A stretch of DNA of 64,000 bases from Thermoanaerobaculia bacterium (GTDB taxonomy: Bacteria > Acidobacteriota > Thermoanaerobaculia > Gp7-AA8): contig JBBRTB010000005.1 in the NCBI GenBank assembly GCA_038244815.1, positions 16,387 to 80,386 on the forward strand, in the 5' to 3' direction. A model generated the notes under the pieces. It searched no databases and was not told where the DNA came from. It saw only the letters and a list, made by a program, of their open reading frames with translations. The position numbers and the translations under genes were made by a program. Every line of letters begins with the position of its first letter. The stretch's first letter is position 1. Positions 1 to 64,000 of this stretch are shown here, piece after piece.

Positions 1-1
1 T

Positions 2-211
2 TTCGGCAACGAGGCCCTTCACCCCGGCACGCGCGACAGCGTGAACAACGTCGAAGAAGTGACGATCCCCACGCCCTTGACGGGAACGTACACCGTGAAC
101 GTCTCCGCTCCGATCATCGGCAGCGGCCCGCGGCAGTCTTACGCGCTGGTCATGACCTGCGATCTCGCTGCAGCAGCGCAGCCGGGCAAGCGCCGCGCCG
201 CAAGACACTGA
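2..211 (+). CDS. 3' end of a secreted subtilisin-like (S8) peptidase gene; the 5' part lies outside the window
   Basis: Frame is open from the window edge to TGA at 209-211. The translation ...DSVNNVEEVTIPTPLTGTYTVNVSAPIIGSGPRQSYALVMTCDL... resembles the C-terminal beta-sandwich signature (NNVE-V-I--P--G-Y-V-V ... Q-YALV) of many S8 proteases. Assignment is from motif memory only. Confidence 0.4.
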   Translation, partial: FGNEALHPGTRDSVNNVEEVTIPTPLTGTYTVNVSAPIIGSGPRQSYALVMTCDLAAAAQPGKRRAARH

Positions 212-215
212 TTCC

Positions 216-236
216 GGTCCTCGGTTCTCGGCCTGG
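216..236. repeat. Short heptamer tandem repeat (GGTCCTC GGTTCTC GGCCTGG), member of the intergenic repeat family
   Basis: Three consecutive related 7-mers sit between the upstream stop (211) and the serS start (253). Confidence 0.5.
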
Positions 237-252
237 TTTATGATCCCGCGCC

Positions 253-1521
253 ATGTTGTCCCGTGAGTATCTCCGCGAAAACGCCGATCAATACCGCACC
301 GCGCTCAGGAATCGGGGAGCGACAGTCGACCTGGAGCGCTTTCTCGAGCTCGACGCCGAGCGCCGGCGCATCATCGTCCAGGTGGAGGCGCTGAAGAATC
401 AGCGCAACGTCGCCTCGCAGGAAATCGCGAAGCTCAAGAAGAGCAAGGAGGACGCGTCGTCGCAGATCGAGGCCATGAAGCGTGTCGGCGACGACATCAA
501 GTTGCTCGACGAGCGCCTTGGGCTGATCGAAGAGGAGCTCAGGAACATTGAGCTGTACTTTCCGAACGTCCCGCACCACTCCGTCCCGGTGGGCGCCGAC
601 GAAACAGCCAATCGCGTCGAGCGCACGTGGGGGGAGAAACCGAAGTTCCCGTTTGCTCCCAAAGCGCACTGGGACATCGGCGAGGCGCTGGGCATCCTCG
701 ATTTCGATCGCGCCGCCAAGATCACCGGTGCGCGATTCACCGTGCTGTTCGGTGCGGCGGCGAAGCTCAACCGCGCCCTCATGAACTTCATGCTCGATCT
801 TCACGGCGAACAGGGTTACATCGAGGTGCTGCCTCCGTTCATGGTCAATGCCGATTCGCTGCGCGGGACCGGACAGTTGCCGAAGTTCGAAGAGGATCTC
901 TTCAAGGTCAGCGGAGAGAAGACGTATTACCTCGTGCCCACGGCGGAAGTGCCGGTGACGAATCTCCATCGCGAGGAGTTTCTCGACACATCACGGCTGA
1001 CGCTGTCGTACACCGCCTACACGCCCTGTTTTCGCGCCGAGGCGGGAGCGGCGGGACGCGACACGCGCGGACTGATCCGCCAGCATCAGTTCGAGAAAGT
1101 GGAGCTGGTGAAGTTCGCCATGCCGGACCGGTCGTGGGACGAGCTGGAACGTCTCACCGCCGACTCCGAGGCCGTGTTGCAGGCGATCGGGCTTCACTAT
1201 CGTGTGGTGACGCTGTCGACCGGCGACATGAGCCCGAGCTCGGCGAAGACGTACGACATCGAAGTCTGGCTGCCGGGACAGGAGACCTACCGCGAGATCG
1301 CCTCGTGCTCGAACTTCGTCGACTATCAGGCCCGGCGCGCGAACATCCGCTATCGCACGGCGGAGAAGAAGACCGGCTTCGTGCACACGCTCAACGGATC
1401 GGGTCTTCCGCTCGGCCGCACGCTCGTGGCCATCCTCGAGAACTTTCAGCAGGCGGACGGCTCGGTCGTCGTCCCCGAGGCGCTGCGGCAGTACATGGGA
1501 GGCCTGGAGCGGATCGTGTAG
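253..1521 (+). CDS. serS: Seryl-tRNA synthetase
   Basis: 422-aa ORF with an N-terminal coiled-coil arm ([22 protein letters not shown]) and class II core motifs ([25 protein letters not shown]; [17 protein letters not shown]). Confidence 0.95.
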
Positions 1522-1576
1522 CTGCCCCCGCCCGGATTCCTCGCGCTCTTCGGCGCTCGGAATGACGTCCGTGTAG

Positions 1577-1596
1577 GTGCCGGCTTCAGCCGGCAC
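1577..1596. terminator. REP-like GC hairpin (GTGCCGGC-TTCA-GCCGGCAC) between convergent genes; possible bidirectional terminator
   Basis: Perfect 8-bp stem with a 4-nt loop, between the serS stop (1521) and the stop of the minus-strand gene (1606). No U-tract. The same CCGGC-N4/5-GCCGG core recurs at 27315-27329 and 32206-32221. Confidence 0.4.
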
Positions 1597-1605
1597 GCAT
1601 AACCC

Positions 1606-2844
1606 TCACGGCTTCGAAGGTTCGAACAGGACCTCGTAGCGCAGGTCGGTCGCGCCGAGGCGCACCTGGTCGCCGTTGCGCAGCGTAGCGTGGAAGACTC
1701 GTCCGCCGTTGATCCAGATTCCGTTGCGGCTCTTCAGATCCTCGATAGCGTAGCCATCCGCGGTACGGAAGATCCGGGCGTGATATCCGGAGACGCCCAG
1801 GTCGGAGATCGGGATGGTGTTGTCGCGCTGTCGTCCGACGCTGTACTCCGATTCGGTCAACGGGATGACCCGGCCGGTCGTGGCGCCGTTGCCGATGGTG
1901 AGCTGCGCGACAACCGGCTTGATCACGTCGCTCCACGACAGGCGTGCATCGGTGGAGACGAGAAGCTCGGTGTCGTCGTCGGTGTCGTGGATGGTGGCGT
2001 CGAACCATGAAGGATGCTGTCTCATGGTGTCGTCCTGGGGTAAAGCCAGCGGCTTCTCGTCGGTGAGGCGATTGGTGTCTTCCGCCGATGGCGAGGCCTT
2101 GATGGCCTCGATCAGCCGGTTGCACTGCAGTCCATAGATGATGCGATAGACGCTCAGCGCATCGTCTTCGGCCTCGGCGACCAGCTCGGTCAGGGTGCGC
2201 TGTCCGTTGACGAGAAAGAGCACCTTCCACTCCTCCGCGCTCAGAGTGATCTTGTCGTCTTTCGGCGCGGAGACGACGCGAAACACCACCGAGTCGTCGG
2301 GCAGGAGCTGAACCACGTTCTCCCATTCCTCGATGCGCCGCGCCCCTTCCATGATCAGGTTCGGCAGGTCCACGGCGATCGTCACGGCGTAGTCGGGAAG
2401 CTGCAGGTCCTCGTTGAACCGGAAGGTCCCTTCCGTCCACACGAACGCGTCGTACACCACCTCGGACACCTGTACCTTGAGGGATTCGCGCACCTCTTCT
2501 TCGGTCAGGATGCCTTTCTGCATGGCGATCTGCCCGAAGCGTCCGCCCTGCTTGCGCATCACCGCGTCGATGTCCTGCTGCTGCTCCCGGGTGATCTTCT
2601 TTTTCCGCATGAGCAGGTTTCCGAGACGGAACTTCTCCTGATCCGATCCGGCGTAGACAAGCGAGCCGTTGCTGAACAGGACGTAGGACTGCCGGCCGAA
2701 GCCGGAGAGTATGAGCGTGCCGCTTTTACGGGCTCCGCTCAGGAGAGTCAGCACGTTGGGGAGCTTGAATGAGGCAAGGCTTCCCTGCAGCACGACTTCG
2801 GGCATGATGTGAGACGCGATTGTAGTACCGCTTACAATCGCCAC
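1606..2844 (-). CDS. DUF4388 (PatA-N-like) domain protein with a C-terminal FHA domain
   Basis: N-terminus LQGSLASFKLPNVLTLLSGARKSGTLILS...YVLFSNGSLVYA is typical of DUF4388. The C-terminus YSVGRQRDNTIPISDLGVSGYHARIF...IEDLKSRNGIWINGGRV is an FHA signature. The start may be M14 (2805), because 2844 leaves only 5 nt to the divergent MFS gene. Confidence 0.8.
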   Translation of the reverse strand: MAIVSGTTIASHIMPEVVLQGSLASFKLPNVLTLLSGARKSGTLILSGFGRQSYVLFSNGSLVYAGSDQEKFRLGNLLMRKKKITREQQQDIDAVMRKQGGRFGQIAMQKGILTEEEVRESLKVQVSEVVYDAFVWTEGTFRFNEDLQLPDYAVTIAVDLPNLIMEGARRIEEWENVVQLLPDDSVVFRVVSAPKDDKITLSAEEWKVLFLVNGQRTLTELVAEAEDDALSVYRIIYGLQCNRLIEAIKASPSAEDTNRLTDEKPLALPQDDTMRQHPSWFDATIHDTDDDTELLVSTDARLSWSDVIKPVVAQLTIGNGATTGRVIPLTESEYSVGRQRDNTIPISDLGVSGYHARIFRTADGYAIEDLKSRNGIWINGGRVFHATLRNGDQVRLGATDLRYEVLFEPSKP

Positions 2845-2849
2845 CGGCC

Positions 2850-4058
2850 ATGGGGAAGCGCAATTCTGGGCACGCCGTTCTGGCGGGGTTTCTCGGGTGG
2901 ACGCTCGACGCCTTCGATTTTTTCGTCGTGGTCTTTCTCTTCGACACGCTGGCGGCGCAGTTCCACGTCCCGAAGTCGCAGATCATCGCCACGCTCACGG
3001 CCACGCTGATCTTCCGTCCGGTGGGGGCGATCATCTTCGGCTTCCTGGCCGACCGCTTCGGCCGCCGCGGCCCGCTGATGGCGAACGTCATCTACTTCTC
3101 GATCATCGAGCTCTTGTCGGGATTCTCGCAGACCTACATGCAGTTCCTGATTCTGCGGGCGCTGTTCGGCATCGGGATGGGAGGGGAGTGGGGCGTGGGC
3201 GCGTCGATGGCCATGGAGCATGCGCCGCGAAAATGGCGCGGTGTGCTGTCGGGCGTCCTGCAGAGCGGGTATTCGATCGGGTTCCTGCTCGCCGCGGCGG
3301 CGGCTCGCTTCGTTCTTCCGTTCGCGGGATGGCGCTGGATGTTCTGGCTCGGTGCGCTGCCGGCACTGCTGGCCTTGTACATCCGTAGAAACGTCCCGGA
3401 GTCGGAAGCGTGGCTCGAGCATCGCGCCGGAACGATGAAGGACATCGGTCGCGAGCTCAAAGCACATGCGCCGGCGTTCGGCTACGTAGTCCTGCTCATG
3501 ACGTTCATGATGTTTCTGTCTCACGGCACGCAGGACCTCTATCCCGACTTCCTGCGGCACGGCCACGGCGTCGCCGCCGCCACCGCCGCGAACATCACCA
3601 TCCTCGGCAACATCGGCGCCGTGCTGGGTGCGATCATCTTCGGCCACTTCTCCCAGCGCATCGGCCGGCGGTACAGCATGATCGTGGCGCTGGTGCTGTC
3701 GCTGTGTGTCATGCCTATCTGGGCATTCGGATCGTCGCTGGCCGTGCTGGCCATCGGAGCATTTCTCATGCAGGCCGGCGTGCAGGGAGCGTGGGGCATC
3801 ATCCCCGTTCACCTCAACGAGCTTTCGCCGGACCGCGTCCGCGGCATCGTTCCCGGGCTCGGATATCAGCTCGGCATCATCGTGGCGTCGCCCACCGGCC
3901 AGATCGAGCACGCCCTCAAGGACCGCGTCGGCTACTCGTGGGCCATGGCCGGCTTCGAGCTGGTGGTCATCGTCAGCCTTACCGTCATCCTCCTGATGGG
4001 CCGCGAGCAGCGCGGGCGCAGCTTCTACTCCGGAGATCTGCTCGTCGAGCGGGATTGA
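2850..4058 (+). CDS. MFS transporter (sugar-acid/NanT-YjhB-like subfamily)
   Basis: 402 aa with about 12 predicted TM segments. MFS motifs FGFLADRFGRRGPL and GGEWGVGASMAMEHAPRKWRG are present. Confidence 0.85.
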   Translation: MGKRNSGHAVLAGFLGWTLDAFDFFVVVFLFDTLAAQFHVPKSQIIATLTATLIFRPVGAIIFGFLADRFGRRGPLMANVIYFSIIELLSGFSQTYMQFLILRALFGIGMGGEWGVGASMAMEHAPRKWRGVLSGVLQSGYSIGFLLAAAAARFVLPFAGWRWMFWLGALPALLALYIRRNVPESEAWLEHRAGTMKDIGRELKAHAPAFGYVVLLMTFMMFLSHGTQDLYPDFLRHGHGVAAATAANITILGNIGAVLGAIIFGHFSQRIGRRYSMIVALVLSLCVMPIWAFGSSLAVLAIGAFLMQAGVQGAWGIIPVHLNELSPDRVRGIVPGLGYQLGIIVASPTGQIEHALKDRVGYSWAMAGFELVVIVSLTVILLMGREQRGRSFYSGDLLVERD

Positions 4059-4071
4059 ACCGAGGCCCGAG

Positions 4072-5025
4072 TCACAACGTGTGCATCACCGCGTAGAGCG
4101 ACACGATCGAGATCGTGATCCAGAGCAGGACGCCGAGGACGAGAGGACGGACGCCGACGGCGGCGATCGCTTTTCGCGAGAGTCCCGCGCCGATCAGAAA
4201 CAGCGTCACCTTGAGCAGGGCCACGGCCGCGGCGGCGATCGAGCTCCACAGTACGACCGGAGCGGGGACGTACGTGCGCACGATCGATGCGATCAGAAAC
4301 AGCAGGATGAACCACGGCATGGTGATCTTCGTCGACTTCCGCCGAAAGGCAGCAGCGGCGCCCAGCGTCAGCGGAACGATCCAGAGTGCGCGGGCGAGCT
4401 TGACGGGCGTGGCGATGCGCAACGCCTCCAACCCGTAGCGCGACGCCGCGCCGACCACCGAGCTGGTGTCGTGAATGGCGATGGCCGCCCAGACGCCGAA
4501 CTGACGCTGCGTCATGTGCAGCACGCCGCCGATCATCGGAAAGACGAAGAGTGCGATCGAGTTCAGGATGAAGACCGTGGCCAGCGAGACCGAGATCTCG
4601 TCGTCGGAGGCGTCGATCACCGGCGCCACCGCGGCGATGGCGCTGCCGCCGCAGATGGCCGTGCCAGAGGAGATGAGTGTCGCGGTGGTCTGATTCACAT
4701 GCAGCGCACGCCCGGCCAGAAAGCCGAGGATCAGCGTGCCCGCAATCGTCACGATGGTGAAGAGGACGCCGGTCTTTCCGGCGGTCAGGACCTGCTGCAG
4801 GTTCATCCCGAACCCGAGGCCGACCACCGAAGCCTGCAGCAGGATCTTCGCCGCGCGCGAGCCTTGCTTCGGGAACGGATGAGTCACTGTCAGCGCGAAG
4901 GCGATGCCGAGGGCCAGCGCGATGGGAGGCGTGATCCAGGGCGTGAGGCAGAGGATCGCCAGTACGGAAAAGAGAACGATCGTCACCGGACGTGCTGTTT
5001 GAAGAACGCGATCGTCCTCCGCCAC
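4072..5025 (-). CDS. YeiH/UPF0324 family putative sulfate exporter-type membrane protein
   Basis: 317 aa and polytopic. The pattern ...SSGTAICGGSAIAAVAPVI... and ...WAAIAIHDTSSVVGAA... is characteristic of the YeiH family. Confidence 0.75.
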   Translation of the reverse strand: MAEDDRVLQTARPVTIVLFSVLAILCLTPWITPPIALALGIAFALTVTHPFPKQGSRAAKILLQASVVGLGFGMNLQQVLTAGKTGVLFTIVTIAGTLILGFLAGRALHVNQTTATLISSGTAICGGSAIAAVAPVIDASDDEISVSLATVFILNSIALFVFPMIGGVLHMTQRQFGVWAAIAIHDTSSVVGAASRYGLEALRIATPVKLARALWIVPLTLGAAAAFRRKSTKITMPWFILLFLIASIVRTYVPAPVVLWSSIAAAAVALLKVTLFLIGAGLSRKAIAAVGVRPLVLGVLLWITISIVSLYAVMHTL

Positions 5026-5645
5026 GCGTCCTCCGCCGCCTCCGGCTTGTAGTTTCTGCCCGTTTCGTTGAAGAAGGCGTGTCCGGCGCCGGGATACACG
5101 TTCAGCTCGACGGTCTTGCCGAGCTGCTTCAACTTCTGCTCGAGCTCGCGTCCCTGTTTAGCGGGGACGCCGGGATCGTCTGCACCATAGATCAGGAGAA
5201 TCGGGCCGGAGAGGCCCGCCCAGTCGATGGGAGCCTTGCGCAAGGCGCCGTAGAAGCTGACGGTCGCTGCCGCGTTGCTCTGGCGCGAACCGGCAAGCTG
5301 GGCGAGCCCACCGCCCATGCAGAAGCCGACCACACCGTAACTCTTCGACGTGCACTCGGGACGATTGAGAAGAAACTCGCCGGCGTGGGCGATCTCGCGC
5401 TCGGCGCGTTCGGCGTCCAACTCCATGGCCAGCCGCTGTGCCTCGTCCGGCGATTTCGCGGCCTGGCCGTGGTACAGATCGGGTGCGATGGCCAGGAAGC
5501 CCTCCCTGGCGAAACGATCGACGACGCCCTCGATCTGCTTGACCAGTCCCCACCACTCCTGAATGACCACGATTGCCGGCCCCGTGCCCGCGAAATATCC
5601 CGTCGTGGCGCCGCCGTTTGACAAAAGCTCAGCGCGTTCGCCCAT
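4983..5645 (-). CDS. Dienelactone hydrolase family protein
   Basis: 220 aa. Contains IVVIQEWWGL...FLAIAPDLYHG, a nucleophile elbow GVVGFCMGG, and a C-terminal GAGHAF motif. Confidence 0.85.
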   Translation of the reverse strand: MGERAELLSNGGATTGYFAGTGPAIVVIQEWWGLVKQIEGVVDRFAREGFLAIAPDLYHGQAAKSPDEAQRLAMELDAERAEREIAHAGEFLLNRPECTSKSYGVVGFCMGGGLAQLAGSRQSNAAATVSFYGALRKAPIDWAGLSGPILLIYGADDPGVPAKQGRELEQKLKQLGKTVELNVYPGAGHAFFNETGRNYKPEAAEDAWRRTIAFFKQHVR

Positions 5646-5755
5646 GGCATCCCTCCGAGCGGCGCATTGTAGACGTCCAGCGTGACGTTTGGCGGCTTTG
5701 TCACGTAACAGAAGGAACGATGTGCGAGAATCGAGCGCACCCCGGGAAGGAGCTC

Positions 5756-6013
5756 ATGCCTCACATCAGTCGGGAGCAGGTGAAAGGGCTGGCCAAGAGG
5801 GCGCAGTGTCCCCGCTGCGATCTCAACAAGACCATCGGCAACGCGCTCTGCCGGCGGTGCCGCAGCAAACTGCCCGCGCACATGCGCGGAGCTCTCGAAG
5901 CCGTGGAGACGAAGGACGAGTGGATGGTGAGCCGCGCTCTCCACGCGGCGGCGAACTACTTCAACGTCCACTTCCAGTCGGTCCGGAACTTCGGAGGCGG
6001 GAAGAAGCGCTAG
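5756..6013 (+). CDS. Small hypothetical protein with a CxxC...CxxC zinc-ribbon-like motif
   Basis: ATG at 5756 is preceded by GGAAGGAG. The 85-aa product contains CPRC-N11-CRRC. The longer 5573 start overlaps the dienelactone hydrolase gene in antisense. The 3' end overlaps the convergent anti-sigma gene by 53 nt. Confidence 0.45.
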   Translation: MPHISREQVKGLAKRAQCPRCDLNKTIGNALCRRCRSKLPAHMRGALEAVETKDEWMVSRALHAAANYFNVHFQSVRNFGGGKKR

Positions 6014-7349
6014 CCGCGGCGGCCAGCTCTCTCGCTCTCAGGTCGTCCGGCTCTTCCGTGGCCAGCTTTTCCGCGGTCCTGGCGAGATCATCCGGAGACG
6101 CGGTTCCCGTCAGCGATTCACTCCAAACGGCGCCGAGCGTGGCCAGACGATGCCGACGCGAAGCCGAATCCCAGTTGCGCTCGACGTCCGACGCGTGCAC
6201 GACACGCGTGATCGAGTGCGTCCTGTCGTCGCTCAGCGCCCGGTAGCGCAATGTCAGCGTGGCGATCGTCGTTCCCGGGCTGATCGCCGGCCTCAGTTTC
6301 ACATCCATGAGTCCGGTCACCGAGACGTTCGTGAGCAGCGCCGACTGCGACTTCAGCTCGTCGGCGCCCAGCAGGCGATGCGTGATCACGGCGGTACTGT
6401 TGAGCGTGATCGCCAGATCGGCCCCCGTCGCGAAAACGGCCGGGGCGCCCCGCGGCGTTTCGATCGTGAAACGCACGAGGGCCGTGTTCTCCGGCGCCAG
6501 CGGGGCACGCGAGGCCTCGACGTCGAGTTGCACGCCGCGCCGCCCGGCAGTGTCGCGCTGCGAGAAATAGTTGATCAGTGCCGAGGTGTCGACGCTGCGC
6601 GCCGCCGGCCGCTCCCCCTGCTCGATCTCGCGCCTCACCCGATCGAAGGCCAGCGGATCGACCGACAGTCCGAAGAGCTCGTTCGGCGGTACCACGGTGC
6701 CGGCGATGCGGCCCACGTTCATCGTGGCGGCTTCCGGTCTCGCGGCGGCTCGATCGGCCACCTGGTCCTCGGCCTGGCGGGTGAGCATCGGTGCCGGAGC
6801 TTCCGCCGTGGCCGGGACTGGAGCGGCCGCGCCGCCTACGGCCACGGCGCCTGCGGCCACGGCGGAGGCCGGCTCGGTCTTCTCTTTCGGCGATTCCAGA
6901 GCGACGACGCTGTTCGACTTCGCGATTTTCTTGCGCGCGTCGGCGAAGGCCTCCTCGTTTTCGTCGCGCCTGACCACCTTGCTGACCTCGGAGACCTGGC
7001 CCTTGTCCAGATCCTTCTTGTTTTCTGCGAGCGTGATGGTCACTTCCGCCTGCGGCGATGCCGGAGCCGCGCGCCGCGACACCATCGACGGCGGTGCGCT
7101 GGCGATCTTCGTGTCGCTGTGCGACAGAACCTGCAAGGCGATGTACGCGGACGAGATGACGACGATGATGGAGGCGGCTATACCGAGACTGAACGTGGCC
7201 GATCGCGAGAACCGCGTGCGATTGCGCTCCACGCTCATCAGGTTCTTCGGGATGTCCGCTTTCAGCCGCTCCGACAGGCCGGCCGGCGGTTTGGGCACGG
7301 AAGTCATCGACAACTTCCGCTGCAGGTCGGCTTTTCTATTCTGGTTCAT
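5961..7349 (-). CDS. Membrane anti-sigma factor with a YfbK-like (vWA-N-terminal plus DUF3520-like) extracytoplasmic region
   Basis: Start overlaps the ECF sigma stop (ATGA at 7346-7349). One TM segment (ATFSLGIAASIIVVISSAYIALQVL). The outer part carries LSVDPLAFDRVRREIEQGERP...VDTSALINYF (vWA N-terminal-like) and a C-terminal DUF3520-like segment. No vWA MIDAS core is recognisable between them. Confidence 0.7.
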   Translation of the reverse strand: MNQNRKADLQRKLSMTSVPKPPAGLSERLKADIPKNLMSVERNRTRFSRSATFSLGIAASIIVVISSAYIALQVLSHSDTKIASAPPSMVSRRAAPASPQAEVTITLAENKKDLDKGQVSEVSKVVRRDENEEAFADARKKIAKSNSVVALESPKEKTEPASAVAAGAVAVGGAAAPVPATAEAPAPMLTRQAEDQVADRAAARPEAATMNVGRIAGTVVPPNELFGLSVDPLAFDRVRREIEQGERPAARSVDTSALINYFSQRDTAGRRGVQLDVEASRAPLAPENTALVRFTIETPRGAPAVFATGADLAITLNSTAVITHRLLGADELKSQSALLTNVSVTGLMDVKLRPAISPGTTIATLTLRYRALSDDRTHSITRVVHASDVERNWDSASRRHRLATLGAVWSESLTGTASPDDLARTAEKLATEEPDDLRARELAAAASASSRLRSSGPTGSGR

Positions 7350-7990
7350 GTGATGTCCTCGTCGAGAATCGATTCCAGCAGCGTGAAGGCCTTGTGCAGC
7401 CGCTTGCGAATCGCGACGGTTGTGATGTGCTCGAGCCCGGCAATCTCCTTTACGGCCAGCCCGCCCCAGAAATGCGCCGTCACGGTGAAGCGCAGGTTGT
7501 CGGGAAGACGAAGCACCGCGGCGCGCAGCCGCGCCGATTCTTCGTTCGCCGACAGGACCTGCTCCGCGGACGGAGCACCGTCACTGACCTCCGGCACGCG
7601 GTCGTCGTCCATGGAGGTGACGCGGCGCGGCCGCCGGATGTGATTGAGAAACGTCGTATAAGCGATGCGATAGAGCCATGTGAACAGTTGCGAGCGTCCG
7701 TCGAAACCGGGAAGCGCCGCCCATGCTTTCTGATACGTCTCCTGAGTCAGGTCGGCAGCGAGATCGCTGTCGGCACACAATCGAAAGAGCGAGGCGAACA
7801 CGGCCGAATACGTGCGATCGACGAGCTCTTCCGCCGCACCGCGATCGCCCGAGCGGATCGCTTCCAGAAGCTGGCGCTCCTCGCCCCACCGCGCGCGGAT
7901 GTCGCCTTCAGGCTGCCTGGACGGAAACTCCGCAACGTTCGCCACTGGCCTCGGTCCTCGGTCCTCGGTCCTCGGTCCTCGGTTTTTCAC
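7346..7990 (-). CDS. ECF-type RNA polymerase sigma-70 factor
   Basis: Region 2 (DLTQETYQKAWAALPGFDGRSQLFTWLYRIAYTTFLNHIRR) and region 4 (LRFTVTAHFWGGLAVKEIAGLEHITTVAIRKRLHKA) are present. The first 15 codons are encoded by the heptamer repeat array (RGPRTEDRGPR), so the true start is more likely GTG at 7945. Confidence 0.85.
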   Translation of the reverse strand: MKNRGPRTEDRGPRPVANVAEFPSRQPEGDIRARWGEERQLLEAIRSGDRGAAEELVDRTYSAVFASLFRLCADSDLAADLTQETYQKAWAALPGFDGRSQLFTWLYRIAYTTFLNHIRRPRRVTSMDDDRVPEVSDGAPSAEQVLSANEESARLRAAVLRLPDNLRFTVTAHFWGGLAVKEIAGLEHITTVAIRKRLHKAFTLLESILDEDIT

Positions 7991-8041
7991 CTGGTCTCCG
8001 TCCTCAACCGAGGACCGAGGACCCAGGACCGAGGACCAGGG
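7947..8041. repeat. Heptamer-array hairpin: (GGTCCTC)x5 ... 25-nt spacer ... (GAGGACC)-type x4-5
   Basis: The left arm (7947-7982) and right arm (8008-8041) are reverse complements built from tandem 7-mers. They lie between the divergent ECF sigma and DUF1684 genes. Confidence 0.9.
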
Positions 8042-8104
8042 ACTACTGATTGGACACCCGTGTGTGACTCTTCGAAACCGCGTTCTCCTTTATCCTACGC
8101 TGCT

Positions 8105-8959
8105 GTGCACAGACTTCTTGCTCTCCTGCTCCTGGTGGCGGCGGTCCAGCCGCTCGATCGCGCCGCGTTCGAGCGGGATGAAAGCGAGTGGCGCCAGCGG
8201 CGCTCGGCAGGCCTGCGGGCCGAGGATAGCTGGCTGACCCTGGTCGGACTGGACTGGCTGAACGAAGGCCCCAACGAGTTGAAGATTCCCGGCGGGCCTG
8301 CGGGCACGGTCGTGCTGCGTCATGGCAGCACCGTTCTCGAGCCCGTGACGGGCTCGCGGCTGACGATCGCTGGGAAGGATGTGACCGGCCCGGTCGAATT
8401 GCAGAACGACGCCGCGGCGGACGGCCCGACGATCGTGAAGCGCGCCGGCGTGCAGTTCCAGATCATCCGGCGCAATGAGCGCTACGCCGTCCGCGTGAAA
8501 GATGCGCAGAGCGATGCCCGCGTACACTTCAAGGGTCTCGACTACTTTCCGCCCGACCCGAAATGGCGCCTGGTCGCGAAATACGAGCCGTACAACCCGC
8601 CGAAGAAAATCCCCATCACGAACGTCCTGGGAATGACCAGCAACGAGATCTCGCCGGGCGCGCTACGGTTCCAGGTGGGCGGCAGGGAGTACCGCATCGA
8701 TCCGATTCTCGAGCAGGGCGAGAAGGATCTCTTCCTCATCATCAAGGATAAGACCAGCCGCGACTCCACCTACCCGGCGGCGCGATATCTCTACGCGAAG
8801 GTCCCCGGCCCCGACGGAACCACCGTCGTCGACTTCAATAAGGCTTACAACCCGCCGTGCGCGTTCACCCCGTTCGCGACCTGCCCGCTACCACCGCGCC
8901 AGAACGTCCTTCCGTTCCGGATCGAAGCGGGGGAGAAGCGGTACGCGGGGCATCATTAG
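8105..8959 (+). CDS. DUF1684 domain-containing protein (secreted)
   Basis: GTG at 8105 gives a signal-like N-terminus VHRLLALLLLVAAVQP. The body (WRQRRSAGLRAEDSWLTLVGLDWL...YNPPCAFTPFATCPLPPRQN) is the DUF1684 pattern. The ORF-track extension back to 7394 is antisense to the sigma gene. Confidence 0.8.
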   Translation: MHRLLALLLLVAAVQPLDRAAFERDESEWRQRRSAGLRAEDSWLTLVGLDWLNEGPNELKIPGGPAGTVVLRHGSTVLEPVTGSRLTIAGKDVTGPVELQNDAAADGPTIVKRAGVQFQIIRRNERYAVRVKDAQSDARVHFKGLDYFPPDPKWRLVAKYEPYNPPKKIPITNVLGMTSNEISPGALRFQVGGREYRIDPILEQGEKDLFLIIKDKTSRDSTYPAARYLYAKVPGPDGTTVVDFNKAYNPPCAFTPFATCPLPPRQNVLPFRIEAGEKRYAGHH

Positions 8960-8994
8960 GGTCGTGGGTCGTCGGTCGTGGGTCGTGTGGGCGT
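8959..8994. repeat. Heptamer tandem repeat (GGGTCGT)x4-5 directly after the DUF1684 stop codon
   Basis: GGGTCGT GGGTCGT CGGTCGT GGGTCGT GTGGGCGT. The repeated GGG runs give G-quadruplex potential. No inverted partner is adjacent. Confidence 0.8.
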
Positions 8995-9022
8995 CAGCGC
9001 TTCGAGGCCCATAGGTAGACCA

Positions 9023-9068
9023 TGTCAAGTACGCTTGACATCTCGAATGGTGTCAAGTACGCTTTACG
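9023..9068 (+). promoter_or_regulatory. Two operator-like sites upstream of the XRE gene, containing a TTGACA -35-like hexamer
   Basis: Perfect palindrome TGTCAAG-TACG-CTTGACA at 9023-9040. A second copy TGTCAAGTACGCTTTACG at 9051-9068 ends 3 nt before the TTG start at 9072. Centres are 28 bp apart. Confidence 0.55.
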
Positions 9069-9071
9069 TGC

Positions 9072-9278
9072 TTGAGTATCCGAAACCACATCAAGGAGCT
9101 CCGGACCGAACGAAACTGGACTCAGCAGCAACTCGCTGAGGCGGTTGGGGTTTCGCGTCAGAGCATCAACTCGATCGAGCGCGATCGCTATATCCCGAGC
9201 CTTCCGCTGGCGCTTGCGTTTGCGCGTGTGTTCGGATGTTCGACCGACGACATCTTTGTCCTGGAGAGCGAGAAATGA
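9072..9278 (+). CDS. Small XRE-family HTH transcriptional regulator (YozG-like)
   Basis: 68 aa. LRTERNWTQQQLAEAVGVSRQSINSIERDRYIPSLPLALAFARVF is a canonical Cro/C1 HTH. Confidence 0.85.
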   Translation: MSIRNHIKELRTERNWTQQQLAEAVGVSRQSINSIERDRYIPSLPLALAFARVFGCSTDDIFVLESEK

Positions 9279-9496
9279 TGATCCAGTTCCTGAGCCGCGC
9301 CATCGATGAACGGTTCCTCACGCACAGGCGGCGTTCGACGAGTACGGCCGGCATTGCCTCGGCCCTGTTGTCCGTTGTGCTCTTCGAATATCGATTGCTT
9401 GTCAACCATGTGTGGCGCTGGGATCTGCTGGCCGTAGGGCTCACGTTCGTCGTGATCAAGCTCGGGCTGATGACCTGGTTCTATCTGACTGATTGA
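9275..9496 (+). CDS. Small two-TM membrane protein translationally coupled to the XRE regulator
   Basis: ATGATG at 9275-9280 overlaps the regulator stop (TGA 9276-9278). The 73-aa product has two hydrophobic helices (IASALLSVVLFEY; LLAVGLTFVVIKLGLMTWFY). Confidence 0.6.
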   Translation: MMIQFLSRAIDERFLTHRRRSTSTAGIASALLSVVLFEYRLLVNHVWRWDLLAVGLTFVVIKLGLMTWFYLTD

Positions 9497-9512
9497 TTCA
9501 CGGAGAAAACCT

Positions 9513-9719
9513 ATGAACTTCAAGAATCAGACGTTGTTTCGCATCGGCATGCTCTTGTTGCTCGTCTCTGTCCTTTCGCTGCGCTTCGTACATGCCGGCT
9601 ACGGTGTCAGCGAAGACGTCGCCGACCTCGTGCGCGGACTGCTGTTCGGGATTTCGATCGCATTCAATCTCTGGGTGGTCGTCCGCAGGAGCTGCGAGCG
9701 GAAAGCGTGCAAAGGGTGA
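9513..9719 (+). CDS. Small two-TM membrane protein (hypothetical)
   Basis: ATG is preceded by GGAGAA. The 68-aa product has helices LFRIGMLLLLVSVLSL and LLFGISIAFNLWVVV. Confidence 0.5.
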   Translation: MNFKNQTLFRIGMLLLLVSVLSLRFVHAGYGVSEDVADLVRGLLFGISIAFNLWVVVRRSCERKACKG

Positions 9720-9779
9720 TGTGGCGTGTCGGGGACCACGGCACATCGCTGTCCTCGCGAGGAGCGGCGAGCTTCATTG

Positions 9780-11186
9780 CTAGGATCGACGTTCGTCGAT
9801 CAACACCTGCGCCACACACCCGGTGAGTCTCTTGGCGAACTCGATGTCGAGAAACTCGTTCGGTCCATGCGCATTGCTGCGAGGTCCGAGGACTCCGGTG
9901 ATGAGGAACTGGGCCTCGGGGAAGAGCTCGCCGAGCATGCCCATGAAAGGGATCGATCCCCCTTCGCCGAACGTGGCCACGCCTTTTCCGTAGAACTCCT
10001 TTGAGGCACGATCGATCGACTGCTCCAGCCATGGAGCGAGCTTCGGGGATTCCCATCCGTCGCCGCCCTTTTCCGGTTCGAACGTGACCGTGGCGTTGTA
10101 GGGCGTGTCTTTCTCGAAGAGTGATTTCAGCTTCGCGCTCGCTTCCCTGAGCTTGAGCGTGGGCGGCGTGCGCAGCGAAATCTTGACGGCGGTTTTCGGA
10201 CGGAGCACGTTGCCGGCCTGGACCAGGTCGGGCATGCCTTCCTGGCCGGTGATGGCGAGCGCGGGCCGCCAGGTGCGATTGAGCAGCAGCTCCACCGGAT
10301 CTTTCGTGACCGGCTGCATGCTGCCGATCCAAGGAAACGTATTCCAGATCTCGTCGCCCAGGATCCTGGCCGTTTCCGCGGCCTCATCGACGCGGTGCGG
10401 CGGGATGTCGACCCACAGCCACTCCGGCTTGATGTGGCCGCTGCCGGCGTCCTCGAGTTTCTCGAGCAGCGCGCGCAGGACGCGGAAGCTCGATGGCACG
10501 ATGCCGCTGGCTTCGCCCGAATGCACGCCTTCGGTGAGGACCTCGACGGTGAGGTTGCCGACGATCGAGCCGCGCAGCGATGTCGTCAGCCAGAGCTGCT
10601 CGTAGTTGCCGCAGCCGCTGTCGAGACAGATGATGAGCCGGGGCGTGCCGATGCGTCCGGCCAGCTTCTCGATGTAGTAGGGGAGATCGTTCGATCCGCT
10701 CTCTTCGCAGCACTCGATGATGACGACGATGCGGGCGTGCTTCTCTTTCTGTTGCTGGACCGCCCGAACCGCGGCGATGGAGGCGAAGATCGCGTAGCCG
10801 TCGTCGGCGCTGCCGCGTCCGTAGAGCTTCCCGTCGCGGAGGACCGGGGTCCAGGCTCCCAGCCCCTTCTCCCACCCCACCATGGCCGGCTGCTTGTCGA
10901 GGTGGCCGTACATCATGACCGTGGAGGAGGCGTCGCCGTCGATCTCAATATAGATGAGGGGAGTACGCCCGTCGCTCTCGAGGATTTCCATTTTCATGCC
11001 CTTGACCTGCTGCTGCTCGGTCCAGTGCCGGGCCAGGTCGACGGCCTTGTTCATGTACCCGTTCTTCTTCCACTGGGGGTCGTAGAGAGGCGACTGGTTG
11101 GGGATGCGGATGTATTCCTGGAGCGCCGGGACGATGGAGGTGTCCCAACGGTGCTCCACGTCACGTCGGATTTCTGCAGTGCTCAT
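9780..11186 (-). CDS. M20 family metallopeptidase (dipeptidase-like)
   Basis: 468 aa. Contains MMYGHLDKQP, GRGSADDGYA, IIECCEESGS and the C-terminal GEGGSIPFM...LGPRSNAHGPNE, which are typical M20/DapE-ArgE-type metal and catalytic motifs. Confidence 0.9.
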   Translation of the reverse strand: MSTAEIRRDVEHRWDTSIVPALQEYIRIPNQSPLYDPQWKKNGYMNKAVDLARHWTEQQQVKGMKMEILESDGRTPLIYIEIDGDASSTVMMYGHLDKQPAMVGWEKGLGAWTPVLRDGKLYGRGSADDGYAIFASIAAVRAVQQQKEKHARIVVIIECCEESGSNDLPYYIEKLAGRIGTPRLIICLDSGCGNYEQLWLTTSLRGSIVGNLTVEVLTEGVHSGEASGIVPSSFRVLRALLEKLEDAGSGHIKPEWLWVDIPPHRVDEAAETARILGDEIWNTFPWIGSMQPVTKDPVELLLNRTWRPALAITGQEGMPDLVQAGNVLRPKTAVKISLRTPPTLKLREASAKLKSLFEKDTPYNATVTFEPEKGGDGWESPKLAPWLEQSIDRASKEFYGKGVATFGEGGSIPFMGMLGELFPEAQFLITGVLGPRSNAHGPNEFLDIEFAKRLTGCVAQVLIDERRS

Positions 11187-11207
11187 AGAATCGGGGAGGA
11201 TAGCACT

Positions 11208-11321
11208 GGGGGCCCCGGGCCTGGGTGCTGGGGGCTGGGGGCTTGGTCCTCGGGCCTCGGTTTACTCTCTCTCGGGGATCCGAGCACCGAGCACCGAGGC
11301 CCCAAGGTCTTGGCCGAGGAC
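11208..11321. repeat. Degenerate G-run / heptamer inverted-repeat element in a divergent intergenic region
   Basis: GGGGGCCCCGGGCCTGGGTGCTGGGGGCTGGGGGCTTGGTCCTCGGGCCTCGG ... CCGAGCACCGAGCACCGAGGCCCCAAGG...CCGAGGAC. The arms are imperfectly complementary and several G3-G5 runs are present. Confidence 0.7.
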
Positions 11322-11410
11322 ACTACTTGTGGTACGTTGTTCTACGTCTAAGCACATATTTATATGCGGAAGTGCTTCCGCCAGTTTGGGCGTGAAGCGA
11401 AAGGCAATCG

Positions 11411-12007
11411 TTGCTCGACCAGAACGTACTGCATGACGCCGTGACGTCCACTGAGGACGCCTCCGGGATCGGTGCGATCATCGAGCAGACGGTGGCCGAG
11501 GCGCGGTCGAGCCGCGCGGATGAGGTGGAGGTGCTGTACACGCAGTACCGCACGCTGCTGCTCTCCGTGGCCTGCCGCAAGTTCCGCGTTCCCGACGGCG
11601 ACGCCGAGGGTTTGCTGCAGGAAGTGTTCGTGTCGTTCCTGCAGACCGGAGCGAAGATCGAGAATGTGCGGGCCTGGCTCGTGGCGGCGATCTGCAATGC
11701 CAGCCGTCACTACTGGCGCACGCAGGGACGCGCGGAGCAGTTACCCGCGGATTTCCCCGAGCAGTCGGATCCGGGTTCGCATGCGCTCCCGGAGCGTTTC
11801 GCGCTGGAGATGACGATGCGCCAGGCGTTGCAGTATCTGCAGCCGCGCTGCAGGGAGACGCTTTGGCTGCACTATTTCGAGGGACGTTCGGCCGCGGATG
11901 TGGCGAACGAGCTCGAGACCACGACGCGCTACGCGGAGAAGCTCATTCACAACTGTCTCAAACGTGTGCGCGAGATCTACATGAACATTACGGCGGTGCA
12001 GCGATGA
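11411..12007 (+). CDS. ECF-type RNA polymerase sigma factor
   Basis: 198 aa with a TTG start. Region 2 is EGLLQEVFVSFLQTGAKIENVRAWLVAAICNASRHYWR. Region 4 is CRETLWLHYFEGRSAADVANELETTTRYAEKLIHNCLKRVRE. Confidence 0.85.
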   Translation: MLDQNVLHDAVTSTEDASGIGAIIEQTVAEARSSRADEVEVLYTQYRTLLLSVACRKFRVPDGDAEGLLQEVFVSFLQTGAKIENVRAWLVAAICNASRHYWRTQGRAEQLPADFPEQSDPGSHALPERFALEMTMRQALQYLQPRCRETLWLHYFEGRSAADVANELETTTRYAEKLIHNCLKRVREIYMNITAVQR

Positions 12008-13344
12008 TGCTGGAACGGCACTACGACGAGGAGTCGCTAATCGAGCTTCTTCACTCCGGTGAGGGCTTTGCCGGGAGCGATCCGCATCTGTCGTCCTGCC
12101 CTTCATGCACCGTTCTTCTCGAGTCCTACCGCGTCATCACCGAAGCCCTCGGAGACGGCGAGGTGTGGGCGCCTTCGGAAATCGCGGATGCGCAGGCCGC
12201 TGCCCGTGGCGCGACATCGCTGCGCGCGTTCGCCAGTGCCATGGAGACCGAAGACGATCGCGCCGTGGCCCTGGTCGACGAGCTGCTCCTGCTGCCTCGG
12301 CAGTGGTGGGTGGCCACGGTGGAGCGCGACCAGCGCTACCACAACGCCGGCGTGGTGCGGCGCCTGATCGAGGTGTCGGAAGCGAAGATCGACACGATGC
12401 CCTCGGAGGCTGTGACCGCGGCCGCGGCCGCGATCGCCGTCGGGGACGACATCGGCGATGGCGACGCTCAGATCCATGGAACCGCCTATCGGCAACACGC
12501 ATTCGCGCTGTTCTACACGGGCGACTTCCCAGGGGCTCTCACATCCATCGAGCGAGCGCAGCAGATCTTCGAGCGCACCTCTGTGTCTGAGTACGCGATC
12601 GCGCGTCTCAACATCGTGAGGGCTCTCGTTTACCGCGCACAGGATCGTTTCACGGAAGCCCTTGCTCTGGCCCGGAGTAGCGCGCAGGTGTTCCGTTCAT
12701 TCGGCGACTCACAGCGTCTTGCCTCCGCGATCATGACCGAGGCCGCTCTTCTCATGCATCAGCACAGGTATCGGGATGCGTTGCCTCTGCTGCAGGAGGT
12801 CGAGCGAAAGTATGCTGCTGATCTCGACACTCGTGCCCGAGCGATTCACAACATCGCCATCTGTCAGAAGTTACTCGGGCACATCGCCGAGGCGCTGACT
12901 TCGTATCAGGCTGCCGCGGCCGTCTTCGATGAGCTCGGCTCGGTCACCGATGCTGCTCTGGTTCGCTACAACGTTGCTCTCCTTCTGGTTGGCGAGGGGA
13001 AACGTGAAGAGGGCCGGAAGCGCATGCGGGCCGCTCGCTCAGAGCTTCAGCATCTCGGCATGGTTCACACCGCGGTTGTGGCGAGTCTCGACCTCGCCGA
13101 GCTGGCCGTCCTGGACAGGAACTTCCCGGAAGTGGAACAACTTTGTCGTGTCGCGATGACGCCGTTCGAGACAGCGGGTATCGCTCATTCCAGCGAGGCG
13201 CTGACCGCTCTGACATTCCTACGCGAAGCTGCCGAACAGCGGCGCGCCACGCAGGAGACCGTCTGGCATGTGAGGACCTACCTCAAACGCCTGCCCCACG
13301 AGCCTGCGCTTCTGTTCGCCCCGGCTCCGCTCCCGCCCGCCTGA
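12004..13344 (+). CDS. Cytoplasmic zinc-finger anti-sigma factor fused to a helical-repeat (TPR-like) sensor module
   Basis: ATGATG at 12004 overlaps the sigma stop. The N-terminus has HLSSCPSCTVLLESY (zf-HC2-like). No TM segment is present. The remaining ~350 aa are Ala/Leu-rich helical repeats homologous to the C-terminus of the XRE regulator at 15918-17267. Confidence 0.7.
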   Translation: MMLERHYDEESLIELLHSGEGFAGSDPHLSSCPSCTVLLESYRVITEALGDGEVWAPSEIADAQAAARGATSLRAFASAMETEDDRAVALVDELLLLPRQWWVATVERDQRYHNAGVVRRLIEVSEAKIDTMPSEAVTAAAAAIAVGDDIGDGDAQIHGTAYRQHAFALFYTGDFPGALTSIERAQQIFERTSVSEYAIARLNIVRALVYRAQDRFTEALALARSSAQVFRSFGDSQRLASAIMTEAALLMHQHRYRDALPLLQEVERKYAADLDTRARAIHNIAICQKLLGHIAEALTSYQAAAAVFDELGSVTDAALVRYNVALLLVGEGKREEGRKRMRAARSELQHLGMVHTAVVASLDLAELAVLDRNFPEVEQLCRVAMTPFETAGIAHSSEALTALTFLREAAEQRRATQETVWHVRTYLKRLPHEPALLFAPAPLPPA

Positions 13345-13449
13345 ATTTTTTTTCGCTGGCGGGGTAGGGATTTGGTGACCCCGGTCACTCCTAGCGATGA
13401 GGGCGCCCTCCGAATCGAAAGTTGAACACCGTACCGCTAGGAGGGTGCA

Positions 13450-13650
13450 ATGAGCCGTCGTGTCTCCAAATCTCTGGTAGCGCTTGCCTTTACGTTTGTC
13501 CTCTGCCTTTCCACGCCATCCACGTTCGCAGCTACCCGAGATGGTGGGTTTGATCCCAGCTTCGGCACGCGCATCGTGCGCATCGTGAAGGGATTCTTCA
13601 AGCATCTCGCCCCTGGAATCACGGAGCTGATCTCGATCCCGAAACCGTAA
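13450..13650 (+). CDS. Small exported peptide precursor (66 aa; predicted 39-aa cationic amphipathic mature peptide)
   Basis: GGAGG lies 7 nt upstream of the ATG. The Sec-type signal is MSRRVSKSLVALAFTFVLCLSTPSTFA|ATRD. The mature part contains TRIVRIVKGFFKHLAPGI. The gene lies between the anti-sigma gene and the ABC operon on the same strand. Confidence 0.55.
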   Translation: MSRRVSKSLVALAFTFVLCLSTPSTFAATRDGGFDPSFGTRIVRIVKGFFKHLAPGITELISIPKP

Positions 13651-13704
13651 GCCCACAGGCACGTACAATGGCCCGGCAATTCCACGAAGGAGCTGACCGG
13701 GTCC

Positions 13705-14625
13705 ATGTCCGAAATCCTGGCTGTACGTGACGTCGTCAAGACGTTTGGCGACGTTCACGCCGTTGACGGTGTATCGTTCTCCATCCGCCGCGGTACCATC
13801 ACCGGTCTTCTCGGGCGTAACGGCGCGGGCAAGACCACGATCCTCCGGATGATCACCGGCATCTTCATGCCGGACTCCGGATCGATCGAATGGCGCGGCG
13901 AGGGGAGCGGTACGCCGTTTCGCGACCGCATCGGCTATCTGCCGGAAGAGCGCGGGCTCTACAAGCAGATGAAGATCGTGGAGATGCTGCTTTTCCTGGC
14001 CGAGATCAAGGGAAAGCGGCCTGCGGCCATCCGCCCGGCCATCGACCGCTGGCTGGAGCGCTTCGAGCTCACCGACAAACGCGACGCCAAGGTCGAGGAG
14101 TTGTCGAAAGGCAACCAGCAGAAGATCCAGCTCATCGGCACGCTGCTCCACGATCCCGATCTCATCATCCTCGACGAGCCGCAGTCGGGCCTCGATCCCG
14201 TCAACATGGTCCTGGTCCGCAACCTGTTGCGCGACCTTCGCGACGAGGGACGGACCATCCTTCTCTCCACGCACATGATGGGCGAAGCCGAGAAGATGGC
14301 CGACGACATCATCCTCATCCACCGCGGCCGCGTCGTCCTCGACGGCGACATCGGCACGGTGCGCTCGTCGTTCGGCAAGAACACGCTGCACGTCGACTTC
14401 GAAGGCGACGGCGCGTTCCTCGGCGAGCTGCCGCAGGTGCGCCGAGCCTCCATCGTCAACAACAGTGCCGAGCTGAGCCTGGAAGAGGGGAGCGATCCGC
14501 AGAAGATTCTCGAGGCGACCATGGGCCGGCTGCGGATCCGGCGCTTCGAGATCGCCACGCCGTCCCTCGAGGAGATCTTCATCGACAAAGTCGGGCACGA
14601 ATCGCTCGTGGAGGCCGCCCAGTGA
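13705..14625 (+). CDS. ABC transporter ATP-binding protein (ABC-2/NatA-like)
   Basis: Walker A GRNGAGKTT, signature LSKGNQQK, Walker B LIILDEPQSGLD, H-loop STHMM. Confidence 0.9.
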   Translation: MSEILAVRDVVKTFGDVHAVDGVSFSIRRGTITGLLGRNGAGKTTILRMITGIFMPDSGSIEWRGEGSGTPFRDRIGYLPEERGLYKQMKIVEMLLFLAEIKGKRPAAIRPAIDRWLERFELTDKRDAKVEELSKGNQQKIQLIGTLLHDPDLIILDEPQSGLDPVNMVLVRNLLRDLRDEGRTILLSTHMMGEAEKMADDIILIHRGRVVLDGDIGTVRSSFGKNTLHVDFEGDGAFLGELPQVRRASIVNNSAELSLEEGSDPQKILEATMGRLRIRRFEIATPSLEEIFIDKVGHESLVEAAQ

Positions 14626-15914
14626 AGAAGCTGATCGCCGTGTTCAAGCGGGAGTACCTCTCCGCCGTCCGCAAGAAGATGTTCATCATCATGACCTTCC
14701 TGCTGCCGCTGCTGATCGGCGGATTCATGTACGTCGTCATCGCCATCGCCGGCCGGGGGCTGGGGGTGAAGAAAATCGCCGTGCTGGACGGCACCGGGGC
14801 CCTGCGCGATACGTTCGCCAAGAGCGTGACCGCGAAGAAAGGCAGTCGCGACAGCTCGTCGCTCCTGCAGCCGCAATACGTCGACGCTCATGCCGAGCAC
14901 GACCTCGACGCCGCGGCGAAGCCCTATCTGTCCAGGCTCTCGTCCGACGACAAGAGCAATCGTCTCGACGGAGTGTTCATCGTTCCGTCGAACGCGCTCC
15001 AGAATTCCGAGACTCATCTCCGGTACTACAGCCGGTCGGCCACCGACTTCGTGTCCGAGTCGCAACTGAGCTCGATGACGAACGAGTCCGTGCAGCGCAA
15101 GCGCCTGGCGGCGCGGGGGATGTCGGACGCCGACCTCGATCGCGTCATGAAGCGGATGCAGATCGACGCCGTGCAGATCTCGAAGAGCGGCGAGGAGAAG
15201 AAGGGCGGCGCCCAGAACTTCGTGGTCGGCTTCGTGCTGACGGCGCTGCTGTTCGTGCCGTCCTTCATCTACGGGCTGGAAGTGATGCGCGGGATCATCC
15301 AGGAGAAGACCGATCGGGTCGTGGAAGTGCTCGTCTCCTCGATGTCGCCGACGCAGCTCCTGGTGGGTAAGATTCTCGGCGTCGCGGCGGTGGGTCTCAC
15401 GCAGATCAGCGTCTGGTTCGTGATGGCGGCGCTGGCTGGAACGGCGGGCGCGGCCACGGCCGCGCTGGCCGGCGAGAACATCATGCAGCTCCTGCGGCCC
15501 TCGACATTCGTCTACTTCGCCATCTTCTTTCTCCTGGCCTATCTGACATATGTCTGCATCTACGCGATCGGCGGCGCGATCTGCAATTCGGAGAAGGAGG
15601 CGCAGCAGCTCATCGCCCCGATCACCATGACCATGATGCTGCCGTGGTTCCTGCTGAGCATCATCATCACCAACCCCGACTCGAATCTGGCCATCGGGTT
15701 CTCGCTGGCTCCCGTGTTCGGCCCGCTGACGATGTACGTGCGCACGCTCGTGGCCGAGCCGCCCATGTGGCACATCGTGCTGTCGATCGCCGTCTCGATC
15801 CTCACGATCATGGCCTTCTTCTGGATCACCGTGAAGATCTTCCGCGTCGGCATCCTGTCGTACGGAAAACGGCCGACGATCCCGGAGCTGTGGCGGTGGC
15901 TGAAGGTGGCGTGA
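14622..15914 (+). CDS. ABC-2 type transporter permease (NatB-like)
   Basis: GTG at 14622 overlaps the ATPase stop (GTGA). The 430-aa product has an N-terminal TM, a large external loop, then 5 C-terminal TM segments. The ORF-track start at 13890 is a shadow frame inside the ATPase gene. Confidence 0.85.
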   Translation: MKKLIAVFKREYLSAVRKKMFIIMTFLLPLLIGGFMYVVIAIAGRGLGVKKIAVLDGTGALRDTFAKSVTAKKGSRDSSSLLQPQYVDAHAEHDLDAAAKPYLSRLSSDDKSNRLDGVFIVPSNALQNSETHLRYYSRSATDFVSESQLSSMTNESVQRKRLAARGMSDADLDRVMKRMQIDAVQISKSGEEKKGGAQNFVVGFVLTALLFVPSFIYGLEVMRGIIQEKTDRVVEVLVSSMSPTQLLVGKILGVAAVGLTQISVWFVMAALAGTAGAATAALAGENIMQLLRPSTFVYFAIFFLLAYLTYVCIYAIGGAICNSEKEAQQLIAPITMTMMLPWFLLSIIITNPDSNLAIGFSLAPVFGPLTMYVRTLVAEPPMWHIVLSIAVSILTIMAFFWITVKIFRVGILSYGKRPTIPELWRWLKVA

Positions 15915-15917
15915 GCC

Positions 15918-17267
15918 TCAGTTCTCGGGAGGATCGAACAGGAACGCGTTCGGAACGGATCGCCGCACGAGAGCTCGTGCCTGGTCGATGGCGTCGATTG
16001 TAAGGTTGCCCGAGACCTGACGAAGTAAATCGATCGCCTCGCATGCGGTCACGGGCAGCCCCGCCGCGATGGCCGCGGAAGCCAGTTGCGATGAAAGCTC
16101 ATGCAACTCCCGGGTGCTCGCTCCGCTTGCGGCCTTTACTCTCAAGAGGCGAAGATCGAGCACGATCCCTTCTTTCTTCAACTTCAAATCTGCGAGTTGT
16201 TTTCTTGCGCTCGTGAGAAGTATCACGGCGTCTTCCGGGTGGGTCTCGGCAATGAGTACGGCTCGTCTGAAGTCATCGATCGCGATCTCCGCTCTCTGGC
16301 CAAGCCGCAGATGGATCTCTGCCGCTCGTTCGGTGAGCTGCTTTGCCCGCGGTACGTTTCCGGCCCGATACCAGGCGTAGGCGCCGACGGTGCAGAGTCG
16401 TGCCAGTTCGGTTTCGTCGCCGAATACAGCTACCTTGTGCAGAAGGTCTTCGACCGTGTGAGCGGCACCGAGGGGGTCGTTGGTCATTGCTCGGATCAAA
16501 GCCTCATGATGGTACGTGAGAAGGTGACGCCATGGGTCGACTGACTGGAGTCCGTCCCGGGCGATCAACAGATGCTTCCGTGCCTCATCGAAACTTTCCG
16601 TCAGGGTAAGAACAATGGCGCGCACGAAATGCGCGATGGCTTTCCGATACGGTGGATTGGCACAACTGTCCGCAACGATCTCTGCTTTGTCCAGACAGTC
16701 GAGCGCCTCGTCGTACCGACCGAGCCGCCAGTTGGCATGAGCAAGATCCTTCAGCGCGTCGAAGCGGACCTCTGATGTCGCGGAGTGAATCAGACCAGAG
16801 ACCTGCACCGCTGAGGCGTTGATCGAGTGGCAATGGGCCGGGTCAACATCAAAGATCGCGTCTGCTCGAGTGATCAACTCACGCGCCACGCCCAACGAAT
16901 GGAACCGCTCATCCCTTGCCAGCTTTGATTCCCACGATTCGGGCGGGCTGCCCAGCAGTTCGTCCATGAGATCGGCGGGCCGGGCGGCATTCTTGTCCGG
17001 AAGGTGCGCCGCCTTTTGACGGGTTGACCGAACGGTGCGGGACGAGAGCGCTTCGACGGTGACCCCAAGCGTGGCGGCGATATCGGCGATCGTTTCGAGA
17101 TCGGTGTTGCGGCCGGATTCGATCCAGGCGATCGCCTGTCGAGACAACTTTCGCCGCGACAACTTCTGGCCCAGCTCGGCCTGCGTCCAGCGGTGTTCTT
17201 TTCGCAGGCTCCGGATATTTTGCGCGATGGGTGCCCACGTGACTTGCCCCGTGAAGCGCTTCTTCAC
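15918..17267 (-). CDS. XRE-family HTH regulator fused to a large helical-repeat (TPR-like) sensor module
   Basis: The N-terminus IRSLRKEHRWTQAELGQKLS...SRQAIAWIESGRNTDLETIADIAATLGV is a Cro/C1 HTH. Residues ~100-449 align with the anti-sigma factor at 12004-13344, for example DELLGSPPESWESKLARDERFHSLGVARELI against DELLLLPRQWWVATVERDQRYHNAGVVRRLI. Confidence 0.8.
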   Translation of the reverse strand: MKKRFTGQVTWAPIAQNIRSLRKEHRWTQAELGQKLSRRKLSRQAIAWIESGRNTDLETIADIAATLGVTVEALSSRTVRSTRQKAAHLPDKNAARPADLMDELLGSPPESWESKLARDERFHSLGVARELITRADAIFDVDPAHCHSINASAVQVSGLIHSATSEVRFDALKDLAHANWRLGRYDEALDCLDKAEIVADSCANPPYRKAIAHFVRAIVLTLTESFDEARKHLLIARDGLQSVDPWRHLLTYHHEALIRAMTNDPLGAAHTVEDLLHKVAVFGDETELARLCTVGAYAWYRAGNVPRAKQLTERAAEIHLRLGQRAEIAIDDFRRAVLIAETHPEDAVILLTSARKQLADLKLKKEGIVLDLRLLRVKAASGASTRELHELSSQLASAAIAAGLPVTACEAIDLLRQVSGNLTIDAIDQARALVRRSVPNAFLFDPPEN

Positions 17268-17437
17268 ATTGATATTGTATCGACAGACATCATCTGACGG
17301 GTCTGGGGCCTGAAGCTCTTGACAGATGTCAGATATAATCTTACATTACGAACCATCTCATGAGAGCGTAGGGTTAAACCGTGCGTCGTCGGGGAATGGC
17401 CTCTCAGGCGATGCACACGAACGATGAGGAGTGTCCG

Positions 17438-17650
17438 ATGAAAAGGTTGTTCACAGCGCTTTCGATCGTGATCACCGTGCTAACGATGGTTTCGTTCAAC
17501 GCCACGCCGGCGAAGGCTGGCTGCTTCGAAGCATTCTCGAGAGATATGACTGAGTGCGCGCAAGGGAGAGCCTGGTACGAACGCTCGTTGTGTGGCGCCG
17601 ACGCCGAGCTTGCCCTGGCCGGATGTGTTCGCCGGACGGTGATGGGTTGA
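17438..17650 (+). CDS. Small exported 4-cysteine peptide precursor (70 aa)
   Basis: GAGGAG lies upstream of the ATG at 17438. The signal is MKRLFTALSIVITVLTMVSFNATPAKA|GCFE. The 43-aa mature part has 4 Cys (C-x11-C-x11-C-x11-C spacing). It is divergent from the XRE-TPR regulator. Confidence 0.5.
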   Translation: MKRLFTALSIVITVLTMVSFNATPAKAGCFEAFSRDMTECAQGRAWYERSLCGADAELALAGCVRRTVMG

Positions 17651-17666
17651 CGCCGGAGTTCACCAG

Positions 17667-18653
17667 ATGAGGCTGACTGCGTTCGCATTGACCTCGGTCG
17701 CGTTGGTCTCCTGCCTCGGGCAGGAGACCGCGTTCCCGGCGGGTCTGCCAAGCCCACCGCCGCCGCACTTTCAATCCATTGCACGCGGGCAAGCCGAAGT
17801 TTGGTTGTTACCCGATGGTGGCAAGTCCGTCTATGTGCAGCGGGGAGTGGCACCCCCAACGATGGCGTTCGATCTCACGCAGGACGGGCAGCCCTATCCC
17901 TGGGACGCCCCTCCGACATCGCTCGCTTTGTTTCGCGGGGAGTTTTGGATAGCCAGCGGATCTCGTACGCTGCGGCGCTTCGCCCCCAACGGCGTTTTGC
18001 GTGGAGCCGTGAATGCCCCTCTTCCCGTGACGCAGGTCGTTGCCACATACGAAGGAATCTGGGTCTACGACGATCTGCCGGCTCCTGTATCGCAGAGGCT
18101 GTGGTGGTCTCGGGACGGACATTCATTCGCGCAAGTCGCGTTGCACGCGGATGAAACCACGACGGCCCTGGCGAAGCTTCTTTCGATGCAACTCGTCCTC
18201 ACGGGCGGTGGCGCGAACGACATCGTGATGGCGCACATGATCGGCCCGCCCGAAGCCATCGTCTTCACACCACGAGGCGCGAATCGTTCGATCCCACTGG
18301 CCTATGTACGCACGGCAGCGCGAGACGCAATGAGGGTGTATCGCTCCGGCCGGAATGACCTCGAGCAATACTCAGCGCCGGTCCGTGATCTCATGGAGCT
18401 CGCCGATGGGTCGGTGATCGTTCTGCGGAATCGCGAGGATGCTCGATCCACTGGCGGCTGGACCTCCCTGCAAGGGCGACGGGTTGATCTCTATGATCCT
18501 CATGGCCAACAAACCGGGACCGCGGAGCTGCCCGAAACGGGAAGGTTTCTCCTTCGAACGGAAGAAAAAGACCGCGTGCTCGTCCTCACGAGCAGCGGAC
18601 ATGTCATCACGCAAGCGTTCGGGATGCCGCATGGAGGGGAGGTTCTCCATTGA
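17667..18653 (+). CDS. Hypothetical lipoprotein
   Basis: Canonical lipobox LVSC at residues 13-16. The 328-aa product has no motif I recognise. It is the first of four translationally coupled genes. Confidence 0.6.
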   Translation: MRLTAFALTSVALVSCLGQETAFPAGLPSPPPPHFQSIARGQAEVWLLPDGGKSVYVQRGVAPPTMAFDLTQDGQPYPWDAPPTSLALFRGEFWIASGSRTLRRFAPNGVLRGAVNAPLPVTQVVATYEGIWVYDDLPAPVSQRLWWSRDGHSFAQVALHADETTTALAKLLSMQLVLTGGGANDIVMAHMIGPPEAIVFTPRGANRSIPLAYVRTAARDAMRVYRSGRNDLEQYSAPVRDLMELADGSVIVLRNREDARSTGGWTSLQGRRVDLYDPHGQQTGTAELPETGRFLLRTEEKDRVLVLTSSGHVITQAFGMPHGGEVLH

Positions 18654-19348
18654 CTCACCGCCCTCGCGCCCACTCCTATCTCGTGCTGGCGGGTGCGTTC
18701 TCGCGCCTTCTCTGGCCGATCCTCACCGTTGTGGCGGCCTACGTCGGATACGAATGCTATCTGACGGGATACAGCGAAGACGGCGTCATCATCTGGTTGC
18801 TCCTCTTCCCCGTTTTCGCTGGAACGGGACTGCTCACCCTGGCTCGGGAGGGACGCCTCGATCTTCTTCTCGGGTCGGGCGTGAGCCGCGACCGTGTGTT
18901 CGCCTCGGCATTCGCTCGGGCTGCCGGTGTGCCCATCCTCTTTGCGATGCTGCTGGCAATCGTGAGTCTTGTGAACCACGGCGACGCTGTCAGCGTGGCC
19001 TTCCGCGCCACCGCGGTCGCTCTCTTCACCGGCGCTTGTTGTTTCTCTCTTGGTCTCATCGAGCCGCGGTACGCCGCGGGCGTCGCATGGATCGGCGCCC
19101 GCATCGTGTTCCTCATGACCCGGCATGGATTCCTGACCTATCATCAACTCGTCGGTGCGCAACATGGTTCCCCGCTGCCCCCGTGGCCCGAGCTGATGCT
19201 GGCCGCGCTGATGTTTCCCGAATCCGTGCTCCGGCCGGCCATGCCGATTTCAATCGTCGTGACGATCGCATCGATCGGCCTCACCGCGGCCGGGATGGCC
19301 CGATTCGTCTTTACGCGGGCTGAGTGGCCCGGGCACCGCACCGCATGA
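18650..19348 (+). CDS. Six-TM membrane protein, probable permease partner of the downstream ABC ATPase
   Basis: TTG start at 18650 overlaps the upstream stop (TTGA). About 6 hydrophobic helices. Its stop overlaps the ATPase start (ATGA at 19345-19348). Confidence 0.6.
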   Translation: MTHRPRAHSYLVLAGAFSRLLWPILTVVAAYVGYECYLTGYSEDGVIIWLLLFPVFAGTGLLTLAREGRLDLLLGSGVSRDRVFASAFARAAGVPILFAMLLAIVSLVNHGDAVSVAFRATAVALFTGACCFSLGLIEPRYAAGVAWIGARIVFLMTRHGFLTYHQLVGAQHGSPLPPWPELMLAALMFPESVLRPAMPISIVVTIASIGLTAAGMARFVFTRAEWPGHRTA

Positions 19349-19968
19349 CGATGCCACCGGCCGCCGTCGAAGCAGTGTGGAAGTCGTATGGGACCACCGA
19401 GGTTCTGCGTGGAGTTTCCGTGGTGTTCTCGCCGGGACGGCTCACCGCACTCGTCGGGCCGAACGGCGCGGGGAAGACCACGCTGCTGCGCATCGTGGCG
19501 GGACTGCAGCATCCCACTCGGGGCAGGGTTCTTGCCCATGACGTCCTCTACTTCGGCGGATACGATCTTCTGCCTGTCCGGGGAACGATCGTGAGATTCC
19601 GCCGCGCACTCGGCCTCGGCGACGCCGGTGCGGATCGGCGAGCGCTTGCCACGTTGTCACGAGGGCAGCTCCAGCAAGTGGGGCTCGACGCCAGCCTCGA
19701 TCTCGCACCCGAGACGCTGCTGCTCGATGAACCGTGGTCGTCTCTCGAACCTGACGCGCGTGACCGGTTGAACGAACGTCTCGCTCTGTTTGCCGCGTCC
19801 GGCCGGATCGTGGTGTGCTCGAGTCACGAATTGGACGAGGTGGCGCGCGTCGCCGACGATGTGGCGTTCCTCCGTGATGGTGCCGTGCAGAGTGTTCGGC
19901 GAGAGAGTCTCGGAGGAAACCGTTTCGATCGCGATGGTTTGCTGGTTCGCTACAAGGGCATCACGTGA
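19345..19968 (+). CDS. ABC transporter ATP-binding protein
   Basis: Walker A GPNGAGKTT, signature LSRGQLQQ, Walker B LLLDEPWSSLE. ATG at 19345 is preferred over 19324 because of the ATGA coupling. Confidence 0.85.
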   Translation: MTMPPAAVEAVWKSYGTTEVLRGVSVVFSPGRLTALVGPNGAGKTTLLRIVAGLQHPTRGRVLAHDVLYFGGYDLLPVRGTIVRFRRALGLGDAGADRRALATLSRGQLQQVGLDASLDLAPETLLLDEPWSSLEPDARDRLNERLALFAASGRIVVCSSHELDEVARVADDVAFLRDGAVQSVRRESLGGNRFDRDGLLVRYKGIT

Positions 19969-21653
19969 ACTGGCGGAATTCGATCTTCATCGCGCTTCTG
20001 AGTCTTGCCTCCTCGGTCGCCGCGGCCGGCCTGCTGACAGTGGAAGAACCGACGACGATCGAGATGTCCTCCGAGGCGGCGCGGATGTGGGGACGATGCC
20101 GGGATGAGCATCCGCGCGCCTTGTCATCGGGTATCTCCGTGATCGCCGATGGGCCTCTTCCTGTTCCGCTGCGCGTCGATCTGATCGAGAAAGTTCCCGG
20201 AGCCTGGAGGCTGCGCCAGACCATCGAAGTCTCGACGCCGGTCATTCCCGTGCTGCCGCCACGCGGCCACGTGGCCGTTCTTCTGCGCACGTGCGACGGA
20301 AAGGAACCATATTGGTGGGCCGATGTCGACGCGGCACATGCCACGGCACCCCTCCGCGTTGCCGCGTGCAAGACGATCCGTGTTGAGCCAGAGGATATCG
20401 ACGTGCGTCTTTTCGTCGATGGAGAAGACGAGCCGCGTGAGCTTGATAGCCGTTCGCACCGGTTCGAGCGGGTTCCGGTTCGCGACGCACTCATGTGTGC
20501 CGCCGCGCCGAACGGAGCGCGCTGCGCGACCATTGCTGCCGCCGAGGTACAGCGCGCCTCCGAAGATGTCGGCTCTGATCTTCGCGTCTTACGCGTCGAT
20601 CGCGCGGCGACACTCCGCGTTCTCGAGCCGGGAATCTCGGTTGCGCGCCCGCGTGTGCTGACGCCGGTGATGCAGCGCGCGGGAGCCTGGGTGGCGCTCC
20701 GCCTTCCGCCGGGCAAGCCGTGGAACAGCGTCGTGCTGGACTGGAAGGCGCCGTCGAATGCGCTCGTCCGTCTGCGCGGTCGCGATCTCATGCCTTATCC
20801 GTCCTTCCAGATCGTACCGGCCGGTAGCGAGCCGGGATTGCGCGTCATCGCTGTGATCGGAGAGAACGACGAAGCGGTCACCGACCCGGAGGTCACACTC
20901 CTGTTCCTCCCCACGCGGGAGCCCGAGATTCTCCTGGCCGCGGCTCACATGGAGAACGGCGAGTTCCTGGCGCGCGAACTCGGTGCCGGCGAGTACCGCC
21001 TGAAACTTCTGGCTGCAGCGGCATTGAGTGCGCCTGTCGTCAGGACTCTGAGAACGAGCCTCGAAACTGTCCGATTTGCCGCGGCGCCGCAGATTCGGGG
21101 TCGCGTAATCCTGGCTTCCTCGATGAGGGCCGATCTCGTGCGTGTGGAGGTGATGCGCGGCAGCCGTCTTCGATCCGACGAACCGCGGGATTCGCCCGCC
21201 GATCCCGTCGACTCGATGCGCGAAGTGGCCATTGCCCCCGACGGAACGTTTCGCGTGGGCGTGCCCGGAGCGGGAACGTATACGTTGAACATCGTTGCCG
21301 GCAATGCGCGCACGGAGCGTGTCGTGGATGTGCATCCGGGCGATGCCGTAACGGACGTGGGTGACATTTCGCTTTCGCCCGGAACGACTCTTCGAGGAGC
21401 AGTGGCAGTGTGCGGAAACGGCGAGCTCGTACTTACACCTCTTCCGGACCTGGACGCAGCGCCGGGAGTGCCTTTCTTTTTCGACCTTCGGCGCATTCAG
21501 CTCGGCGCCGATGGCTCCTTCGTGGCTGACGGAATGCACGCCGGAGGGTGGCTCGCCAGCGCGCACTGCGGCGGTAAGACCGTCGATCTCGTTCCGTCGC
21601 CGTTCCAGCTTTCGTCCCAGGACGTTTCGATTCTCGATTTCGCGCCCAGGTGA
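19965..21653 (+). CDS. Large secreted hypothetical protein with CarboxypepD_reg-like beta-sandwich segments
   Basis: GTG at 19965 overlaps the ATPase stop (GTGA). N-terminal signal IFIALLSLASSVAAAG. C-terminal repeats of the type GRVI...APDGTFRVGVPGAGTYTLNIVAG and LRGAVAV...ADGSFVADGMHAGGW. Confidence 0.65.
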   Translation: MNWRNSIFIALLSLASSVAAAGLLTVEEPTTIEMSSEAARMWGRCRDEHPRALSSGISVIADGPLPVPLRVDLIEKVPGAWRLRQTIEVSTPVIPVLPPRGHVAVLLRTCDGKEPYWWADVDAAHATAPLRVAACKTIRVEPEDIDVRLFVDGEDEPRELDSRSHRFERVPVRDALMCAAAPNGARCATIAAAEVQRASEDVGSDLRVLRVDRAATLRVLEPGISVARPRVLTPVMQRAGAWVALRLPPGKPWNSVVLDWKAPSNALVRLRGRDLMPYPSFQIVPAGSEPGLRVIAVIGENDEAVTDPEVTLLFLPTREPEILLAAAHMENGEFLARELGAGEYRLKLLAAAALSAPVVRTLRTSLETVRFAAAPQIRGRVILASSMRADLVRVEVMRGSRLRSDEPRDSPADPVDSMREVAIAPDGTFRVGVPGAGTYTLNIVAGNARTERVVDVHPGDAVTDVGDISLSPGTTLRGAVAVCGNGELVLTPLPDLDAAPGVPFFFDLRRIQLGADGSFVADGMHAGGWLASAHCGGKTVDLVPSPFQLSSQDVSILDFAPR

Positions 21654-21674
21654 CGCGAACCGCGCTACTGACCC

Positions 21675-22330
21675 ATGTTCCGAAACCTTTCCGCCGCCGG
21701 TCTCCTGATCGTTGGTGCGACGCTGTCGGGCCAGACGGCGGCCTTACGCTCGGTTCGAGTAAGTGTTGTTCCCGCGTCCGCGATGAAGGCCGTACCCGCC
21801 GGTGAGCTGCTCTTTCGTTCCGGTGATGGAACGGGGGAGCCGGTTTCCGTCGCGCTGACGTCCAGCAGCGCGGAGCTGAAGCTCCCCGCCGGGACTCACT
21901 GGGTGATGTCGCTCGCGGCGTCCGGATGGTGCCGGAGCGCGACATCGGTGTCGAGGCCGGCTCCGAGCCTGTCATCGTGAACGAGTACGTCTGGCCCACC
22001 GGTCAGGTCTACGGCAAGTTGCGATTCGCCGATCCGAAACAAAAGAGCGGCGTTGCCACCGAGCGTTTCGTTGAGCGTGGCGGATTCACCCGCGAGTGCG
22101 AAGCCTGCTCACGTCCCCCTGCACAGCGAGATTCGGTGCGCGGTCGGCAAGGACGCGACATTTGCCTGCGACATCCCGGCCGGACCGATCGACGTAACGC
22201 TGCGGACCCGCGGTTTTGTCCCGCTCTATCGCTGGGGCCTGCGGCTCGATCCCGGCGGCCGGCGGGACCTCGGCACTTATGTTCTCCATACCGGCAGTTC
22301 CGTCGCCGGCTGGGCTCAAATCGAAGGGAG
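21675..22330 (+). pseudogene. Probable frameshifted/truncated secreted-protein gene (CarboxypepD_reg-like)
   Basis: The protein-like translation switches frames. It starts at 21675 (signal MFRNLSAAGLLIVGATLSG...LKLPAGTHWVMSLAASGW). It moves to the 21926 frame (PERDIGVEAGSEPVIVNEYVWPTGQVYGKLRFADPKQKS). It returns to the 22053 frame (...CAVGKDATFACDIPAGPIDVTLRTRGFVPLY...GTYVLHTGSSVAGWAQIEG) and becomes Arg-rich nonsense after ~22330. Confidence 0.35.
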
Positions 22331-22630
22331 GAAGCCGCACGTCCCGATCAAGGTCCGGCTTGGCCGGCTGGTCACCGGCGGGGAAGCGGGCGGATGCGCG
22401 AACGTCTCGGACAGCCGGTTGCGCAAGGCGAGGCGCGGGCGGATGGGTTCTCGTTTGTTCAGAGTCCCGTCCGGCAGGAACCAGTCGAAACGTCCAAACG
22501 CGGTAATCATCGTCGGAGTCTGGCCCCCGGCGACGATGTCACCGGATTGCAAGGTTGCATGCCGTTGCTGCGCGCCAGCCACCAAGGCAATCAGAAACGA
22601 GGCCAGGGTCAGCACCGCCCATCGGGACAT
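22316..22630 (-). CDS. Possible small secreted hypothetical protein
   Basis: M21 of the 124-aa ORF gives the signal MSRWAVLTLASFLIALVAGAQQ. By hand count GC3 is about 78 percent, but the antisense plus frame shares its third positions, so codon bias cannot discriminate between them. The call rests on a protein-like sequence versus an Arg-rich plus frame. Confidence 0.35.
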   Translation of the reverse strand: MSRWAVLTLASFLIALVAGAQQRHATLQSGDIVAGGQTPTMITAFGRFDWFLPDGTLNKREPIRPRLALRNRLSETFAHPPASPPVTSRPSRTLIGTCGFLPSI

Positions 22631-22707
22631 CGGGCCAGGATTCGAAGCGGCGCTCTCGCGACAAACTCGTATGGTGAGCCTCCGTTTCATTTCACTACGT
22701 CACGGAC

Positions 22708-22729
22708 CTAGTCCTAGTCCTAGTCTAGC
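22708..22729. repeat. Hexamer tandem repeat (CCTAGT)x3.5
   Basis: CCTAGT CCTAGT CCTAGT CTAG. Each unit contains the CTAG palindrome. Confidence 0.7.
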
Positions 22730-23416
22730 TGCCTTGCCTGGGGCTGTCGTTGGTCTCCTCATCGCATTGGTTGTGCGAGTAATGAGCGCTCGATCGACGG
22801 CGCCCTTACTTCGCTGACAACAAAACCGAAGCGTCACACCTGCGGTTTTCGTTTTGAGCGGAGGCGGTGCCGCAGTCTCCTTCCTCGCGAGTGGGACGCG
22901 TGTCGCGGCCGTTGCAGGCGCGTGCGAAAAGGAAAGCGACATTGCACGCGGCAACGGCCGCGCCACGCTTTGGTCATCGCGAGATCGAGCGTTCCACCGC
23001 CCTCTTCCTCATTCGCCAGGAGCATCGCTCCGTGGCCTCGCCTAATCTTCCGTTGCAGCCGACACGGCACCGCGCCGCGGTCGTGGTAGATCGGTCGTGT
23101 GGGGCAAGCGGTGCCGCGCGGCTGAACGGGAGATTAGGCGAGAAGTCCGTCGCGGCCTCACGGTCCACCGCCCTGTCCTTGCGCAAACTTCGATCCTCGC
23201 GAGTGCCGGCGGGCCGCGCGTGCTCGCCGCCTCTGGCGTCTCCGCCGCACCGCTCCGCGCGGCGAGCGTTCGGTTCCCGCCCCCCGCGCCCCCGCCCCCG
23301 CGCTCCTTCTCGCCGCGCTCCGCTCCTGGCCCGGCGCTGCCCACACCCCAGCGCCGGCCGGCCCGCTGCTGCTTCGTGCCCCCGGCCAACACCGCGGCGG
23401 GTCGTGTCTCGTCGAA

Positions 23417-23659
23417 ATGCCGCATATCACTCCGTCGGCGATCGCACAGTACGCATACTCGACGACGACCGGCCACCTGGCCTCGATCACCGCTCCCGAC
23501 GGCAACACGCTGAGCTACACCTTCGACGGCAGTCTGCTGACCCGAACGCAGTGGGCGGGTGCGGTTAGCGGCTCGGTGGGTCTCGGGTACGACAACGACT
23601 TCCGGGTCACGAGCGAGAACGGCTCCGCGTATGCGTATGACCCCGACAGTCAGCTTTGA
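23417..23659 (+). pseudogene. Orphan YD/RHS-repeat fragment (about 70 aa of repeat, no core, no toxin tip)
   Basis: The translation YAYSTTTGHLASITAPDGNTLSYTFDGSLLTRTQWAG...GLGYDNDFRVTSENGSAYAYDPDSQL has the YD-repeat periodicity (Y-Y/F-D ... G-L-----D--G). In-frame sequence upstream of 23430 is not RHS-like. Confidence 0.6.
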
Positions 23660-23820
23660 ACGGCAGAAGCTGGTGGAGCTGCCGTGCAAACGGCCCGCGC
23701 AGCAGATCTAGACCTCGCGAAGCCATGAAACCCGCTGTGGATCAGCGGCGGAAACATCGTCGAGCCATTCCATTCCCCGACTCTGCGCACGGCGGCATCT
23801 TCACCGCGTGAAACCCGCTC

Positions 23821-26800
23821 ATGTACCATTCTCCGATGCGCGAACGCCTCTCGATTCCCCTGCTGATTGCCGCCGGTCTGATCGCTTCGCCTCTCCTCGC
23901 TGGCTTCGCGAGTGTCAACTTGATCCTGCCCGCGGTCGGCCGCGTGGACGGCTCGGGCGGCAGCCATTTCTACACCAGCGTCTGGGTGACCAACCCCTCG
24001 CAGACGGAGGCCGCGCAGTTCGTGATCCGCTTCCTCGCATCCGGTCAGCCGAATCCGAATCCCGCCACGGCCAGCGACTCGATCGCCCCCGGCGCCACGA
24101 AGGTGTACGAAAACATCGCGGAGTCGCTGTTCGGCATCACGGGAGTGCTCGGGGCCGCACAGATCGAGTCGACGCAACCGCTGCTCGTCACGTCCCGCAT
24201 CTACAATCAGGGCGACGGGCAGCTCCCCTCCGCCTCCGAGGGCCTTTTCTACTCGGCACTGCCGGCGGATTTCGGCATCGGCAGCGGACAACGCGGAGTC
24301 CTTCAGGGCGTGCGTCAGTCGGCGGACTTTCGTTACAACATCTTCCTCGTCGAGGATGCCGGACAACCGCTGACGCTCTTGATCACCCTCGTGGACACTG
24401 CCGGAAACGTCATCAACGAGACGCCGGTGACTCTCGGTTCGTACGAACAGCGCCTCCTGCCGCTGGCGACGATCACGCCCGCTGCGCTGACTGACGCCAC
24501 GATTCAAGTGACGGCGACCGAAGGCAACGGACGCGCGATCATCGCCGGATCGCAAATCGCCAACGGAAGCCAGGACGCATCGGGCTTCGAAATGTCGTTC
24601 CGTCCGGAACTGCTCGGCGCGCAGGGACCGACCGGGCCGCAGGGCCCTGCCGGACCGGCCGGGCCTCCCGGGCCGCAAGGACTGCCAGGTACGCAGGGGC
24701 TGCGCGGAGTTCCCGGACCGCAGGGACTGACGGGGCCGCAGGGAGTCATCTGGCGTGGTGACTGGGTCAGTTCGCAAGCCTACGCCGCAGCTGATGCTGT
24801 TTCGTTTCAAGGCTCCTCGTACATTGCGGTTGCGCCCAGTCTGGGCGTGCAACCGGGAACGAATCCGGCGTCGTGGAACGTGCTCGCCGACAAATCGAAC
24901 TTCGTCGGAACGACCGCAGCCGGCGATCTGGCGGGAACCTATCCGAACCCGACGGTCGCGTCCGTCGGAGGAATGCCGGCGGCCACGATCGCTTCAGCGG
25001 CTGGAGCAGCCGCCGGGGCGACCAGCGCGAACACCGCCGGCAGCATCATCAAGCGCGACGGATCGGGCAACTTCGCCGCGGGGACCATTACCGCGACGCT
25101 GAACGGAAACGCGGCGAGCGCCACGTCATTCACAGGCCCGCTCGCCGGCGACGTCACCGGCACGCAGCCGGCGACAGTGGTATCGACCGTGGGCGGCCAG
25201 TCCGCGGCGAACGTCGCCTCGGGCGCAACTCTGGCGAACGGCGCAACGAACGGGAACGTGGCGAATACGATCGTGAAACGCGATCCCTCCGGAAACTTCG
25301 CCGCGGCCACCATCACCGCGGCACTCAACGGAAACGCCACGAGCGCCACCTCATTCACAGGCCCGCTCGCCGGCGACGTCACCGGCACGCAGCCGGCGAC
25401 GGTGGTATCGAGCGTCGGCGGGCAGTCCGCGGCGACCGTCGCCTCGGGCGCCGCGCTGGCGAACGGCGCAACAAACGGGAACGTGGCGAATACGATCGTG
25501 AAACGCGATCCCTCCGGCAACTTCGCCGCGGGGACCATTACCGCGACGCTGAACGGAAACGCCGCGAGCGCCACGAACTTCAGCGGCTCGCTTGCCGGCG
25601 ATGTCGGCGGGACGCAGAGCGCGACGCTCGTGTCGTCCGTCGGCGGTCAGTCCGCGGCGAGCGTCGCCTCTGGCGCCTCGCTGGCGAACGGCGCAACGAA
25701 CGGGAACGTGGCAAATGCGATCGTGAAACGCGATCCCTCCGGCAACTTCGCCGCGGGGACCATTTCCGCGGCACTCAACGGCAACGCTACGAGCGCCACG
25801 AATTTCAGCGGTTCGCTTGCCGGCGATGTCGGCGGGACGCAATCGGCAACGCTCGTGTCGTCCGTCGGCGGCCAGTCCGCGGCGAACATCGCCTCCGGCG
25901 CCGCACTGGCGAACGGCGCAACGAACGGAAACGTGACGAATACGATCGTGAAACGCGATCCCTCCGGCAACTTCGCCGCGGGGACCATCACCGCGGCGCT
26001 CAACGGCAACGCCACCAGCGCTACGAGTTTCAGCGGTTCGCTTGCCGGCGATGTCGGCGGGACGCAGAGCGCAACGGTCATTCAGTCGGGAGTCGTGGTG
26101 AAGAGTCTCAATGGATTGCATGACGCGGTGACGGTCGCCGGATCAGGCGGCACCTCGATCAGCGCGGCCGGAAATACCCTCACCATCAACAGCAGCAGCG
26201 GAACGATCACCGGCGTGAACGCGGGCACTGGACTGGCGGGCGGAGGAGCATCCGGGGTCGTGACACTGTCTGCTTCTTTCGGCGGAGACGGCAGCGCCGG
26301 CACGATTTCGCGATCCGATCACACGCACATCGGCCAGTCGTGGACGCAGCCGAGCGGCAATGGACTGGTGCTGACCTGTCAGAGTGTTTCGTGCAAGGGT
26401 CTGCTGGGGCAGACGAATGCGACCGATGTCAACACGTCGGCATTCTACGGACAAGTCAATGCGACAACGAGCCAGGGCGTCGGGGTCTGGGGACAGAATA
26501 ACTCGAGCAACCCGAACAGTGCGGGCGTTTTCGCGCAGGTTGGGCCAGGCTCTGGAAGAGCACTGTGGGCGACTGCCGCCGGGTCCGGAATCGCAGCCCA
26601 ATTCGATGGCTCGGTCAACATCGTCGGAACCCTTACCAAGAGCGCCGGAAGCTTCAAAATCGACGACCCCATCGATCCGGAGAACAAGTACCTCTACCAC
26701 TCCTTCGTCGAATCGCCTGACATGAAGAACATCTACGATGGAACGGCGACGCTCGACGAGAACGGCAATGCAACGATCGACCTCCCGGCATGGTTCCAGG

Positions 26801-27099
26801 TCTTGAACCGCGACTTCCGTTACCAGTTGACGGCGGTCGGAGCGCCGTCGCCCGGGTTGTACGTCGCGGAGAAAGTCTCGGACAACCGCTTCCGCATCGC
26901 AGGGGGGACCCCGGGCGCCGAAGTGTCGTGGCAGGTCACAGGAATCCGTCACGATCCCTATGCCGACGCACACCGCATCCCGGTCGAGGAGGCAAAGCCG
27001 GATGGCGAAAAGGGGACGTACCTCCACCCGGGCGACTACGGTCAGCCTGCGAGCCGCGGGATGAGCCGACCGGTCCGGCGTATGCCGGCCTCGGAGTAG
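23821..27099 (+). CDS. Large secreted collagen-like fibre protein: N-terminal beta-rich domain, collagen triple-helix segment, CBM5/12-like motif, 5 x 75-aa repeats, tail-fibre-like C-terminal domain
   Basis: Signal [26 protein letters not shown] x14 at 24616-24744 ([43 protein letters not shown]), followed by [27 protein letters not shown]...WNVLA. The repeats are [38 protein letters not shown]. The C-terminus is [35 protein letters not shown]. Confidence 0.85.
24915..26080 (+). repeat. Tandem 225-bp (75-codon) coding repeat, about 5 copies, inside the fibre gene
   Basis: The ATC of the I(I/V)KRD motif recurs at 25045, 25270, 25495, 25720 and 25945, exactly 225 bp apart. Copies are nearly identical at the DNA level. 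A degenerate half-unit precedes them from ~24915. Confidence 0.9.
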
Positions 27100-27357
27100 G
27101 ACGGGGAGATGCGGGTGCGATTCGGCCTCTTTGCGCTTTTCGTTCTTGCCGCGTCTCCGACACTGCTCATCCCTGAGCTGTGGCCCGACACGCACCGGGG
27201 TCTGTCTGCGGACGAGGACGGGAGCTGACGCGGAGATCGTCGATACGTGCGAAGACGTGGCCGTCGTGCCAGGGACGACCGCCGACGTGTTCGTTCAGCA
27301 CTGAGGCAACCGCTCCGGCTGAAAGCCGGCCCCACGTAATATGATCTGTATCGCGAT

Positions 27358-29190
27358 ATGCAGATCCAGACGCTGATCGACATCTACAACGTCACCTCGG
27401 CGATCGACCGCCCGGCGGCCATGCGCTTCAAGAAGGGCGCGGCCTGGGCCGACGTCACCGTCAACGAGTTCCGCGACACCGTGCGCTGGTTCTCCACCGG
27501 CCTGCGCGTGCTGGGGGTCAAGCCCGGCGACCGTGTGGCCATCCTCTCGGAGAACCGGCCCGAATGGACGATGGGCGACTTCGCGATTCTCACCAACTGC
27601 GCGGTCACCGTCCCCATCTATCCGACGCTGCTGGGCTGGCAGGTCGAGTACATCCTCAACGACTCCGGCGCCGTCGCCGTGATCGTCTCGACCGAAGAGC
27701 AGTTGCAGAAGCTGCTGGAGATCCGCCCGCACTGCCCGCACATCCACAACATCATTGTCTGCGATCCGCCGAACCGGACCATGCCTCCCGGCATCATGAC
27801 GTTCGGACAATTGACCGAGAGCGGCCGCGCCGAGGAACAGAAGGCGGGGCGGAAGCGGTTCGACGAGCTGGCCAGACGTCCGAAGTCATCCGATCTGGCC
27901 ACGCTCGTCTACACGTCGGGCACGACCGGCAATCCGAAGGGGGCCATGCTGACGCACGGCAACATCGCCAGCAACGTCGGCGCGACCGCGCACCTCATCG
28001 ATCTCTCCCCGGGCGAGGTCGCTCTTTCGATCCTGCCGCTCTCACACATCCTCGAGCGCATGGCCGACTTCTTCTACCTCTATCGCGGTCTCACCATCGC
28101 CTACGCCGAGAGCGTCGTGAAAGTCGGCGAGAACCTGCAGGAGGTGAAGCCGGATGTCTTCGCGGCCGTGCCGCGACTCTTCGAGAAGATGCGCGCGCGC
28201 ATCATGGACAACGTGGCCACGATGCCCAAGGTACGGCAGAAAATGTTCCACTGGGCCCTCGGCGTCGCCGCTGAACGGCTGCCGTACCGCGTCGAGCACA
28301 GGAAGATGCCCCTGGGCCTGCATCTGCGCTCGACCATCGCCGACAAGACCGTCTTCAAGAAGATTCTCGATCGCCTCGGCGGCCGCGTGCGGTTCGTCAT
28401 CTCGGGCGGCGCGCCGCTCTCGGCCGAGCTGGCTGCCTTCTTCATCGGCGCGGGCGTGGAGATCTTCGAGGGCTACGGCCTCACCGAGACCTCACCGGTC
28501 ATCGCCGTGAACACTCCTGCCAAGCGCCGCGTCGGAACGGTGGGGACGGTGATCCCGGGCGTGGAAGTGCATATCGCCCCGGACGGCGAGATCCTGACGC
28601 GCGGTCCGCACGTGATGCAGGGCTACTGGAACAATCCCGAGGCGACGGCGCAGGCGATCGATGGGGAGGGTTGGTTTCATACGGGCGACATCGGCGAGCT
28701 CGACGCCGATGGCTTCCTCAAGATCACCGACCGCAAGAAAGACATCATCATCAACGCGTACGGGAAGAACATCGCGCCGCAGCCGCTGGAAGCACTGCTC
28801 AAGAGCTCCCCATACGTCGGGACGCCGGTGCTCATCGGCGACCGGCGGAAGTTTCTCGTCGCGCTGATCGTGCCGAATTTCGAGAAGCTGGAGCGCGACG
28901 CCGCGGCGATGGGTTTGACATTTGCCTCGCGCAAGGACCTCGTGGCGAACGAGCGCGTGCGCGGCATATTCCAGACCGAGATCGATCGCTTCAACACGAA
29001 CCTCGACCGCCAGGAAAAGGTGCGCCGGTTCGCGCTGCTGGCTGACGACTTCACGATCGACAACGACGAGATCACCCCTTCGCTCAAAGTGAAGCGCAAG
29101 ATGATCGACAAGCGCTACAAGAACCTCATCGATGAGATGTACGCCGGTGAGGAAGACGCCGCCGGCGACAGGGACGCCCGCCGCACATGA
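27358..29190 (+). CDS. Long-chain fatty acid--CoA ligase (AMP-forming)
   Basis: 610 aa with AMP-binding motif LVYTSGTTGNPKGAMLTHGN, GYGLTETSP, WFHTGDIGELDADGFLKITDRKKDIII and the C-terminal TPSLKVKRK. Confidence 0.9.
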   Translation: MQIQTLIDIYNVTSAIDRPAAMRFKKGAAWADVTVNEFRDTVRWFSTGLRVLGVKPGDRVAILSENRPEWTMGDFAILTNCAVTVPIYPTLLGWQVEYILNDSGAVAVIVSTEEQLQKLLEIRPHCPHIHNIIVCDPPNRTMPPGIMTFGQLTESGRAEEQKAGRKRFDELARRPKSSDLATLVYTSGTTGNPKGAMLTHGNIASNVGATAHLIDLSPGEVALSILPLSHILERMADFFYLYRGLTIAYAESVVKVGENLQEVKPDVFAAVPRLFEKMRARIMDNVATMPKVRQKMFHWALGVAAERLPYRVEHRKMPLGLHLRSTIADKTVFKKILDRLGGRVRFVISGGAPLSAELAAFFIGAGVEIFEGYGLTETSPVIAVNTPAKRRVGTVGTVIPGVEVHIAPDGEILTRGPHVMQGYWNNPEATAQAIDGEGWFHTGDIGELDADGFLKITDRKKDIIINAYGKNIAPQPLEALLKSSPYVGTPVLIGDRRKFLVALIVPNFEKLERDAAAMGLTFASRKDLVANERVRGIFQTEIDRFNTNLDRQEKVRRFALLADDFTIDNDEITPSLKVKRKMIDKRYKNLIDEMYAGEEDAAGDRDARRT

Positions 29191-31325
29191 CCATCGCCGA
29201 AGCTCCACCCCGGACCACCAACGCATTCCGCATCGATCGACAGAGTGATCTGGCCATCGTCTGGTTCGATCTGCCCGGCGAGAAGGTGAACAAGTTCTCG
29301 TCGACGGTGATGCTGGAGTTCTCGGGGGTCATCGACGACCTGGCGCGCTCGACCGATATTAAGAAAGTCATCTTCGCCTCGTCCAAGCCGTCGGTCTTCA
29401 TCGCCGGCGCGGACGTCTCCGAGTTCACGCGCGCCACGACGGTCGACGAGGCCCGGGAGTACGTGCGCCTCGGCCAGCAGGTGTTTCAGCGCCTGGCGAG
29501 ACTGCCGCAGGTCACCGTGGCCGCCATCAACGGCGCCTGCGTCGGCGGCGGATGCGAGATGGCCATCAGTTGCGACTGGCGCGTGATGTCGGACTCGCCG
29601 AAGGCCACCATCGGCCTCCCGGAGACGAAGCTGGGGATCTTCCCGGCGTGGGGCGGCGTGACGAAGATGCCGCGCCTGATCGGACTTCCCGCGGCGCTCG
29701 ACATGATCCTGGCCGGCAAGACCGTCGATGGAAAGCGCGCCAAGCGGATGGGTCTCGTCGACGAGGTCGTCGCGCCGGCGATCCTGCTCGACGTGGCCAG
29801 ACAGTTTGCCGGCCGCGGCAAACGCCAGGGCGGGGGACGGACGAAGTTCTACATCGAGGGCAATCCGCTGACGCGCCGCTTCATCTTCGCGAAAGCGCGC
29901 AAGAGCGTGATGCAGCAGACGCACGGCCATTACCCGGCGCCGCTCAAGGCCATCGACGTGATGGAGTACGGGATGTCGGCCGGTGTCGAGCGTGGCCTGG
30001 AGCGCGAGGCGCAGGAAGTGGCGCCCCTCATTCGCGGCGACGTGGCGCAGAATCTCGTTCGCCTCTTTTTCCTCATGGAGGAGGCGAAGAAGGACCACAT
30101 CGCCGCCAGGCCGCGCGTCATCGAAGCCGTCGGCGTCCTCGGCGCGGGCGTCATGGGCGGCGGCATCGCCCAGATCGTCGCGGACAAGACCGACGCCGAC
30201 GTGCGCATGCGCGACATCAACTGGAAAGCGATCTCCGGCGGCCTGCAGGCGGCGGCGAGAGTGTGGCGGAAGAAACTGGAGCGCCGGCGCATCACTCGGG
30301 GAGAGATGGCCCGCAAGCTGGCCCGTATCACCGGGACGACCGACTGGACCGGCTTCGGCCGCGCGGACATGGTCATCGAGGCCGTCATCGAGAAGCTCGA
30401 CATCAAGCGCCAGGTGCTCTCCGAGTTCGAAGCCATCGAGAAACCGGATGCGATCTTCGCCTCGAACACATCGACGATTCCCATTACCGACATCGCCGCG
30501 AACGCCAAGCATCCCGAAAACGTCGCTGGCATGCACTTCTTCAATCCCGTCGACCGCATGCCGCTGGTCGAGGTGATCCGCGGCGCGAAGACGTCGGACG
30601 TGGCCGCGGTGACCGTCGCCAACTTCGCGCGCAAGCTCGGCAAGACCGTCGTCTATTGCAACGACGGTCCCGGCTTCATCGTCAACCGCATCCTCGGTCC
30701 CTACATGAACGAGGCCGGCTTCCTGCTCGAGGAAGGCAATTCCATCGAGTCGATCGACAAAGCGATGGTGGATTTCGGGATGCCCATGGGACCGATGGCC
30801 TTGCTCGACGAAGTGGGCATCGACGTGGCCGCGAAAGTCGGCGACATCCTGTCGAAGGCGTTCGCCGATCGCATGAGCGCGCGCTCGCGCGTCGTGGATG
30901 TGCTGTACGCCGACAAACGCTTCGGCAAGAAGAACGGACGCGGTCTTTACATCTACGAGAACGGCAGGCGCAAGAGTCCCGACGCCTCGGTCTACACGCT
31001 GCTCGCCGTGACGCCTCATCCCGCGGACGCCAATGCCGTCGTCGAGCGGACCGTGCTGGCGATGATCAACGAGGCGGCGATGATCCTCGACGAGAAGATC
31101 GCTGGCTCCGCCGCCGATCTCGACCTGGCCATGATCATGGGGACGGGCTTCCCGCCGTTCCGCGGTGGGTTGCTACGCTACGGGGATTCCCTCGGCGCGC
31201 GGTACCTCGTCACGCGACTGGAAGACCTGGCCGCGCCACTCGGGAAGCGATTCGCGCCGACGATGCCGTTGCGCAAGCTTGCCGACAGCGGAACGTCGTT
31301 CTACGAAGCCTGGCCGCGTGGGTAG
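29187..31325 (+). CDS. fadJ: Fatty-acid oxidation multifunctional enzyme (enoyl-CoA hydratase / 3-hydroxyacyl-CoA dehydrogenase), FadJ/FadB-like
   Basis: Start overlaps the ligase stop (ATGA). Crotonase part: AAINGACVGGGCEMAISCDWRV...GLPETKLGIFPAWGG. Rossmann part: VGVLGAGVMGGGIAQ. HCDH part: ASNTSTIPI...HFFNPV. Confidence 0.9.
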   Translation: MTIAEAPPRTTNAFRIDRQSDLAIVWFDLPGEKVNKFSSTVMLEFSGVIDDLARSTDIKKVIFASSKPSVFIAGADVSEFTRATTVDEAREYVRLGQQVFQRLARLPQVTVAAINGACVGGGCEMAISCDWRVMSDSPKATIGLPETKLGIFPAWGGVTKMPRLIGLPAALDMILAGKTVDGKRAKRMGLVDEVVAPAILLDVARQFAGRGKRQGGGRTKFYIEGNPLTRRFIFAKARKSVMQQTHGHYPAPLKAIDVMEYGMSAGVERGLEREAQEVAPLIRGDVAQNLVRLFFLMEEAKKDHIAARPRVIEAVGVLGAGVMGGGIAQIVADKTDADVRMRDINWKAISGGLQAAARVWRKKLERRRITRGEMARKLARITGTTDWTGFGRADMVIEAVIEKLDIKRQVLSEFEAIEKPDAIFASNTSTIPITDIAANAKHPENVAGMHFFNPVDRMPLVEVIRGAKTSDVAAVTVANFARKLGKTVVYCNDGPGFIVNRILGPYMNEAGFLLEEGNSIESIDKAMVDFGMPMGPMALLDEVGIDVAAKVGDILSKAFADRMSARSRVVDVLYADKRFGKKNGRGLYIYENGRRKSPDASVYTLLAVTPHPADANAVVERTVLAMINEAAMILDEKIAGSAADLDLAMIMGTGFPPFRGGLLRYGDSLGARYLVTRLEDLAAPLGKRFAPTMPLRKLADSGTSFYEAWPRG

Positions 31326-33123
31326 CGGAATCGCCGCTCTCTCGTCGCGCCAACGGCTCGTGTTCTGGAGCGCGGCGCTCGTGTGCGCGGTGTCGCGGCT
31401 ACTGGCGATGGCCCGTTCCATGTGGGACTGGGACGAGGCGCTCTTCTGCCTGGGCATGCAGCGCTATGACGTGACCATGCACCATCCGCATCCGCCCGGC
31501 TTCCCGGTGTACATCGCCATGGGAAAGCTGCTCCGGCTGGTGACGCCGAGCGATTTCCGAGCGCTCCAGGCCGTGAACCTGATCGCCGGCGCGCTGGCGT
31601 TTCCGGCGGTGTTCCTGCTGGCTCGTGCCCTGCGTCTGCGCTTCGAGACTTCGGTCATCGCCGGAGTGCTCTTCGTGTTCTTTCCGAACGTCTGGTTCTT
31701 CGGTGGCACCGCGTTCAGCGACGTGCCCTCGATCGTGCTCGTGGTCTTTGCGGTGGTGTTTCTGCTACGCGGCCGCGACTCGACGCGGGACTATCTGCTG
31801 GGAACGCTCCTGCTGGCCCTGGCCATCGGTATGCGGCCGCAGAATCTGCTGGTGGGACTCTTTCCCGGCATCTACGCGACGATGCGCCGGTCGTGGCGCG
31901 ACATCGCCATCGCCTTTCTGATCGGCGTCGCCGTCGTCGGAATCGCGTACGGCGGAGCGATCTACGCCACCGGCAACCTCCACGACTACGTGAACACCAT
32001 CCGTGCGCACAGCGACTACATCACGCGGATCGATTCGTTCCGCTCGCCCGACCGCCCGGCGCTGTGGCGGCTCTTCGACCGGTTCTTCATCAAGCAGTAC
32101 GAGCAGCCGTTCCTGGGTATGCTGACTTCCCTGTTCGTGGCGATCTCGATCGGCGGCGCAGTGGTCAGTGTGGCCGCGACAAGTGTGGCCCCGACAAGTG
32201 TGGCCGCCGGCTTCAGCCGGCGACGCGGCCTCCTCTGGAACTTTCTGATCTTCGCGCCCTTCGCGATCTCGGCGTGGCTGATGCTCGACCGTTTCAGCGT
32301 CAACCGTTTCTCGATCGGCTATGCGCCGATGTTCGCGATCTTCGCGGCCGACGGGATCGCGCGCGCGTCGCGCGGTTCGCGGACCGCGGAGAGTGCGATC
32401 GCGGCGCTGCTCGTCGTGGGATTCATCGCCTGGACCGCTCCAGCCCTCACACCGGTCCGTCGCGACGTGGCGCCGTCGGTTCGCGCCGTCGAGGCGGCGA
32501 TACGGACGGTGAATCCGGCAGCGGCTCATCTCTACGTCGGATATTCGATGACGCCGTTCATCGAGTATCGGGCGCCGTCCTTTTTGATCACGCGTGTCAT
32601 GGACGACCGCGCCATTCCGCTCACGCCGGCGGCCCGCGGCGTTCTGCTGGCGGAGGTGTCGGAGCCGCAGCCGGGCGGTACGCTGTTCACGCGCGATCGC
32701 GATCGCCTCTGGGACATCGCCCGCCGGCACTACTTCGAAGTGGTGTTGCGGCCGATGACGAGCGTGGCGCGGTTCGGCGCCGGATGGTACGGCGCTGAGG
32801 AGCAGGGGATGGACGAGTGGAGGTGGATGTCGCGATCGAGCGTCACCACGCTTCCGCCCCGCACGGGAGAGACGGTCCTGCGGCTCAACTTCGCCATCCC
32901 CGGCGATCTCGTGGCGAAGCAGCCGGAGATCACCGTGACGCTCAACGGGCACACGCTGGAGCGGTTCCGCGCCACGAGTCCCGACGTCTCACGCGACTAC
33001 CACGTCACTGCGCTCGACGGACCGAACGTGATGACGCTCGCTTCTGATCAGACGACGAAGGAAGCGGGCAGCGGACGCGAGCTCGGATTGCGCGTGCGAT
33101 TCATCTCGTGGGGGCCGGGATAG
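31318..33123 (+). CDS. GT-C fold membrane glycosyltransferase (DUF2723/TMEM260- or PMT/ArnT-like)
   Basis: GTG at 31318 lies just before the fadJ stop. The product is polytopic with a first-loop motif MWDWDEALF...HHPHPPGFPVYIAMGKL resembling the DxxE...HPPG(Y/F)P signature. The start is uncertain, and M at ~31408 is also possible. Confidence 0.65.
   Translation: MGSGIAALSSRQRLVFWSAALVCAVSRLLAMARSMWDWDEALFCLGMQRYDVTMHHPHPPGFPVYIAMGKLLRLVTPSDFRALQAVNLIAGALAFPAVFLLARALRLRFETSVIAGVLFVFFPNVWFFGGTAFSDVPSIVLVVFAVVFLLRGRDSTRDYLLGTLLLALAIGMRPQNLLVGLFPGIYATMRRSWRDIAIAFLIGVAVVGIAYGGAIYATGNLHDYVNTIRAHSDYITRIDSFRSPDRPALWRLFDRFFIKQYEQPFLGMLTSLFVAISIGGAVVSVAATSVAPTSVAAGFSRRRGLLWNFLIFAPFAISAWLMLDRFSVNRFSIGYAPMFAIFAADGIARASRGSRTAESAIAALLVVGFIAWTAPALTPVRRDVAPSVRAVEAAIRTVNPAAAHLYVGYSMTPFIEYRAPSFLITRVMDDRAIPLTPAARGVLLAEVSEPQPGGTLFTRDRDRLWDIARRHYFEVVLRPMTSVARFGAGWYGAEEQGMDEWRWMSRSSVTTLPPRTGETVLRLNFAIPGDLVAKQPEITVTLNGHTLERFRATSPDVSRDYHVTALDGPNVMTLASDQTTKEAGSGRELGLRVRFISWGPG
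32167..32221 (+). repeat. In-frame 15-bp triplication (AGTGTGGCCSCGACA x3) followed by a REP-like hairpin GCCGGCTTCAGCCGGC inside the glycosyltransferase gene
   Basis: Units at 32167-32181, 32182-32196 and 32197-32211 encode SVAAT SVAPT SVAAG. The hairpin at 32206-32221 is the same core as at 1577-1596. Confidence 0.8.
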
Positions 33124-34291
33124 GCGAGTTTTCGGCCGCGGCTTTGCGGTGCGGAAAGTCGATCACGCGCGCGGCCAGCAGGCGTTTGAATGCCCTCAGC
33201 GCTTCCAGCTCCGGCATGGGCATGATGCGCAGGATGTCGCGGATGGTCAGCCGCCCGTCGACACGCGAGAGCAGGAACCCTTCCGCCGGCTCGATGTTGA
33301 GCCGGGACATGGCATCAGGGCCGATCGTGACGACCGGTACGTCATCTTTCGTGAAATTGTGTTCGTACACGGAGGCGGCGAATGCGCGGGTCACCTCGAG
33401 GAGCTGCTCGACGATGTCCTTGCGGCCAGGATTGGCGGTGGCCAGTCCCTGCAGCATCTCCATCGCTTCGGTCCAGCGGCCCGCCTGAGCCGCCGCTCGG
33501 GCGTCGTCCATCTTGCGCGCCAGCCGCTTTTCGCGATCGACGTGCGCGGTGATGTCGGTCGGCTGAATGAGCCGGTAGGAAAGCAGCTCGGAGATGGCCC
33601 GGAAGATCTTGAAGCGGCTGAAGGGCAGCTTCTCCGTGAGGTTGGCCACGTTGACGCTGCCGTCGATCCGGGCGAGCACGTGCCGGGCCACCAGCGCGTC
33701 TTCCCACTTCTCCTGGGTGGGAAACGATTCGTCTTTCGACTCGAAACAACTGTTTGGGTGGATATAGGCGTTCATGCGGCTCCAGACGTCCGCGCGCCGC
33801 AGCCCTTCCCACACCACGTGAATGGGATCGATGTTGATGACCAGCGATGACGTGGACGCGGTCTTGCTCGGCTCGAAGGTGAAAGAGCCTTCCGTCCACA
33901 GGAACATCTCGCAGACGTCTTCGATGGTCTTCTCCGTCAGTGTGGAGAGAGCCTGCTCTCGGGTGATCTTGTTCTCCCGGACCAGCACGGCCGCGGCGGC
34001 GGCTCCCGTTTCGGCCTGCACGCGAAACGCCGCCTCGATGTCCTCTTCGCTGGCGAAGCCGTGATAGAGCAGGTAATTCCGCCAGCGTTCCCGTTTGTCG
34101 TTCGTCGACGAGAACACGATGCGGCCGTCGCTAAGGACGACGCGGATCTCTTTGCCACGCTCATCGGTGAACTGAAACAGCCCGGTTCTCTGCGCGGTGC
34201 GGCCCCATTGGATGAGGTCCGCCACGGACATGGTCGAGAATTTTCCGGCGACGCTCACGAAATGGCTTCGTAGTGTAACGCAGGGCCGCAA
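33101..34291 (-). CDS. DUF4388 domain-containing protein
   Basis: N-terminus GKFSTMSVADLIQWGRTAQRTGLFQF...IRVVLSDGRIVFSS and WTEGSFTFEP parallel the protein at 1606-2844. The C-terminal FLLSRVDGRLTIRDILRIMPMPELEALRAFKRLLAARVI motif is present. There is no FHA domain. Confidence 0.75.
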   Translation of the reverse strand: MRPCVTLRSHFVSVAGKFSTMSVADLIQWGRTAQRTGLFQFTDERGKEIRVVLSDGRIVFSSTNDKRERWRNYLLYHGFASEEDIEAAFRVQAETGAAAAAVLVRENKITREQALSTLTEKTIEDVCEMFLWTEGSFTFEPSKTASTSSLVINIDPIHVVWEGLRRADVWSRMNAYIHPNSCFESKDESFPTQEKWEDALVARHVLARIDGSVNVANLTEKLPFSRFKIFRAISELLSYRLIQPTDITAHVDREKRLARKMDDARAAAQAGRWTEAMEMLQGLATANPGRKDIVEQLLEVTRAFAASVYEHNFTKDDVPVVTIGPDAMSRLNIEPAEGFLLSRVDGRLTIRDILRIMPMPELEALRAFKRLLAARVIDFPHRKAAAENSPIPAPTR

Positions 34292-34476
34292 CTTCCCTCA
34301 GGCCTATGCCCATGTCGGGCTGATCAATGCCGCCCCTCACCATCGGGCTGCTGAAGGCGGCCCGGGACGGTCGCGTGGCTCCCTGGCTTTGATTGGCCTG
34401 GGGTCACTCGCTTGTATGATATGTGCCCCGCGGCGCCGCGAAAGAACGGTGCTACCAGTCCTCGCAGGAGAAGGCA

Positions 34477-37400
34477 ATGACCGTCACCGCTGAAGAACGC
34501 AAGACCGATCTGGTCGACCGGCTGGCCGCCGAAGCGCGCAGCCGTGTCCCGACCCGTCTTGCCGAGAGCGCCGAGAATTTCGTCCGTCGTTATTTCGCGC
34601 TCGTTGCACCAGACGACGTCATCTACACGTCGACCGATACGCTGCTCGGCAGCGCGCTGTCCCTGTGGGAGTTCGGTGCCGAGCGGAAGCCCGGTCAGCC
34701 CAAGGTCCGGCTCTTCAATCCGACCATGGAAACCAACGGCTGGTCGCTCGAGCACACCGTGCTGGAAGTGGTCAACGACGACATGCCGTTCCTCGTCGAC
34801 TCCGTCACGGCCGAGATCACGCGCCGCGAGCGCAAGATTCACTTTCTGCTGCATCCGATTCTGCACGTGGTGCGCGACCACAACGGCAAGCGCGTGGAGA
34901 TCACCGATACCCTGGGTGCGCCCTCCGACGCCCTGGTCGAGTCGTACATGCACATCGAGATCGATCAGGAGACCGAGGCCGCCGAGCTCGAGGCCATTCG
35001 CGGGTCGATCGAGACCATCCTCAGCCAGATCCGGCTGGCCGTGACGGACTGGCGGGAGATGCGCGCGCGGCTGGCCGCGGACACGGCCGAGCTGGACACG
35101 GTTCCCCTGCCCATGCCTGCCGAGGAGATCACCGAGGCGCGGGCGTTCCTGCGCTGGCTCGACGACGGGAACTTCATCTTTCTCGGGTATCGCCGCTACG
35201 GGTTCGAGACTCACGACGGAGAGGACTTCCTGCCCCCGGTTCCCGGGACCGGCCTGGGCATTCTGCGGGAGATCCGCAGGGAGTCGAAGACGCGCGGGGA
35301 GGAGCCGCTCAGCAAAGAGTTCAGCGAATACGCGCGCAAGAAAGATCTGCTGATCATCACCAAGGCGAACAGCCGCAGTCTCATTCACCGCTCGGTGCCT
35401 ATGGACCGGATCGGCATCAAGCGGTACGACCGGGAAGGCAATCTCGTCGCCGAGGACCGTTTTCTCGGGCTCTTCACGTCGGCGGCGTACAGCCGCAGCG
35501 TGCGTGACATCCCCATGCTTCGTCTCAAGGCCAAGCGCGTCATCGAGAGAATCGGACTCGATCCCCACAGCCACAACGGCAAAGCCCTGGCCGACATCCT
35601 GGAGACATTTCCGCGCGATGAGTTTCTTCAGGTCACCGACAACGATCTCTTCGACATCGCCCGCGGGATTCTGCTGCTGCAGGAGCGCCAGCGCGTGGCG
35701 CTGTTCACGCGCAAGGACGTGTTCGAGCGATTCGTGTCGTGCTTTGTCTACGTTCCGCATGACCGTTACACGCCCGACTTCAAGGAACGCGCGCGGGCGA
35801 TCCTGGAGGAGGCCTTCGAGGGCCACGACACACAGATTTTCGACTACGTCGGCAACTCCGCGCTCGCTCGCGGACTGTTCATCGTCCGCACCACCCCCGG
35901 TCACATTCCCCAGCCCGACATCCGGCGGGTGGAAGCGTACCTGGCGGAAGCGGCCAGAACGTGGAGCGACCGGTTGCTCGATGCTCTCGTGCACTCGAAA
36001 GGGGAAGAAGCGGGGATCGAGCTGCACAGGCGTTACAAGAAGGCCTTCCCGATGGCGTACGCGGAGCGTTTCTCGGCGGCGGCGGCGCTCTATGACGTCG
36101 GTCACGTCGAGGATGTCCTCAGCACCGGCAGGCTCTACGTCGATCTCTACCGGCACCGCACGGACCAGCGGCAGTTTCACGTCAAGCTCATTCACTCCGG
36201 GCTGCCCGTGCCGTTGTCCGAGATCATGCCCCGCCTCGAGAACATGGGCGTGAAGGTGCAGTCGGAAGTGCCGTACGAAGTGATGCCGCTGGGGGCCGCC
36301 TTTCCGGTGCGCATCCGCGACTTCAGCCTTTCCGCGGAAGGCATGCAGGACGACCTCAGCGCGGTCAAGGCGAAGTTCGAAGAGACGTTCATTCATGCCT
36401 GGCACCACGAGGTGGAGAACGACGGATTCAATCGCCTCGTGCTGGCGGCCGAGCTGGAATGGCATGAGATCGTCGTTCTGCGCGCCTATTACAAGTATCT
36501 GCGACAGATCGGGATCACGCTCAGCGAGGCCTACGTGGAGCAGACGATCGCGAACAACCCGCTGGTGGCCCGGCTGCTGATGCAACTGTTCACGACGCAT
36601 TTCGATCCCGCCCTGGGAGCGCCATCGCCGCGCGAAGCGGATCCCTCCTCGCCGTTGATGACGGGCAGACACCTGGCCGCGAAGGCGCTGCGCGCGCAGA
36701 TCGATGACGCTCTGGAGAGCGTCGTCAATCCCGATGAGGACCGCATCCTGCGCATGTACGTCAACCTCGTCGAGGCTACGTTGCGCACCAACTACTTCCA
36801 GCGCGACGGGAACGGACTGCGCAAGCCGTATCTCTCGTTCAAGCTGGACTCGCATGCCATCCGCAACCTGCCGCTGCCCAGGCCGATGTTCGAGATCTTC
36901 GTCTACTCACCGACGATGGAGGGTGTGCACCTGCGCGCCGGCAGAGTGGCGCGCGGCGGCATCCGCTGGTCCGACCGCCGCGAGGACTTCCGCACCGAGA
37001 TCCTCGGCCTGATGAAGGCCCAGAACGTCAAGAACGTGGTCATCGTGCCCATGGGCTCGAAGGGCGGCTTCGTGGTGAAGAACCCGTCGGCGGACCGCGA
37101 GACCTTCATGAAGGAAGGCATCGAGTCGTACAAGACCCTGCTGCGGGGGATGCTCGACCTCACCGACAACCTGCGCGGTGACGAGGTGGTGGCGGCGCGT
37201 GAGGTGGTGCGCCGCGATGCCGATGACACGTATCTCGTCGTCGCCGCCGACAAGGGCACGGCCACCTTCTCGGACATCGCCAACGGCATCTCCGCCGAGT
37301 ACGGTTTCTGGCTCGGCGACGCCTTCGCGTCCGGCGGCTCCGCCGGTTACGACCACAAGAAGATGGGCATCACCGCGCGTGGGGCCTGGGAAGCGGTCAA

Positions 37401-39342
37401 GCGCCACTTCCGGGAGCTGGGCGTCGACACGCAGCAGCAGGACTTCACCTGCGTCGGCGTCGGCGACATGTCCGGCGATGTGTTCGGCAACGCCATGATG
37501 TTGTCCACGCACATCCGCCTGCTGGCGGCGTTCAACCATTCCCACATCTTCGTCGACCCCAACCCCGATCCGGCCCGGAGCTTTGCCGAGCGCCAACGGC
37601 TGTTCGAGGAACGGCTGAACTGGAACGGCTATGACACGACGCTGCTGTCGAAAGGCGGCGCCGTCTACCAGCGCACCGCCAAGATGCTGCACATCTCCGA
37701 GGAAGTGCAGCGGCTGTTCGAGCTGCCGGGGAAAAATGTCACGCCCGCCGATCTGATGAAGGCCACCCTGCACGCCAAGGCCGATCTGCTCTGGCTGGGC
37801 GGGATTGGAACTTACGTCAAGGCCAGCTACGAGGATCAGGCCGCGGCCCGGGATCGTACGAACGATCCGCTGCGGGTGAACGCCAACGAGTTGCGCGTGC
37901 GCGTGGTCGGCGAAGGAGCGAATCTCGGATTCACGCAGAAAGCGCGCATCGAGTTCGCGCTCGCCGGTGGAAAGATCAACACCGACGCCATCGACAACTC
38001 GGCCGGCGTCGACACCTCGGACCATGAGGTCAACATCAAGATTCTCCTCTACGACGCCATTTCCAGAGCAGAGCTGTCCGGAATCGAGGAGCGCAACAAG
38101 GTGCTCTCCGGAATGACCGAGGAGGTGGCCGCTCTCGTTCTGCGCGACAACTACGAGCAGACCCAGGCCATCTCGATCACACACGCCCTCGGTGAGTCGA
38201 CGCTCGACGAGCAGGCCCGCTTCATGCGCGCGCTCGAACGCGCCGGGCGCCTGGACCGCACCATCGAGTATCTGCCGGACGACGACACCATTGTCGAACG
38301 GCATGCCGCCAGTCTGGGGTTGACCCGTCCAGAGATCGCCGTGCTGCTGGCGTACAGCAAGATCGTGCTCTACCAGGATCTCCTCGCCTCCGACCTTCCG
38401 GACGCGCCGCTGCTCGTGCAGGACTTGCTCGTCTATTTCCCACACGAGCTGCGCAAGAGCTTCCCGGCCGCCGTGGGACGCCATCGCCTGCGCCGCGAGA
38501 TCATCGCCACCTACATCACGAACAACATGCTCAACCGCCTGCGGCCGACATTCGTGTGGCAGGCCACCGAAGAAACGGGCAAGCCCGCCGGCGACGTGGC
38601 CCGCGCCTTCACGATCATCCGCGAGTCGTTCGATCTCAAGACCATCTGGGCCGACATCGAATCGCTCGACAACAAACTGCCGTCCGCAGTGCAGACGGAG
38701 ATGATGATCTCAGTGGGCCTTCTCCTGGAGCGGGCCATCCGCTGGCTCCTCCGCAGCGGATATGAGACGCTGGCCATCACCGACTACGTCGCCGAGTTCC
38801 GTCCTCGCATCACCACGCTCGAAGAACGTCTCAGCGAGACCCTGCCGCAGGCGGCGCTCACCGCGGTGCAGGCGCGCGGGGCCGCGCTGATCGAATCCGG
38901 GATTCCGGAGCGTCTGGCCAACCGCATCGCCGCGCTGGATGTCATGAGCTCGGCGATGGACATCGTGCGCATCGCCCGCAGTGATGCCATGCCGATCGAA
39001 GAAGTGGCCCGGGTGTATTTCTGCGTGGGTGCGCGCTTTGGGCTGGACCGCCTGCGCCACGCCGGGGGAACGATCACCGCGGACACCCCCTGGCAGAAAG
39101 CAGCCGTATCGTCGGTGGTCGACGATCTCTTCAACTACCAGAGCGCGATCGCGTCGCGCGTCATCCTGGAATCGAACGGCGCGCGCGGCACAACGGAATC
39201 GGTCGATGAGTGGCTGTCACAGCGCGCACGTGTCGTCGAGCGCGTCGATCAGACGATGAACGACCTGCGCACTACGCCGGTCGTCGACCTGGCCATGCTT
39301 ACGGTCGCGTCTCGCCAACTGCGTCTGCTCGTCGAGAGCTGA
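34477..39342 (+). CDS. gdhB: Large NAD-specific glutamate dehydrogenase (about 180 kDa class)
   Basis: ATG at 34477 is preceded by GGAGAAGG. The 1621-aa product carries the catalytic-core motifs ...[41 protein letters not shown]... and ...[17 protein letters not shown]...[10 protein letters not shown]. Confidence 0.9.
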   Translation: [1621 protein letters not shown]

Positions 39343-39348
39343 GTTGCC

Positions 39349-39449
39349 GGGTCGCTGGGTTGCGTCGCTGGGTCGCTGGGTTACCGGTTACCGGCTACCG
39401 GCTACCGGTTACCAGATACCCGCTAACCGCTAACCGCTAACCGCTAACC
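39349..39449. repeat. Three consecutive short-unit tandem arrays: (GGGTCGCT)-type, (TTACCGG/CTACCGG)x5, (GCTAACC)x4
   Basis: The arrays fill almost the entire gap between the convergent gdh (stop 39342) and kinase (stop 39455) genes. Confidence 0.9.
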
Positions 39450-39454
39450 AACCG

Positions 39455-41314
39455 CTACTGCAATGCATCGAGCAGGACGCGCGCGAATGCTTCCGCCGGC
39501 GTGTCGCCGAAGCGGTACTCCTCGGCGGGCATCTCGTAGCGGAAGATCACTCGTCCGTTCTTCGAGATGGTCGCCTCTGCCGAACGGCGCTTCTTTCCGC
39601 GCCCGAGATGGTCGATGACGCCGTGGAAGTCGATGGCGGTGCCGGCGTCGCCGGCGATGGTCAGTGCAGAGACCGACTTCAGCCGGTCGGTGAGCTCCTT
39701 CAGCATCTCGGCGTTGTTCGCACGCACGCTGATCTTCTTCACTCCCTGCAGATGCTGTTTGAGATCCGACAGCAGCCGGTCGTTCTGATCCGAGTCGCCG
39801 CCTTCGACGAACGCCTTCACCGCCAGCGTCGGAGAGGCGGCGGCCGGTTCGGGTTCTTCCGGCTTCGGCTGTTCCGTCAAGGCCGGTTTCCTGTGAACCG
39901 GTGGCGCAGCGGTTTGCGTCTGCGCGATGGCCTGAGTGGTGGTCTGGGTCGTTGCCGGCGGTTGTGACGCAGCCGGTACGGCGCTCGATGTCGCCGGCGC
40001 GGTCGAGACCACATCGACGTTGGCGTGCGCTTTTTCGGGTGCAGGCTGGTGAGCCCGCGCCACGCTCTTCGGCGGATTCGAAGGGACCGATTGCGGCGTG
40101 CGCAGAATCACGACGGCGATGGCGATCGCGGCAACGATCACGATGCCGACGACGATGACGATTGCGGCGAGGCTGCTGGATTCTGTTCGCCCGATCGGAA
40201 TCTGTTCAGCCGGCATGGCGCCCGGCAGCGGCGTTCGAACCGTTGGGCCGGCATCGTCCACGCCCGTGCGGACCGTGGATCGCTGCAGGGTATCGAGCGA
40301 CTGCGGCACCGGCGTCATGTTCAGCGTCGGCTGCGAGGAAAGATCGGGGAGGGTCTGTTCCACCTGTTCCAGCGCCCGGGCGAACTCTTTCGCGCTCGAG
40401 TAGCGTTTGTTGCGGTCGCGCTCCAGCCCTCTGGCCAGAACCGCCTGCAGCTGGGTGCCGCCGGGCAGATCGGGGGGGAGATCCAGCGGTTTGAACTGCG
40501 TATCGCGTGAATGCATCATCACGTATTCGTGCGGGGAAGTGGCTTCGAACGGAGGCCGGCCGGTGAGCATCTCGTAGAGGACCACGGCCATCGAGTAGAG
40601 ATCGGCGCGTCCGTCGATGCGCTCGCCTTCGGCCAGGAATCCCAGGTGCTCCGGTGATGCGTAGCGCAGCTTGCCGACGAAGACGCCCGCGCGCGTGGCT
40701 GTGTCGGTCGAGTCCTCGACCTTGGCCACGCCCATGTCGATGATCTTCACGCGCTCGTCGCCGACCGGCTCGCGCGTGATCATGATGTTCTCCGGGCTGA
40801 TGTCGCGGTGGACGATGCCGGCGCGGTGAATTGCTTCCAGCCCGTGCAGGGCCTGAATGGTGAGCTGCACCGCGTAACGCGGCGGCAGCGTTCCGCGCGT
40901 GCGAAGGCGCTGGGCCAGGTTCTCGCCGTCGATGAACTCCCAGACCATGTAGTGCGACCCGTCGGGCAGCGCTGAGAAGTCATGCAGGGTGGCCACGTTC
41001 GGATGCTGGACCTTGGTGGCGGCGCGGGCCTCGCGAAGAAACCGCTCGTGCGCGTCCTGGCTCTCCGAGATCTGCGGGAGGATCACCTTGATCACTCTCG
41101 TGGCGCCGAGGAAGGTGTGCGTGACCTTGTAGACCTCGCCCATGCCACCGGTGCCGAGCCGCTCCACGATCTGGTACTTGCCGTCGACAGGCTGATCGGA
41201 GTACTGGCGAAGGAACTCGGTGACCGGCTCGCCGCAATGCGGGCAGGCCTTGTAAGTCCGATCGATCTCGGCCTTACAGCGGATGCAATGGAATGCTGCC
41301 ATTGGACCGCACAT
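39455..41314 (-). CDS. Membrane Ser/Thr protein kinase with an N-terminal zinc ribbon
   Basis: CIRC-x12-CPHC at the N-terminus. Kinase motifs: GTGGMGEVYK, VIKV, HRDISPENIM, DMGVAK, SPE. One TM segment (AAIVIVVGIVIVAAIAIAVVIL). About 220 aa lie outside the membrane, including a Pro/Thr/Gln-rich linker. Confidence 0.9.
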   Translation of the reverse strand: MCGPMAAFHCIRCKAEIDRTYKACPHCGEPVTEFLRQYSDQPVDGKYQIVERLGTGGMGEVYKVTHTFLGATRVIKVILPQISESQDAHERFLREARAATKVQHPNVATLHDFSALPDGSHYMVWEFIDGENLAQRLRTRGTLPPRYAVQLTIQALHGLEAIHRAGIVHRDISPENIMITREPVGDERVKIIDMGVAKVEDSTDTATRAGVFVGKLRYASPEHLGFLAEGERIDGRADLYSMAVVLYEMLTGRPPFEATSPHEYVMMHSRDTQFKPLDLPPDLPGGTQLQAVLARGLERDRNKRYSSAKEFARALEQVEQTLPDLSSQPTLNMTPVPQSLDTLQRSTVRTGVDDAGPTVRTPLPGAMPAEQIPIGRTESSSLAAIVIVVGIVIVAAIAIAVVILRTPQSVPSNPPKSVARAHQPAPEKAHANVDVVSTAPATSSAVPAASQPPATTQTTTQAIAQTQTAAPPVHRKPALTEQPKPEEPEPAAASPTLAVKAFVEGGDSDQNDRLLSDLKQHLQGVKKISVRANNAEMLKELTDRLKSVSALTIAGDAGTAIDFHGVIDHLGRGKKRRSAEATISKNGRVIFRYEMPAEEYRFGDTPAEAFARVLLDALQ

Positions 41315-42146
41315 GATACAGCGCGCTCTTTGGTGGTGCGGCGGCGATGAATCGTGTCACGGTGTCGTAATAGCGCGCCCCTTCCGTGTTCGCGATCTCG
41401 CAATGTCCCGAGGTCTCGCTGACGAGCATTTCCTTCTTCACGCGCAATTGCTCGTAGAGTGAGAGACCGAGCCTGAACGGGATGACCTGATCGGGTTTCC
41501 CGTGCATGACCAGCACCGGCACGCCGGCCTCGTTGAGCCAGCGCACCGTGGTGAGAGCGCGCGGCGCCGTCCAACCCACCGGCACCGGTGCGTATATGGC
41601 GTTACCGAGCTCGCGCAGCGACGGGAAGGAGTTCTCGATGATCACGCAGCGGGCCCCTCGTGTCCTGGCGACGTAAGCCGCATACGGGCCGCCCAGCGAT
41701 TCGCCGTAAAGCGAAAGATCGGAGGAGAGCCGCTGGGCATAGTCGTAAGCGGCCAGCGCATCGATGAACAACGCGTTTTCCTCGGGCGCTCCCTCACTCT
41801 TCCCGTATCCACGCCAGTCGAAGAGCAGGAGCGACACGCCGCGCGCGGCGAGATTCGATGCCATCGGGCCGCGTTCGCCGATGTTGCCGCCGTTGCCGTG
41901 ATAGTAAACGAGGAGCGGTGCATTCGCGGTGCGGGCCCGGAACAGCCAGGCGTCGAGCCGCACGCCGTCGGGCGTGGTGATCCACTGCTCGTCCGGCTGG
42001 ATCGGAAACCTCGATGTGTCCCAGTCGCCTTGCGGATAGCGCAACGGGAAAAACATCGAAGACCGCCGAACGGACCGTGCGAAGAAATAGAGCGCCAGCG
42101 CTGCGACCACCACACCGGACGTGGCGATCGCCAGAAGACGGATCAC
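41274..42146 (-). CDS. Alpha/beta hydrolase (S33/BAAT-like) with an N-terminal membrane anchor
   Basis: GTG start overlaps the upstream stop (GTGA). Contains HGNGGN, nucleophile elbow GESLGG and HGKPDQVIP. Confidence 0.85.
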   Translation of the reverse strand: MIRLLAIATSGVVVAALALYFFARSVRRSSMFFPLRYPQGDWDTSRFPIQPDEQWITTPDGVRLDAWLFRARTANAPLLVYYHGNGGNIGERGPMASNLAARGVSLLLFDWRGYGKSEGAPEENALFIDALAAYDYAQRLSSDLSLYGESLGGPYAAYVARTRGARCVIIENSFPSLRELGNAIYAPVPVGWTAPRALTTVRWLNEAGVPVLVMHGKPDQVIPFRLGLSLYEQLRVKKEMLVSETSGHCEIANTEGARYYDTVTRFIAAAPPKSALYHVRSNGSIPLHPL

Positions 42147-43177
42147 GCCGACAATTTTTCCCAGTCCGTCTCGGGGGCGTCAAGCGCGAGCGCCAGACCA
42201 CCGTCCGATCCGACGAACACCGGATCCTCCATGTACTTGACCCGTCCGCCGCCGACCTGTTTGAGCGCGGTCTCGATTGCCTGGGGCAGATTGCGAATCA
42301 GTCCCCCGCCGCCGGAGAGGATGATGTTGTTGCGCACTTTCTCCTGAAATTCCGGCTCGACGCGCGACAGCAGATCGAGCATGGTCTCGATGGCCGGCCC
42401 GAGCAGGGTGTCGCAGGCCGCCTTGATCTCGGTAGTGATGTCGAGCTCCGTCGGGACGCCCTGCACCGGCGCCGTGACGATGGCCTTTTGCGATGCTTCA
42501 CCAACGAAGCTGTACTTCTCCTTCCACTCCCGGACCATGAAGATGGTGACATTGGCCTGCGGATACCGCTCCTCGACGAGGTTGAGCAGGTGCGCGTCGA
42601 TCGAGTCGCCGGCGATGGTCAGCGTGCGCTGATCCTCTTCCGTCGGATAGCGCCCCTTCATCACGCAGAAGTCCGTCGTGCCGGCGCCGATGTCGATGAT
42701 CATGGTGTTGAGCAGCGCATCCAGCCCGTACGCGACGGCAAAGGGCTCTGACACGATCATCAAGCTATCCACGATACCTTTCATGGCGTTGCGCAGGTAC
42801 TGTTTGTTCGTCCGCAACGCCGCGGCCGGTACGCCGATCACGGCCCGTACGTTCGATGACCGTACCTTGCCGGTTGCACTGACGCCGACCAGGCCGAGCA
42901 AGTGACGGAGAAGCTCGCGCACGGCCTCGACGTCCTTCTCCGACCCTTCCTTGAGCAAACCGCGCTCGAGCGGACGGTGCAGATCGAGCATGGTTCGATT
43001 GGCCACGGCGTCGTGTCCGATGAGCACCTGGCGCTTGAGGACTTTCTTCGCCACCATGTCCACCGGCCATCCCACGAAACTATCGACGACGAACCGCTCG
43101 CCGTTGGACGCGGAGATCGCACTCCGGGAAGTACCGAGGTCGATTCCCACGTGGAGCAGTTCGGATGATCCGGTCAT
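42143..43177 (-). CDS. MamK-family actin-like protein
   Basis: 344 aa. The segments [61 protein letters not shown] and [14 protein letters not shown] closely parallel Magnetospirillum MamK as I remember it ([58 protein letters not shown]). They match less well to MreB (DLGTANT; DIGGGTTE). Confidence 0.8.
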   Translation of the reverse strand: [344 protein letters not shown]

Positions 43178-43180
43178 CGT

Positions 43181-44188
43181 TCAGGTTCCTTTCTTCTGCG
43201 GCGTCTCGGCCGCCCCCGCGTACGCATGAATGCCCAGGTATAACGCCTCGGCGATCTTCTGCCGGTAGTCGGCGCGGGCAAGCATTGCCGCTTCTCCCCG
43301 ATTCGAAATGCAACCGACCTCCGCCAGGATGGCCGGCATGTCCGTGGCCACGAGCACGACGAACGGCGCCCGCTTCACGCCCCAGTTCTCCAGCCCCGGA
43401 TCATCGTTGCGCAACTGGCCGTACAAATGCTGCTGCACGCGCGCGGCGAGCTGCCGCGACTCGTCGCGGCGGGCATCGGCGTACACGCCGTCGAGCAGTT
43501 TGCGCAGATCGGCCATCGAGTAACCGGACATGCTGTTCTCGTCCGAGGCCAGCTTCGTCAGAGACGGATCGTTCGTCGGTCCGAGGTAATAGGTCTCCAC
43601 GCCGTGCGAGGCGGTGTGCTTGATGAGTGAGTTCACGTGGATGGAGACGAAGATGTCGCTGTGCGACGAGTTCGCCAGCCTGGCCCGTTCGCGCAGCTTG
43701 AGCGTGCGGTCGTCCGGACGGGTGATCACCACCTCGAAGCCATTGTCGGTGAGCATGCGGCGCAGGCGGCGGCCGATATCGAGCGTGATGTCCTTTTCGT
43801 TGAGGCCCAGCGCCGACGCGCCCGGATCGGTTCCGCCGTGACCGGCATCGAGCACGACCCGACGGACGGCCAGCGGAAACGCGGCCGCGGCCACGCGCTG
43901 GAGGCTGCGCGGATCCTCCGGCGTTGTCTGAGCGGGTGGAACGATGGCGGCACGCGTCACCCCAAGTGGAATCGGCGCCGAGCCGTTCGCCACGAAGTAG
44001 GTCGAGCCGGCCAGGCTGAACAACGCCAGTAGAACCGGCGAGCGCCGCAGCCACAGGCCCATCGTCCGCTGCTGTTTCCTGAGCGGCCGCGGCAGCAACC
44101 CTCGCATCGTGTCGACGTTGTCGGCCACCGCTTCATGGAGAAGCCGGCGCCGCACTCGGTCGATTCTTTCCGCTCTCATTCCGCTCAC
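43181..44188 (-). CDS. N-acetylmuramoyl-L-alanine amidase (Amidase_3, AmiC-like)
   Basis: VVLDAGHGGTDPGA...NEKDITLDIGRRL...RARLANSSHSDIFVSIHVNS...PAILAEVGCISN is the Amidase_3 pattern. The product has an N-terminal TM/signal segment. Confidence 0.9.
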   Translation of the reverse strand: MSGMRAERIDRVRRRLLHEAVADNVDTMRGLLPRPLRKQQRTMGLWLRRSPVLLALFSLAGSTYFVANGSAPIPLGVTRAAIVPPAQTTPEDPRSLQRVAAAAFPLAVRRVVLDAGHGGTDPGASALGLNEKDITLDIGRRLRRMLTDNGFEVVITRPDDRTLKLRERARLANSSHSDIFVSIHVNSLIKHTASHGVETYYLGPTNDPSLTKLASDENSMSGYSMADLRKLLDGVYADARRDESRQLAARVQQHLYGQLRNDDPGLENWGVKRAPFVVLVATDMPAILAEVGCISNRGEAAMLARADYRQKIAEALYLGIHAYAGAAETPQKKGT

Positions 44189-44236
44189 CCGATCGACAGA
44201 CGATCGCGACTAGTCTAACGGGTTGGCGGAAAAGCC

Positions 44237-44398
44237 GGGTCGCTGGGTCGCTGGGACGCTGGGTCCGCTGGGTCGCTAGGTCCGCTGGGTCGCTAGGTCG
44301 CCGGGTCGCTGGGACGCTCGACCCAGCCACCCCCGGCAACCTGGTAACCCGGCAACCCAGCGACCCAGTCACCCAGCGACCCAGTCACCCAGCGACCC
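44237..44398. repeat. Largest short-unit array hairpin: about 11 units of GGGTCGCT-type followed by about 8 reverse-complement units (CCCAGCGA/CCCAGTCA)
   Basis: The left arm (44237-44320) carries GGG every 7-9 nt and the right arm (44319-44398) is its approximate reverse complement. It lies between the cytochrome gene stop (44406) and the amidase start (44188). Confidence 0.9.
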
Positions 44399-44405
44399 GA
44401 AATGA

Positions 44406-45515
44406 CTACTCCGGTTGCACGAACACCTTCTGATCCACCTTCGCGTTCGGCACGATCTCCGTGTATTGCAAGCTGCGCGAGGCACCGCGATCGACTGATT
44501 CGTAATCGACACGGAAGGGAAGTTTGAAGCCGCCGACGTCGCGGTAGTCGTCGAAATCGGTCTGCTGCGGAATCGCACCGACCGGCTCATACGTCAGCGT
44601 TTGACGACGGAGCAGCAGCCCCGTCTCCGGATCGAAGTAGAACCTCTGCCGGCCATTGGTTCCGGCAGGCGTGGTGAGCACCCATACGTCCTTATCGTTG
44701 ATGTGCGCTTTCATCACGCGTCCTTCGGCGGGAATGCCGGCGGGGAACGTGGGGCGCAACGCGTCGAGGACCTCGCGTGTGAATTCGAGCTGCATGGGAG
44801 GCATGGCGTGCGTGCCATGCTCATCGCGGGCCCAGCCGCCATTGGGTGTGACGACGCTGACCATCTCCCCGTCCTGGGTGGTCGCGGTGACGCGCGTGTT
44901 GCCTTTGGAGACGACGACATCGATGGGAGCGGCGGGATGCTCGCTCGCCTGGCGTGTACCTTTGAGCTCGATCGAAGAGATGGCTTTCTGATCGACGTTG
45001 CCGATGGCCCGGGCGTACCGCGAGACCAGCTCGTCGCGCGTGGGCATGACCGGCTTGTGTCCGGCTGCTTCATCCGCTTCGTGCTCTTCGTGTTGATGCA
45101 TCGGCTGGGGAGCGGCCACTGGAAGCATGGGCACACTCATGGGATGCGAGCTGCCGCGATGACAGGTGTTGCAACTGACGGCGGTGTGGCCCTTGAAGAA
45201 GTTCGTATTCGTGTCGATCACCAGCCGGATCATGTTGCGGGCGGTGCGTTTCTCTTCCTTGTCGTCACTCGCAAAATCGCGGGTGTCGCCCGGGCCGAAC
45301 ACATGACAGAAGTCGCAGCTGACACCGAGAGAGGCGGAGATGAACCGCATGTTGCGAATCAGCTCGGCCGGGGGGAGGTCCTTGAGGACCAGCACGTTCT
45401 TCAGTTCCTTTGACCCACCCTGGGCGGGGCGTTGTTGTTGTGGCGCTGGTTGCGGCTGCGCGGAGAGTATTGCCGCGGAAGCAATGGTCATCAGCGCGAT
45501 CGTGGCTGCCTTCAT
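44406..45515 (-). CDS. Secreted dihaem c-type cytochrome (reaction-centre cytochrome-c-subunit-like domain) with a C-terminal beta-rich domain
   Basis: ATG at 45515 is preceded by AAGGAG. Signal MKAATIALMTIASAAILSAQ. Two CxxCH motifs (CDFCH, CNTCH) lie in the context LKDLPPAELIRNMRFISASLGVSCDFCH...RTARNMIRL. Confidence 0.75.
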   Translation of the reverse strand: MKAATIALMTIASAAILSAQPQPAPQQQRPAQGGSKELKNVLVLKDLPPAELIRNMRFISASLGVSCDFCHVFGPGDTRDFASDDKEEKRTARNMIRLVIDTNTNFFKGHTAVSCNTCHRGSSHPMSVPMLPVAAPQPMHQHEEHEADEAAGHKPVMPTRDELVSRYARAIGNVDQKAISSIELKGTRQASEHPAAPIDVVVSKGNTRVTATTQDGEMVSVVTPNGGWARDEHGTHAMPPMQLEFTREVLDALRPTFPAGIPAEGRVMKAHINDKDVWVLTTPAGTNGRQRFYFDPETGLLLRRQTLTYEPVGAIPQQTDFDDYRDVGGFKLPFRVDYESVDRGASRSLQYTEIVPNAKVDQKVFVQPE

Positions 45516-45785
45516 CGGGGCTCCTTTCGTGAACGCGCATCTTAGCCGTGTCGGCCTGATATCGTGCATCACGGCTCTGCCGTAAGATCGTGGCAGGTGG
45601 CGAGCTGAGGCTGCAGGTTCCGTTCCCCACGATGGGGCCGTGATCGTCTCGGCGCTGGCGGCATGCGTACGCGCAACTGACCGGTCGAGGAATTTTGTGC
45701 GGCTGTTTTACAATTCGGGCCTCGAAGCTCATACGCCCCCGTGACCCACGACTGACGACCCCATCAGAGGAGTACACGAAGAAGA

Positions 45786-47285
<1,500 letters not shown>

Positions 47286-47311
47286 TCCCCTGTTCATGAA
47301 GGTCTTTCAAA

Positions 47312-47337
47312 GGCGAGCTTCGGCTCGCCTCTTTTTT
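47312..47337 (+). terminator. Rho-independent terminator after ahcY
   Basis: Stem GGCGAGC, loop TTCG, stem GCTCGCC, followed by CTTTTTTG. It starts 27 nt after the ahcY stop. Confidence 0.75.
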
Positions 47338-47388
47338 GCTGTTATGATCCGCTGCACAGCAGGGAGTGCTGTTAAGGAGAATCTCATA

Positions 47389-47838
47389 ATGGCGAGACCC
47401 CGTAAGTCAGCAACCGAACACCATCTTTCAGCCGGGCAGGCAAAGTACGTTCTCGACCGGCTCATCGCCGAGCGTCGTGTTTCGTCGAGTGATGTAAAGC
47501 ACTATGTGAACGACATGCATCGGGAGATCTCGGACCTCGAGCAGCGCCTGCGCTCGCTGCGTGAGGCCACGGGCGACGCCATCCGCGGCGTCATGGAGAA
47601 ACTTCCGGCCGTTCTCGGCGGTAAACGGCGAGGCCGTCCACCCGCGGCCGGCGCCAAGCCGAAAAGGCGACGGGCCAGGATCACGCCCGAGCAACTGGCC
47701 TCACGCCAGCTTCAGGGACGCTACCTCGGTCTGATCCGCCAGATTCCGGCGTCGCGCCGCGGCACGTATCAGAAGATCGCCAAGGAGCGCGGACGCGAAG
47801 CGGCCATCAGGGAAATGATGACCACGCTCAAGAAGTAG
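47389..47838 (+). CDS. Small basic hypothetical protein with a coiled-coil and an AT-hook-like KRRGRPP motif
   Basis: ATG at 47389 is preceded by AAGGAG. The 149-aa product has the central segment GGKRRGRPPAAGAKPKRRRARI. Confidence 0.5.
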   Translation: MARPRKSATEHHLSAGQAKYVLDRLIAERRVSSSDVKHYVNDMHREISDLEQRLRSLREATGDAIRGVMEKLPAVLGGKRRGRPPAAGAKPKRRRARITPEQLASRQLQGRYLGLIRQIPASRRGTYQKIAKERGREAAIREMMTTLKK

Positions 47839-47883
47839 CGGGAACGCGGCGGCCGGCGAGGGCCGCCGCCCCCATCGGTGCCG

Positions 47884-48951
47884 TCATTGTGGCGTCACCA
47901 GCGTGACGCGCTGGGTCGTGTTGCTGGTGACGCTCACCAGCGCCCAGTAGCGGCTTCCCGGGGTCAGTGGCTCGACATCGATCCGTACGCCCGCGGGGAG
48001 GAACAGGAACGAGCCGAGCCCCGCGTAACCGGGATGCTGGCCGAAGGGTCCGCTGTCCGGCGCCGTGGTGTTCAGTGTGAATTGCGCGACCGGCGATCCG
48101 TCGGACACCCCTTCGGATTCTTCGAACACGCCCACCCGGAACTGAGCCTCCGGGGCATCCATCTCGTAAACGCGCAGCATCACGCGAAACCGGCTGTCCA
48201 GGGGCACGCCGTGAAAATGCGCGGCCTTGTTCAGAAACCCGCTCTCGCGAACAACGGGAATCTCCGTCCCTGCATCCTCATCGCCACGCGAAGTCTCGTA
48301 GAGCCGAAGACCGGCCGACAGATCGTCGAGCCCGCCCTGATTGACGTACAGCAGCCGGCCGATATTCGTCTGGTCGATGGCGGGCAGATTCAGCATCGTC
48401 TCGTGAGCCTGCAGTTGCCGGGTGAGAGGGAAGACCGGAACGCACAATGCTCCGCGCGGACAGACCCACGGCGCAAGCGTGATCGGATCGGTTCCTTCAT
48501 TGCGAAGCCAGAGCCGTGTATTCCATGACGAGCCATTGCTGCCGGGCGACGGCTGTTCGAGATAGATCGGAAGGAGAACGCGCTGATATCCGGCTTCGTC
48601 GCTGTCGCTGTAGACGAATGCCCCGGGTGCGGTCACGCTGCGGCCGTCGCCGGTGCGAACCATGACATCGACGACGCCCGGCGAGTGCGGCTGGATCTTC
48701 ACGGCCAGCAGTGTCTCGGACTCCTGCAGCAGCATGGCTTGCGCGCCGCCGAATGTGACTCGCGTCGGGCACGGCAGAAGGCAGGCGAAATTCGGCGGCA
48801 GCGAGAGGTGATCGCCGGCGATGGTGACCTCGGTGCCGCCGGCGGTCGGGCCGGCCGAGGGAGTCACGCGTTGGATGACCGGCGGCGCCTGCGCGAAGGA
48901 AGTCAGCGGAACCAGCAACAGCGACGAAATCAGGAAACGTTTCATGGGCAC
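47884..48951 (-). CDS. Secreted IPT/TIG domain-containing protein
   Basis: Signal MPMKRFLISSLLLVPLTSFAQA. It continues PVIQRVTPSAGPTAGGTEVTIAGDHL...VTFGG...VVDVMVRTGDGRS, an IPT/TIG pattern. Confidence 0.75.
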   Translation of the reverse strand: MPMKRFLISSLLLVPLTSFAQAPPVIQRVTPSAGPTAGGTEVTIAGDHLSLPPNFACLLPCPTRVTFGGAQAMLLQESETLLAVKIQPHSPGVVDVMVRTGDGRSVTAPGAFVYSDSDEAGYQRVLLPIYLEQPSPGSNGSSWNTRLWLRNEGTDPITLAPWVCPRGALCVPVFPLTRQLQAHETMLNLPAIDQTNIGRLLYVNQGGLDDLSAGLRLYETSRGDEDAGTEIPVVRESGFLNKAAHFHGVPLDSRFRVMLRVYEMDAPEAQFRVGVFEESEGVSDGSPVAQFTLNTTAPDSGPFGQHPGYAGLGSFLFLPAGVRIDVEPLTPGSRYWALVSVTSNTTQRVTLVTPQ

Positions 48952-48980
48952 GATCCTATCGGCAGCGATACACTCACGCC

Positions 48981-50303
48981 GTGATCAGAACGGTGACTCT
49001 TCTGCTGCTGATGGTCGTGGCGCCGCTGCGCGCGAACACGACCATCACGCTTCTTCATGTCTCTGACTATCACTCCCATGCCCTGCCGTTCTACTCGGAG
49101 GGATCGACCATGGGCGGCATCGCCCGGGCCATCGGCTTCATGGAGCGTCACAAGCAGAAGGGCGCGCTGGTCTTCAACGGTGGAGACATGATGAATAAGG
49201 GCGCACCGGCGTGGTCGGACAAGTACCACTGCGCCGAGTGGCCCTGGCTCAACGGCGTCGTCGACGCCATGGCTCTCGGCAACCACGACGCCGACTACGG
49301 CAACGAGGAATTCGAGCGCTGCCGCGCGCTCGTCCGCTACCCGATTCTCAGTGCCAATACCGCGGGCTTCGAGCGTTATCTGCTGTTCGAGAGGAAAGGG
49401 ATTCGCATTGGCGTGTTCGCCGTCGCCGGCGTGGACTTTCCTCATCTCATCACCAATGCGAAGTTCACGTTCACCGACCCGGTCGCGGCCGCCCGCGATG
49501 TCGTGAAGACTCTGCGGGAGCGTGAGCATGCCGACGCGGTGGTCATGATCGGGCATGAGCGGGCGGAGGACGACTACCGTCTGGCCGCGTCGGTTCCCGG
49601 AATCGACCTGATCTTCGGCTCGCACGCGCATCTCAAACGCGACCTGACGATGATTCCGGGTACGCACACCTGGTTCATCTCTCCCTATCAATACGCAACG
49701 TACGTGAGTGTCGTCGAGATGACGTTCGATCACCGGCGTCTGATCGGGGTCACAGGCCGGCTCGTTCCGATGGACGGATCGATCGCTCCCGATGGACGGA
49801 TCGCAGCGCGCGTCGGCGTGATGCAGCGCGATCTGGAGAACGATCCGGCCTACCGGGGACTCTTCATGCCGGTAGCAAAGCTGGCCGCGCCGATGAACGT
49901 CGATGCTCTGGCGCGGTTCACCGTGGCCACGATGCGCGAGATCACGGCAGCGGACGTGGCCCTTTCCACCGCCAGCAGCTTCCGCCAGTCGCTCCCCTCC
50001 GGCTTGCTCGATCGGGAGACCCTGCGTGCCGCGCTGCCGTACGACAACGAGATCGTGGTGGCAAAGCTCACCGGAGAACAACTGAAAGCGGTTCTGAAGC
50101 TTGCAGCAACACCGGATCCGGCCAATGAGGCACGCTCGTTCAGCACGCCCCTGCCGCCGGTCGACCCGTCACGATCCTATGCCGTGGCCGTCACCGACTA
50201 CATGGCCAGAGTGAGTCCTCCTTATCGCGACATCTTCAGAAAAGCGACGATCGAGAACACGGGTCTTCATGTCACCACCGAGGTGATGAAGCGGCTGCAG
50301 TGA
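48981..50303 (+). CDS. Bifunctional metallophosphatase / 5'-nucleotidase family protein
   Basis: GTG start and a signal peptide. Contains HVSDYHSH, NGGDMM, GNHDADYG, GHERAEDD and GSHAH, followed by a 5'-nucleotidase C-terminal-like domain. Confidence 0.85.
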   Translation: MIRTVTLLLLMVVAPLRANTTITLLHVSDYHSHALPFYSEGSTMGGIARAIGFMERHKQKGALVFNGGDMMNKGAPAWSDKYHCAEWPWLNGVVDAMALGNHDADYGNEEFERCRALVRYPILSANTAGFERYLLFERKGIRIGVFAVAGVDFPHLITNAKFTFTDPVAAARDVVKTLREREHADAVVMIGHERAEDDYRLAASVPGIDLIFGSHAHLKRDLTMIPGTHTWFISPYQYATYVSVVEMTFDHRRLIGVTGRLVPMDGSIAPDGRIAARVGVMQRDLENDPAYRGLFMPVAKLAAPMNVDALARFTVATMREITAADVALSTASSFRQSLPSGLLDRETLRAALPYDNEIVVAKLTGEQLKAVLKLAATPDPANEARSFSTPLPPVDPSRSYAVAVTDYMARVSPPYRDIFRKATIENTGLHVTTEVMKRLQ

Positions 50304-50358
50304 GCGTACGCCTTGACCGTCGTTCTCCTGCGAATATGATGTCGCGGCGTCGTACGAG

Positions 50359-51054
50359 GTGAATTCGAGAATGTCGTTCTTCGGCAACTTCTATCGATCC
50401 GCCATCGGCAAGAAGGCGGTGATGGCCGTGACGGGCGTGATCCTCTTCGGATGGATCTTCCTGCACATGGTCGGCAACCTGAAGCTGTACCTCGGTCCCG
50501 AGCACCTGAACGAGTACGCACACTGGCTGCGCCTGCTGGGAACACCGGCCATGCCCGAGACCGCGGCGCTTTGGATCGTCCGCAGCCTGCTGATCGTTTG
50601 CGTGGTGTTCCACATCCACGCGGCCTACGCGCTGACGATGATGAACCGCGCCGCCCGGCCGGACGGCTACCACGACCGCGAGTACATCGCCGGCACCTAC
50701 GCCGCGCGCACGATGCGATGGGGCGGGGTGATCATCCTCCTGTTCATCTTCTACCATCTCGCCCACCTGACGTTCGGCGCGCACGTGACGCCGGTTCCGT
50801 TTGTGAAGGACGACCCGTACCACAACGTCGTGGCCGGATTTCAGGTCTGGTGGGTGTCGATGATCTACATCGTCGCCAACCTGGCACTCGGACTTCACCT
50901 CTATCACGGCGTCTGGAGCATGTTCAATTCGCTCGGTATCAATCATCCGAGATTCAATCCATGGCGGCGCTACTTCGCGACCACCTTCGCGCTGCTGATC
51001 ACGGTCGCGAACGTGTCGTTCCCGATCATGGTGCTGATGGGCGTGGTGAGGTGA
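50359..51054 (+). CDS. sdhC: Succinate dehydrogenase cytochrome b558 subunit
   Basis: About 230 aa with 5 TM segments. The N-terminus [34 protein letters not shown] is typical of the b558 family. The start could be ATG at 50371. Confidence 0.85.
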
Positions 51055-51058
51055 CGTC

Positions 51059-52972
51059 ATGGAACTGAACGCAAAGATTCCTCCCGGTCCGATCGCCGAG
51101 AAATGGACCTCCGCCAAGTCCCACTACAAACTCGTCAACCCCACCAACAAGCGCAGGTACGACATCATCGTCGTTGGCGCAGGTCTGGCCGGCGCTTCGG
51201 CCGCGGCCACGCTCGGTGAGCTCGGCTACAACGTCAAGTGCTTCGTCTTCCACGACAGCCCGCGCCGCGCGCACTCGATCGCCGCGCAGGGCGGCATCAA
51301 CGCGGCGAAGAACTACCGCAACGACGGCGACAGCGTGTACCGGCTGTTCTACGACACGGTCAAGGGGGGCGATTACCGCTCGCGCGAGTCGAACGTGCAT
51401 CGCCTGGCCGAGCTCTCGGTCGACATCATCGACCAGGCCGTGGCGCAGGGCGTGCCGTTCGCGCGTGAGTACGGCGGACTGCTGGAGAACCGCTCGTTTG
51501 GCGGCGTACAGGTCTCGCGCACGTTCTACGCGCGCGGACAGACCGGCCAGCAGCTTCTCCTCGGCGCTTTCCAGGCGCTGGAGCGCCAGATCGCGCTGGG
51601 CACCGTGAAGATGTTCCCGCGGCACGACATGCTCGACGTGGTCATCGTGGACGGTCAGGCCAAGGGCATCGTCACCCGCGACATGGTCAGCGGAAAGATC
51701 GAGTCCCACGCCGGCGACGCGGTCGTTCTGGCTACCGGCGGCTACGCGAACGTCTTCTATCTCTCCACGAACGCCAAAGCCTCGAACGCCACGGCCATCT
51801 GGCGCGCGTACCGGCGCGGCGCGGCGTTCGCCAATCCCTGCTACACCCAGATTCATCCGACCTGTATTCCGCAGACCGGCGACTTCCAGTCCAAGCTGAC
51901 GCTGATGTCGGAATCGTTGCGCAACGACGGGCGCATCTGGGTTCCCAAGAAGGCTGGCGACCACCGGCCGCCGCTGCAGATCGCCGAGGACGAGCGCGAC
52001 TACTACCTGGAGCGCAAGTACCCGAGCTTTGGCAACCTCGCTCCTCGCGACATCGCCTCACGCGCTGCCAAGGAAGTGTGCGACGAGGGCCGCGGTGTCG
52101 GTCCCGGCGGGCGCGGCGTCTATCTCGACTTCGCCGACGCCATCAAGCGCCTCGGCCGTCACACCATCGAAGAGCGCTACGGGAACCTCTTCGAGATGTA
52201 TCACGACATCACGGCCGAGGATCCCTATTCGATGCCGATGCGCATCTACCCGGCGCCGCACTACACGATGGGCGGACTGTGGGTCGACTACAACCTCATG
52301 AGCACGATTCCCGGCCTGTACGTGGCGGGCGAAGCGAATTTCTCCGACCATGGCGCGAACCGGCTCGGCGCGAGCGCGCTCATGCAGGGCCTCGCCGACG
52401 GCTACTTCGTGGTTCCCATCACGATCGGCGACTACCTGTCCGCGCAGCTCGGCAAGAAGGTGACGTACGACCGCCCGGAATTCAAGCAGGCCGAAGCGGA
52501 CGTTCACGCCCGCGTCGACAGGCTGCTCGGGGCGAAGGGGAAGCGCACGGTCGACTCCTTCCATCGCCAGCTCGGCTCGATCATGTGGGAGTACTGCGGC
52601 ATGACCCGAAGCGCCGAGGGGCTCCGGAAGGCCAGGGGCCTGGTGAAGGAGTTGCGCGAGCAGTACTGGCGCAACGTGCGCGTGCTGGGAAACGAGGAGG
52701 AACCGAATCAGGCCCTGGAGAAGGCCTGCCGCGTGGCCGACTTCTTCGAGCTGGCCGAACTGATGTGCATCGACGCGCTCGATCGCAATGAATCGTGCGG
52801 CGGCCACTTCCGTGTCGAATACCAGACCGCGGACGGCGAGGCGCTGCGCGATGACGAGAAATACCTCTACGTGGCCGCGTGGCAGTTCAAGGGTGACGGC
52901 AACGAGCCGGCCCTCAACAAGGAGCCGCTCGTGTACGAAGAGTTGAAGCTGGCCACGAGGTCCTACAAATGA
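51059..52972 (+). CDS. sdhA: Succinate dehydrogenase / fumarate reductase flavoprotein subunit
   Basis: 637 aa. FAD fold [31 protein letters not shown], and [10 protein letters not shown]. Confidence 0.95.
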
Positions 52973-53709
52973 ATCTGACTCTTCATGTATGGCGCCAGAA
53001 AGCGCGCGGCGCCAGGGGCGCCTTCGTCGAATACAAAGCGGAGAACATCAGCCCCGACGCGTCGTTTCTGGAGATGCTCGACGTCGTCAACGAGGGATTG
53101 ATCGAGCGCGGCGAGGAAGCGATCCACTTCGAGCACGATTGCCGCGAGGGCATCTGCGGATCGTGCGGCATGATGATCAACGGCGTCGCTCATGGTCCGG
53201 TCGGAGGAACGGCCACGTGTCAGCTGCACATGCGGCACTTCAAGGACGGCGATGTCATCTGGGTCGAGCCGTGGCGGGCCCGCGTGTTCCCGGTGATCAA
53301 GGATCTCATCGTCGACCGCAGCCCGCTCGACAAGATCATGCAGGCCGGCGGCTTCATCTCCGTGAACACGGGCAGCGCGCCGGAAGCGAACGACACGCTC
53401 ATTTCGAAGGCCGTCCAGGAAGTGTCAATGGACGCCGCGGCATGCATTCAGTGCGGCGCCTGCGTGGCCCAGTGTCCGAACGGCGCCGCGCAGCTCTTCA
53501 CCTCCGCCAAAGTCTCCCACCTCGGACTCCTGCCGCAGGGACAGCCGGAGCGCTACGAGCGCGTCGTGCGCATGGTCGAAGTGATGGAATCAATGTTCGG
53601 CAGCTGCACGATGTTCGGGGAATGCGAAGCCGTCTGCCCGAAGGGCATCTCCATCGACTTCATCGCCCGCATGAATGGCGATTACATCAAGGCGAAGTTC
53701 AAGTCGTAA
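52969..53709 (+). CDS. sdhB: Succinate dehydrogenase / fumarate reductase iron-sulfur subunit
   Basis: Start overlaps the sdhA stop (ATGA). Cys clusters: [43 protein letters not shown]. Confidence 0.95.
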
Positions 53710-53741
53710 AACCGTCCTCGGTCGCTTTCGGTCCCGGGTAT

Positions 53742-53769
53742 TCCGAGCACCGAGCACCCAGCACCTGCG
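53742..53769. repeat. Heptamer tandem repeat CCGAGCA CCGAGCA CCCAGCA CCTGCGA after sdhB
   Basis: Four consecutive related 7-mers start 33 nt after the sdhB stop. They are the reverse-complement type of the GGTGCTG/GGTGCTC units seen at 11208 and 60685. Confidence 0.7.
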
Positions 53770-54078
53770 ACCATCACGAAGTCTTTCTCCGCGGCTGACA
53801 CGTTGCTGACGCTCGCACCTGTACAACGGGGTGGTCGTAGCAGCGGTACTCGTGGTCGTCGTCCCTGACGTGTCAGCTTCGTCGTGAACGTGTGGAGGTG
53901 CTGGTTTGTCCCGGTCTGTGCCGCCAGGCGCGATCGTTCGGATCCGGACACGCGATGACGATGGCCACGAGCACCGCCACAACGGTGAGGTCCGGTCATG
54001 CCGGACTTACGTCCGCATCAGCGCGGTAAGCACGGTATGATTTCGGTGTCCATTTCTTAAGATAAGTTGGAGGTCCCG

Positions 54079-56490
54079 GTGGCGAATGCCCCTGCAGCAC
54101 CGGAACTCGACAGCGTCGTGGCCGAGGCGGCGCGAGCCGCCAATGTGCCGGTGGCGTTCGTCGGATTCGTTGAAAAAGCCGGCGAGTCGGTCAAGGCCGC
54201 CCGCGGCTGGAACGTCGCCGTGATTCCGCCCGCGGTCTCATTTGCGATCCGCATCGCCAACCAGACCGATGTCGTCGTCGTGCCCGATGCCACTCAGGAC
54301 GAACGCTTCTCGTCGCATCCGCTCGTGACCGGGGCGCCGAACATCCGTTTTTACGCCGGCGCCCCGATTATGGTGGACGGCTCGTTCGTGGGGGCCTTGT
54401 CGGTGATCGACCGGGCACCGCGCACGCTCTCGCAGGAGCAGATCGCAGTGCTCCGCCTCCTGGCCCGTCAGGTGGGGCGTGAGATCGAGGTGCGCCAGGA
54501 GAAAGAAGAGCTCAACGAACGATTCCGCGAGTTCTTCGAACAGACCGACGATCTGGTGATGAGCATCGGAGCCGATCTGCGCCTCGTTCATTGCAACGAA
54601 GCCGTGCCCAACGCGCTCGGCCATTCGCGTGAAGAGGTCTCCTCGCAGCCGCTGCTGAAGCTCGTCGCCCCGGACGTGCGCGACGAGTTCCGCAGCACAT
54701 TCTCCAGCGTATTCGAATCGGGAGAGCCGCAGACTCTCGAAACCGTGTTCGTCACCTCGGGCGGGCGGCGCATGACCGTGGAGGGCTCGCTGCGCCCGCG
54801 CGTAGTCGACGGCCGTACGCACATGATCCGCGTGATCTTCCGTGACATCACAGAACGCAAGGAGTTCGAGTCGGAGCTCGGCAATGCCCGCGATGCGGCG
54901 CTGGAAGCGGCGCGCCTGAAGTCGCAGTTCCTCACCAACGTCAGCCACGAGATCCGTACGCCCATGAACGGGATCATCGGCATGCTCGATCTCCTGGAGT
55001 CGACGCAGCTCAACGAGGAGCAGCGCGACTACGCCGGTCAGGCCATCACCAACGCTCATCACCTCCTGGCCATCGTCAACAACATCCTCTATGTGTCGAA
55101 CGTCGAAGCGGGCGGACTGGGATCAGCGAACGTCGACTTCGATGTCTACAAGACCCTCCAACGCGTCGTCGATGTCATGGGCGTGGCGGCCCTCGGCAAG
55201 GATGTCGAAGTCACGTTCGCCTACGACAAGAACCTCCCTCCGATCATGCGCGGCAATCAGGGCCGCCTGCGTCAGGTGGTGACGAATCTGATGGAGAACG
55301 CCGTCAAGTTCACCGAGGAAGGCAAGATCGTTCTGCGCGTCTCGCAGCAGACCGAAACCGACACCCATCGCGTCGTCCGCTTCGAAGTCCAGGACACCGG
55401 CATCGGGATTTCCGATGAGAATCGTCTGTTGCTTTTCGAGAAGTTCTCGCAGGTCGACGGCTCGCAATCACGGAAGTATCAGGGCGCGGGTCTCGGACTG
55501 GCCACGGCCAGGCAGCTCGTCGAGACGATGGGCGGACTGATCGACGTCGAGAGCAAAGCGGGAATCGGATCGACATTCTGGTTCACCGTGCCGTTCCCCA
55601 AACACGCCCAGGGTACCAATCCGATCGCCTCCTCGGCACTGGAGTTCCGAGGCAAGCGGGCCCTGCTCATCGACTCCTACCCTACGAGCAGGAAAATCGT
55701 GCAGCACTATCTCGATTCCATCTGGGGAATGCGCGTCGACATCGCCGACACGGCCATGGCTGCGCTGTCCGCCATGCGTCAGGCGCCGGAGGGCGATCCT
55801 TTCCGCGTGGTGCTCTTCGATTCCATGTCCGATATCGACCCCTACTCGTTCGCAAACGAAGTGCGCGCCGATCCCAGGCTGGCCGCGGCGAGCCTGATCT
55901 ACCTGGTGGCGGCGAACACCGACGTGAACCGGGAGAAGATGCGTCAGGCCGGGATCAACTCGTACGTCGCCAAGCCCGTCAGTCAGACCGAGTTGTTCGA
56001 CGCCATGACGGTGGCGCTGGCCCACGATGCCCTCATGCTGGCCAAACCGGTCGCCCAGCCGGCCAGTCCGGAAGTGGCCGTGCCGGCGGTGGTCTCGCCG
56101 GAAATGCGCAAGAAAGTACGCGTGCTGCTGGCCGAAGACAATTTCCTGAACGCGAAGCTGACGCTCAGCCAGTTGGCGAAACTCGGTTATGACGCCGACT
56201 CCGTTCCGAACGGCAAGGAAGCGATCAACGCCATCACCAAGAACGATTACCAGATCATTCTGATGGATTGCCAGATGCCGATCTGCGATGGTTATCAGGC
56301 CACCATCGAGATCCGCAGGATCGATCGGGAGCGCGGTGCCAAACGCCGCATCATCGCCATGACCGCCAACGCCCTCGAAGGCGATCGGGAGAAATGCCTG
56401 GCCGCGGGCATGGACGACTATCTCTCCAAGCCCACCAAGCACGAAGAGCTGGAGACCGCGCTCGGCCGCTACTTCTCGAAGTCAGGATGA
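54079..56490 (+). CDS. Hybrid sensor histidine kinase (GAF-PAS-HisKA-HATPase plus two receiver domains)
   Basis: GTG at 54079 follows GGAGG; an in-frame TTG at 54067 is also possible. GAF: FYAGAPIMVDGSFVGALSVIDRAPR. H-box: FLTNVSHEIRTPMNGIIG. G-boxes: DTGIGIS...GAGLGLATARQLVE. Terminal receiver: VLLAEDNFLN...ILMDCQMPICDGY...AMTANA. Confidence 0.9.
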   Translation: MANAPAAPELDSVVAEAARAANVPVAFVGFVEKAGESVKAARGWNVAVIPPAVSFAIRIANQTDVVVVPDATQDERFSSHPLVTGAPNIRFYAGAPIMVDGSFVGALSVIDRAPRTLSQEQIAVLRLLARQVGREIEVRQEKEELNERFREFFEQTDDLVMSIGADLRLVHCNEAVPNALGHSREEVSSQPLLKLVAPDVRDEFRSTFSSVFESGEPQTLETVFVTSGGRRMTVEGSLRPRVVDGRTHMIRVIFRDITERKEFESELGNARDAALEAARLKSQFLTNVSHEIRTPMNGIIGMLDLLESTQLNEEQRDYAGQAITNAHHLLAIVNNILYVSNVEAGGLGSANVDFDVYKTLQRVVDVMGVAALGKDVEVTFAYDKNLPPIMRGNQGRLRQVVTNLMENAVKFTEEGKIVLRVSQQTETDTHRVVRFEVQDTGIGISDENRLLLFEKFSQVDGSQSRKYQGAGLGLATARQLVETMGGLIDVESKAGIGSTFWFTVPFPKHAQGTNPIASSALEFRGKRALLIDSYPTSRKIVQHYLDSIWGMRVDIADTAMAALSAMRQAPEGDPFRVVLFDSMSDIDPYSFANEVRADPRLAAASLIYLVAANTDVNREKMRQAGINSYVAKPVSQTELFDAMTVALAHDALMLAKPVAQPASPEVAVPAVVSPEMRKKVRVLLAEDNFLNAKLTLSQLAKLGYDADSVPNGKEAINAITKNDYQIILMDCQMPICDGYQATIEIRRIDRERGAKRRIIAMTANALEGDREKCLAAGMDDYLSKPTKHEELETALGRYFSKSG

Positions 56491-57654
56491 CAGGAGCGTC
56501 TTCAGCGCTTCCGCCAGCCGTTCATACTCTTCTTCCTCGTTGTACAACTGCGCTGAGACACGCAGCAGGCGCCGGGGCGGGTGTGGCCACGGCACGACGG
56601 GCACTTCGATCGCGAATGTTTCGAACAGCGCATCCTGCAGAGGGTCGCCATAGAGACTCGGTGCGACGGAGGCCTTTCCGTCCGGCAGCGGAAGTGCGGC
56701 CATCGAGCCGAGCATGGCATCGGGCGCGGGGGACGCAACGCCGAGAGCGCCGGCCAGGATGTCGCGGGCGCGCAACGCCAGGGCGTGGTTGCGCCGCATG
56801 ATCTCGGGCCAGCCGCCCGCGGCGAGCGAGGCCATGAACCGCAGCGACTCGGGAACGCACAGCCAGGCGCTCGGGTCGAACGTGCCCGTCCAGTCAAACT
56901 CCAGCCAGTAGCGGCTGCGATCGGTGCGCTCCGCATTCGCGCCGTGGCTGATGGCGATGGGCCGGACGGTGGCGCGCCGGTTCTCGCGCACAGAGAGAAA
57001 CGCGGCCCCTTTCGGCGCGCACACCCACTTGTGCAGATTGCCCGTGTAGTACGCGGCACCGATGTCGCGCACCTGCAGCGGGATCATTCCCGGAGCGTGC
57101 GCGCCGTCGACGAGCGTGTCGATGCCTCGCGCGGTCATCTCCCGCACGAGCGTCTCGACCGGCTGGATGATCGCGGTCTGGCTCGTCACGTGATCGATGA
57201 GCAGAAGGCGCGTCCTGCTGGTGACGCGGGCCAGGATCCGCTCCACGATCTCGTCAGGGGAAGAGAGAGGAAAGGGCGTCTCGGCGACCACCACTCTGGC
57301 CCCGGCCATCTGGGCGACGTACTCGAGAGCGTTGCGGCATGCGTTGTACTCCTGCGTCGTGACCAGAAGCTCGTCGAACCTGTCGAGATCGAGTGAGCGC
57401 AGCACGCTGTTGACGCCGGCGGTGGCATTGGGGACGAAGACGAGACCATCCTCGTCCGCGCCGACGAAAGCGGCCACGGCGCGGCGGGCGTCGTCGAGGA
57501 GCGGCTCCAGCTCGCGCACGAGAAAGCGCACGGGCTCGCGCTCCATCCGCGCGCGCCATTCGTCCTGCTTCGCCAGAACGGCGATCGGCGTCGCACCGAA
57601 CGACCCGTGATTCAGATGCGCGATGTCGCGCTCCAGCAGCCAGTGTTCCCTCAT
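56482..57654 (-). CDS. Class V PLP-dependent aminotransferase-fold enzyme (isopenicillin-N-epimerase / cysteine desulfurase-like)
   Basis: 390 aa. Contains LNHGSFGATP, FVPNATAGVNSV, LIDHVTSQTA and YTGNLHKWVCAPKGAAFL, which holds the PLP lysine. Confidence 0.85.
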   Translation of the reverse strand: MREHWLLERDIAHLNHGSFGATPIAVLAKQDEWRARMEREPVRFLVRELEPLLDDARRAVAAFVGADEDGLVFVPNATAGVNSVLRSLDLDRFDELLVTTQEYNACRNALEYVAQMAGARVVVAETPFPLSSPDEIVERILARVTSRTRLLLIDHVTSQTAIIQPVETLVREMTARGIDTLVDGAHAPGMIPLQVRDIGAAYYTGNLHKWVCAPKGAAFLSVRENRRATVRPIAISHGANAERTDRSRYWLEFDWTGTFDPSAWLCVPESLRFMASLAAGGWPEIMRRNHALALRARDILAGALGVASPAPDAMLGSMAALPLPDGKASVAPSLYGDPLQDALFETFAIEVPVVPWPHPPRRLLRVSAQLYNEEEEYERLAEALKTLLSS

Positions 57655-58739
57655 GAGACGATGCGCTTCACTCCTTCATCGAACACGCCGGGGTCGGTCA
57701 GAAGTGAGACCACGACGAATCCCTCGCGATCGAAGTCAAAGAAGTATCCGGGATGGACGACCACTCCTCGATCGAGAAGCGCCACGGCCGGGTCCTCGTC
57801 CGTGCGCGGCATCTGCAACACCGCCGACCATCCTCCCTCGACCGGCAGCAGCGTGAACCGCGGCGGCAGCGCGCGGCGCAGCGCGTCGAGGTTGCGCCTG
57901 GTGCGGGCGCGAATCTCGTCGCGCACGCGGTGGCCGATTCGCAGCAGGTCGGGAAGGGCCTGCTGCACGGGAGTGGCCACGGAGAGGAAGTTGTCGGCGA
58001 TGAGCTCGAGGGCGGCGACGGCGCGATCCTTCCGCGGCCCGCTGACGCGAATCCAGCCGAGCTTGTAGTGCGGCAGTCCGGCCGACTTCGACAATCCTCC
58101 CATCGTGAACGTGAGCACATCTTCGCGCGCGATCGACTGACGCATGCCGTCATCGAGCGGGTAATCGAAGAACACCTCGTCGGAGAGAATCGGCAGTCCC
58201 AGCGATGCCAGGGCGTCCTGTTCGTCACCGCGCAGGTACGATCCGGTGGGGTTGTTCGGGTTGACGACCACGACCGCTTTCGTGCGCGCCGTGACGGCCT
58301 CGCGTGCGCGACCGGCCTGCCATTCCCAGCGCCGGTGAAACTCCAGAGGAAAGAGCTGCAGCTCGACGAGCTCGAGCCCTGCAAGATGTTCGAGCAGGGG
58401 ATATGAAGGTGTCGCGGTGAGCACCCCGTCGCCGGGATCGCAGAGCAGCTTGAACAGAAATGAATACGCCTCGCTCGTCGAGGCGGTGATGACGATGTCC
58501 GCCGGATCGCAATCCATTTCGAGTGCGGCCGCTTCGCGTGCGGTCGGGATTCCCAGCGGCTGCGGGTCGTATGGCGCCCGCGATGCGCGTTCCATGGCAT
58601 CCGCGAGCTCGTCCAGTGGATAGGGGAGGCCCACGGCGGTCGGGTTCGACACCGTGAGATCGAGGAGGCCGCTTCGCCGGCGTCGTTCCTCGGTGAAGCG
58701 ATTGACGGCGGCGTCCCAGGCGGCGCGACTGGAAAACAT
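57651..58739 (-). CDS. Class I/II PLP-dependent aminotransferase (AlaA-like)
   Basis: ATG at 58739 gives MFSSRAAW...LLDLTVSNPT, ...TASTSEAYSFLFKLLCDPGD.VLTATPSYPLLEH..., and ...GGLSKSAGLPHYKLGW, which holds the PLP lysine. The ORF-track extension to 59159 overlaps the upstream gene out of frame. Confidence 0.85.
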   Translation of the reverse strand: MFSSRAAWDAAVNRFTEERRRRSGLLDLTVSNPTAVGLPYPLDELADAMERASRAPYDPQPLGIPTAREAAALEMDCDPADIVITASTSEAYSFLFKLLCDPGDGVLTATPSYPLLEHLAGLELVELQLFPLEFHRRWEWQAGRAREAVTARTKAVVVVNPNNPTGSYLRGDEQDALASLGLPILSDEVFFDYPLDDGMRQSIAREDVLTFTMGGLSKSAGLPHYKLGWIRVSGPRKDRAVAALELIADNFLSVATPVQQALPDLLRIGHRVRDEIRARTRRNLDALRRALPPRFTLLPVEGGWSAVLQMPRTDEDPAVALLDRGVVVHPGYFFDFDREGFVVVSLLTDPGVFDEGVKRIVS

Positions 58740-58743
58740 TGGA

Positions 58744-59790
58744 CTACGACCCCCCGCAAGACATCCTCGCCGCCCCCTGCGCCCTGGCCATCTCATCGCG
58801 ATCATGGCCGCGCGTCGCCGGCACATCCTCGAGGGCGCGGTTCCAGGTGGCCAGGGCGTCCTTGCAGGCGCCGCGGGCGAGCTGGATGCGCGCCAGCGTG
58901 TCCAGACGCATCCAGGCATCGGGCGCCGGCGCGTCGACGGCGCGGTGAGCGAGCTGCTCCGCTTCGTCGAAACGCTTCTGTTGATAGAGGAGCCAGGCCA
59001 GATTGTTGAGCGCATCCGCCGAGGCCGGGTCGATTGCCAGCGCCTTGCGAAAGGCATCCTCGGCCATGGCCCCTTCGCCGAGCTCGACCTCCGCGTTGCC
59101 GAGGTTGGTCCAGGCCAGGGTGGAGTCGGGGTGCGCGGAGAGGATGGCCCGATAGGCATCCGCCGCCTCGGCCACCTTGCCGGCGTCCTCCAGTGCCACG
59201 GCCGCGCGCAGTGCGTCGGCGGACGGATCCTTCGGCCCGATCACGATCTGGGCGTGTCCTCCGCCCTTCCAGGCGCTCTCCAGACGGTCGAAGTTCACCC
59301 ATCGGGCCTTGCGATCGCCGAACTGCACACGCACGAGGTGCGCGGCGGTGTCGATGCCGTCGAGGACCACGTAGTGAAAGAAATCGTATTCCTTGCCGGG
59401 CGCCTGGATGACCTGGAGCATCAGGATCACCGGATGTCCGTCCAGGAGCTCGCGCTCGACGGTGGCGCGGTCGCCGGTGATGAGGCGAGCGTCGAAGCCT
59501 TTCTGACGTGCCGCCAGCACGAGGTCGATCGATAGCACGCCGCCGTGAGTCTTCGGCAGCGTGCGATCCCATTCGTCCATCGACGTGGCATCGCCGTAGT
59601 GTTCGAGGACCGTCGACAGCGAACCGGCGCCGCACGATTCGATGCTCCACTTCTGCAGCGGGACATTGGGGATGACGGTGGCCGTCGACGTGGGCCGTTT
59701 CGACATCGGCGTCCAGTAGACGCAGGAAAGGGTCAGAAGGCAGAAAGAAAAAGGCAGAAAGATTCGAAGCGGCCGTTTCACGGTCCGCAT
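58744..59790 (-). CDS. Exported papain-fold (peptidase C39-like) cysteine peptidase fused to TPR repeats (PA2778-like architecture)
   Basis: Signal LRIFLPFSFCLLTLSC. The candidate catalytic Cys lies in WSIESCGAGSLSTVLEHYG and the His in DFFHYVVLDG. The C-terminus has TPR repeats (AYRAILSAHPDSTLAWTNLGNAEVELGEGAMAEDAFRKALAIDPASADALNNLAWLLYQQKRFDEAE). Confidence 0.75.
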   Translation of the reverse strand: MRTVKRPLRIFLPFSFCLLTLSCVYWTPMSKRPTSTATVIPNVPLQKWSIESCGAGSLSTVLEHYGDATSMDEWDRTLPKTHGGVLSIDLVLAARQKGFDARLITGDRATVERELLDGHPVILMLQVIQAPGKEYDFFHYVVLDGIDTAAHLVRVQFGDRKARWVNFDRLESAWKGGGHAQIVIGPKDPSADALRAAVALEDAGKVAEAADAYRAILSAHPDSTLAWTNLGNAEVELGEGAMAEDAFRKALAIDPASADALNNLAWLLYQQKRFDEAEQLAHRAVDAPAPDAWMRLDTLARIQLARGACKDALATWNRALEDVPATRGHDRDEMARAQGAARMSCGGS

Positions 59791-59829
59791 TCTATTTCTG
59801 CCTTCCTCTTCTGCCTTCTGCTTTTGCAG

Positions 59830-60201
59830 CTACTTCAGGGCAACGACCAGAATCAGTGCGGCCAGCGCGCCGATACCGATCCAGATCCATTCCTGCTGCG
59901 TGAGGCCGGCGGCCTGAAGCTGATCGAGGTTACGGGCCAGCTGGTGAAGGTCCTGGCTGGACATCTGCGCCAGCTTCTGATTGACCTGCTCCTGCGTGAA
60001 GCCGCGCGAGGCCAGCACGGCGGCGACGGTGGAGTCTGTGGCCACGTCACGCACGAGTGAAAGATCAGCGGCACGGGCATCGAGACTCTGGTTTGTGGCC
60101 GTCTTCGACGGCGTGGTCAGAGCAAACGATGGAATGGCGGTGAACACCAGAAGGAGCGTGAGAACGACCAGAATCGACTTGGAAGAACGCATCAATGACA
60201 A
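59830..60201 (-). CDS. Small protein with a signal peptide and a C-terminal TM anchor (PA2779-like), paralogue 2
   Basis: 123 aa. Signal SILVVLTLLLVFTAIPSFA, conserved core DLSLVRDVA....VAAVLASRGFTQEQVNQKLAQMSSQDLHQLARNLDQLQAAGL, and a C-terminal helix WIWIGIGALAALILVVAL. Confidence 0.7.
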   Translation of the reverse strand: MSLMRSSKSILVVLTLLLVFTAIPSFALTTPSKTATNQSLDARAADLSLVRDVATDSTVAAVLASRGFTQEQVNQKLAQMSSQDLHQLARNLDQLQAAGLTQQEWIWIGIGALAALILVVALK

Positions 60202-60209
60202 CCTCCACT

Positions 60210-60575
60210 CTATTTAGTTAAAGCCACGACGAGGATCAGTGCCGCCAGCGCACCGATTCCGATGTAGATCCACTCCTGCCGGGTCAGACCGGCTGCCTGG
60301 AGCTGGTCGAGATTCTGCGAGAGCTGATGAAGGTCCTGGGGCGACAGCTGTGCGAGCTTCTGATTGACCTGCGACTGATCGAAACCATGGGCGGCGAGAA
60401 CCGCGGCAACCTGCTCGTTCGCGGCGATATCGCGGACGAGGGCCAGATCTGCTGTGCGCGAGTTCAGGCTCTGATTGGCGGCCGTCTTCGAAGGTGCGGG
60501 GCCGGCGAACGCGGGAATCGCGGCAAACACAACGACCAGGGCGAGAACGAAGAGCAACGACTTCGGGGAGCGCAT
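60210..60575 (-). CDS. Small protein with a signal peptide and a C-terminal TM anchor (PA2779-like), paralogue 1
   Basis: 121 aa, about 70 percent identical by eye to the downstream paralogue (DLALVRDIAANEQVAAVLAAHGFDQSQVNQKLAQLSPQDLHQLSQNLDQLQAAGL...WIYIGIGALAALILVVAL). The two genes are 8 nt apart. Confidence 0.7.
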   Translation of the reverse strand: MRSPKSLLFVLALVVVFAAIPAFAGPAPSKTAANQSLNSRTADLALVRDIAANEQVAAVLAAHGFDQSQVNQKLAQLSPQDLHQLSQNLDQLQAAGLTRQEWIYIGIGALAALILVVALTK

Positions 60576-60684
60576 AAAGGTACTTCCTCCTATTCACTCA
60601 GTGCCGGCGCTTGGGGCCGCTGCGCGGTCCCTGGCGACGGCTTCTGCCCTCCCGGCAGCAAGGAGAGTGCCGAGTGGGTGAATC

Positions 60685-60742
60685 GGTGCTGGGTGCTGGG
60701 TGCACCCAGCACCCAGCACCGAGTACCCAGCACCCAGCACCG
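60685..60742. repeat. Perfect 36-bp palindrome built from GGTGCTG heptamers, plus three further CCCAGCA-type units
   Basis: GGTGCTGGGTGCTGGGTGCACCCAGCACCCAGCACC (60685-60720) equals its own reverse complement. It is followed by GAGTACCCAGCACCCAGCACCG. It lies between a divergent gene pair (60575 minus, relA 60793 plus). Confidence 0.95.
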
Positions 60743-60792
60743 GGCTCCGAGGAGCGGGAACTTGGTACGATGAATCGCCGTTGAACACGCCG

Positions 60793-62967
60793 ATGATCCG
60801 CTTTGAAGACATTCTCGACCGCGTCGAGTCCTATAAGCCGGACTTCGACGAAGAGCTCCTTCAGAAAGCGTACATCTTTTCGGCGAGGGAGCACCGGGAT
60901 CAGGTGCGGAGCTCCGGGGAGCCGTATCTGGTCCACCCCCTCAACGTGGCCTTCATCCTCGCCGACATGCACCTCGACGAGACCTCCATCGCCGTCGGCC
61001 TGCTGCACGACGTGCTCGAGGACACCCTGACCACCAAGGAGAAGCTGCACGAGGTGTTTGGCGTCGACGTGGCCGAACTCGTCGACGGCGTGACGAAAAT
61101 CTCCCGCTACGCCTACGTGTCGAAGGAAGAGCAGCAGGCGGAGACGTTCCGCAAGATGCTGCTGGCGATGGTCTCGGACCTGCGCGTGGTGCTGGTCAAG
61201 CTCGCCGACCGCCTTCACAACATGCGCACCCTCGAGTTCCTGGCCGAGGACCGGCGGCTGGCCATCGCGAAAGAGACCATGGAGATCTACGCCCCCATCG
61301 CCAACCGTCTGGGCATGGGCAAGATCAAGCACGAGCTGGAGGACCTCTCGTTCCGCCATCTGCATCCGCGTGAATACGAAGAGTTGAACAAGGCGGTCAG
61401 CGAGAAGATGGCGGTATCGGGCGACGTGGTCGACCGCATCAAGGCCACGCTCACCCTCAAACTCGGGGAGAACGATCTGGAGGGGGACGTCACTGGCCGG
61501 GTGAAGTCCATGTTCTCGATCTGGTCCAAGATGCAGCGCCAGGAAATCGATATCGGCCAGCTCTACGATTATCTGGCCTTCCGCATCACCACCCCCAGCG
61601 TCAAAGACTGTTACGCGTGCCTGGGCATCATCCATCAGATGTGGCGGCCGGTTCCTGGACGGATCAAGGACTACATCGCCATGCCCAAGCCGAACTTCTA
61701 CCAGTCGCTGCACACGACGGTGGTCGCCGAGCGCGGACAGCCGTTCGAGGTGCAGATCCGCACGAGGGAGATGGACCTGGTGGCCGAGCAGGGCATCGCC
61801 GCGCACTGGAAGTACAAGGAAGGGCGTGTCGGTGCGTCGAACGACGACGCCAATTTCCTCTGGCTGCGCCAGCTCGTGGAGTGGCAGCACGACATCAAGG
61901 ATCCGCGGGTCTTCATGAACTCGCTCAAGATCGACCTCTATCCGGACGAGGTCTACACGTTCACGCCGAAGGGATCGGTCTTCGCCTTTCCGCGCGGAGC
62001 GACGCCGCTGGACTTCGCCTACCGCATTCACACGGACGTGGGGCATCGCTGCGTCGGCGCGCGGATCAACGGAAAGCTGATGCCGCTGCGCACGCCTCTC
62101 AAGAACGGCGACATCGTGGAGATTCTCACCGGCGCCTCCCAGACGCCGTCCCGCGAGTGGGTGAACATGGTGGTGACCTCGCGGGCGCGGCACAAGATCC
62201 GGCACTGGCTCAACCTCGAGCAGAAGAACCGCTCCATCGAGCTGGGGCGGAAGCTCGTGGAGAAGGAAGCGAAGAAGTACAAGGTGGGGTGGCGCAAGCT
62301 CATCGCCGAGAACGCGCTGGACGGCGTGCTGCACGAGTACGGGCTCTCCCGTATCGATGACCTCTACGCCGATGTCGGCTACGGGAAGGTGTCCCCGCGC
62401 TCGCTCGTCGAGCGCTTCATCAGCGACGAGCAGAAGGAAAAGGGGCCCACCGACCAGAGCGTGCTCGAGGCCGCGGTCCGGAAGATCTTCCCGTTCACCT
62501 CATCGCCGGGCGCCATCAAGGTCAAGGGCTACGACGACCTCATGACCTACCTGGCCAAGTGCTGCCGTCCCCTGCCCGGCGAGAAGATCATCGGATACAT
62601 CACGCGCGGCAAGGGTGTGGCCGTGCACAGCGCGAATTGTCCGAATGTCCGAAATCTGATGTTCAACCCCGATCGCGAGATCGCCGTGGAGTGGGCCAGC
62701 CAGCCGACATCGAACTTCCAGGTGGAGCTGGAGATCCATTCCGAGGATCGTCAGGGCATCCTGGCCCGGGTGGTGTCGACCATCGCGAACCTCAAGACGA
62801 ACATCCGCCAGATGGAGACCCGGACCGGAGAGGGCAGGGCCACCACGGAGCTGGTGCTGGAGATTTCCGACCTCAAGCACCTGGAGAAGGTGACGAGGTC
62901 GCTGTCGAATGTCGACGGAGTGCTGAAAGTGGACCGTAAGTACAACATCCGGCACGCCACCGCCTGA
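60793..62967 (+). CDS. relA: Bifunctional (p)ppGpp synthetase/hydrolase RelA/SpoT family
   Basis: ATG at 60793. HD domain: HRDQVRSSGEPYLVHPLNVAFILADMHLD...GLLHDVLEDT. Synthetase domain: RVKSMFSIWSKMQRQ...DYLAFRI...YQSLHTTV. TGS and ACT regions are also present. The upstream extension of the ORF runs through the palindromic repeat. Confidence 0.95.
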   Translation: MIRFEDILDRVESYKPDFDEELLQKAYIFSAREHRDQVRSSGEPYLVHPLNVAFILADMHLDETSIAVGLLHDVLEDTLTTKEKLHEVFGVDVAELVDGVTKISRYAYVSKEEQQAETFRKMLLAMVSDLRVVLVKLADRLHNMRTLEFLAEDRRLAIAKETMEIYAPIANRLGMGKIKHELEDLSFRHLHPREYEELNKAVSEKMAVSGDVVDRIKATLTLKLGENDLEGDVTGRVKSMFSIWSKMQRQEIDIGQLYDYLAFRITTPSVKDCYACLGIIHQMWRPVPGRIKDYIAMPKPNFYQSLHTTVVAERGQPFEVQIRTREMDLVAEQGIAAHWKYKEGRVGASNDDANFLWLRQLVEWQHDIKDPRVFMNSLKIDLYPDEVYTFTPKGSVFAFPRGATPLDFAYRIHTDVGHRCVGARINGKLMPLRTPLKNGDIVEILTGASQTPSREWVNMVVTSRARHKIRHWLNLEQKNRSIELGRKLVEKEAKKYKVGWRKLIAENALDGVLHEYGLSRIDDLYADVGYGKVSPRSLVERFISDEQKEKGPTDQSVLEAAVRKIFPFTSSPGAIKVKGYDDLMTYLAKCCRPLPGEKIIGYITRGKGVAVHSANCPNVRNLMFNPDREIAVEWASQPTSNFQVELEIHSEDRQGILARVVSTIANLKTNIRQMETRTGEGRATTELVLEISDLKHLEKVTRSLSNVDGVLKVDRKYNIRHATA

Positions 62968-62982
62968 GAGAACTGGAGAATC

Positions 62983-63004
62983 CGAGATTGGCTGACCAAT
63001 CTCG
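62983..63004. terminator. Hairpin between convergent relA and rpmB (possible bidirectional terminator)
   Basis: CGAGATTGG-CTGA-CCAATCTCG, a 9-bp perfect stem. No clear U-tract on either strand. Confidence 0.4.
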
Positions 63005-63025
63005 AATCCCCGATCCCGGCGAGCG

Positions 63026-63220
63026 TCAGCGAGCCGCTTTTCTGACCTTCCCGGTGCGGATGCAGCGGGTACAGACGTTCATCCGTTTCACGGCGGTGCC
63101 GACCTGAACGCGGACGCGCTGCAGGTTCGGCATCCAGCGCCGGCCGGAGACGTTGTGAGCATGGCTCACCTTGTTTCCAAACACCGGGGCTTTGCCGCAG
63201 ACTTCACACATCTTTGCCAT
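63026..63220 (-). CDS. rpmB: 50S ribosomal protein L28
   Basis: 64 aa. [38 protein letters not shown] is the L28 signature. Confidence 0.95.
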
Positions 63221-63349
63221 TTTGGGAACTCCCTCAAATAATCGGAAAGGGGTGGATTCTAACCACCGGTTGGGTTCCGCGCAACCGCCGGAAGGGCCAA
63301 AATGCCTCCAAACGCGCGTGATCGTTTCACTTATCTAAATCCTGTAGAG

Positions 63350-63378
63350 TTGACACCGCTAATTAAACGTTGTAATTT
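63350..63378 (+). promoter_or_regulatory. Candidate sigma-70 promoter for pilM
   Basis: TTGACA (63350-63355), a 17-nt spacer, then TAATTT (63373-63378), in an unusually AT-rich stretch 60 nt upstream of the pilM GTG. Confidence 0.4.
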
Positions 63379-63437
63379 CGCATCACCTTTCTACATCCTG
63401 GAGCCACGAGAAGTCAGTGAGATCGGTGGGGTGAGCG

Positions 63438-64000
63438 GTGTTCTTCTCAAAGAGCAAAAATGTGGTCGGTCTTGATATCGGCTCCTCAGCAATCAAGCTT
63501 GTCGAGCTGAAGGAGAAGAAGGGCGGCACGTATCAACTCGTCAAAATGGGAGTTGAGCGCCTTTCTCCCGAAGCCATCGTCGACGGTTCGATCATGGACT
63601 CGTCGATGGTGGTGGAGACGATCTCGCGGCTGAACAGCGAAAAAGGCGTCAAGAATTCCAATTACGCCACCTCGCTGTCGGGCCATTCGGTCATCATCAA
63701 AAAGATCAGTCTGCCGGCCATGTCGCCGGAAGAGCTCGCCGAATCGATCCAGTGGGAAGCGGAGCAATACATCCCATTCGATATCAACGACGTCAACCTC
63801 GACTACGTGCCGCTGTCCTCGCCGGGCACGGGTGAAAACATCGAGGTGATCCTGGTCGCGGTGAAAAAAGAAAAGATCAATGACTATACGTCGGTGATCA
63901 GCCAGACCGGCAAGGTGCCCGTGCTCGTGGACGTGGATGCCTTCGCGCTGCAGAACTGCTACGAGATGAACAACGATGTGAACGAGAACCGGGTGCTCGC
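63438..64000 (+). CDS. pilM: Type IV pilus assembly protein PilM (5' part; continues beyond the window)
   Basis: GTG at 63438 follows an in-frame TGA. The translation VFFSKSKNVVGLDIGSSAIKLVELKEKKGGTYQLVKMG...SVIIKKISLPAMSPEELAESIQWEAEQYIPFDINDVNLDY is the PilM actin-like ATPase pattern. It is absent from the ORF track because no stop codon falls in the window. Confidence 0.9.
   Translation, partial: MFFSKSKNVVGLDIGSSAIKLVELKEKKGGTYQLVKMGVERLSPEAIVDGSIMDSSMVVETISRLNSEKGVKNSNYATSLSGHSVIIKKISLPAMSPEELAESIQWEAEQYIPFDINDVNLDYVPLSSPGTGENIEVILVAVKKEKINDYTSVISQTGKVPVLVDVDAFALQNCYEMNNDVNENRVL

Follow-up and report, generated by a model that had tools for sequence, protein, structure and literature searches.

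A candidate peptide-sensing ECF sigma/anti-sigma cassette with a soluble TPR sensor in Thermoanaerobaculia

The window analysed here, a 64-kb stretch of DNA from a soil acidobacterium of the class Thermoanaerobaculia, contains two neighbouring gene modules, A and B. All the open reading frames (ORFs) described for it in an earlier note are present, with coordinates and strands as given there, and the four-nucleotide gene overlaps that it claimed (ATGA, GTGA, TTGA and GTGA) are likewise found. Module A comprises, in order, an ECF sigma factor, a zinc anti-sigma factor with a TPR sensor and no transmembrane (TM) segment, a 66-aa signal-peptide ORF and an ABC-2 exporter. This synteny is kept in at least 13 Thermoanaerobaculia MAGs (loci L001-L008, L020-L023 and L069). 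The features of module A are as follows.

11411..12007, plus strand: ECF (group IV) sigma factor, 198 aa, with Sigma70_r2, Sigma70_r4_2 and TIGR02937 matches
12004..13344, plus strand: soluble anti-sigma factor, 446 aa, with an ATGA overlap with the sigma gene, a zinc motif and a TPR_12 match
13362..13391, plus strand: promoter-like bipartite motif GGGTAGGG-N16-CACTCC, with -35-like and -10-like boxes and a 16-nt spacer
13401..13449, plus strand: pepA 5' leader, with predicted pairing of an anti-SD (GGGCGCCCTCC) and the SD (AGGAGGGTGC)
13450..13650, plus strand: pepA, 66-aa pre-peptide with a Sec signal peptide and predicted cleavage between TFA and A
13662..13704, plus strand: abcA leader, with a conserved -10-like CGTACAAT followed by a hairpin enclosing the abcA SD
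13705..14625, plus strand: abcA, DrrA/ABCA-like ABC ATPase (type V / ABC-2 exporter NBD), 306 aa, with ABC_tran and DrrA1-3_C matches
14622..15914, plus strand: permA, ABC-2 permease, 430 aa, with an ABC2_membrane_3 match (E 4e-49) and a GTGA overlap with abcA

The first gene product is an ECF (group IV) sigma-70 factor, having only regions sigma-2 and sigma-4 by Pfam (Sigma70_r2 at aa 42-107, Sigma70_r4_2 at aa 136-184) and scoring 57 bits against TIGR02937, for which the cut-off is 42.9. Orthologues in syntenic loci are 56-82% identical and preserve the ATGA overlap with the anti-sigma gene. The anti-sigma itself is built of an N-terminal zinc anti-sigma (ZAS) domain, a helical linker and a TPR superhelix (approximately aa 86-446) with a Pro-rich tail at its end. 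Its zinc-ligand positions, H6 and H28-x3-C32-x2-C35, are invariant in 35 of 35 homologues, the window copy reading HLSSCPSC. It thus carries the ZAS, or class I, motif of H-x3-C-x2-C with an upstream His; we take this HHCC ligand set to be that of the non-redox anti-sigma ChrR. Pfam's zf-HC2 domain is recognised only in remoter members (P0074 and P0196). A hydrophobicity scan revealed no TM segment, there being no 19-residue window of 1.6 or above. At least 150 representatives of 50%-identity clusters belong to the anti-sigma family among the matches listed, all of which have E < 1e-96.

The anti-sigma matches TPR_12 in Pfam and its AF2 model (pLDDT 89) is entirely helical, with the peptide-binding TPRs of LGN/Pins, KLC and Rap as best fold matches. 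Taking fold and sequence together, the best matches of the sensor are to TPR domains solved with extended peptides in their grooves, namely LGN, KLC, Rap-Phr and NprR-NprX. Foldseek places eukaryotic LGN first by E-value, above Rap and NprR, which are matched at TM 0.5-0.63. By sequence, RapJ (5e-11) and NprR (7e-9) rank with the best bacterial matches but score below consensus TPR and KLC. The fold matches are those of a generic TPR, homology to RRNPP receptors beyond that not being established.

Module B, along with an RHS remnant, is held in an island (15918-27300) inserted between the permease gene and fadD. The features of the island are these.

15918..17267, minus strand: XRE-HTH + TPR regulator, 449 aa, with HTH_3 and TPR; first gene of the variable island
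17282..17347, no strand assigned: divergent control region of XRE and pepB, with two direct repeats and a promoter-like site, its function inferred
17438..17650, plus strand: pepB, 70-aa pre-peptide with a signal peptide and a predicted mature part of about 43 aa containing 4 Cys
17667..18653, plus strand: lipoprotein, 328 aa, with lipobox LVSC and no known domain
18650..19348, plus strand: membrane protein, 232 aa, 5-6 TM by TM profile
19324..19968, plus strand: abcB, short ABC ATPase, 214 aa, with an ABC_tran match
19965..21653, plus strand: secreted protein, 562 aa, by signal peptide and TM profile
21675..22817, plus strand: fragmented ORFs in several frames, the first fragment retaining a signal peptide
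23417..23659, plus strand: RHS/YD-repeat remnant, matching PF05593 RHS_repeat at 23.5 bits (cut-off 22)
23821..27099, plus strand: secreted protein, 1092 aa, with a collagen-like stretch (Pfam Collagen) and repeats of about 70 aa

The XRE regulator matches HTH_3 in Pfam with E 1.3e-8. Its AF2 model (pLDDT 82) is again all helical, and Rap and NprR give some of its best TM-scores (0.52/0.63 for NprR). The earlier note held that no part of the locus resembles the RRNPP-type or bacteriocin families. For this protein that is mistaken, since HTH_3 plus TPR is exactly the architecture of RRNPP receptors and Rap and NprR are indeed matched. On the other hand, its proposal that the anti-sigma and the XRE regulator share a sensor module is well founded: BLASTP aligns them at 30% identity over 146 aa (E 5e-15), and hhalign does so with a probability of 100% and E 3.4e-60 over 397 columns, that is, over the sensor in full, its Pro-rich C-terminal tail included. 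The sensor is modular, occurring on a zinc anti-sigma output and on an HTH output. Only six XRE-TPR homologues were found; in L021-L023 the gene is convergent on the permease gene, as in the window.

Between the XRE gene and pepB, direct repeats GACAGAYRTCA at 17282-17292 and 17321-17331 overlap a promoter-like TTGACA-17-TACATT site (10 of 12 matches in a promoter scan). The pepB product has the Cys spacing C-x11-C-x12-C-x11-C, and it is conserved: a 69-aa homologue in L025-L027 (35% identity, E 4e-9) keeps all four Cys and their spacing. In L015 a 12-Cys secreted protein takes the pepB position, divergent from the XRE-TPR gene as pepB is in the window. The lipoprotein has no sequence match in Pfam or the PDB, and neither it nor pepA, pepB or the 6TM protein has a match in Pfam or NCBIfam; its homologues in L024 and L025 share 35-36% identity and the gene order is kept. 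The 6TM protein is probably the permease partner of abcB, for there are only three homologues in 5.8 billion proteins, each adjoining an abcB homologue, plus one in L015. For abcB, a start at the ATG at 19345 would couple the gene to the 6TM stop through ATGA and is more likely than one at the GTG at 19324; the abcB product is 42-62% identical to the counterparts in L015, L024 and L025. The 562-aa protein has a weak CarboxypepD_reg-like domain, its Pfam match lying below the cut-off, and a homologue in L025 at the equivalent position (32% identity). Two or three other places also carry this operon, with its 4-Cys peptide, lipoprotein, 6TM protein and ABC ATPase. The decayed gene that had been proposed downstream is plausible given the multi-frame fragments, which have no Pfam match, but no intact homologue was found as proof. 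An intact RHS protein of 2675 aa lies at the equivalent island position in L021; other cargo replaces the module B operon in L021-L023, including the RHS toxin in L021. The gene for the 1092-aa protein is the last in the island, and fadD starts at 27358.

Modules A and B had been presented as one system. However, at eight orthologous loci the island is absent and fadD (then fadB) lies directly 3' of the permease gene. Since module B is thus part of a variable island missing at these loci, the two modules do not form one fixed system. Searches with the PADLOC models of anti-phage defence yielded no specific match, only generic P-loop and HTH similarities.

The ABC pair of module A is, at superfamily level, an ABC-2 (type V) exporter. 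The nearest solved structures to abcA are the NBDs of ABCA4/7/3/1 and Rv1218c, and the permease has, by its TM profile, about 160 aa of extracytoplasmic loop between TM1 and a further five or so TM. Identity of abcA across loci is 69-88%. Neither this pair nor that of module B reaches any curated equivalog cut-off; abcA scores 203 against 402.6 for GldA and 194 against 312 for DrrA. The abcA leader is conserved in 11 loci and folds at -12 to -24 kcal/mol in nine of the 11, with stem sequences that differ.

The small ORF of module A, pepA, is a conserved coding gene. Its frame is kept in 13 orthologous loci, with dN/dS of 0.2-0.7 and most variation at the third codon position; by these measures the gene is under purifying selection. 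Independent gene callers also called pepA in L020-L023 and L069. An alignment of 40 distinct members of the pepA family shows a common layout, and the predicted mature part in the window, of about 38 aa, combines an amphipathic RIVRIVKGFFKHL helix with IPKP at its C-terminus. In the leader, 11 orthologues show little or no variation in the anti-SD and SD segments; the predicted helix between them has 9 bp and an MFE of -23 kcal/mol for the window copy, with no covariation by RNAalifold.

Upstream of the peptide gene the bipartite motif has the invariant consensus GGTAGGG-N16-CACNCC, in which the length of the spacer is kept and its sequence is not. It occurs once within the 64-kb window and exactly once per locus in 48 of the 66 related loci, sitting after the anti-sigma stop and before the peptide ORF in those that we call family 1. 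Relaxed copies precede the sigma gene in L042, the XRE-TPR-sigma-anti-sigma operons in L013 and L057, the XRE-TPR gene in L015 and an AraC-type gene in L011, and also lie upstream of family-2 and family-3 peptides. The motif is probably the sigma factor's own promoter, because paralogues have it before sigma or XRE-TPR operons. In family 1 the sigma operon's own promoter is different, being of the extended -10 type, so that autoregulation is not evident at this locus.

The sensor had been expected to be linked to small exported ORFs, and this is the case. A signal-peptide ORF of 52-102 aa starts no more than 300 nt downstream of the anti-sigma gene in 44 of 56 homologues, compared with 103 of 3000 random windows (3.4%), and hence far more often than by chance. 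Because many of the positive loci are orthologues, these represent about five independent lineages rather than 44. The 12 homologues in which no peptide ORF was detected include L012, L013, L017 and L018. Remote ZAS-TPR homologues, 24% identical and with no sigma gene alongside, have a gene for a 96- or 106-aa signal-peptide protein directly upstream. Family-2 and family-3 paralogues possess the peptide ORF and have unrelated downstream genes (REC-EAL in family 2) and no ABC genes. The ABC transporter had been counted in module A, but since paralogous sigma/anti-sigma/peptide triads exist without it, the pair does not belong to the conserved core: it is a better-conserved neighbour with a -10-like box and leader hairpin of its own, and could be a further target. 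This leaves as core a three-gene cassette of ECF sigma, soluble anti-sigma sensor and, immediately downstream, a small Sec-exported peptide gene. That this cassette is a real functional unit, with the peptide gene as conserved partner or target, we regard as very probable.

These same data bear on whether the loci encode bacteriocins and immunity, with pepA and pepB products as Sec-dependent antimicrobials, the ABC-2 transporter (and the module B lipoprotein) exporting them or protecting against them, and the TPR regulators controlling production. A peptide gene adjoins ABC genes in both modules, many mature pepA forms have a cationic amphipathic helix, the module B order of peptide, lipoprotein, 6TM protein and ATPase parallels LanI + LanFEG, and the RHS toxin genes, or what remains of them, in the variable island that holds module B suggest a competition island. 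Yet the paralogous triads have the peptide with no transporter, and the ABC pair of module A, with its own promoter-like box, is far better conserved than the peptide. Net charge ranges from -1 to +5 in the pepA family and is about -1 in pepB and its homologue, abcA and abcB score 147 (galliderm_ABC) and 81 bits against a lantibiotic-protection cut-off of 309.75, and no modification or dedicated export genes are present. The bacteriocin or immunity role raised earlier thus finds no positive evidence in module A and mere analogy in module B, and we consider it improbable.

Rates of divergence within the cassette are uneven. Mean p-distances are 0.56 for the anti-sigma and 0.64 for the mature peptide, against 0.26 for sigma, 0.21 for the ATPase and 0.34 for the permease, so that sensor and peptide are the fastest-evolving parts. 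Distances of mature peptide and sensor correlate with r 0.84. In partial Mantel tests the correlation is 0.59 (p 0.0008) when the permease is controlled for and 0.61 (p 0.002) when the ATPase is, while that of peptide and permease with the sensor controlled for is 0.02; these tests cover 10 loci with saturated p-distances, and two fast-evolving proteins may correlate for that alone. The divergence of the mature peptide would seem to track the TPR sensor, not the transporter.

Set against this is the view that the peptide is an output of the switch, the most conserved member of the regulon and perhaps an envelope or periplasmic effector, the TPR sensing a cytoplasmic protein partner, a metabolite or the redox state of the zinc site. 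A sigma-type motif directly before the peptide gene is what would be expected of a target gene, and ECF operons commonly have target genes adjoining them. The generic character of the sensor's fold matches, the absence of the peptide ORF from 12 of the 56 homologues and the lack of an importer linked to the locus all fit as well. A pure output role nevertheless leaves unexplained why remote homologues with no sigma gene are also paired with a small exported ORF, why peptide divergence follows the sensor rather than sigma or the transporter, and why the HTH version of the sensor adjoins secreted-peptide genes in the window and in L015. The redox variant also sits poorly with the HHCC ligands, presumably those of non-redox ChrR. 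We hold the output reading to be possible, if on the doubtful side.

The explanation we favour overall, to which we would give an even chance, is a peptide-sensing sigma/anti-sigma cassette, resembling Gram-positive peptide signalling transferred to a sigma switch. Domain architecture and translational coupling suggest that the anti-sigma would sequester sigma in the cytoplasm. Conservation, the -35/-10 geometry and the motif positions in paralogues point to transcription of the peptide gene by free sigma from GGTAGGG-N16-CACTCC. The predicted SD-sequestering leader helix would then gate translation, and the pre-peptide would be exported and, as predicted, cleaved after AFA. In a final, speculative step the peptide, or a short re-imported Pro-rich C-terminal fragment, could fill the TPR groove and release sigma in an autoinduction loop, as adjacency, co-divergence and the peptide-binding character of the closest TPR folds would suggest. 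We judge it a little short of an even prospect that the TPR sensor has the peptide, whole or in part, as its ligand. Since the anti-sigma is cytoplasmic and the peptide exported, the peptide could act as ligand only after re-import, or if its precursor were sensed before export. The latter would make the cassette a monitor of secretion or envelope stress, the TPR binding the signal sequence or Pro-rich tail of the pre-peptide when Sec or the membrane is compromised. Receptor and pre-peptide would be made in one compartment with no re-import needed, and the SD-sequestering leader suggests tight control of translation; but the signal-peptide part co-diverges with the sensor less than the mature part does (partial r 0.38 as against 0.59), there is no known precedent, and we find such a monitor highly improbable.

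The XRE-TPR protein carries the same sensor on a DNA-binding output at the head of the variable island. The operon divergent from its gene encodes a small ABC transporter and a lipoprotein together with two secreted products, one a disulfide-stapled peptide and the other a large protein. We found no paper in the literature describing such a system. A bolder proposal, which we think rather unlikely, is of a large unrecognised RRNPP-like family in Thermoanaerobaculia, in which a TPR receptor on a zinc anti-sigma frees sigma on a peptide trigger, with autoinduction, and HTH versions control competition islands. The receptor tail LLFAPPPLP may autoinhibit the TPR groove and be displaced by the Pro-rich C-terminus of the peptide, PxPKP. 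If true, the peptide, once secreted and processed, would activate an ECF sigma factor directly.

Several known systems offer comparisons. As in LanFEG + LanI or DrrAB loci, an ABC ATPase and an ABC-2-type permease adjoin a peptide gene, module B adding a LanI-like lipoprotein. However, scores fall well short of the curated cut-offs for lantibiotic protection, DrrA, GldA and NodI, and in contrast to lantibiotic loci there are no lanthipeptide enzymes, the peptides being unmodified Sec substrates as far as can be told. With ChrR-sigmaE the cassette shares coupled ECF sigma and anti-sigma genes, an N-terminal His...His-x3-Cys-x2-Cys domain, the lack of a membrane segment and a C-terminal domain that is presumably the sensor; but here that domain is a TPR superhelix of about 360 aa, whereas in ChrR it is a cupin, and the cassette includes a gene for a small exported peptide. 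Regulation of ECF sigma by TPR repeats also has parallels, in ECF42, which lacks an anti-sigma and has the TPR as a C-terminal extension of the sigma factor, and in ECF267, where it is carried on a FecR-like anti-sigma (PMC7826278). Neither group is described as having a linked peptide gene or a TPR joined to a zinc anti-sigma domain (PMC7826278).

The RRNPP(A) systems of Firmicutes (PlcR-PapR, NprR-NprX, Rap-Phr, Rgg-SHP and AimR-AimP) are similar in that the gene for a cytoplasmic TPR-type receptor adjoins a Sec-type pro-peptide ORF, and that, within the locus, it is receptor and peptide that evolve fast and diverge together. The proteins described here have the cytoplasmic TPR-like superhelix of such receptors (TPR_12, all-helical AF2 models and no TM segment), and the XRE-TPR regulator of the window shares its HTH_3 + TPR layout with PlcR and NprR. 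The main receptor, on the other hand, bears a zinc anti-sigma domain in place of an HTH or Rap-type 3-helix effector domain, so that its output would be release of an ECF sigma factor. The host is a diderm acidobacterium and there is no linked Opp importer. The pro-peptides exceed those of the Firmicutes systems in length; their mature part, some 40 aa, contains a conserved amphipathic helix and finishes in PxPKP. We infer a peptide-sensing function from these sequences, which would place the receptor/propeptide logic of RRNPP on a sigma/anti-sigma switch in a diderm phylum.

All the ORFs named in the earlier note were found where it had placed them. The window has a GC content of 60-68%, and its genes all have their closest relatives in Thermoanaerobaculia (Acidobacteriota) MAGs. 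The genes with domain matches are as follows.

Genes of modules A and B matched by Pfam/NCBIfam
11411-12007, plus strand: ECF sigma factor
12004-13344, plus strand: TPR protein, the predicted anti-sigma factor
13705-14625, plus strand: ABC ATPase with a DrrA C-terminal domain (abcA)
14622-15914, plus strand: ABC2_membrane_3 permease
15918-17267, minus strand: HTH_3 + TPR regulator (XRE-TPR)
19324-19968, plus strand: short ABC ATPase (abcB)

The two small ORFs, pepA (13450-13650) and pepB (17438-17650), and the lipoprotein and 6TM protein of module B match nothing in Pfam or NCBIfam; neither the lipoprotein nor the permease has a sequence match in the PDB, and PADLOC identified no defence system. 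An Rfam scan of 9000-24000 gave nothing beyond a sub-threshold Chloroflexus-1 sRNA (20405-20515, plus strand, inside the gene for the 562-residue secreted protein sec562), which is probably a chance match (22.7 bits against a gathering score of 181.5, E 0.032).

The TPR protein at 12004-13344 is predicted to be a soluble zinc-type anti-sigma factor with a large C-terminal sensor. The assignment is based on the lack of any hydrophobic segment, the ATGA overlap with the sigma gene and the motif HLSSCPSC, with H6, H28, C32 and C35 invariant in an alignment of 35 homologues. The protein has the zinc motif of ZAS-type anti-sigmas and its partner belongs among the ECF sigmas. The sensor had been proposed to be common to both regulators, and the two proteins can indeed be aligned end to end in a profile-profile comparison (E 3.4e-60 over 397 columns), BLASTP alone connecting them over the first 146 residues (E 5e-15). 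AF2 models have pLDDT values of 89 for the anti-sigma and 82 for XRE-TPR, and each is an all-helical superhelix. Among PDB folds the anti-sigma matches LGN/Pins (E 7e-8), KLC and, from E 6e-6, Rap proteins, while the top TM-scores for XRE-TPR are to NprR (0.52/0.63) and the Rap protein of phage phi3T (0.50/0.61); for both, the best-matching structures are of TPR domains whose groove is occupied by an extended peptide. Sequence matches of the sensor include RapJ (5e-11), RapI, RapF, NprR (7e-9) and AfsR (1e-8), all ranking below consensus TPR proteins and KLC, and the anti-sigma profile retrieved only TPR proteins from the PDB and no solved anti-sigma domain. These fold and sequence matches are consistent with a peptide-binding receptor, and do not establish specific homology to the RRNPP receptors of Firmicutes peptide quorum sensing.

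The family is large, with 2720 proteins at E <= 1e-30 in a profile search. The best 150 representatives of clusters at 50% identity, of which there are more, all score E < 1e-96 and are mostly full-length at 435-460 residues; among the variants are proteins with HTH_3, with a recognisable zf-HC2 or with the sensor in tandem. A Pro-rich tail is conserved at the C-terminus of both the anti-sigma (LLFAPAPLPPA, 13300-13344) and XRE-TPR (FLFDPPEN, 15918-15950), with F438 and P434 nearly invariant. These tails resemble the Pro-rich C-terminus, PxPKP, of the peptides (13630-13650 in pepA). That tail and ligand might compete for the TPR groove is pure speculation.

Related loci, here given handles from L001 to L069, comprise 66 from genome and metagenome scans and three from later look-ups. 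Thirteen of them share a backbone of DUF1684, an M20 peptidase (minus strand), sigma, anti-sigma, small ORF, ABC ATPase, ABC-2 permease, fadD and fadB. Mean p-distances rise from 0.21 for the ABC ATPase through 0.26 (sigma), 0.34 (permease) and 0.56 (anti-sigma) to 0.64 for the mature peptide. pepA is a conserved gene: its frame is kept in 13/13 loci, indels are multiples of three, pairwise dN/dS is 0.2-0.7, the third codon position is the most variable across orthologous loci, and independent gene callers report it in five loci. The window's module A belongs to the first of three paralogue groups of the sigma/anti-sigma/peptide set, and the 40 distinct family-1 peptides have one common layout.

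Layout of family-1 peptides, from the N-terminus
1: signal peptide ending AFA|A
2: (P)RDDsP
3: amphipathic RIVRxxKxxxK helix
4: variable acidic stretch
5: C-terminal PxPKP or xPK

Near this backbone, adjoining DUF1684 on the minus strand, lie a second, unrelated ECF sigma (7346-7990) and a 462-residue partner with a weak vWF_A match (5961-7349), a pair that is syntenic in L020, L022 and L069.

The linkage of sensor and small exported ORF was assessed with a signal-peptide heuristic in the 56 anti-sigma homologues having at least 330 nt of downstream sequence, a positive being an exported ORF of 52-102 residues that starts no more than 300 nt downstream. The proposed co-occurrence is evident in 44/56 homologues, compared with 103/3000 random windows from the same loci (3.4%). 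Since many of the positives are orthologues, independent support comes from around five lineages rather than 44 cases.

Lineages with linked sensor and small exported ORF
Family 1: peptide and ABC pair
Family 2: peptides ending PIG or PGG, then a 158-residue protein and a REC-EAL protein, no ABC
Family 3: peptides with a W-rich C-terminus
Two remote homologues (24% identity): no sigma gene alongside; a 96- or 106-residue signal-peptide gene directly upstream of each

On the strength of conservation, the codon-position pattern and the control rate, the idea that the small ORFs are spurious products of high GC was rejected. ABC genes had been expected to accompany the sensor as well, but the family-2 triads (L009 5177-7499, L010 11642-13969, L016 11592-14071) have the peptide without a transporter; in its place stand a REC-EAL protein of c-di-GMP phosphodiesterase type and the conserved 158-residue protein. 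Module A is a conserved locus, with a smaller core than the earlier note supposed, from which the ABC pair is excluded.

Over ten orthologous loci, the distance between mature peptides correlates best with that between sensors (r 0.84). The correlation persists with the permease controlled for (partial r 0.59, p 0.0008), and likewise with the ATPase controlled for (partial r 0.61, p 0.002), whereas peptide against permease with the sensor controlled gives r 0.02. Co-divergence would thus place the peptide with the sensor and not the transporter, an indication that is suggestive only, given the small sample and saturated distances. A bacteriocin/immunity reading of module A, in which peptide and transporter would form a toxin and export or immunity system, had also been raised. 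It is weak, as the paralogues lack the transporter, peptide charge varies, and the ABC pair, far better conserved than the peptide, has a promoter-like box of its own.

Between the anti-sigma stop and pepA lies GGGTAGGG-N16-CACTCC (13362-13391), the only copy of the motif GGTAGGG-N16-CACNCC in the 64-kb window. Exactly one copy per locus is found in 48 loci, those of family 1 always in this same position, and the spacer is constant in length and not in sequence, as expected of a -35/-10 pair. Relaxed copies precede the family-2 and family-3 peptide genes, as well as a sigma gene (L042), an XRE-TPR-sigma-anti-sigma operon (L013/L057), an XRE-TPR gene (L015) and an AraC-type gene (L011). We infer that sigmas of this clade recognise the motif as their promoter, with the peptide gene as the most conserved target. 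The main rival to a signalling role starts from here: the peptide would be only an output, and the TPR domain would sense something else.

The pepA leader (13401-13449), 3' of the motif, contains an invariant GGGCGCCCTCC that could form a 9-bp helix with the Shine-Dalgarno sequence of pepA, AGGAGGGTG; RNAalifold found no covariation in this helix. It would act as a conserved gate on translation, perhaps as an RNA thermometer or as the target of a protein or sRNA. The sigma operon is preceded by a different box, of extended -10 type. The abcA leader (13662-13704) has a conserved CGTACAAT box just 3' of the pepA stop and then a hairpin (ACCCGGC...GCCGGGT) with the abcA Shine-Dalgarno sequence inside it; the stem sequences vary and pairing is kept in 9/11 loci, as assessed by single-sequence folds, the MAFFT/RNAalifold alignment having left the hairpin out of register. 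With such distinct upstream elements, the sigma operon, pepA and abcA look to be three separately controlled units. A further hairpin with a T-rich loop (13342-13362) runs across the anti-sigma stop codon as far as the motif's GGG, and its arms vary in sequence from locus to locus; it may separate pepA from the sigma operon as a terminator or insulator. The idea that the C-terminal PKP of pepA reflects a DNA-level -35 constraint for an abcA promoter was discarded, the distance from stop to CGTACAAT varying from 8 to 26 nt.

Modules A and B had been presented as one system, but the pairing is not fixed. In eight orthologous loci fadD lies directly 3' of the permease, where the window has an insertion of about 11.4 kb (15918-27300); module B is cargo of this variable island, missing from those eight loci.

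Other contents of the window island
21675-22817: fragmented ORFs
23417-23659: RHS-repeat remnant, an 80-residue ORF
23821-27099: 1092-residue secreted protein with a collagen-like Gly-X-Y stretch and five repeats of about 70 residues

The C-terminal region of the last resembles tail-fibre-like proteins. At the same site, the L021 island holds XRE-TPR, a 163-residue ORF and a 2675-residue RHS protein, and in L022 and L023 XRE-TPR again converges on the permease with different neighbours; L022 has a similar-looking, possibly frameshifted secreted gene adjoining XRE-TPR. The module B operon itself is real, its order being reproduced in L025-L027: a 69-residue peptide whose cysteines are spaced as in pepB (C-x11-C-x12-C-x11-C), lipoprotein, 6TM protein, ATPase and a 582-residue secreted protein. 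L024 keeps the core with a transposase fragment at the peptide position. For module B the bacteriocin/immunity reading is an analogy with LanI/LanFEG, favoured by its setting in a competition-type island.

In L015, genes for two secreted proteins (the first with 12 Cys), a 6TM protein and an ATPase are divergent from an HTH-TPR gene; next to these module-B-like genes is a sigma/anti-sigma-TPR pair, and the HTH-TPR gene has a sigma-type motif 41 nt upstream. In L012 and L013/L057 an XRE-TPR gene lies immediately before a sigma/anti-sigma-TPR pair. The zinc anti-sigma and HTH versions of the sensor are therefore recurrently linked, in differing arrangements. The motif GGTAGGG-N16-CACNCC is absent from the XRE/pepB spacer, so no claim is made that the sigma controls module B in this genome. 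That spacer has a promoter-like TTGACA-17-TACATT overlapped by two GACAGAYRTCA direct repeats (17282-17292, 17321-17331), with no convincing inverted repeats; the pepB homologue of L025 is preceded by another direct-repeat pair, GGGGTCAAGAA twice (around 150-215). Both pairs may be operators.

The sigma/anti-sigma/peptide cassette is well supported as a unit. In the mechanism that the data support best, the ECF sigma would be held by the soluble zinc anti-sigma, with the TPR domain as sensor, and the small exported peptide gene, the conserved partner, would be a likely target of the sigma. The TPR ligand would be the peptide itself or, after re-uptake, a short piece of its Pro-rich C-terminus. 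We infer this because peptide and sensor genes adjoin in several independent lineages and diverge together, the HTH version has an RRNPP-like layout, and the nearest folds are of peptide-binding character.

In the ECF classification (PMC7826278), TPR is mentioned in two settings only, extending the C-terminus of the sigma itself (ECF42) and on a FecR-like anti-sigma (ECF267), whereas here it is on a zinc anti-sigma. Our literature search found no account of a peptide gene linked to a zinc anti-sigma/TPR protein, and RRNPP systems described only for Gram-positive bacteria and their mobile elements. Peptide quorum sensing through cytoplasmic receptors is regarded as a Gram-positive speciality, and ECF sigma/anti-sigma pairs as stress sensors; a receptor/propeptide cassette acting via an anti-sigma in a diderm soil phylum would, if true, unite both signalling paradigms and extend peptide communication to the abundant but poorly studied Acidobacteriota. 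It would also yield modular parts, namely a sensor that occurs with two kinds of output, a defined 29-bp promoter and short cognate peptides, and the more than 150 clusters at 50% identity would be a source of many sigma/anti-sigma/peptide sets that have diversified in nature and may be orthogonal. Even were the peptide only an output of the regulon, the cassette would represent a new ECF subgroup, widespread and marked by a soluble TPR anti-sigma together with a conserved target. The cassette would work similarly to those of RRNPP systems, whose receptors have an HTH or Rap effector domain; we do not file it as a member because its main receptor has neither, and any specific homology or peptide binding is putative. 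Should the peptide-ligand step be confirmed, interest would be high; the cassette combines known kinds in a new form.

Follow-up and report, generated by a model that had tools for sequence, protein, structure and literature searches.

Within the window, by which we mean the whole 64,000-nucleotide stretch of Thermoanaerobaculia DNA analysed here, an Amidase_3 gene is followed directly by the gene for a MamK-like actin. The two make up a conserved module and are inherited together. The pair suggests an undescribed way to steer cell-wall cleavage from inside the cell, and on balance we lean towards a model in which a cytoplasmic actin filament binds the tail of the amidase and in this way localises or switches on peptidoglycan cleavage in the periplasm. 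A published description of a module of an amidase and a MamK-type actin was not found in the literature.

The pair opens a block of four minus-strand genes. The amidase gene (43181-44188) encodes 335 amino acids when counted from the GTG at 44188 and 332 from the ATG at 44179, which is the start of the 332-residue database protein P0391. Its TGA ends at 43181 and, after a 3-nt gap (ACG), the actin gene (42143-43177; 344 amino acids) begins in frame with the ATG at 43177. The actin stop and the start of an alpha/beta hydrolase gene (41274-42146; 290 amino acids) share a GTGA (42143-42146). The gene for a Hanks-type Ser/Thr kinase (39455-41314; 619 amino acids) begins before the hydrolase gene has reached its stop at 41274, giving an overlap of 41 nt with the kinase ATG at 41314 or of 29 nt with the ATG at 41302 instead. 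The list of open reading frames and the sequence agree on these genes and junctions, as the first-pass annotation had described them. A promoter and terminator scan inside the block gave no signal above chance, and the hydrolase and kinase may be co-transcribed with the pair in this genome. Three runs hold the sequence, all of them DNA metagenomes.

The block is bounded by two structured spacers. The upstream one (44189-44405), towards a cytochrome c gene, contains a long hairpin of CCCAGCGA/GGGTCGCT 8-mers (RNA fold -148 kcal/mol, z -10) with CUUUUCC after the stem, while the downstream one (39343-39454), towards a convergent NAD-GDH gene, contains GGTTAGC tandem units and a CCCAGCGACCC motif that is common to both spacers (RNA fold -54.8 kcal/mol, z -3.6). 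Twenty flanking open reading frames are metabolic, of a housekeeping kind.

We compared the neighbourhoods of related actins at 82 non-redundant loci having upstream DNA, drawn from metagenome contigs and from 80 species-representative genomes. In every one of them, an Amidase_3 gene lies directly upstream of the actin on the same strand, and the two genes overlap or are at most 10 nt apart at 70. The linked loci come from at least five phyla of non-magnetic bacteria (Acidobacteriota, Nitrospirota, Desulfobulbaceae, Gammaproteobacteria, and Rhodothermales), all members being uncultured MAGs, and their actins range from 90% to 41% identity to that of the window. Tblastn confirmed 409 hits, of which the best 80 supplied the genome loci, so that only a few representatives probe how far the linkage extends. 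The pairwise divergences of the actin and of the amidase catalytic domain are correlated (r = 0.90; 78 loci), and no third gene was found to be common to the 82 neighbourhoods. The link between amidase and actin is thus real and much stronger than the first-pass annotation could know. The best explanation is that the actin is translationally coupled to the amidase gene.

The resemblance of the actin to MamK more than to MreB, noticed from the start, was borne out by each comparison. Against PDB sequences, it scored 262 bits with MamK, 126 with BeeR, and 48 with MreB, and it is 40% identical to MamK of AMB-1 over 331 residues. With the NCBIfam models, the scores were 374.7 bits for MamK (cut-off 400), 217 for BeeR (cut-off 530), and 71 for MreB; members of the amidase-linked clade reach 375-425 bits with the MamK model, with which a genuine magnetosome MamK reaches 411. 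Foldseek ranked the MamK filament 5LJV first (TM 0.76-0.80). The motifs for ATP binding and hydrolysis are intact (DLGTS, SEPF, DIGAGTTD, and GGGG) and universally conserved in amidase-linked actins. These comparisons mark the actin as MamK-like rather than as an MreB. Public annotation labels these actins 'rod shape-determining protein' or 'MamK family'.

In a neighbour-joining tree (40 replicates), the amidase-linked actins cluster together, in two subclades with bootstrap values of 58 and 92; support at depth is modest, the clade of 84 sequences reaching 28 and that of 85, which adds P0161, reaching 60. The trees agree with taxonomy. MamK-like actins outside this group (P0129, P0130, P0141, P0143, P0160, and P0132) are without the amidase, and other MamK-like subfamilies occur in magnetosome, chemotaxis, parAB/bactofilin, and Ras-like GTPase clusters, suggesting that cargo is flexible in this family.

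The amidase carries a predicted periplasmic Amidase_3 catalytic domain (43226-43858, minus strand; residues 111-321; PF01520, E 7e-50) with the zinc and catalytic motifs DAGHGG, NEKD, SIHVN, and AEVG. Its nearest PDB sequences are AmiB (3NE8), AmiA (8C2O), and AmiC (4BIN), and a Foldseek search with its AF2 model (pLDDT 77) returned CwlD, AmiA, AmiB, AmiC, and LytH as top matches. Residues 209-236 (43481-43564, minus strand; SLTKLASDENS...) form a regulatory insert, modelled as helices at 205-215 and 222-233, that aligns with the segment of AmiB holding the helix which, according to structural work on AmiB, is autoinhibitory. The alignment with 3NE8 runs unbroken across this segment, whereas those with the insert-less amidases 5EMI and 1JWQ are split. 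A domain search found no AMIN, LysM, or SPOR targeting domain.

All complete amidases combine an N-terminal motif with a basic stretch, a single hydrophobic helix, and a linker that varies among them. For each, a bitopic, N-in (type-II) topology is predicted, with a catalytic domain of the AmiA/B/C type in which the regulatory-helix segment is retained. In the window, the motif (residues 11-28, RVRRRLLHEAVADNVDTM; 44105-44158, minus strand) is a proposed actin-binding peptide on a cytoplasmic helix, and the model places residues 2-25 in a helix (pLDDT 74-86). The pattern [KR]xxΦLxx[AV][VY]x[ED]NΦ is present in all actin-linked amidases with a complete N-terminus, its Asn being conserved in 100% and its K/R in 99%. 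The predicted single transmembrane segment (residues 50-70; 43979-44041, minus strand) follows the basic stretch, in accordance with the positive-inside rule, and is followed by a low-confidence, disordered linker of 43-124 residues; in the AF2 model, a helix runs through 47-62, disorder spans 61-102, and the catalytic domain covers 107-323. The hydrophobicity of the segment is weak in the lineage of the window (KD 1.36, compared with 2.0-2.6 in other clades), where it is also preceded by RR. In this lineage, the N-terminus may instead act as a signal that is cleaved or of the Tat type, in which case motif and enzyme would be separated.

In the model that we favour, ATP-driven polymerisation of the actin would produce filaments beneath the inner membrane, to which the amidase would bind by the basic, amphipathic helix conserved at its cytoplasmic N-terminus. 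The transmembrane helix and a flexible periplasmic linker of 40-120 residues would then hold the catalytic domain at filament-defined sites, for example at mid-cell or along a longitudinal track, where it would cleave stem peptides off glycan strands. Given that the AmiA/B/C-type regulatory-helix segment is kept, the enzyme would have to be switched on by clustering or by an activator.

A related possibility, which we consider unlikely, is inside-out activation, whereby the ATP-dependent assembly state of the actin releases the regulatory helix and so switches on the periplasmic enzyme via the tail and transmembrane segment or via clustering, resembling the control of AmiA/AmiB by FtsEX–EnvC. 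Retention of the AmiB-type segment and of all ATPase motifs is in line with it, the tight 1:1 genetic coupling suits a dedicated regulator, and a LytM-type activator gene is not among the conserved neighbours. However, activator genes could sit elsewhere in the genome, and one transmembrane helix followed by a disordered linker of 40-120 residues is badly suited to passing on a conformational signal. It is also conceivable, but in our judgement quite improbable, that the two proteins are co-expressed without touching each other because both are needed simultaneously, for instance at division. The actin could then organise other cytoplasmic cargo (the chromosome, storage granules, or another organelle), as the very different contexts of MamK-like subfamilies would allow, while the amidase tail would serve membrane insertion or another partner. 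Yet linkage at 82 of 82 loci, overlapping stop and start codons, and the lack of any other shared neighbour go far beyond what co-regulation tends to preserve, and a cytoplasmic motif with an invariant Asn in all complete actin-linked amidases calls for a cytoplasmic partner.

The first-pass annotation had read the four genes as one cytoskeleton-guided, phospho-regulated wall-remodelling module in which the kinase would control the actin or amidase and an FHA protein could read the signal. The genes abut or overlap on a single strand, and the order is retained at loci L001-L004. A hydrolase and kinase in the neighbourhood of the actin are confined to the closest Thermoanaerobaculia relatives (9-10 loci, actin at least about 78% identical), and they are missing from about 70 of the 82 loci that keep the pair, so that conservation across phyla extends to the amidase and actin but not to the rest of the cassette. 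Even among close relatives, two M16 peptidase genes separate hydrolase from kinase (L010, L012, L014, and L015), 2.5-3.7 kb of inserted DNA lies behind the actin (L013 and L064), or no kinase is found within 7 kb (L020). In the remaining subclades, the actin is followed by a gene of an unrelated kind (LigA, chorismate mutase/prephenate dehydrogenase, or cytochrome c peroxidase). The hydrolase (Hydrolase_4/Abhydrolase_1, nucleophile elbow GESLGG, N-terminal transmembrane segment) and the kinase are thus neighbours acquired in one Thermoanaerobaculia lineage and stand outside the conserved system. The kinase (Pkinase, E 1e-44; transmembrane segment at residues 382-404; C-terminal extracytoplasmic region) matches generic Hanks-kinase models only; its zinc ribbon is plausible from an N-terminal CxxC...CxxC, but the Pfam DZR match is not significant (E 0.003). 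The FHA gene (1606-2844; DUF4388 and FHA) is real, but it lies 37 kb from the block. With hydrolase and kinase so confined and often displaced, what ties phospho-regulation and an FHA read-out to the pair is proximity in a single lineage, and we regard the four-gene module as very improbable.

Some other identities can hardly be maintained: MreB or a cryptic magnetosome MamK for the actin and, for the pair, a defence system or a lysis-plus-partition cassette of a phage or plasmid. The public labels would fit those proposed for the actin; phage endolysin families match Amidase_3 domains, and a phage partition family weakly matches the actin. Against this, MreB models gave 50-71 bits, far under their cut-offs of 293-515, and mreCD, pbp2, and rodA were found neither in the window nor at any amidase-linked locus. 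The earlier statement that the window lacks magnetosome genes was upheld by tblastn with LemA/MamQ, CDF/MamB, and MamF of a verified magnetosome cluster, which matched nothing in it, and none were found at the 82 linked loci. Among 2.9 million viral contigs there was no clade member, and the three viral MamK-like genes were without amidase. PADLOC matched neither the amidase nor the hydrolase, and its match to the actin was negligible. Scores, context (housekeeping flanks and trees in line with taxonomy), viral contigs, and PADLOC therefore contradict these identities.

The favoured model, filament-guided amidase activity, can be set against several known systems. AmiA, AmiB, and AmiC are autoinhibited Amidase_3 enzymes needing localisation and activation, by FtsEX–EnvC for AmiA/B and by NlpD for AmiC. 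The catalytic domain here is of the same type, but the amidase is membrane-anchored, is without AMIN or a recognised septal-targeting domain, and showed no linked FtsEX, EnvC, or NlpD genes in the neighbourhood comparison. S. aureus LytH–ActH and C. difficile CwlD–GerS (7TJ4 and 7RAG; Foldseek ranks 1 and 12) share its fold, and LytH and CwlD are membrane-anchored and partner-dependent, as proposed for the amidase. Their split alignments indicate that they are without the AmiB-type insert, and the proteins they depend on are extracytoplasmic or are polytopic in the membrane, whereas the proposed partner here is a cytoplasmic cytoskeletal ATPase. RodZ is likewise bitopic, with a cytoplasmic N-terminus that binds an actin-like filament, in that case MreB.

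MamK (5LJV, 5LJW, and 5JYG) is the closest solved structure and sequence to the window actin, with the same ATPase motifs. Unlike in magnetosome clusters, the obligate partner gene here is an amidase and not mamJ, mamY, or another mamAB gene, and the verified magnetosome MamKs (AMB-1 and P0160) fall outside the amidase-linked clade. BeeR, a three-stranded actin of Verrucomicrobiota (PDB 8R2N), is also MamK-related and from non-magnetotactic bacteria (PMC11929497). It is only 31% identical to the window actin, which does not have its disordered N-terminal extension of 30-50 residues, and in the tree a bootstrap of 100 separates BeeR-like sequences from the MamK-like superclade.

The closest parallel in architecture and genetic logic is the morphogenetic module of the bactofilin BacA and the M23 endopeptidase LmdC in Hyphomonas neptunium and Rhodospirillum rubrum, whose genes are adjacent in many species (PMC10945521). 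In the bitopic LmdC, one transmembrane helix joins a short, conserved cytoplasmic region at the N-terminus to a periplasmic catalytic domain, and it is this cytoplasmic tail that determines binding to the bactofilin polymer (PMC10945521). In both systems, the genes for polymer and hydrolase are adjacent. However, bactofilin is nucleotide-independent and the polymer here would be an ATP-dependent MamK-family actin; the hydrolase is an Amidase_3 enzyme instead of an M23 peptidase; and the tail motif, for which polymer binding is proposed, is a predicted helix, while that of LmdC is a beta-hairpin. By analogy, the amidase–actin pair would in effect follow the logic of bactofilin–LmdC or MreB–RodZ, made with a MamK-type actin and an amidase.

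The block comprises four consecutive open reading frames on the minus strand: an amidase (43181-44188), a MamK-like actin (42143-43177), an alpha/beta hydrolase (41274-42146) and a Ser/Thr kinase (39455-41314), placed exactly as the first-pass annotation had them. The close packing described there was also borne out when the junctions were read from the sequence. Three nucleotides lie between the amidase stop codon and the actin ATG, the actin gene ends and the hydrolase gene begins within an overlapping GTGA, and the hydrolase and kinase genes overlap by 41 nt (29 nt from the second ATG). Searches against Pfam and NCBIfam agreed with all four domain assignments, including Amidase_3 (PF01520) and the NCBIfam MamK model; the zinc ribbon ascribed to the kinase is visible as CxxC...CxxC, with a non-significant Pfam match (E 0.003). 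The kinase is of the Hanks type (Pkinase PF00069, E 1e-44) with HRDISPEN and DMG motifs, contains no PASTA domain, and ends in an extracytoplasmic region of ~130 residues without family assignment. The PADLOC models PD-T4-6, which stand for candidate defence systems consisting of a single kinase gene, also matched the kinase domain (gene 39455-41314) with 267 bits; NCBIfam MADS6 gave 172 bits and PADLOC mad6 217.5 bits. These matches look like generic Hanks-kinase similarity.

Twenty open reading frames flanking the block are metabolic and include an NAD-glutamate dehydrogenase, an S-adenosylhomocysteine hydrolase, a c-type cytochrome, fatty-acid oxidation enzymes and a flavoprotein of the succinate dehydrogenase/fumarate reductase type. 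The cytochrome gene just upstream (44406-45572) encodes 388 aa, of which the N-terminal part is a PufC-like haem-binding region (NCBIfam 'c_type_nonphoto', 80.8 bits) and the C-terminal part weakly resembles LolA-like/DUF6544 domains. A scan for promoters and terminators inside the block gave nothing above chance. Public sequencing runs containing the locus were sediment metagenomes only, and no RNA runs were among them. Two spacers bracket the block (44189-44405 and 39343-39454), both carrying the motif CCCAGCGACCC, whose 13 matches in the 64-kb window all fall within these two spacers, against a chance expectation of 2.7. Upstream, the spacer contains a ~160-nt hairpin (-148 kcal/mol, z -10) made of 8-nt units and followed by CUUUUCC, and the downstream spacer additionally has four GGTTAGC tandem units; these spacers may be REP-like elements or terminators.

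Model scores, PDB matches and structural ranking all agreed that the actin is MamK-like and not MreB, as had been proposed from the sequence. It scored 374.7 bits against the NCBIfam MamK model NF040964, just below the curated cut-off of 400, compared with 217 bits against the BeeR model NF053558 (cut-off 530) and 50-71 bits against the MreB models (cut-offs 293-515). Among PDB sequences, the match to MamK reached 262 bits, to BeeR 126 and to the best MreB 48, and the protein is 40% identical to Magnetospirillum magneticum MamK over 331 aligned residues and 31% identical to BeeR. An AF2 model (pLDDT 75) retrieved the MamK filament 5LJV as the top Foldseek match (E 6e-28, TM 0.76-0.80); BeeR ranked next and MreB after it. 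The phosphate-1, connect-1, phosphate-2 and adenosine motifs (DxG, SEPF, DIGAGTTD, GGGG) are intact, and the family as a whole conserves them. MreB identity was rejected on these scores and on linkage: no mreC, mreD, PBP2 or RodA gene was found among the 20 open reading frames around the locus, nor as a conserved neighbour in the 82 related loci described below. A marker of BeeR is a disordered N-terminal extension of 30-50 aa (PMC11929497), whereas the core of the window actin begins at residue 7-8 and its score is below the BeeR cut-off. Members of the MamK family form two-stranded, non-staggered, ATP-dependent filaments, and the window actin may polymerize as well.

We searched one genome per GTDB species and took the best 80 of at least 409 matches, with actin identities from 90% to 48%; the loci are metagenome-assembled genomes or metagenome contigs throughout. 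When the window proteins were used as tblastn queries, an amidase homologue was found directly upstream of the actin on the same strand in all 82 non-redundant loci with upstream DNA, and the linkage extended to 41% actin identity in the most divergent locus (actin P0161, locus L088). Judging by record titles, the 80 loci come, within the Acidobacteriota, from Thermoanaerobaculia, 'Holophagales' and Ca. Multivorans. Others belong to Nitrospirota (Thermodesulfovibrio, Sulfobium, Nitrospiraceae), Desulfobulbus and further Desulfobulbaceae, and Gammaproteobacteria, with one Rhodothermales chromosome and individual bins titled as Binatia, Rokubacteria or Deltaproteobacteria. No cultured host appeared among the best 120 matches listed of either actin search. 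In 70 of the 82 loci, the amidase stop and the actin start either overlap or are separated by at most 10 nt, and the pairwise divergences of the two proteins are correlated (r = 0.90), the amidase evolving ~1.3 times faster. A phage, plasmid or defence origin of the pair was tested and rejected.

The first-pass annotation had suggested that all four genes form one phospho-regulated cell-wall module. Four contigs of a close relative (actin 87% identical) indeed have all four genes in the same order. At 68% and 49% actin identity, the representatives retain the amidase alone, before the actin, with a DNA ligase gene or the contig end behind it. By tblastn, hydrolase and kinase are confined to the closest group of 9-10 loci, and even there the order is often interrupted. 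In four of these loci (L010, L012, L014 and L015; e.g., L012:8902-11789), two genes for M16 (insulinase-type) peptidases separate the hydrolase and kinase genes that overlap in the window; L013 and L064 have inserts behind the actin, and L020 lacks the kinase. Elsewhere, the subclades differ in what follows the actin (LigA, chorismate mutase/prephenate dehydrogenase, cytochrome c peroxidase, or sensor kinases). All-against-all clustering of 3145 open reading frames of at least 90 aa from 83 loci revealed no third common gene; the shared clusters were those of actin and amidase and of the shadow frames antisense to them. The linkage, the tight junctions and the correlated divergence thus identify the amidase–actin pair as the conserved functional unit, which the four-gene cassette is not.

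At E ≤ 1e-30, the window actin matched no more than 192 of the 50%-identity clusters among 1.8 billion representatives. In a neighbour-joining tree (151 sequences, 40 bootstrap replicates), a MamK-like superclade was recovered with bootstrap 100, leaving the BeeR-like sequences outside. All amidase-linked actins fell into one group (85 sequences, bootstrap 60). Its acidobacterial subclade has 62 sequences (bootstrap 58), and its multi-phylum subclade 22 (bootstrap 92). A search for clade-specific surface residues of the actin, as a hint of an interface, yielded six sequence positions, S19, G78, V86, L93, I114 (V in the clade consensus) and F170, which carry no weight in the reading below. The MamK of strain AMB-1 and the actin of L104, a verified magnetosome cluster, lie in the other half of the superclade, outside the amidase-linked group. 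Support at depth is modest in this tree and the method is a simple one; a single origin of the linkage is better argued from the shared gene context.

No amidase was found beside the actins examined from that other half. Their contexts include the magnetosome cluster, a chemotaxis cluster, a parAB/bactofilin neighbourhood, and a second actin with Roadblock/LC7 and Ras-like GTPase genes adjoining long fusion proteins; some have no informative neighbour. In the chemotaxis context (L103:1-4507), actin P0143 is embedded among cheA/cheW-like, cheC, cheD and cheX genes. At L089:6001-10606, a distance of ~1.4 kb separates actin P0129 from a bactofilin–parB–parA–gidB block close to a putative origin region, with no amidase at that locus. 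The long proteins (P0131-P0154 and L105:4163-8075) form a bootstrap-100 clade of 500-1232 aa with a long N-terminal extension and a C-terminal MamK-like domain. We considered them as candidate amidase–actin fusions and rejected this, as the extensions contain no Pfam domain. Behind the fusion gene at L105 lie a second actin gene, three Roadblock/LC7 genes and genes for a PatA_N protein and a Ras/Arf-like GTPase. The N-terminal DUF4388 (PatA_N) domain that adjoins the Roadblock genes there also occurs in two window proteins (1606-2844 and 33101-34291), one of which ends in an FHA domain; Pfam finds no second domain in the other.

The reading of the locus as a cryptic magnetosome cluster was also tested. 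L104 encodes LemA/MamQ, CDF/MamB and MamF together with its MamK-like actin, and none of these three had a tblastn match within the window or at any of the amidase-linked loci. Together with the metabolic nature of the flanking genes, this upholds the earlier statement that the window is free of magnetosome genes, and the cryptic magnetosome reading was rejected. The NCBIfam model NF040964 does not make this distinction. The genuine magnetosome-cluster MamK P0160 scored 411 bits; of the relatives in the amidase-linked clade, P0127 (425 bits) and the actin of locus L083 (6968-7996; 405 bits) also pass, and P0121 (393 bits) fails. NF040964 fails to separate the amidase-linked clade from genuine MamK. 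At NCBI, Nitrospirota members are labelled 'MamK family actin-like protein' and Acidobacteriota members 'rod shape-determining protein'. Since linked actins of non-magnetotactic Nitrospirota and Desulfobacterota score 405-425 bits against 411 for the magnetosome protein, 'MamK family' labels and surveys using mamK as a marker can mislead, a practical warning for annotation based on this model.

The amidase matches Amidase_3 over its full length (1-173/174, E 7e-50) and carries the Zn/catalytic motifs DAGHGG, NEKD, SIHVN and AEVG, which are invariant in 87 homologues; Foldseek confirmed the fold. Amidase_3 is its sole Pfam domain, with no AMIN, LysM or SPOR domain, and scores against the NCBIfam AmiA, AmiB, AmiC and CwlD equivalogs (87-123 bits) are far below their cut-offs of 221-700. 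Its best PDB sequence matches are Bartonella AmiB (3NE8) and E. coli AmiA and AmiC. The alignment to 3NE8 is contiguous through a putative regulatory, autoinhibitory helix insert (SLTKLASDENS, with LASDENS against LAESENK), and matches to amidases lacking this insert are split in two. Within it, E214 and N215 are invariant, and helices are predicted by AF2 at 205-233.

All amidases with complete N-termini share one order: a motif, then an Arg/Lys-rich stretch and one hydrophobic helix, followed by a linker that varies between 43 and 124 residues and by Amidase_3. The motif reads [KR]xxΦLxx[AV][VY]x[ED]NΦ, with the Asn invariant and the K/R present in 99%; in the window amidase it spans R13-V25 within RVRRRLLHEAVADNVDTM. 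The AF2 model (87 homologues, pLDDT 77) has a helix at 2-25 containing the motif, a helix through 47-62, disorder at 61-102 and a well-predicted catalytic domain. By the positive-inside rule, the motif is predicted to be cytoplasmic and the enzyme periplasmic. The hydrophobic segment is a strong anchor in other clades (KD 2.0-2.6) and weak in the window lineage (KD 1.36), where it is preceded by RR and could conceivably serve as a cleavable or Tat-type signal.

Taken together, the conserved pair, the amidase architecture and the motif suggest that a cytoplasmic MamK-type filament would bind the conserved N-terminal helix of a bitopic amidase. The filament could thereby position a periplasmic enzyme of the AmiA/B/C type, and possibly assist in activating it; the process served may be daughter-cell separation or cell shape. 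Inside-out activation of the amidase by the actin instead of positioning is a less likely possibility. Co-expression of the two proteins without contact is possible as well, but it fits poorly with an invariant, predicted cytoplasmic motif and with an exclusive, translationally coupled linkage. Regulation by the kinase as part of a four-gene module finds no support outside a single lineage.

MamK-related actins are known from non-magnetotactic bacteria with no function assigned to them (PMC11929497), and a Thiomargarita preprint describes mamK homologues beside flotillin-like genes. Full-text searches of open-access papers and bioRxiv found no paper connecting a MamK-like actin with an amidase. 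One large MamK-like subfamily, which counts thousands of proteins from metagenomes and no fewer than 80 genomes at species level in at least five phyla, thus gains a concrete partner and a testable hypothesis. Binding of the amidase by the filament, if true, would add a route of amidase control to AMIN-domain targeting and FtsEX–EnvC/NlpD. It would also bear on how MamK arose: as the amidase-linked clade stands beside the magnetosome MamKs in one well-supported superclade, the magnetosome actin may derive from a cell-wall-associated ancestor. In its boldest form, the proposal is of an unrecognised, phylum-spanning actin cytoskeleton that holds the amidase as dedicated cargo through its N-terminal helix and dictates the sites of wall cutting from inside, and from whose ancestor the magnetosome actin was perhaps recruited; we put this forward tentatively, as conceivable rather than probable.

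The closest known parallel is the bactofilin–LmdC pair, in which the genes for a bactofilin and an M23 peptidase adjoin in many species, and a conserved N-terminal cytoplasmic region of the bitopic LmdC binds the polymer, which recruits the peptidase (PMC10945521). In common with that pair, polymer and hydrolase genes are adjacent across taxa (here in 82 of 82 loci), and the hydrolase, here by prediction, is bitopic and bears a conserved motif at its cytoplasmic N-terminus. In contrast, the polymer is an actin-fold ATPase and not a bactofilin, and the enzyme is an Amidase_3 protein and not an M23 peptidase, so the amidase–actin pair would work like bactofilin–LmdC without being a member of that system. 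If this is true, positioning of a bitopic wall hydrolase by a cytoplasmic polymer through the hydrolase's N-terminal tail would hold for actins as well as bactofilins, and for amidases as well as endopeptidases. The logic of filament and bitopic protein has another analogue in MreB–RodZ. We rate the amidase–actin pair as a cytoskeleton–wall-hydrolase module made of different parts from the known ones.
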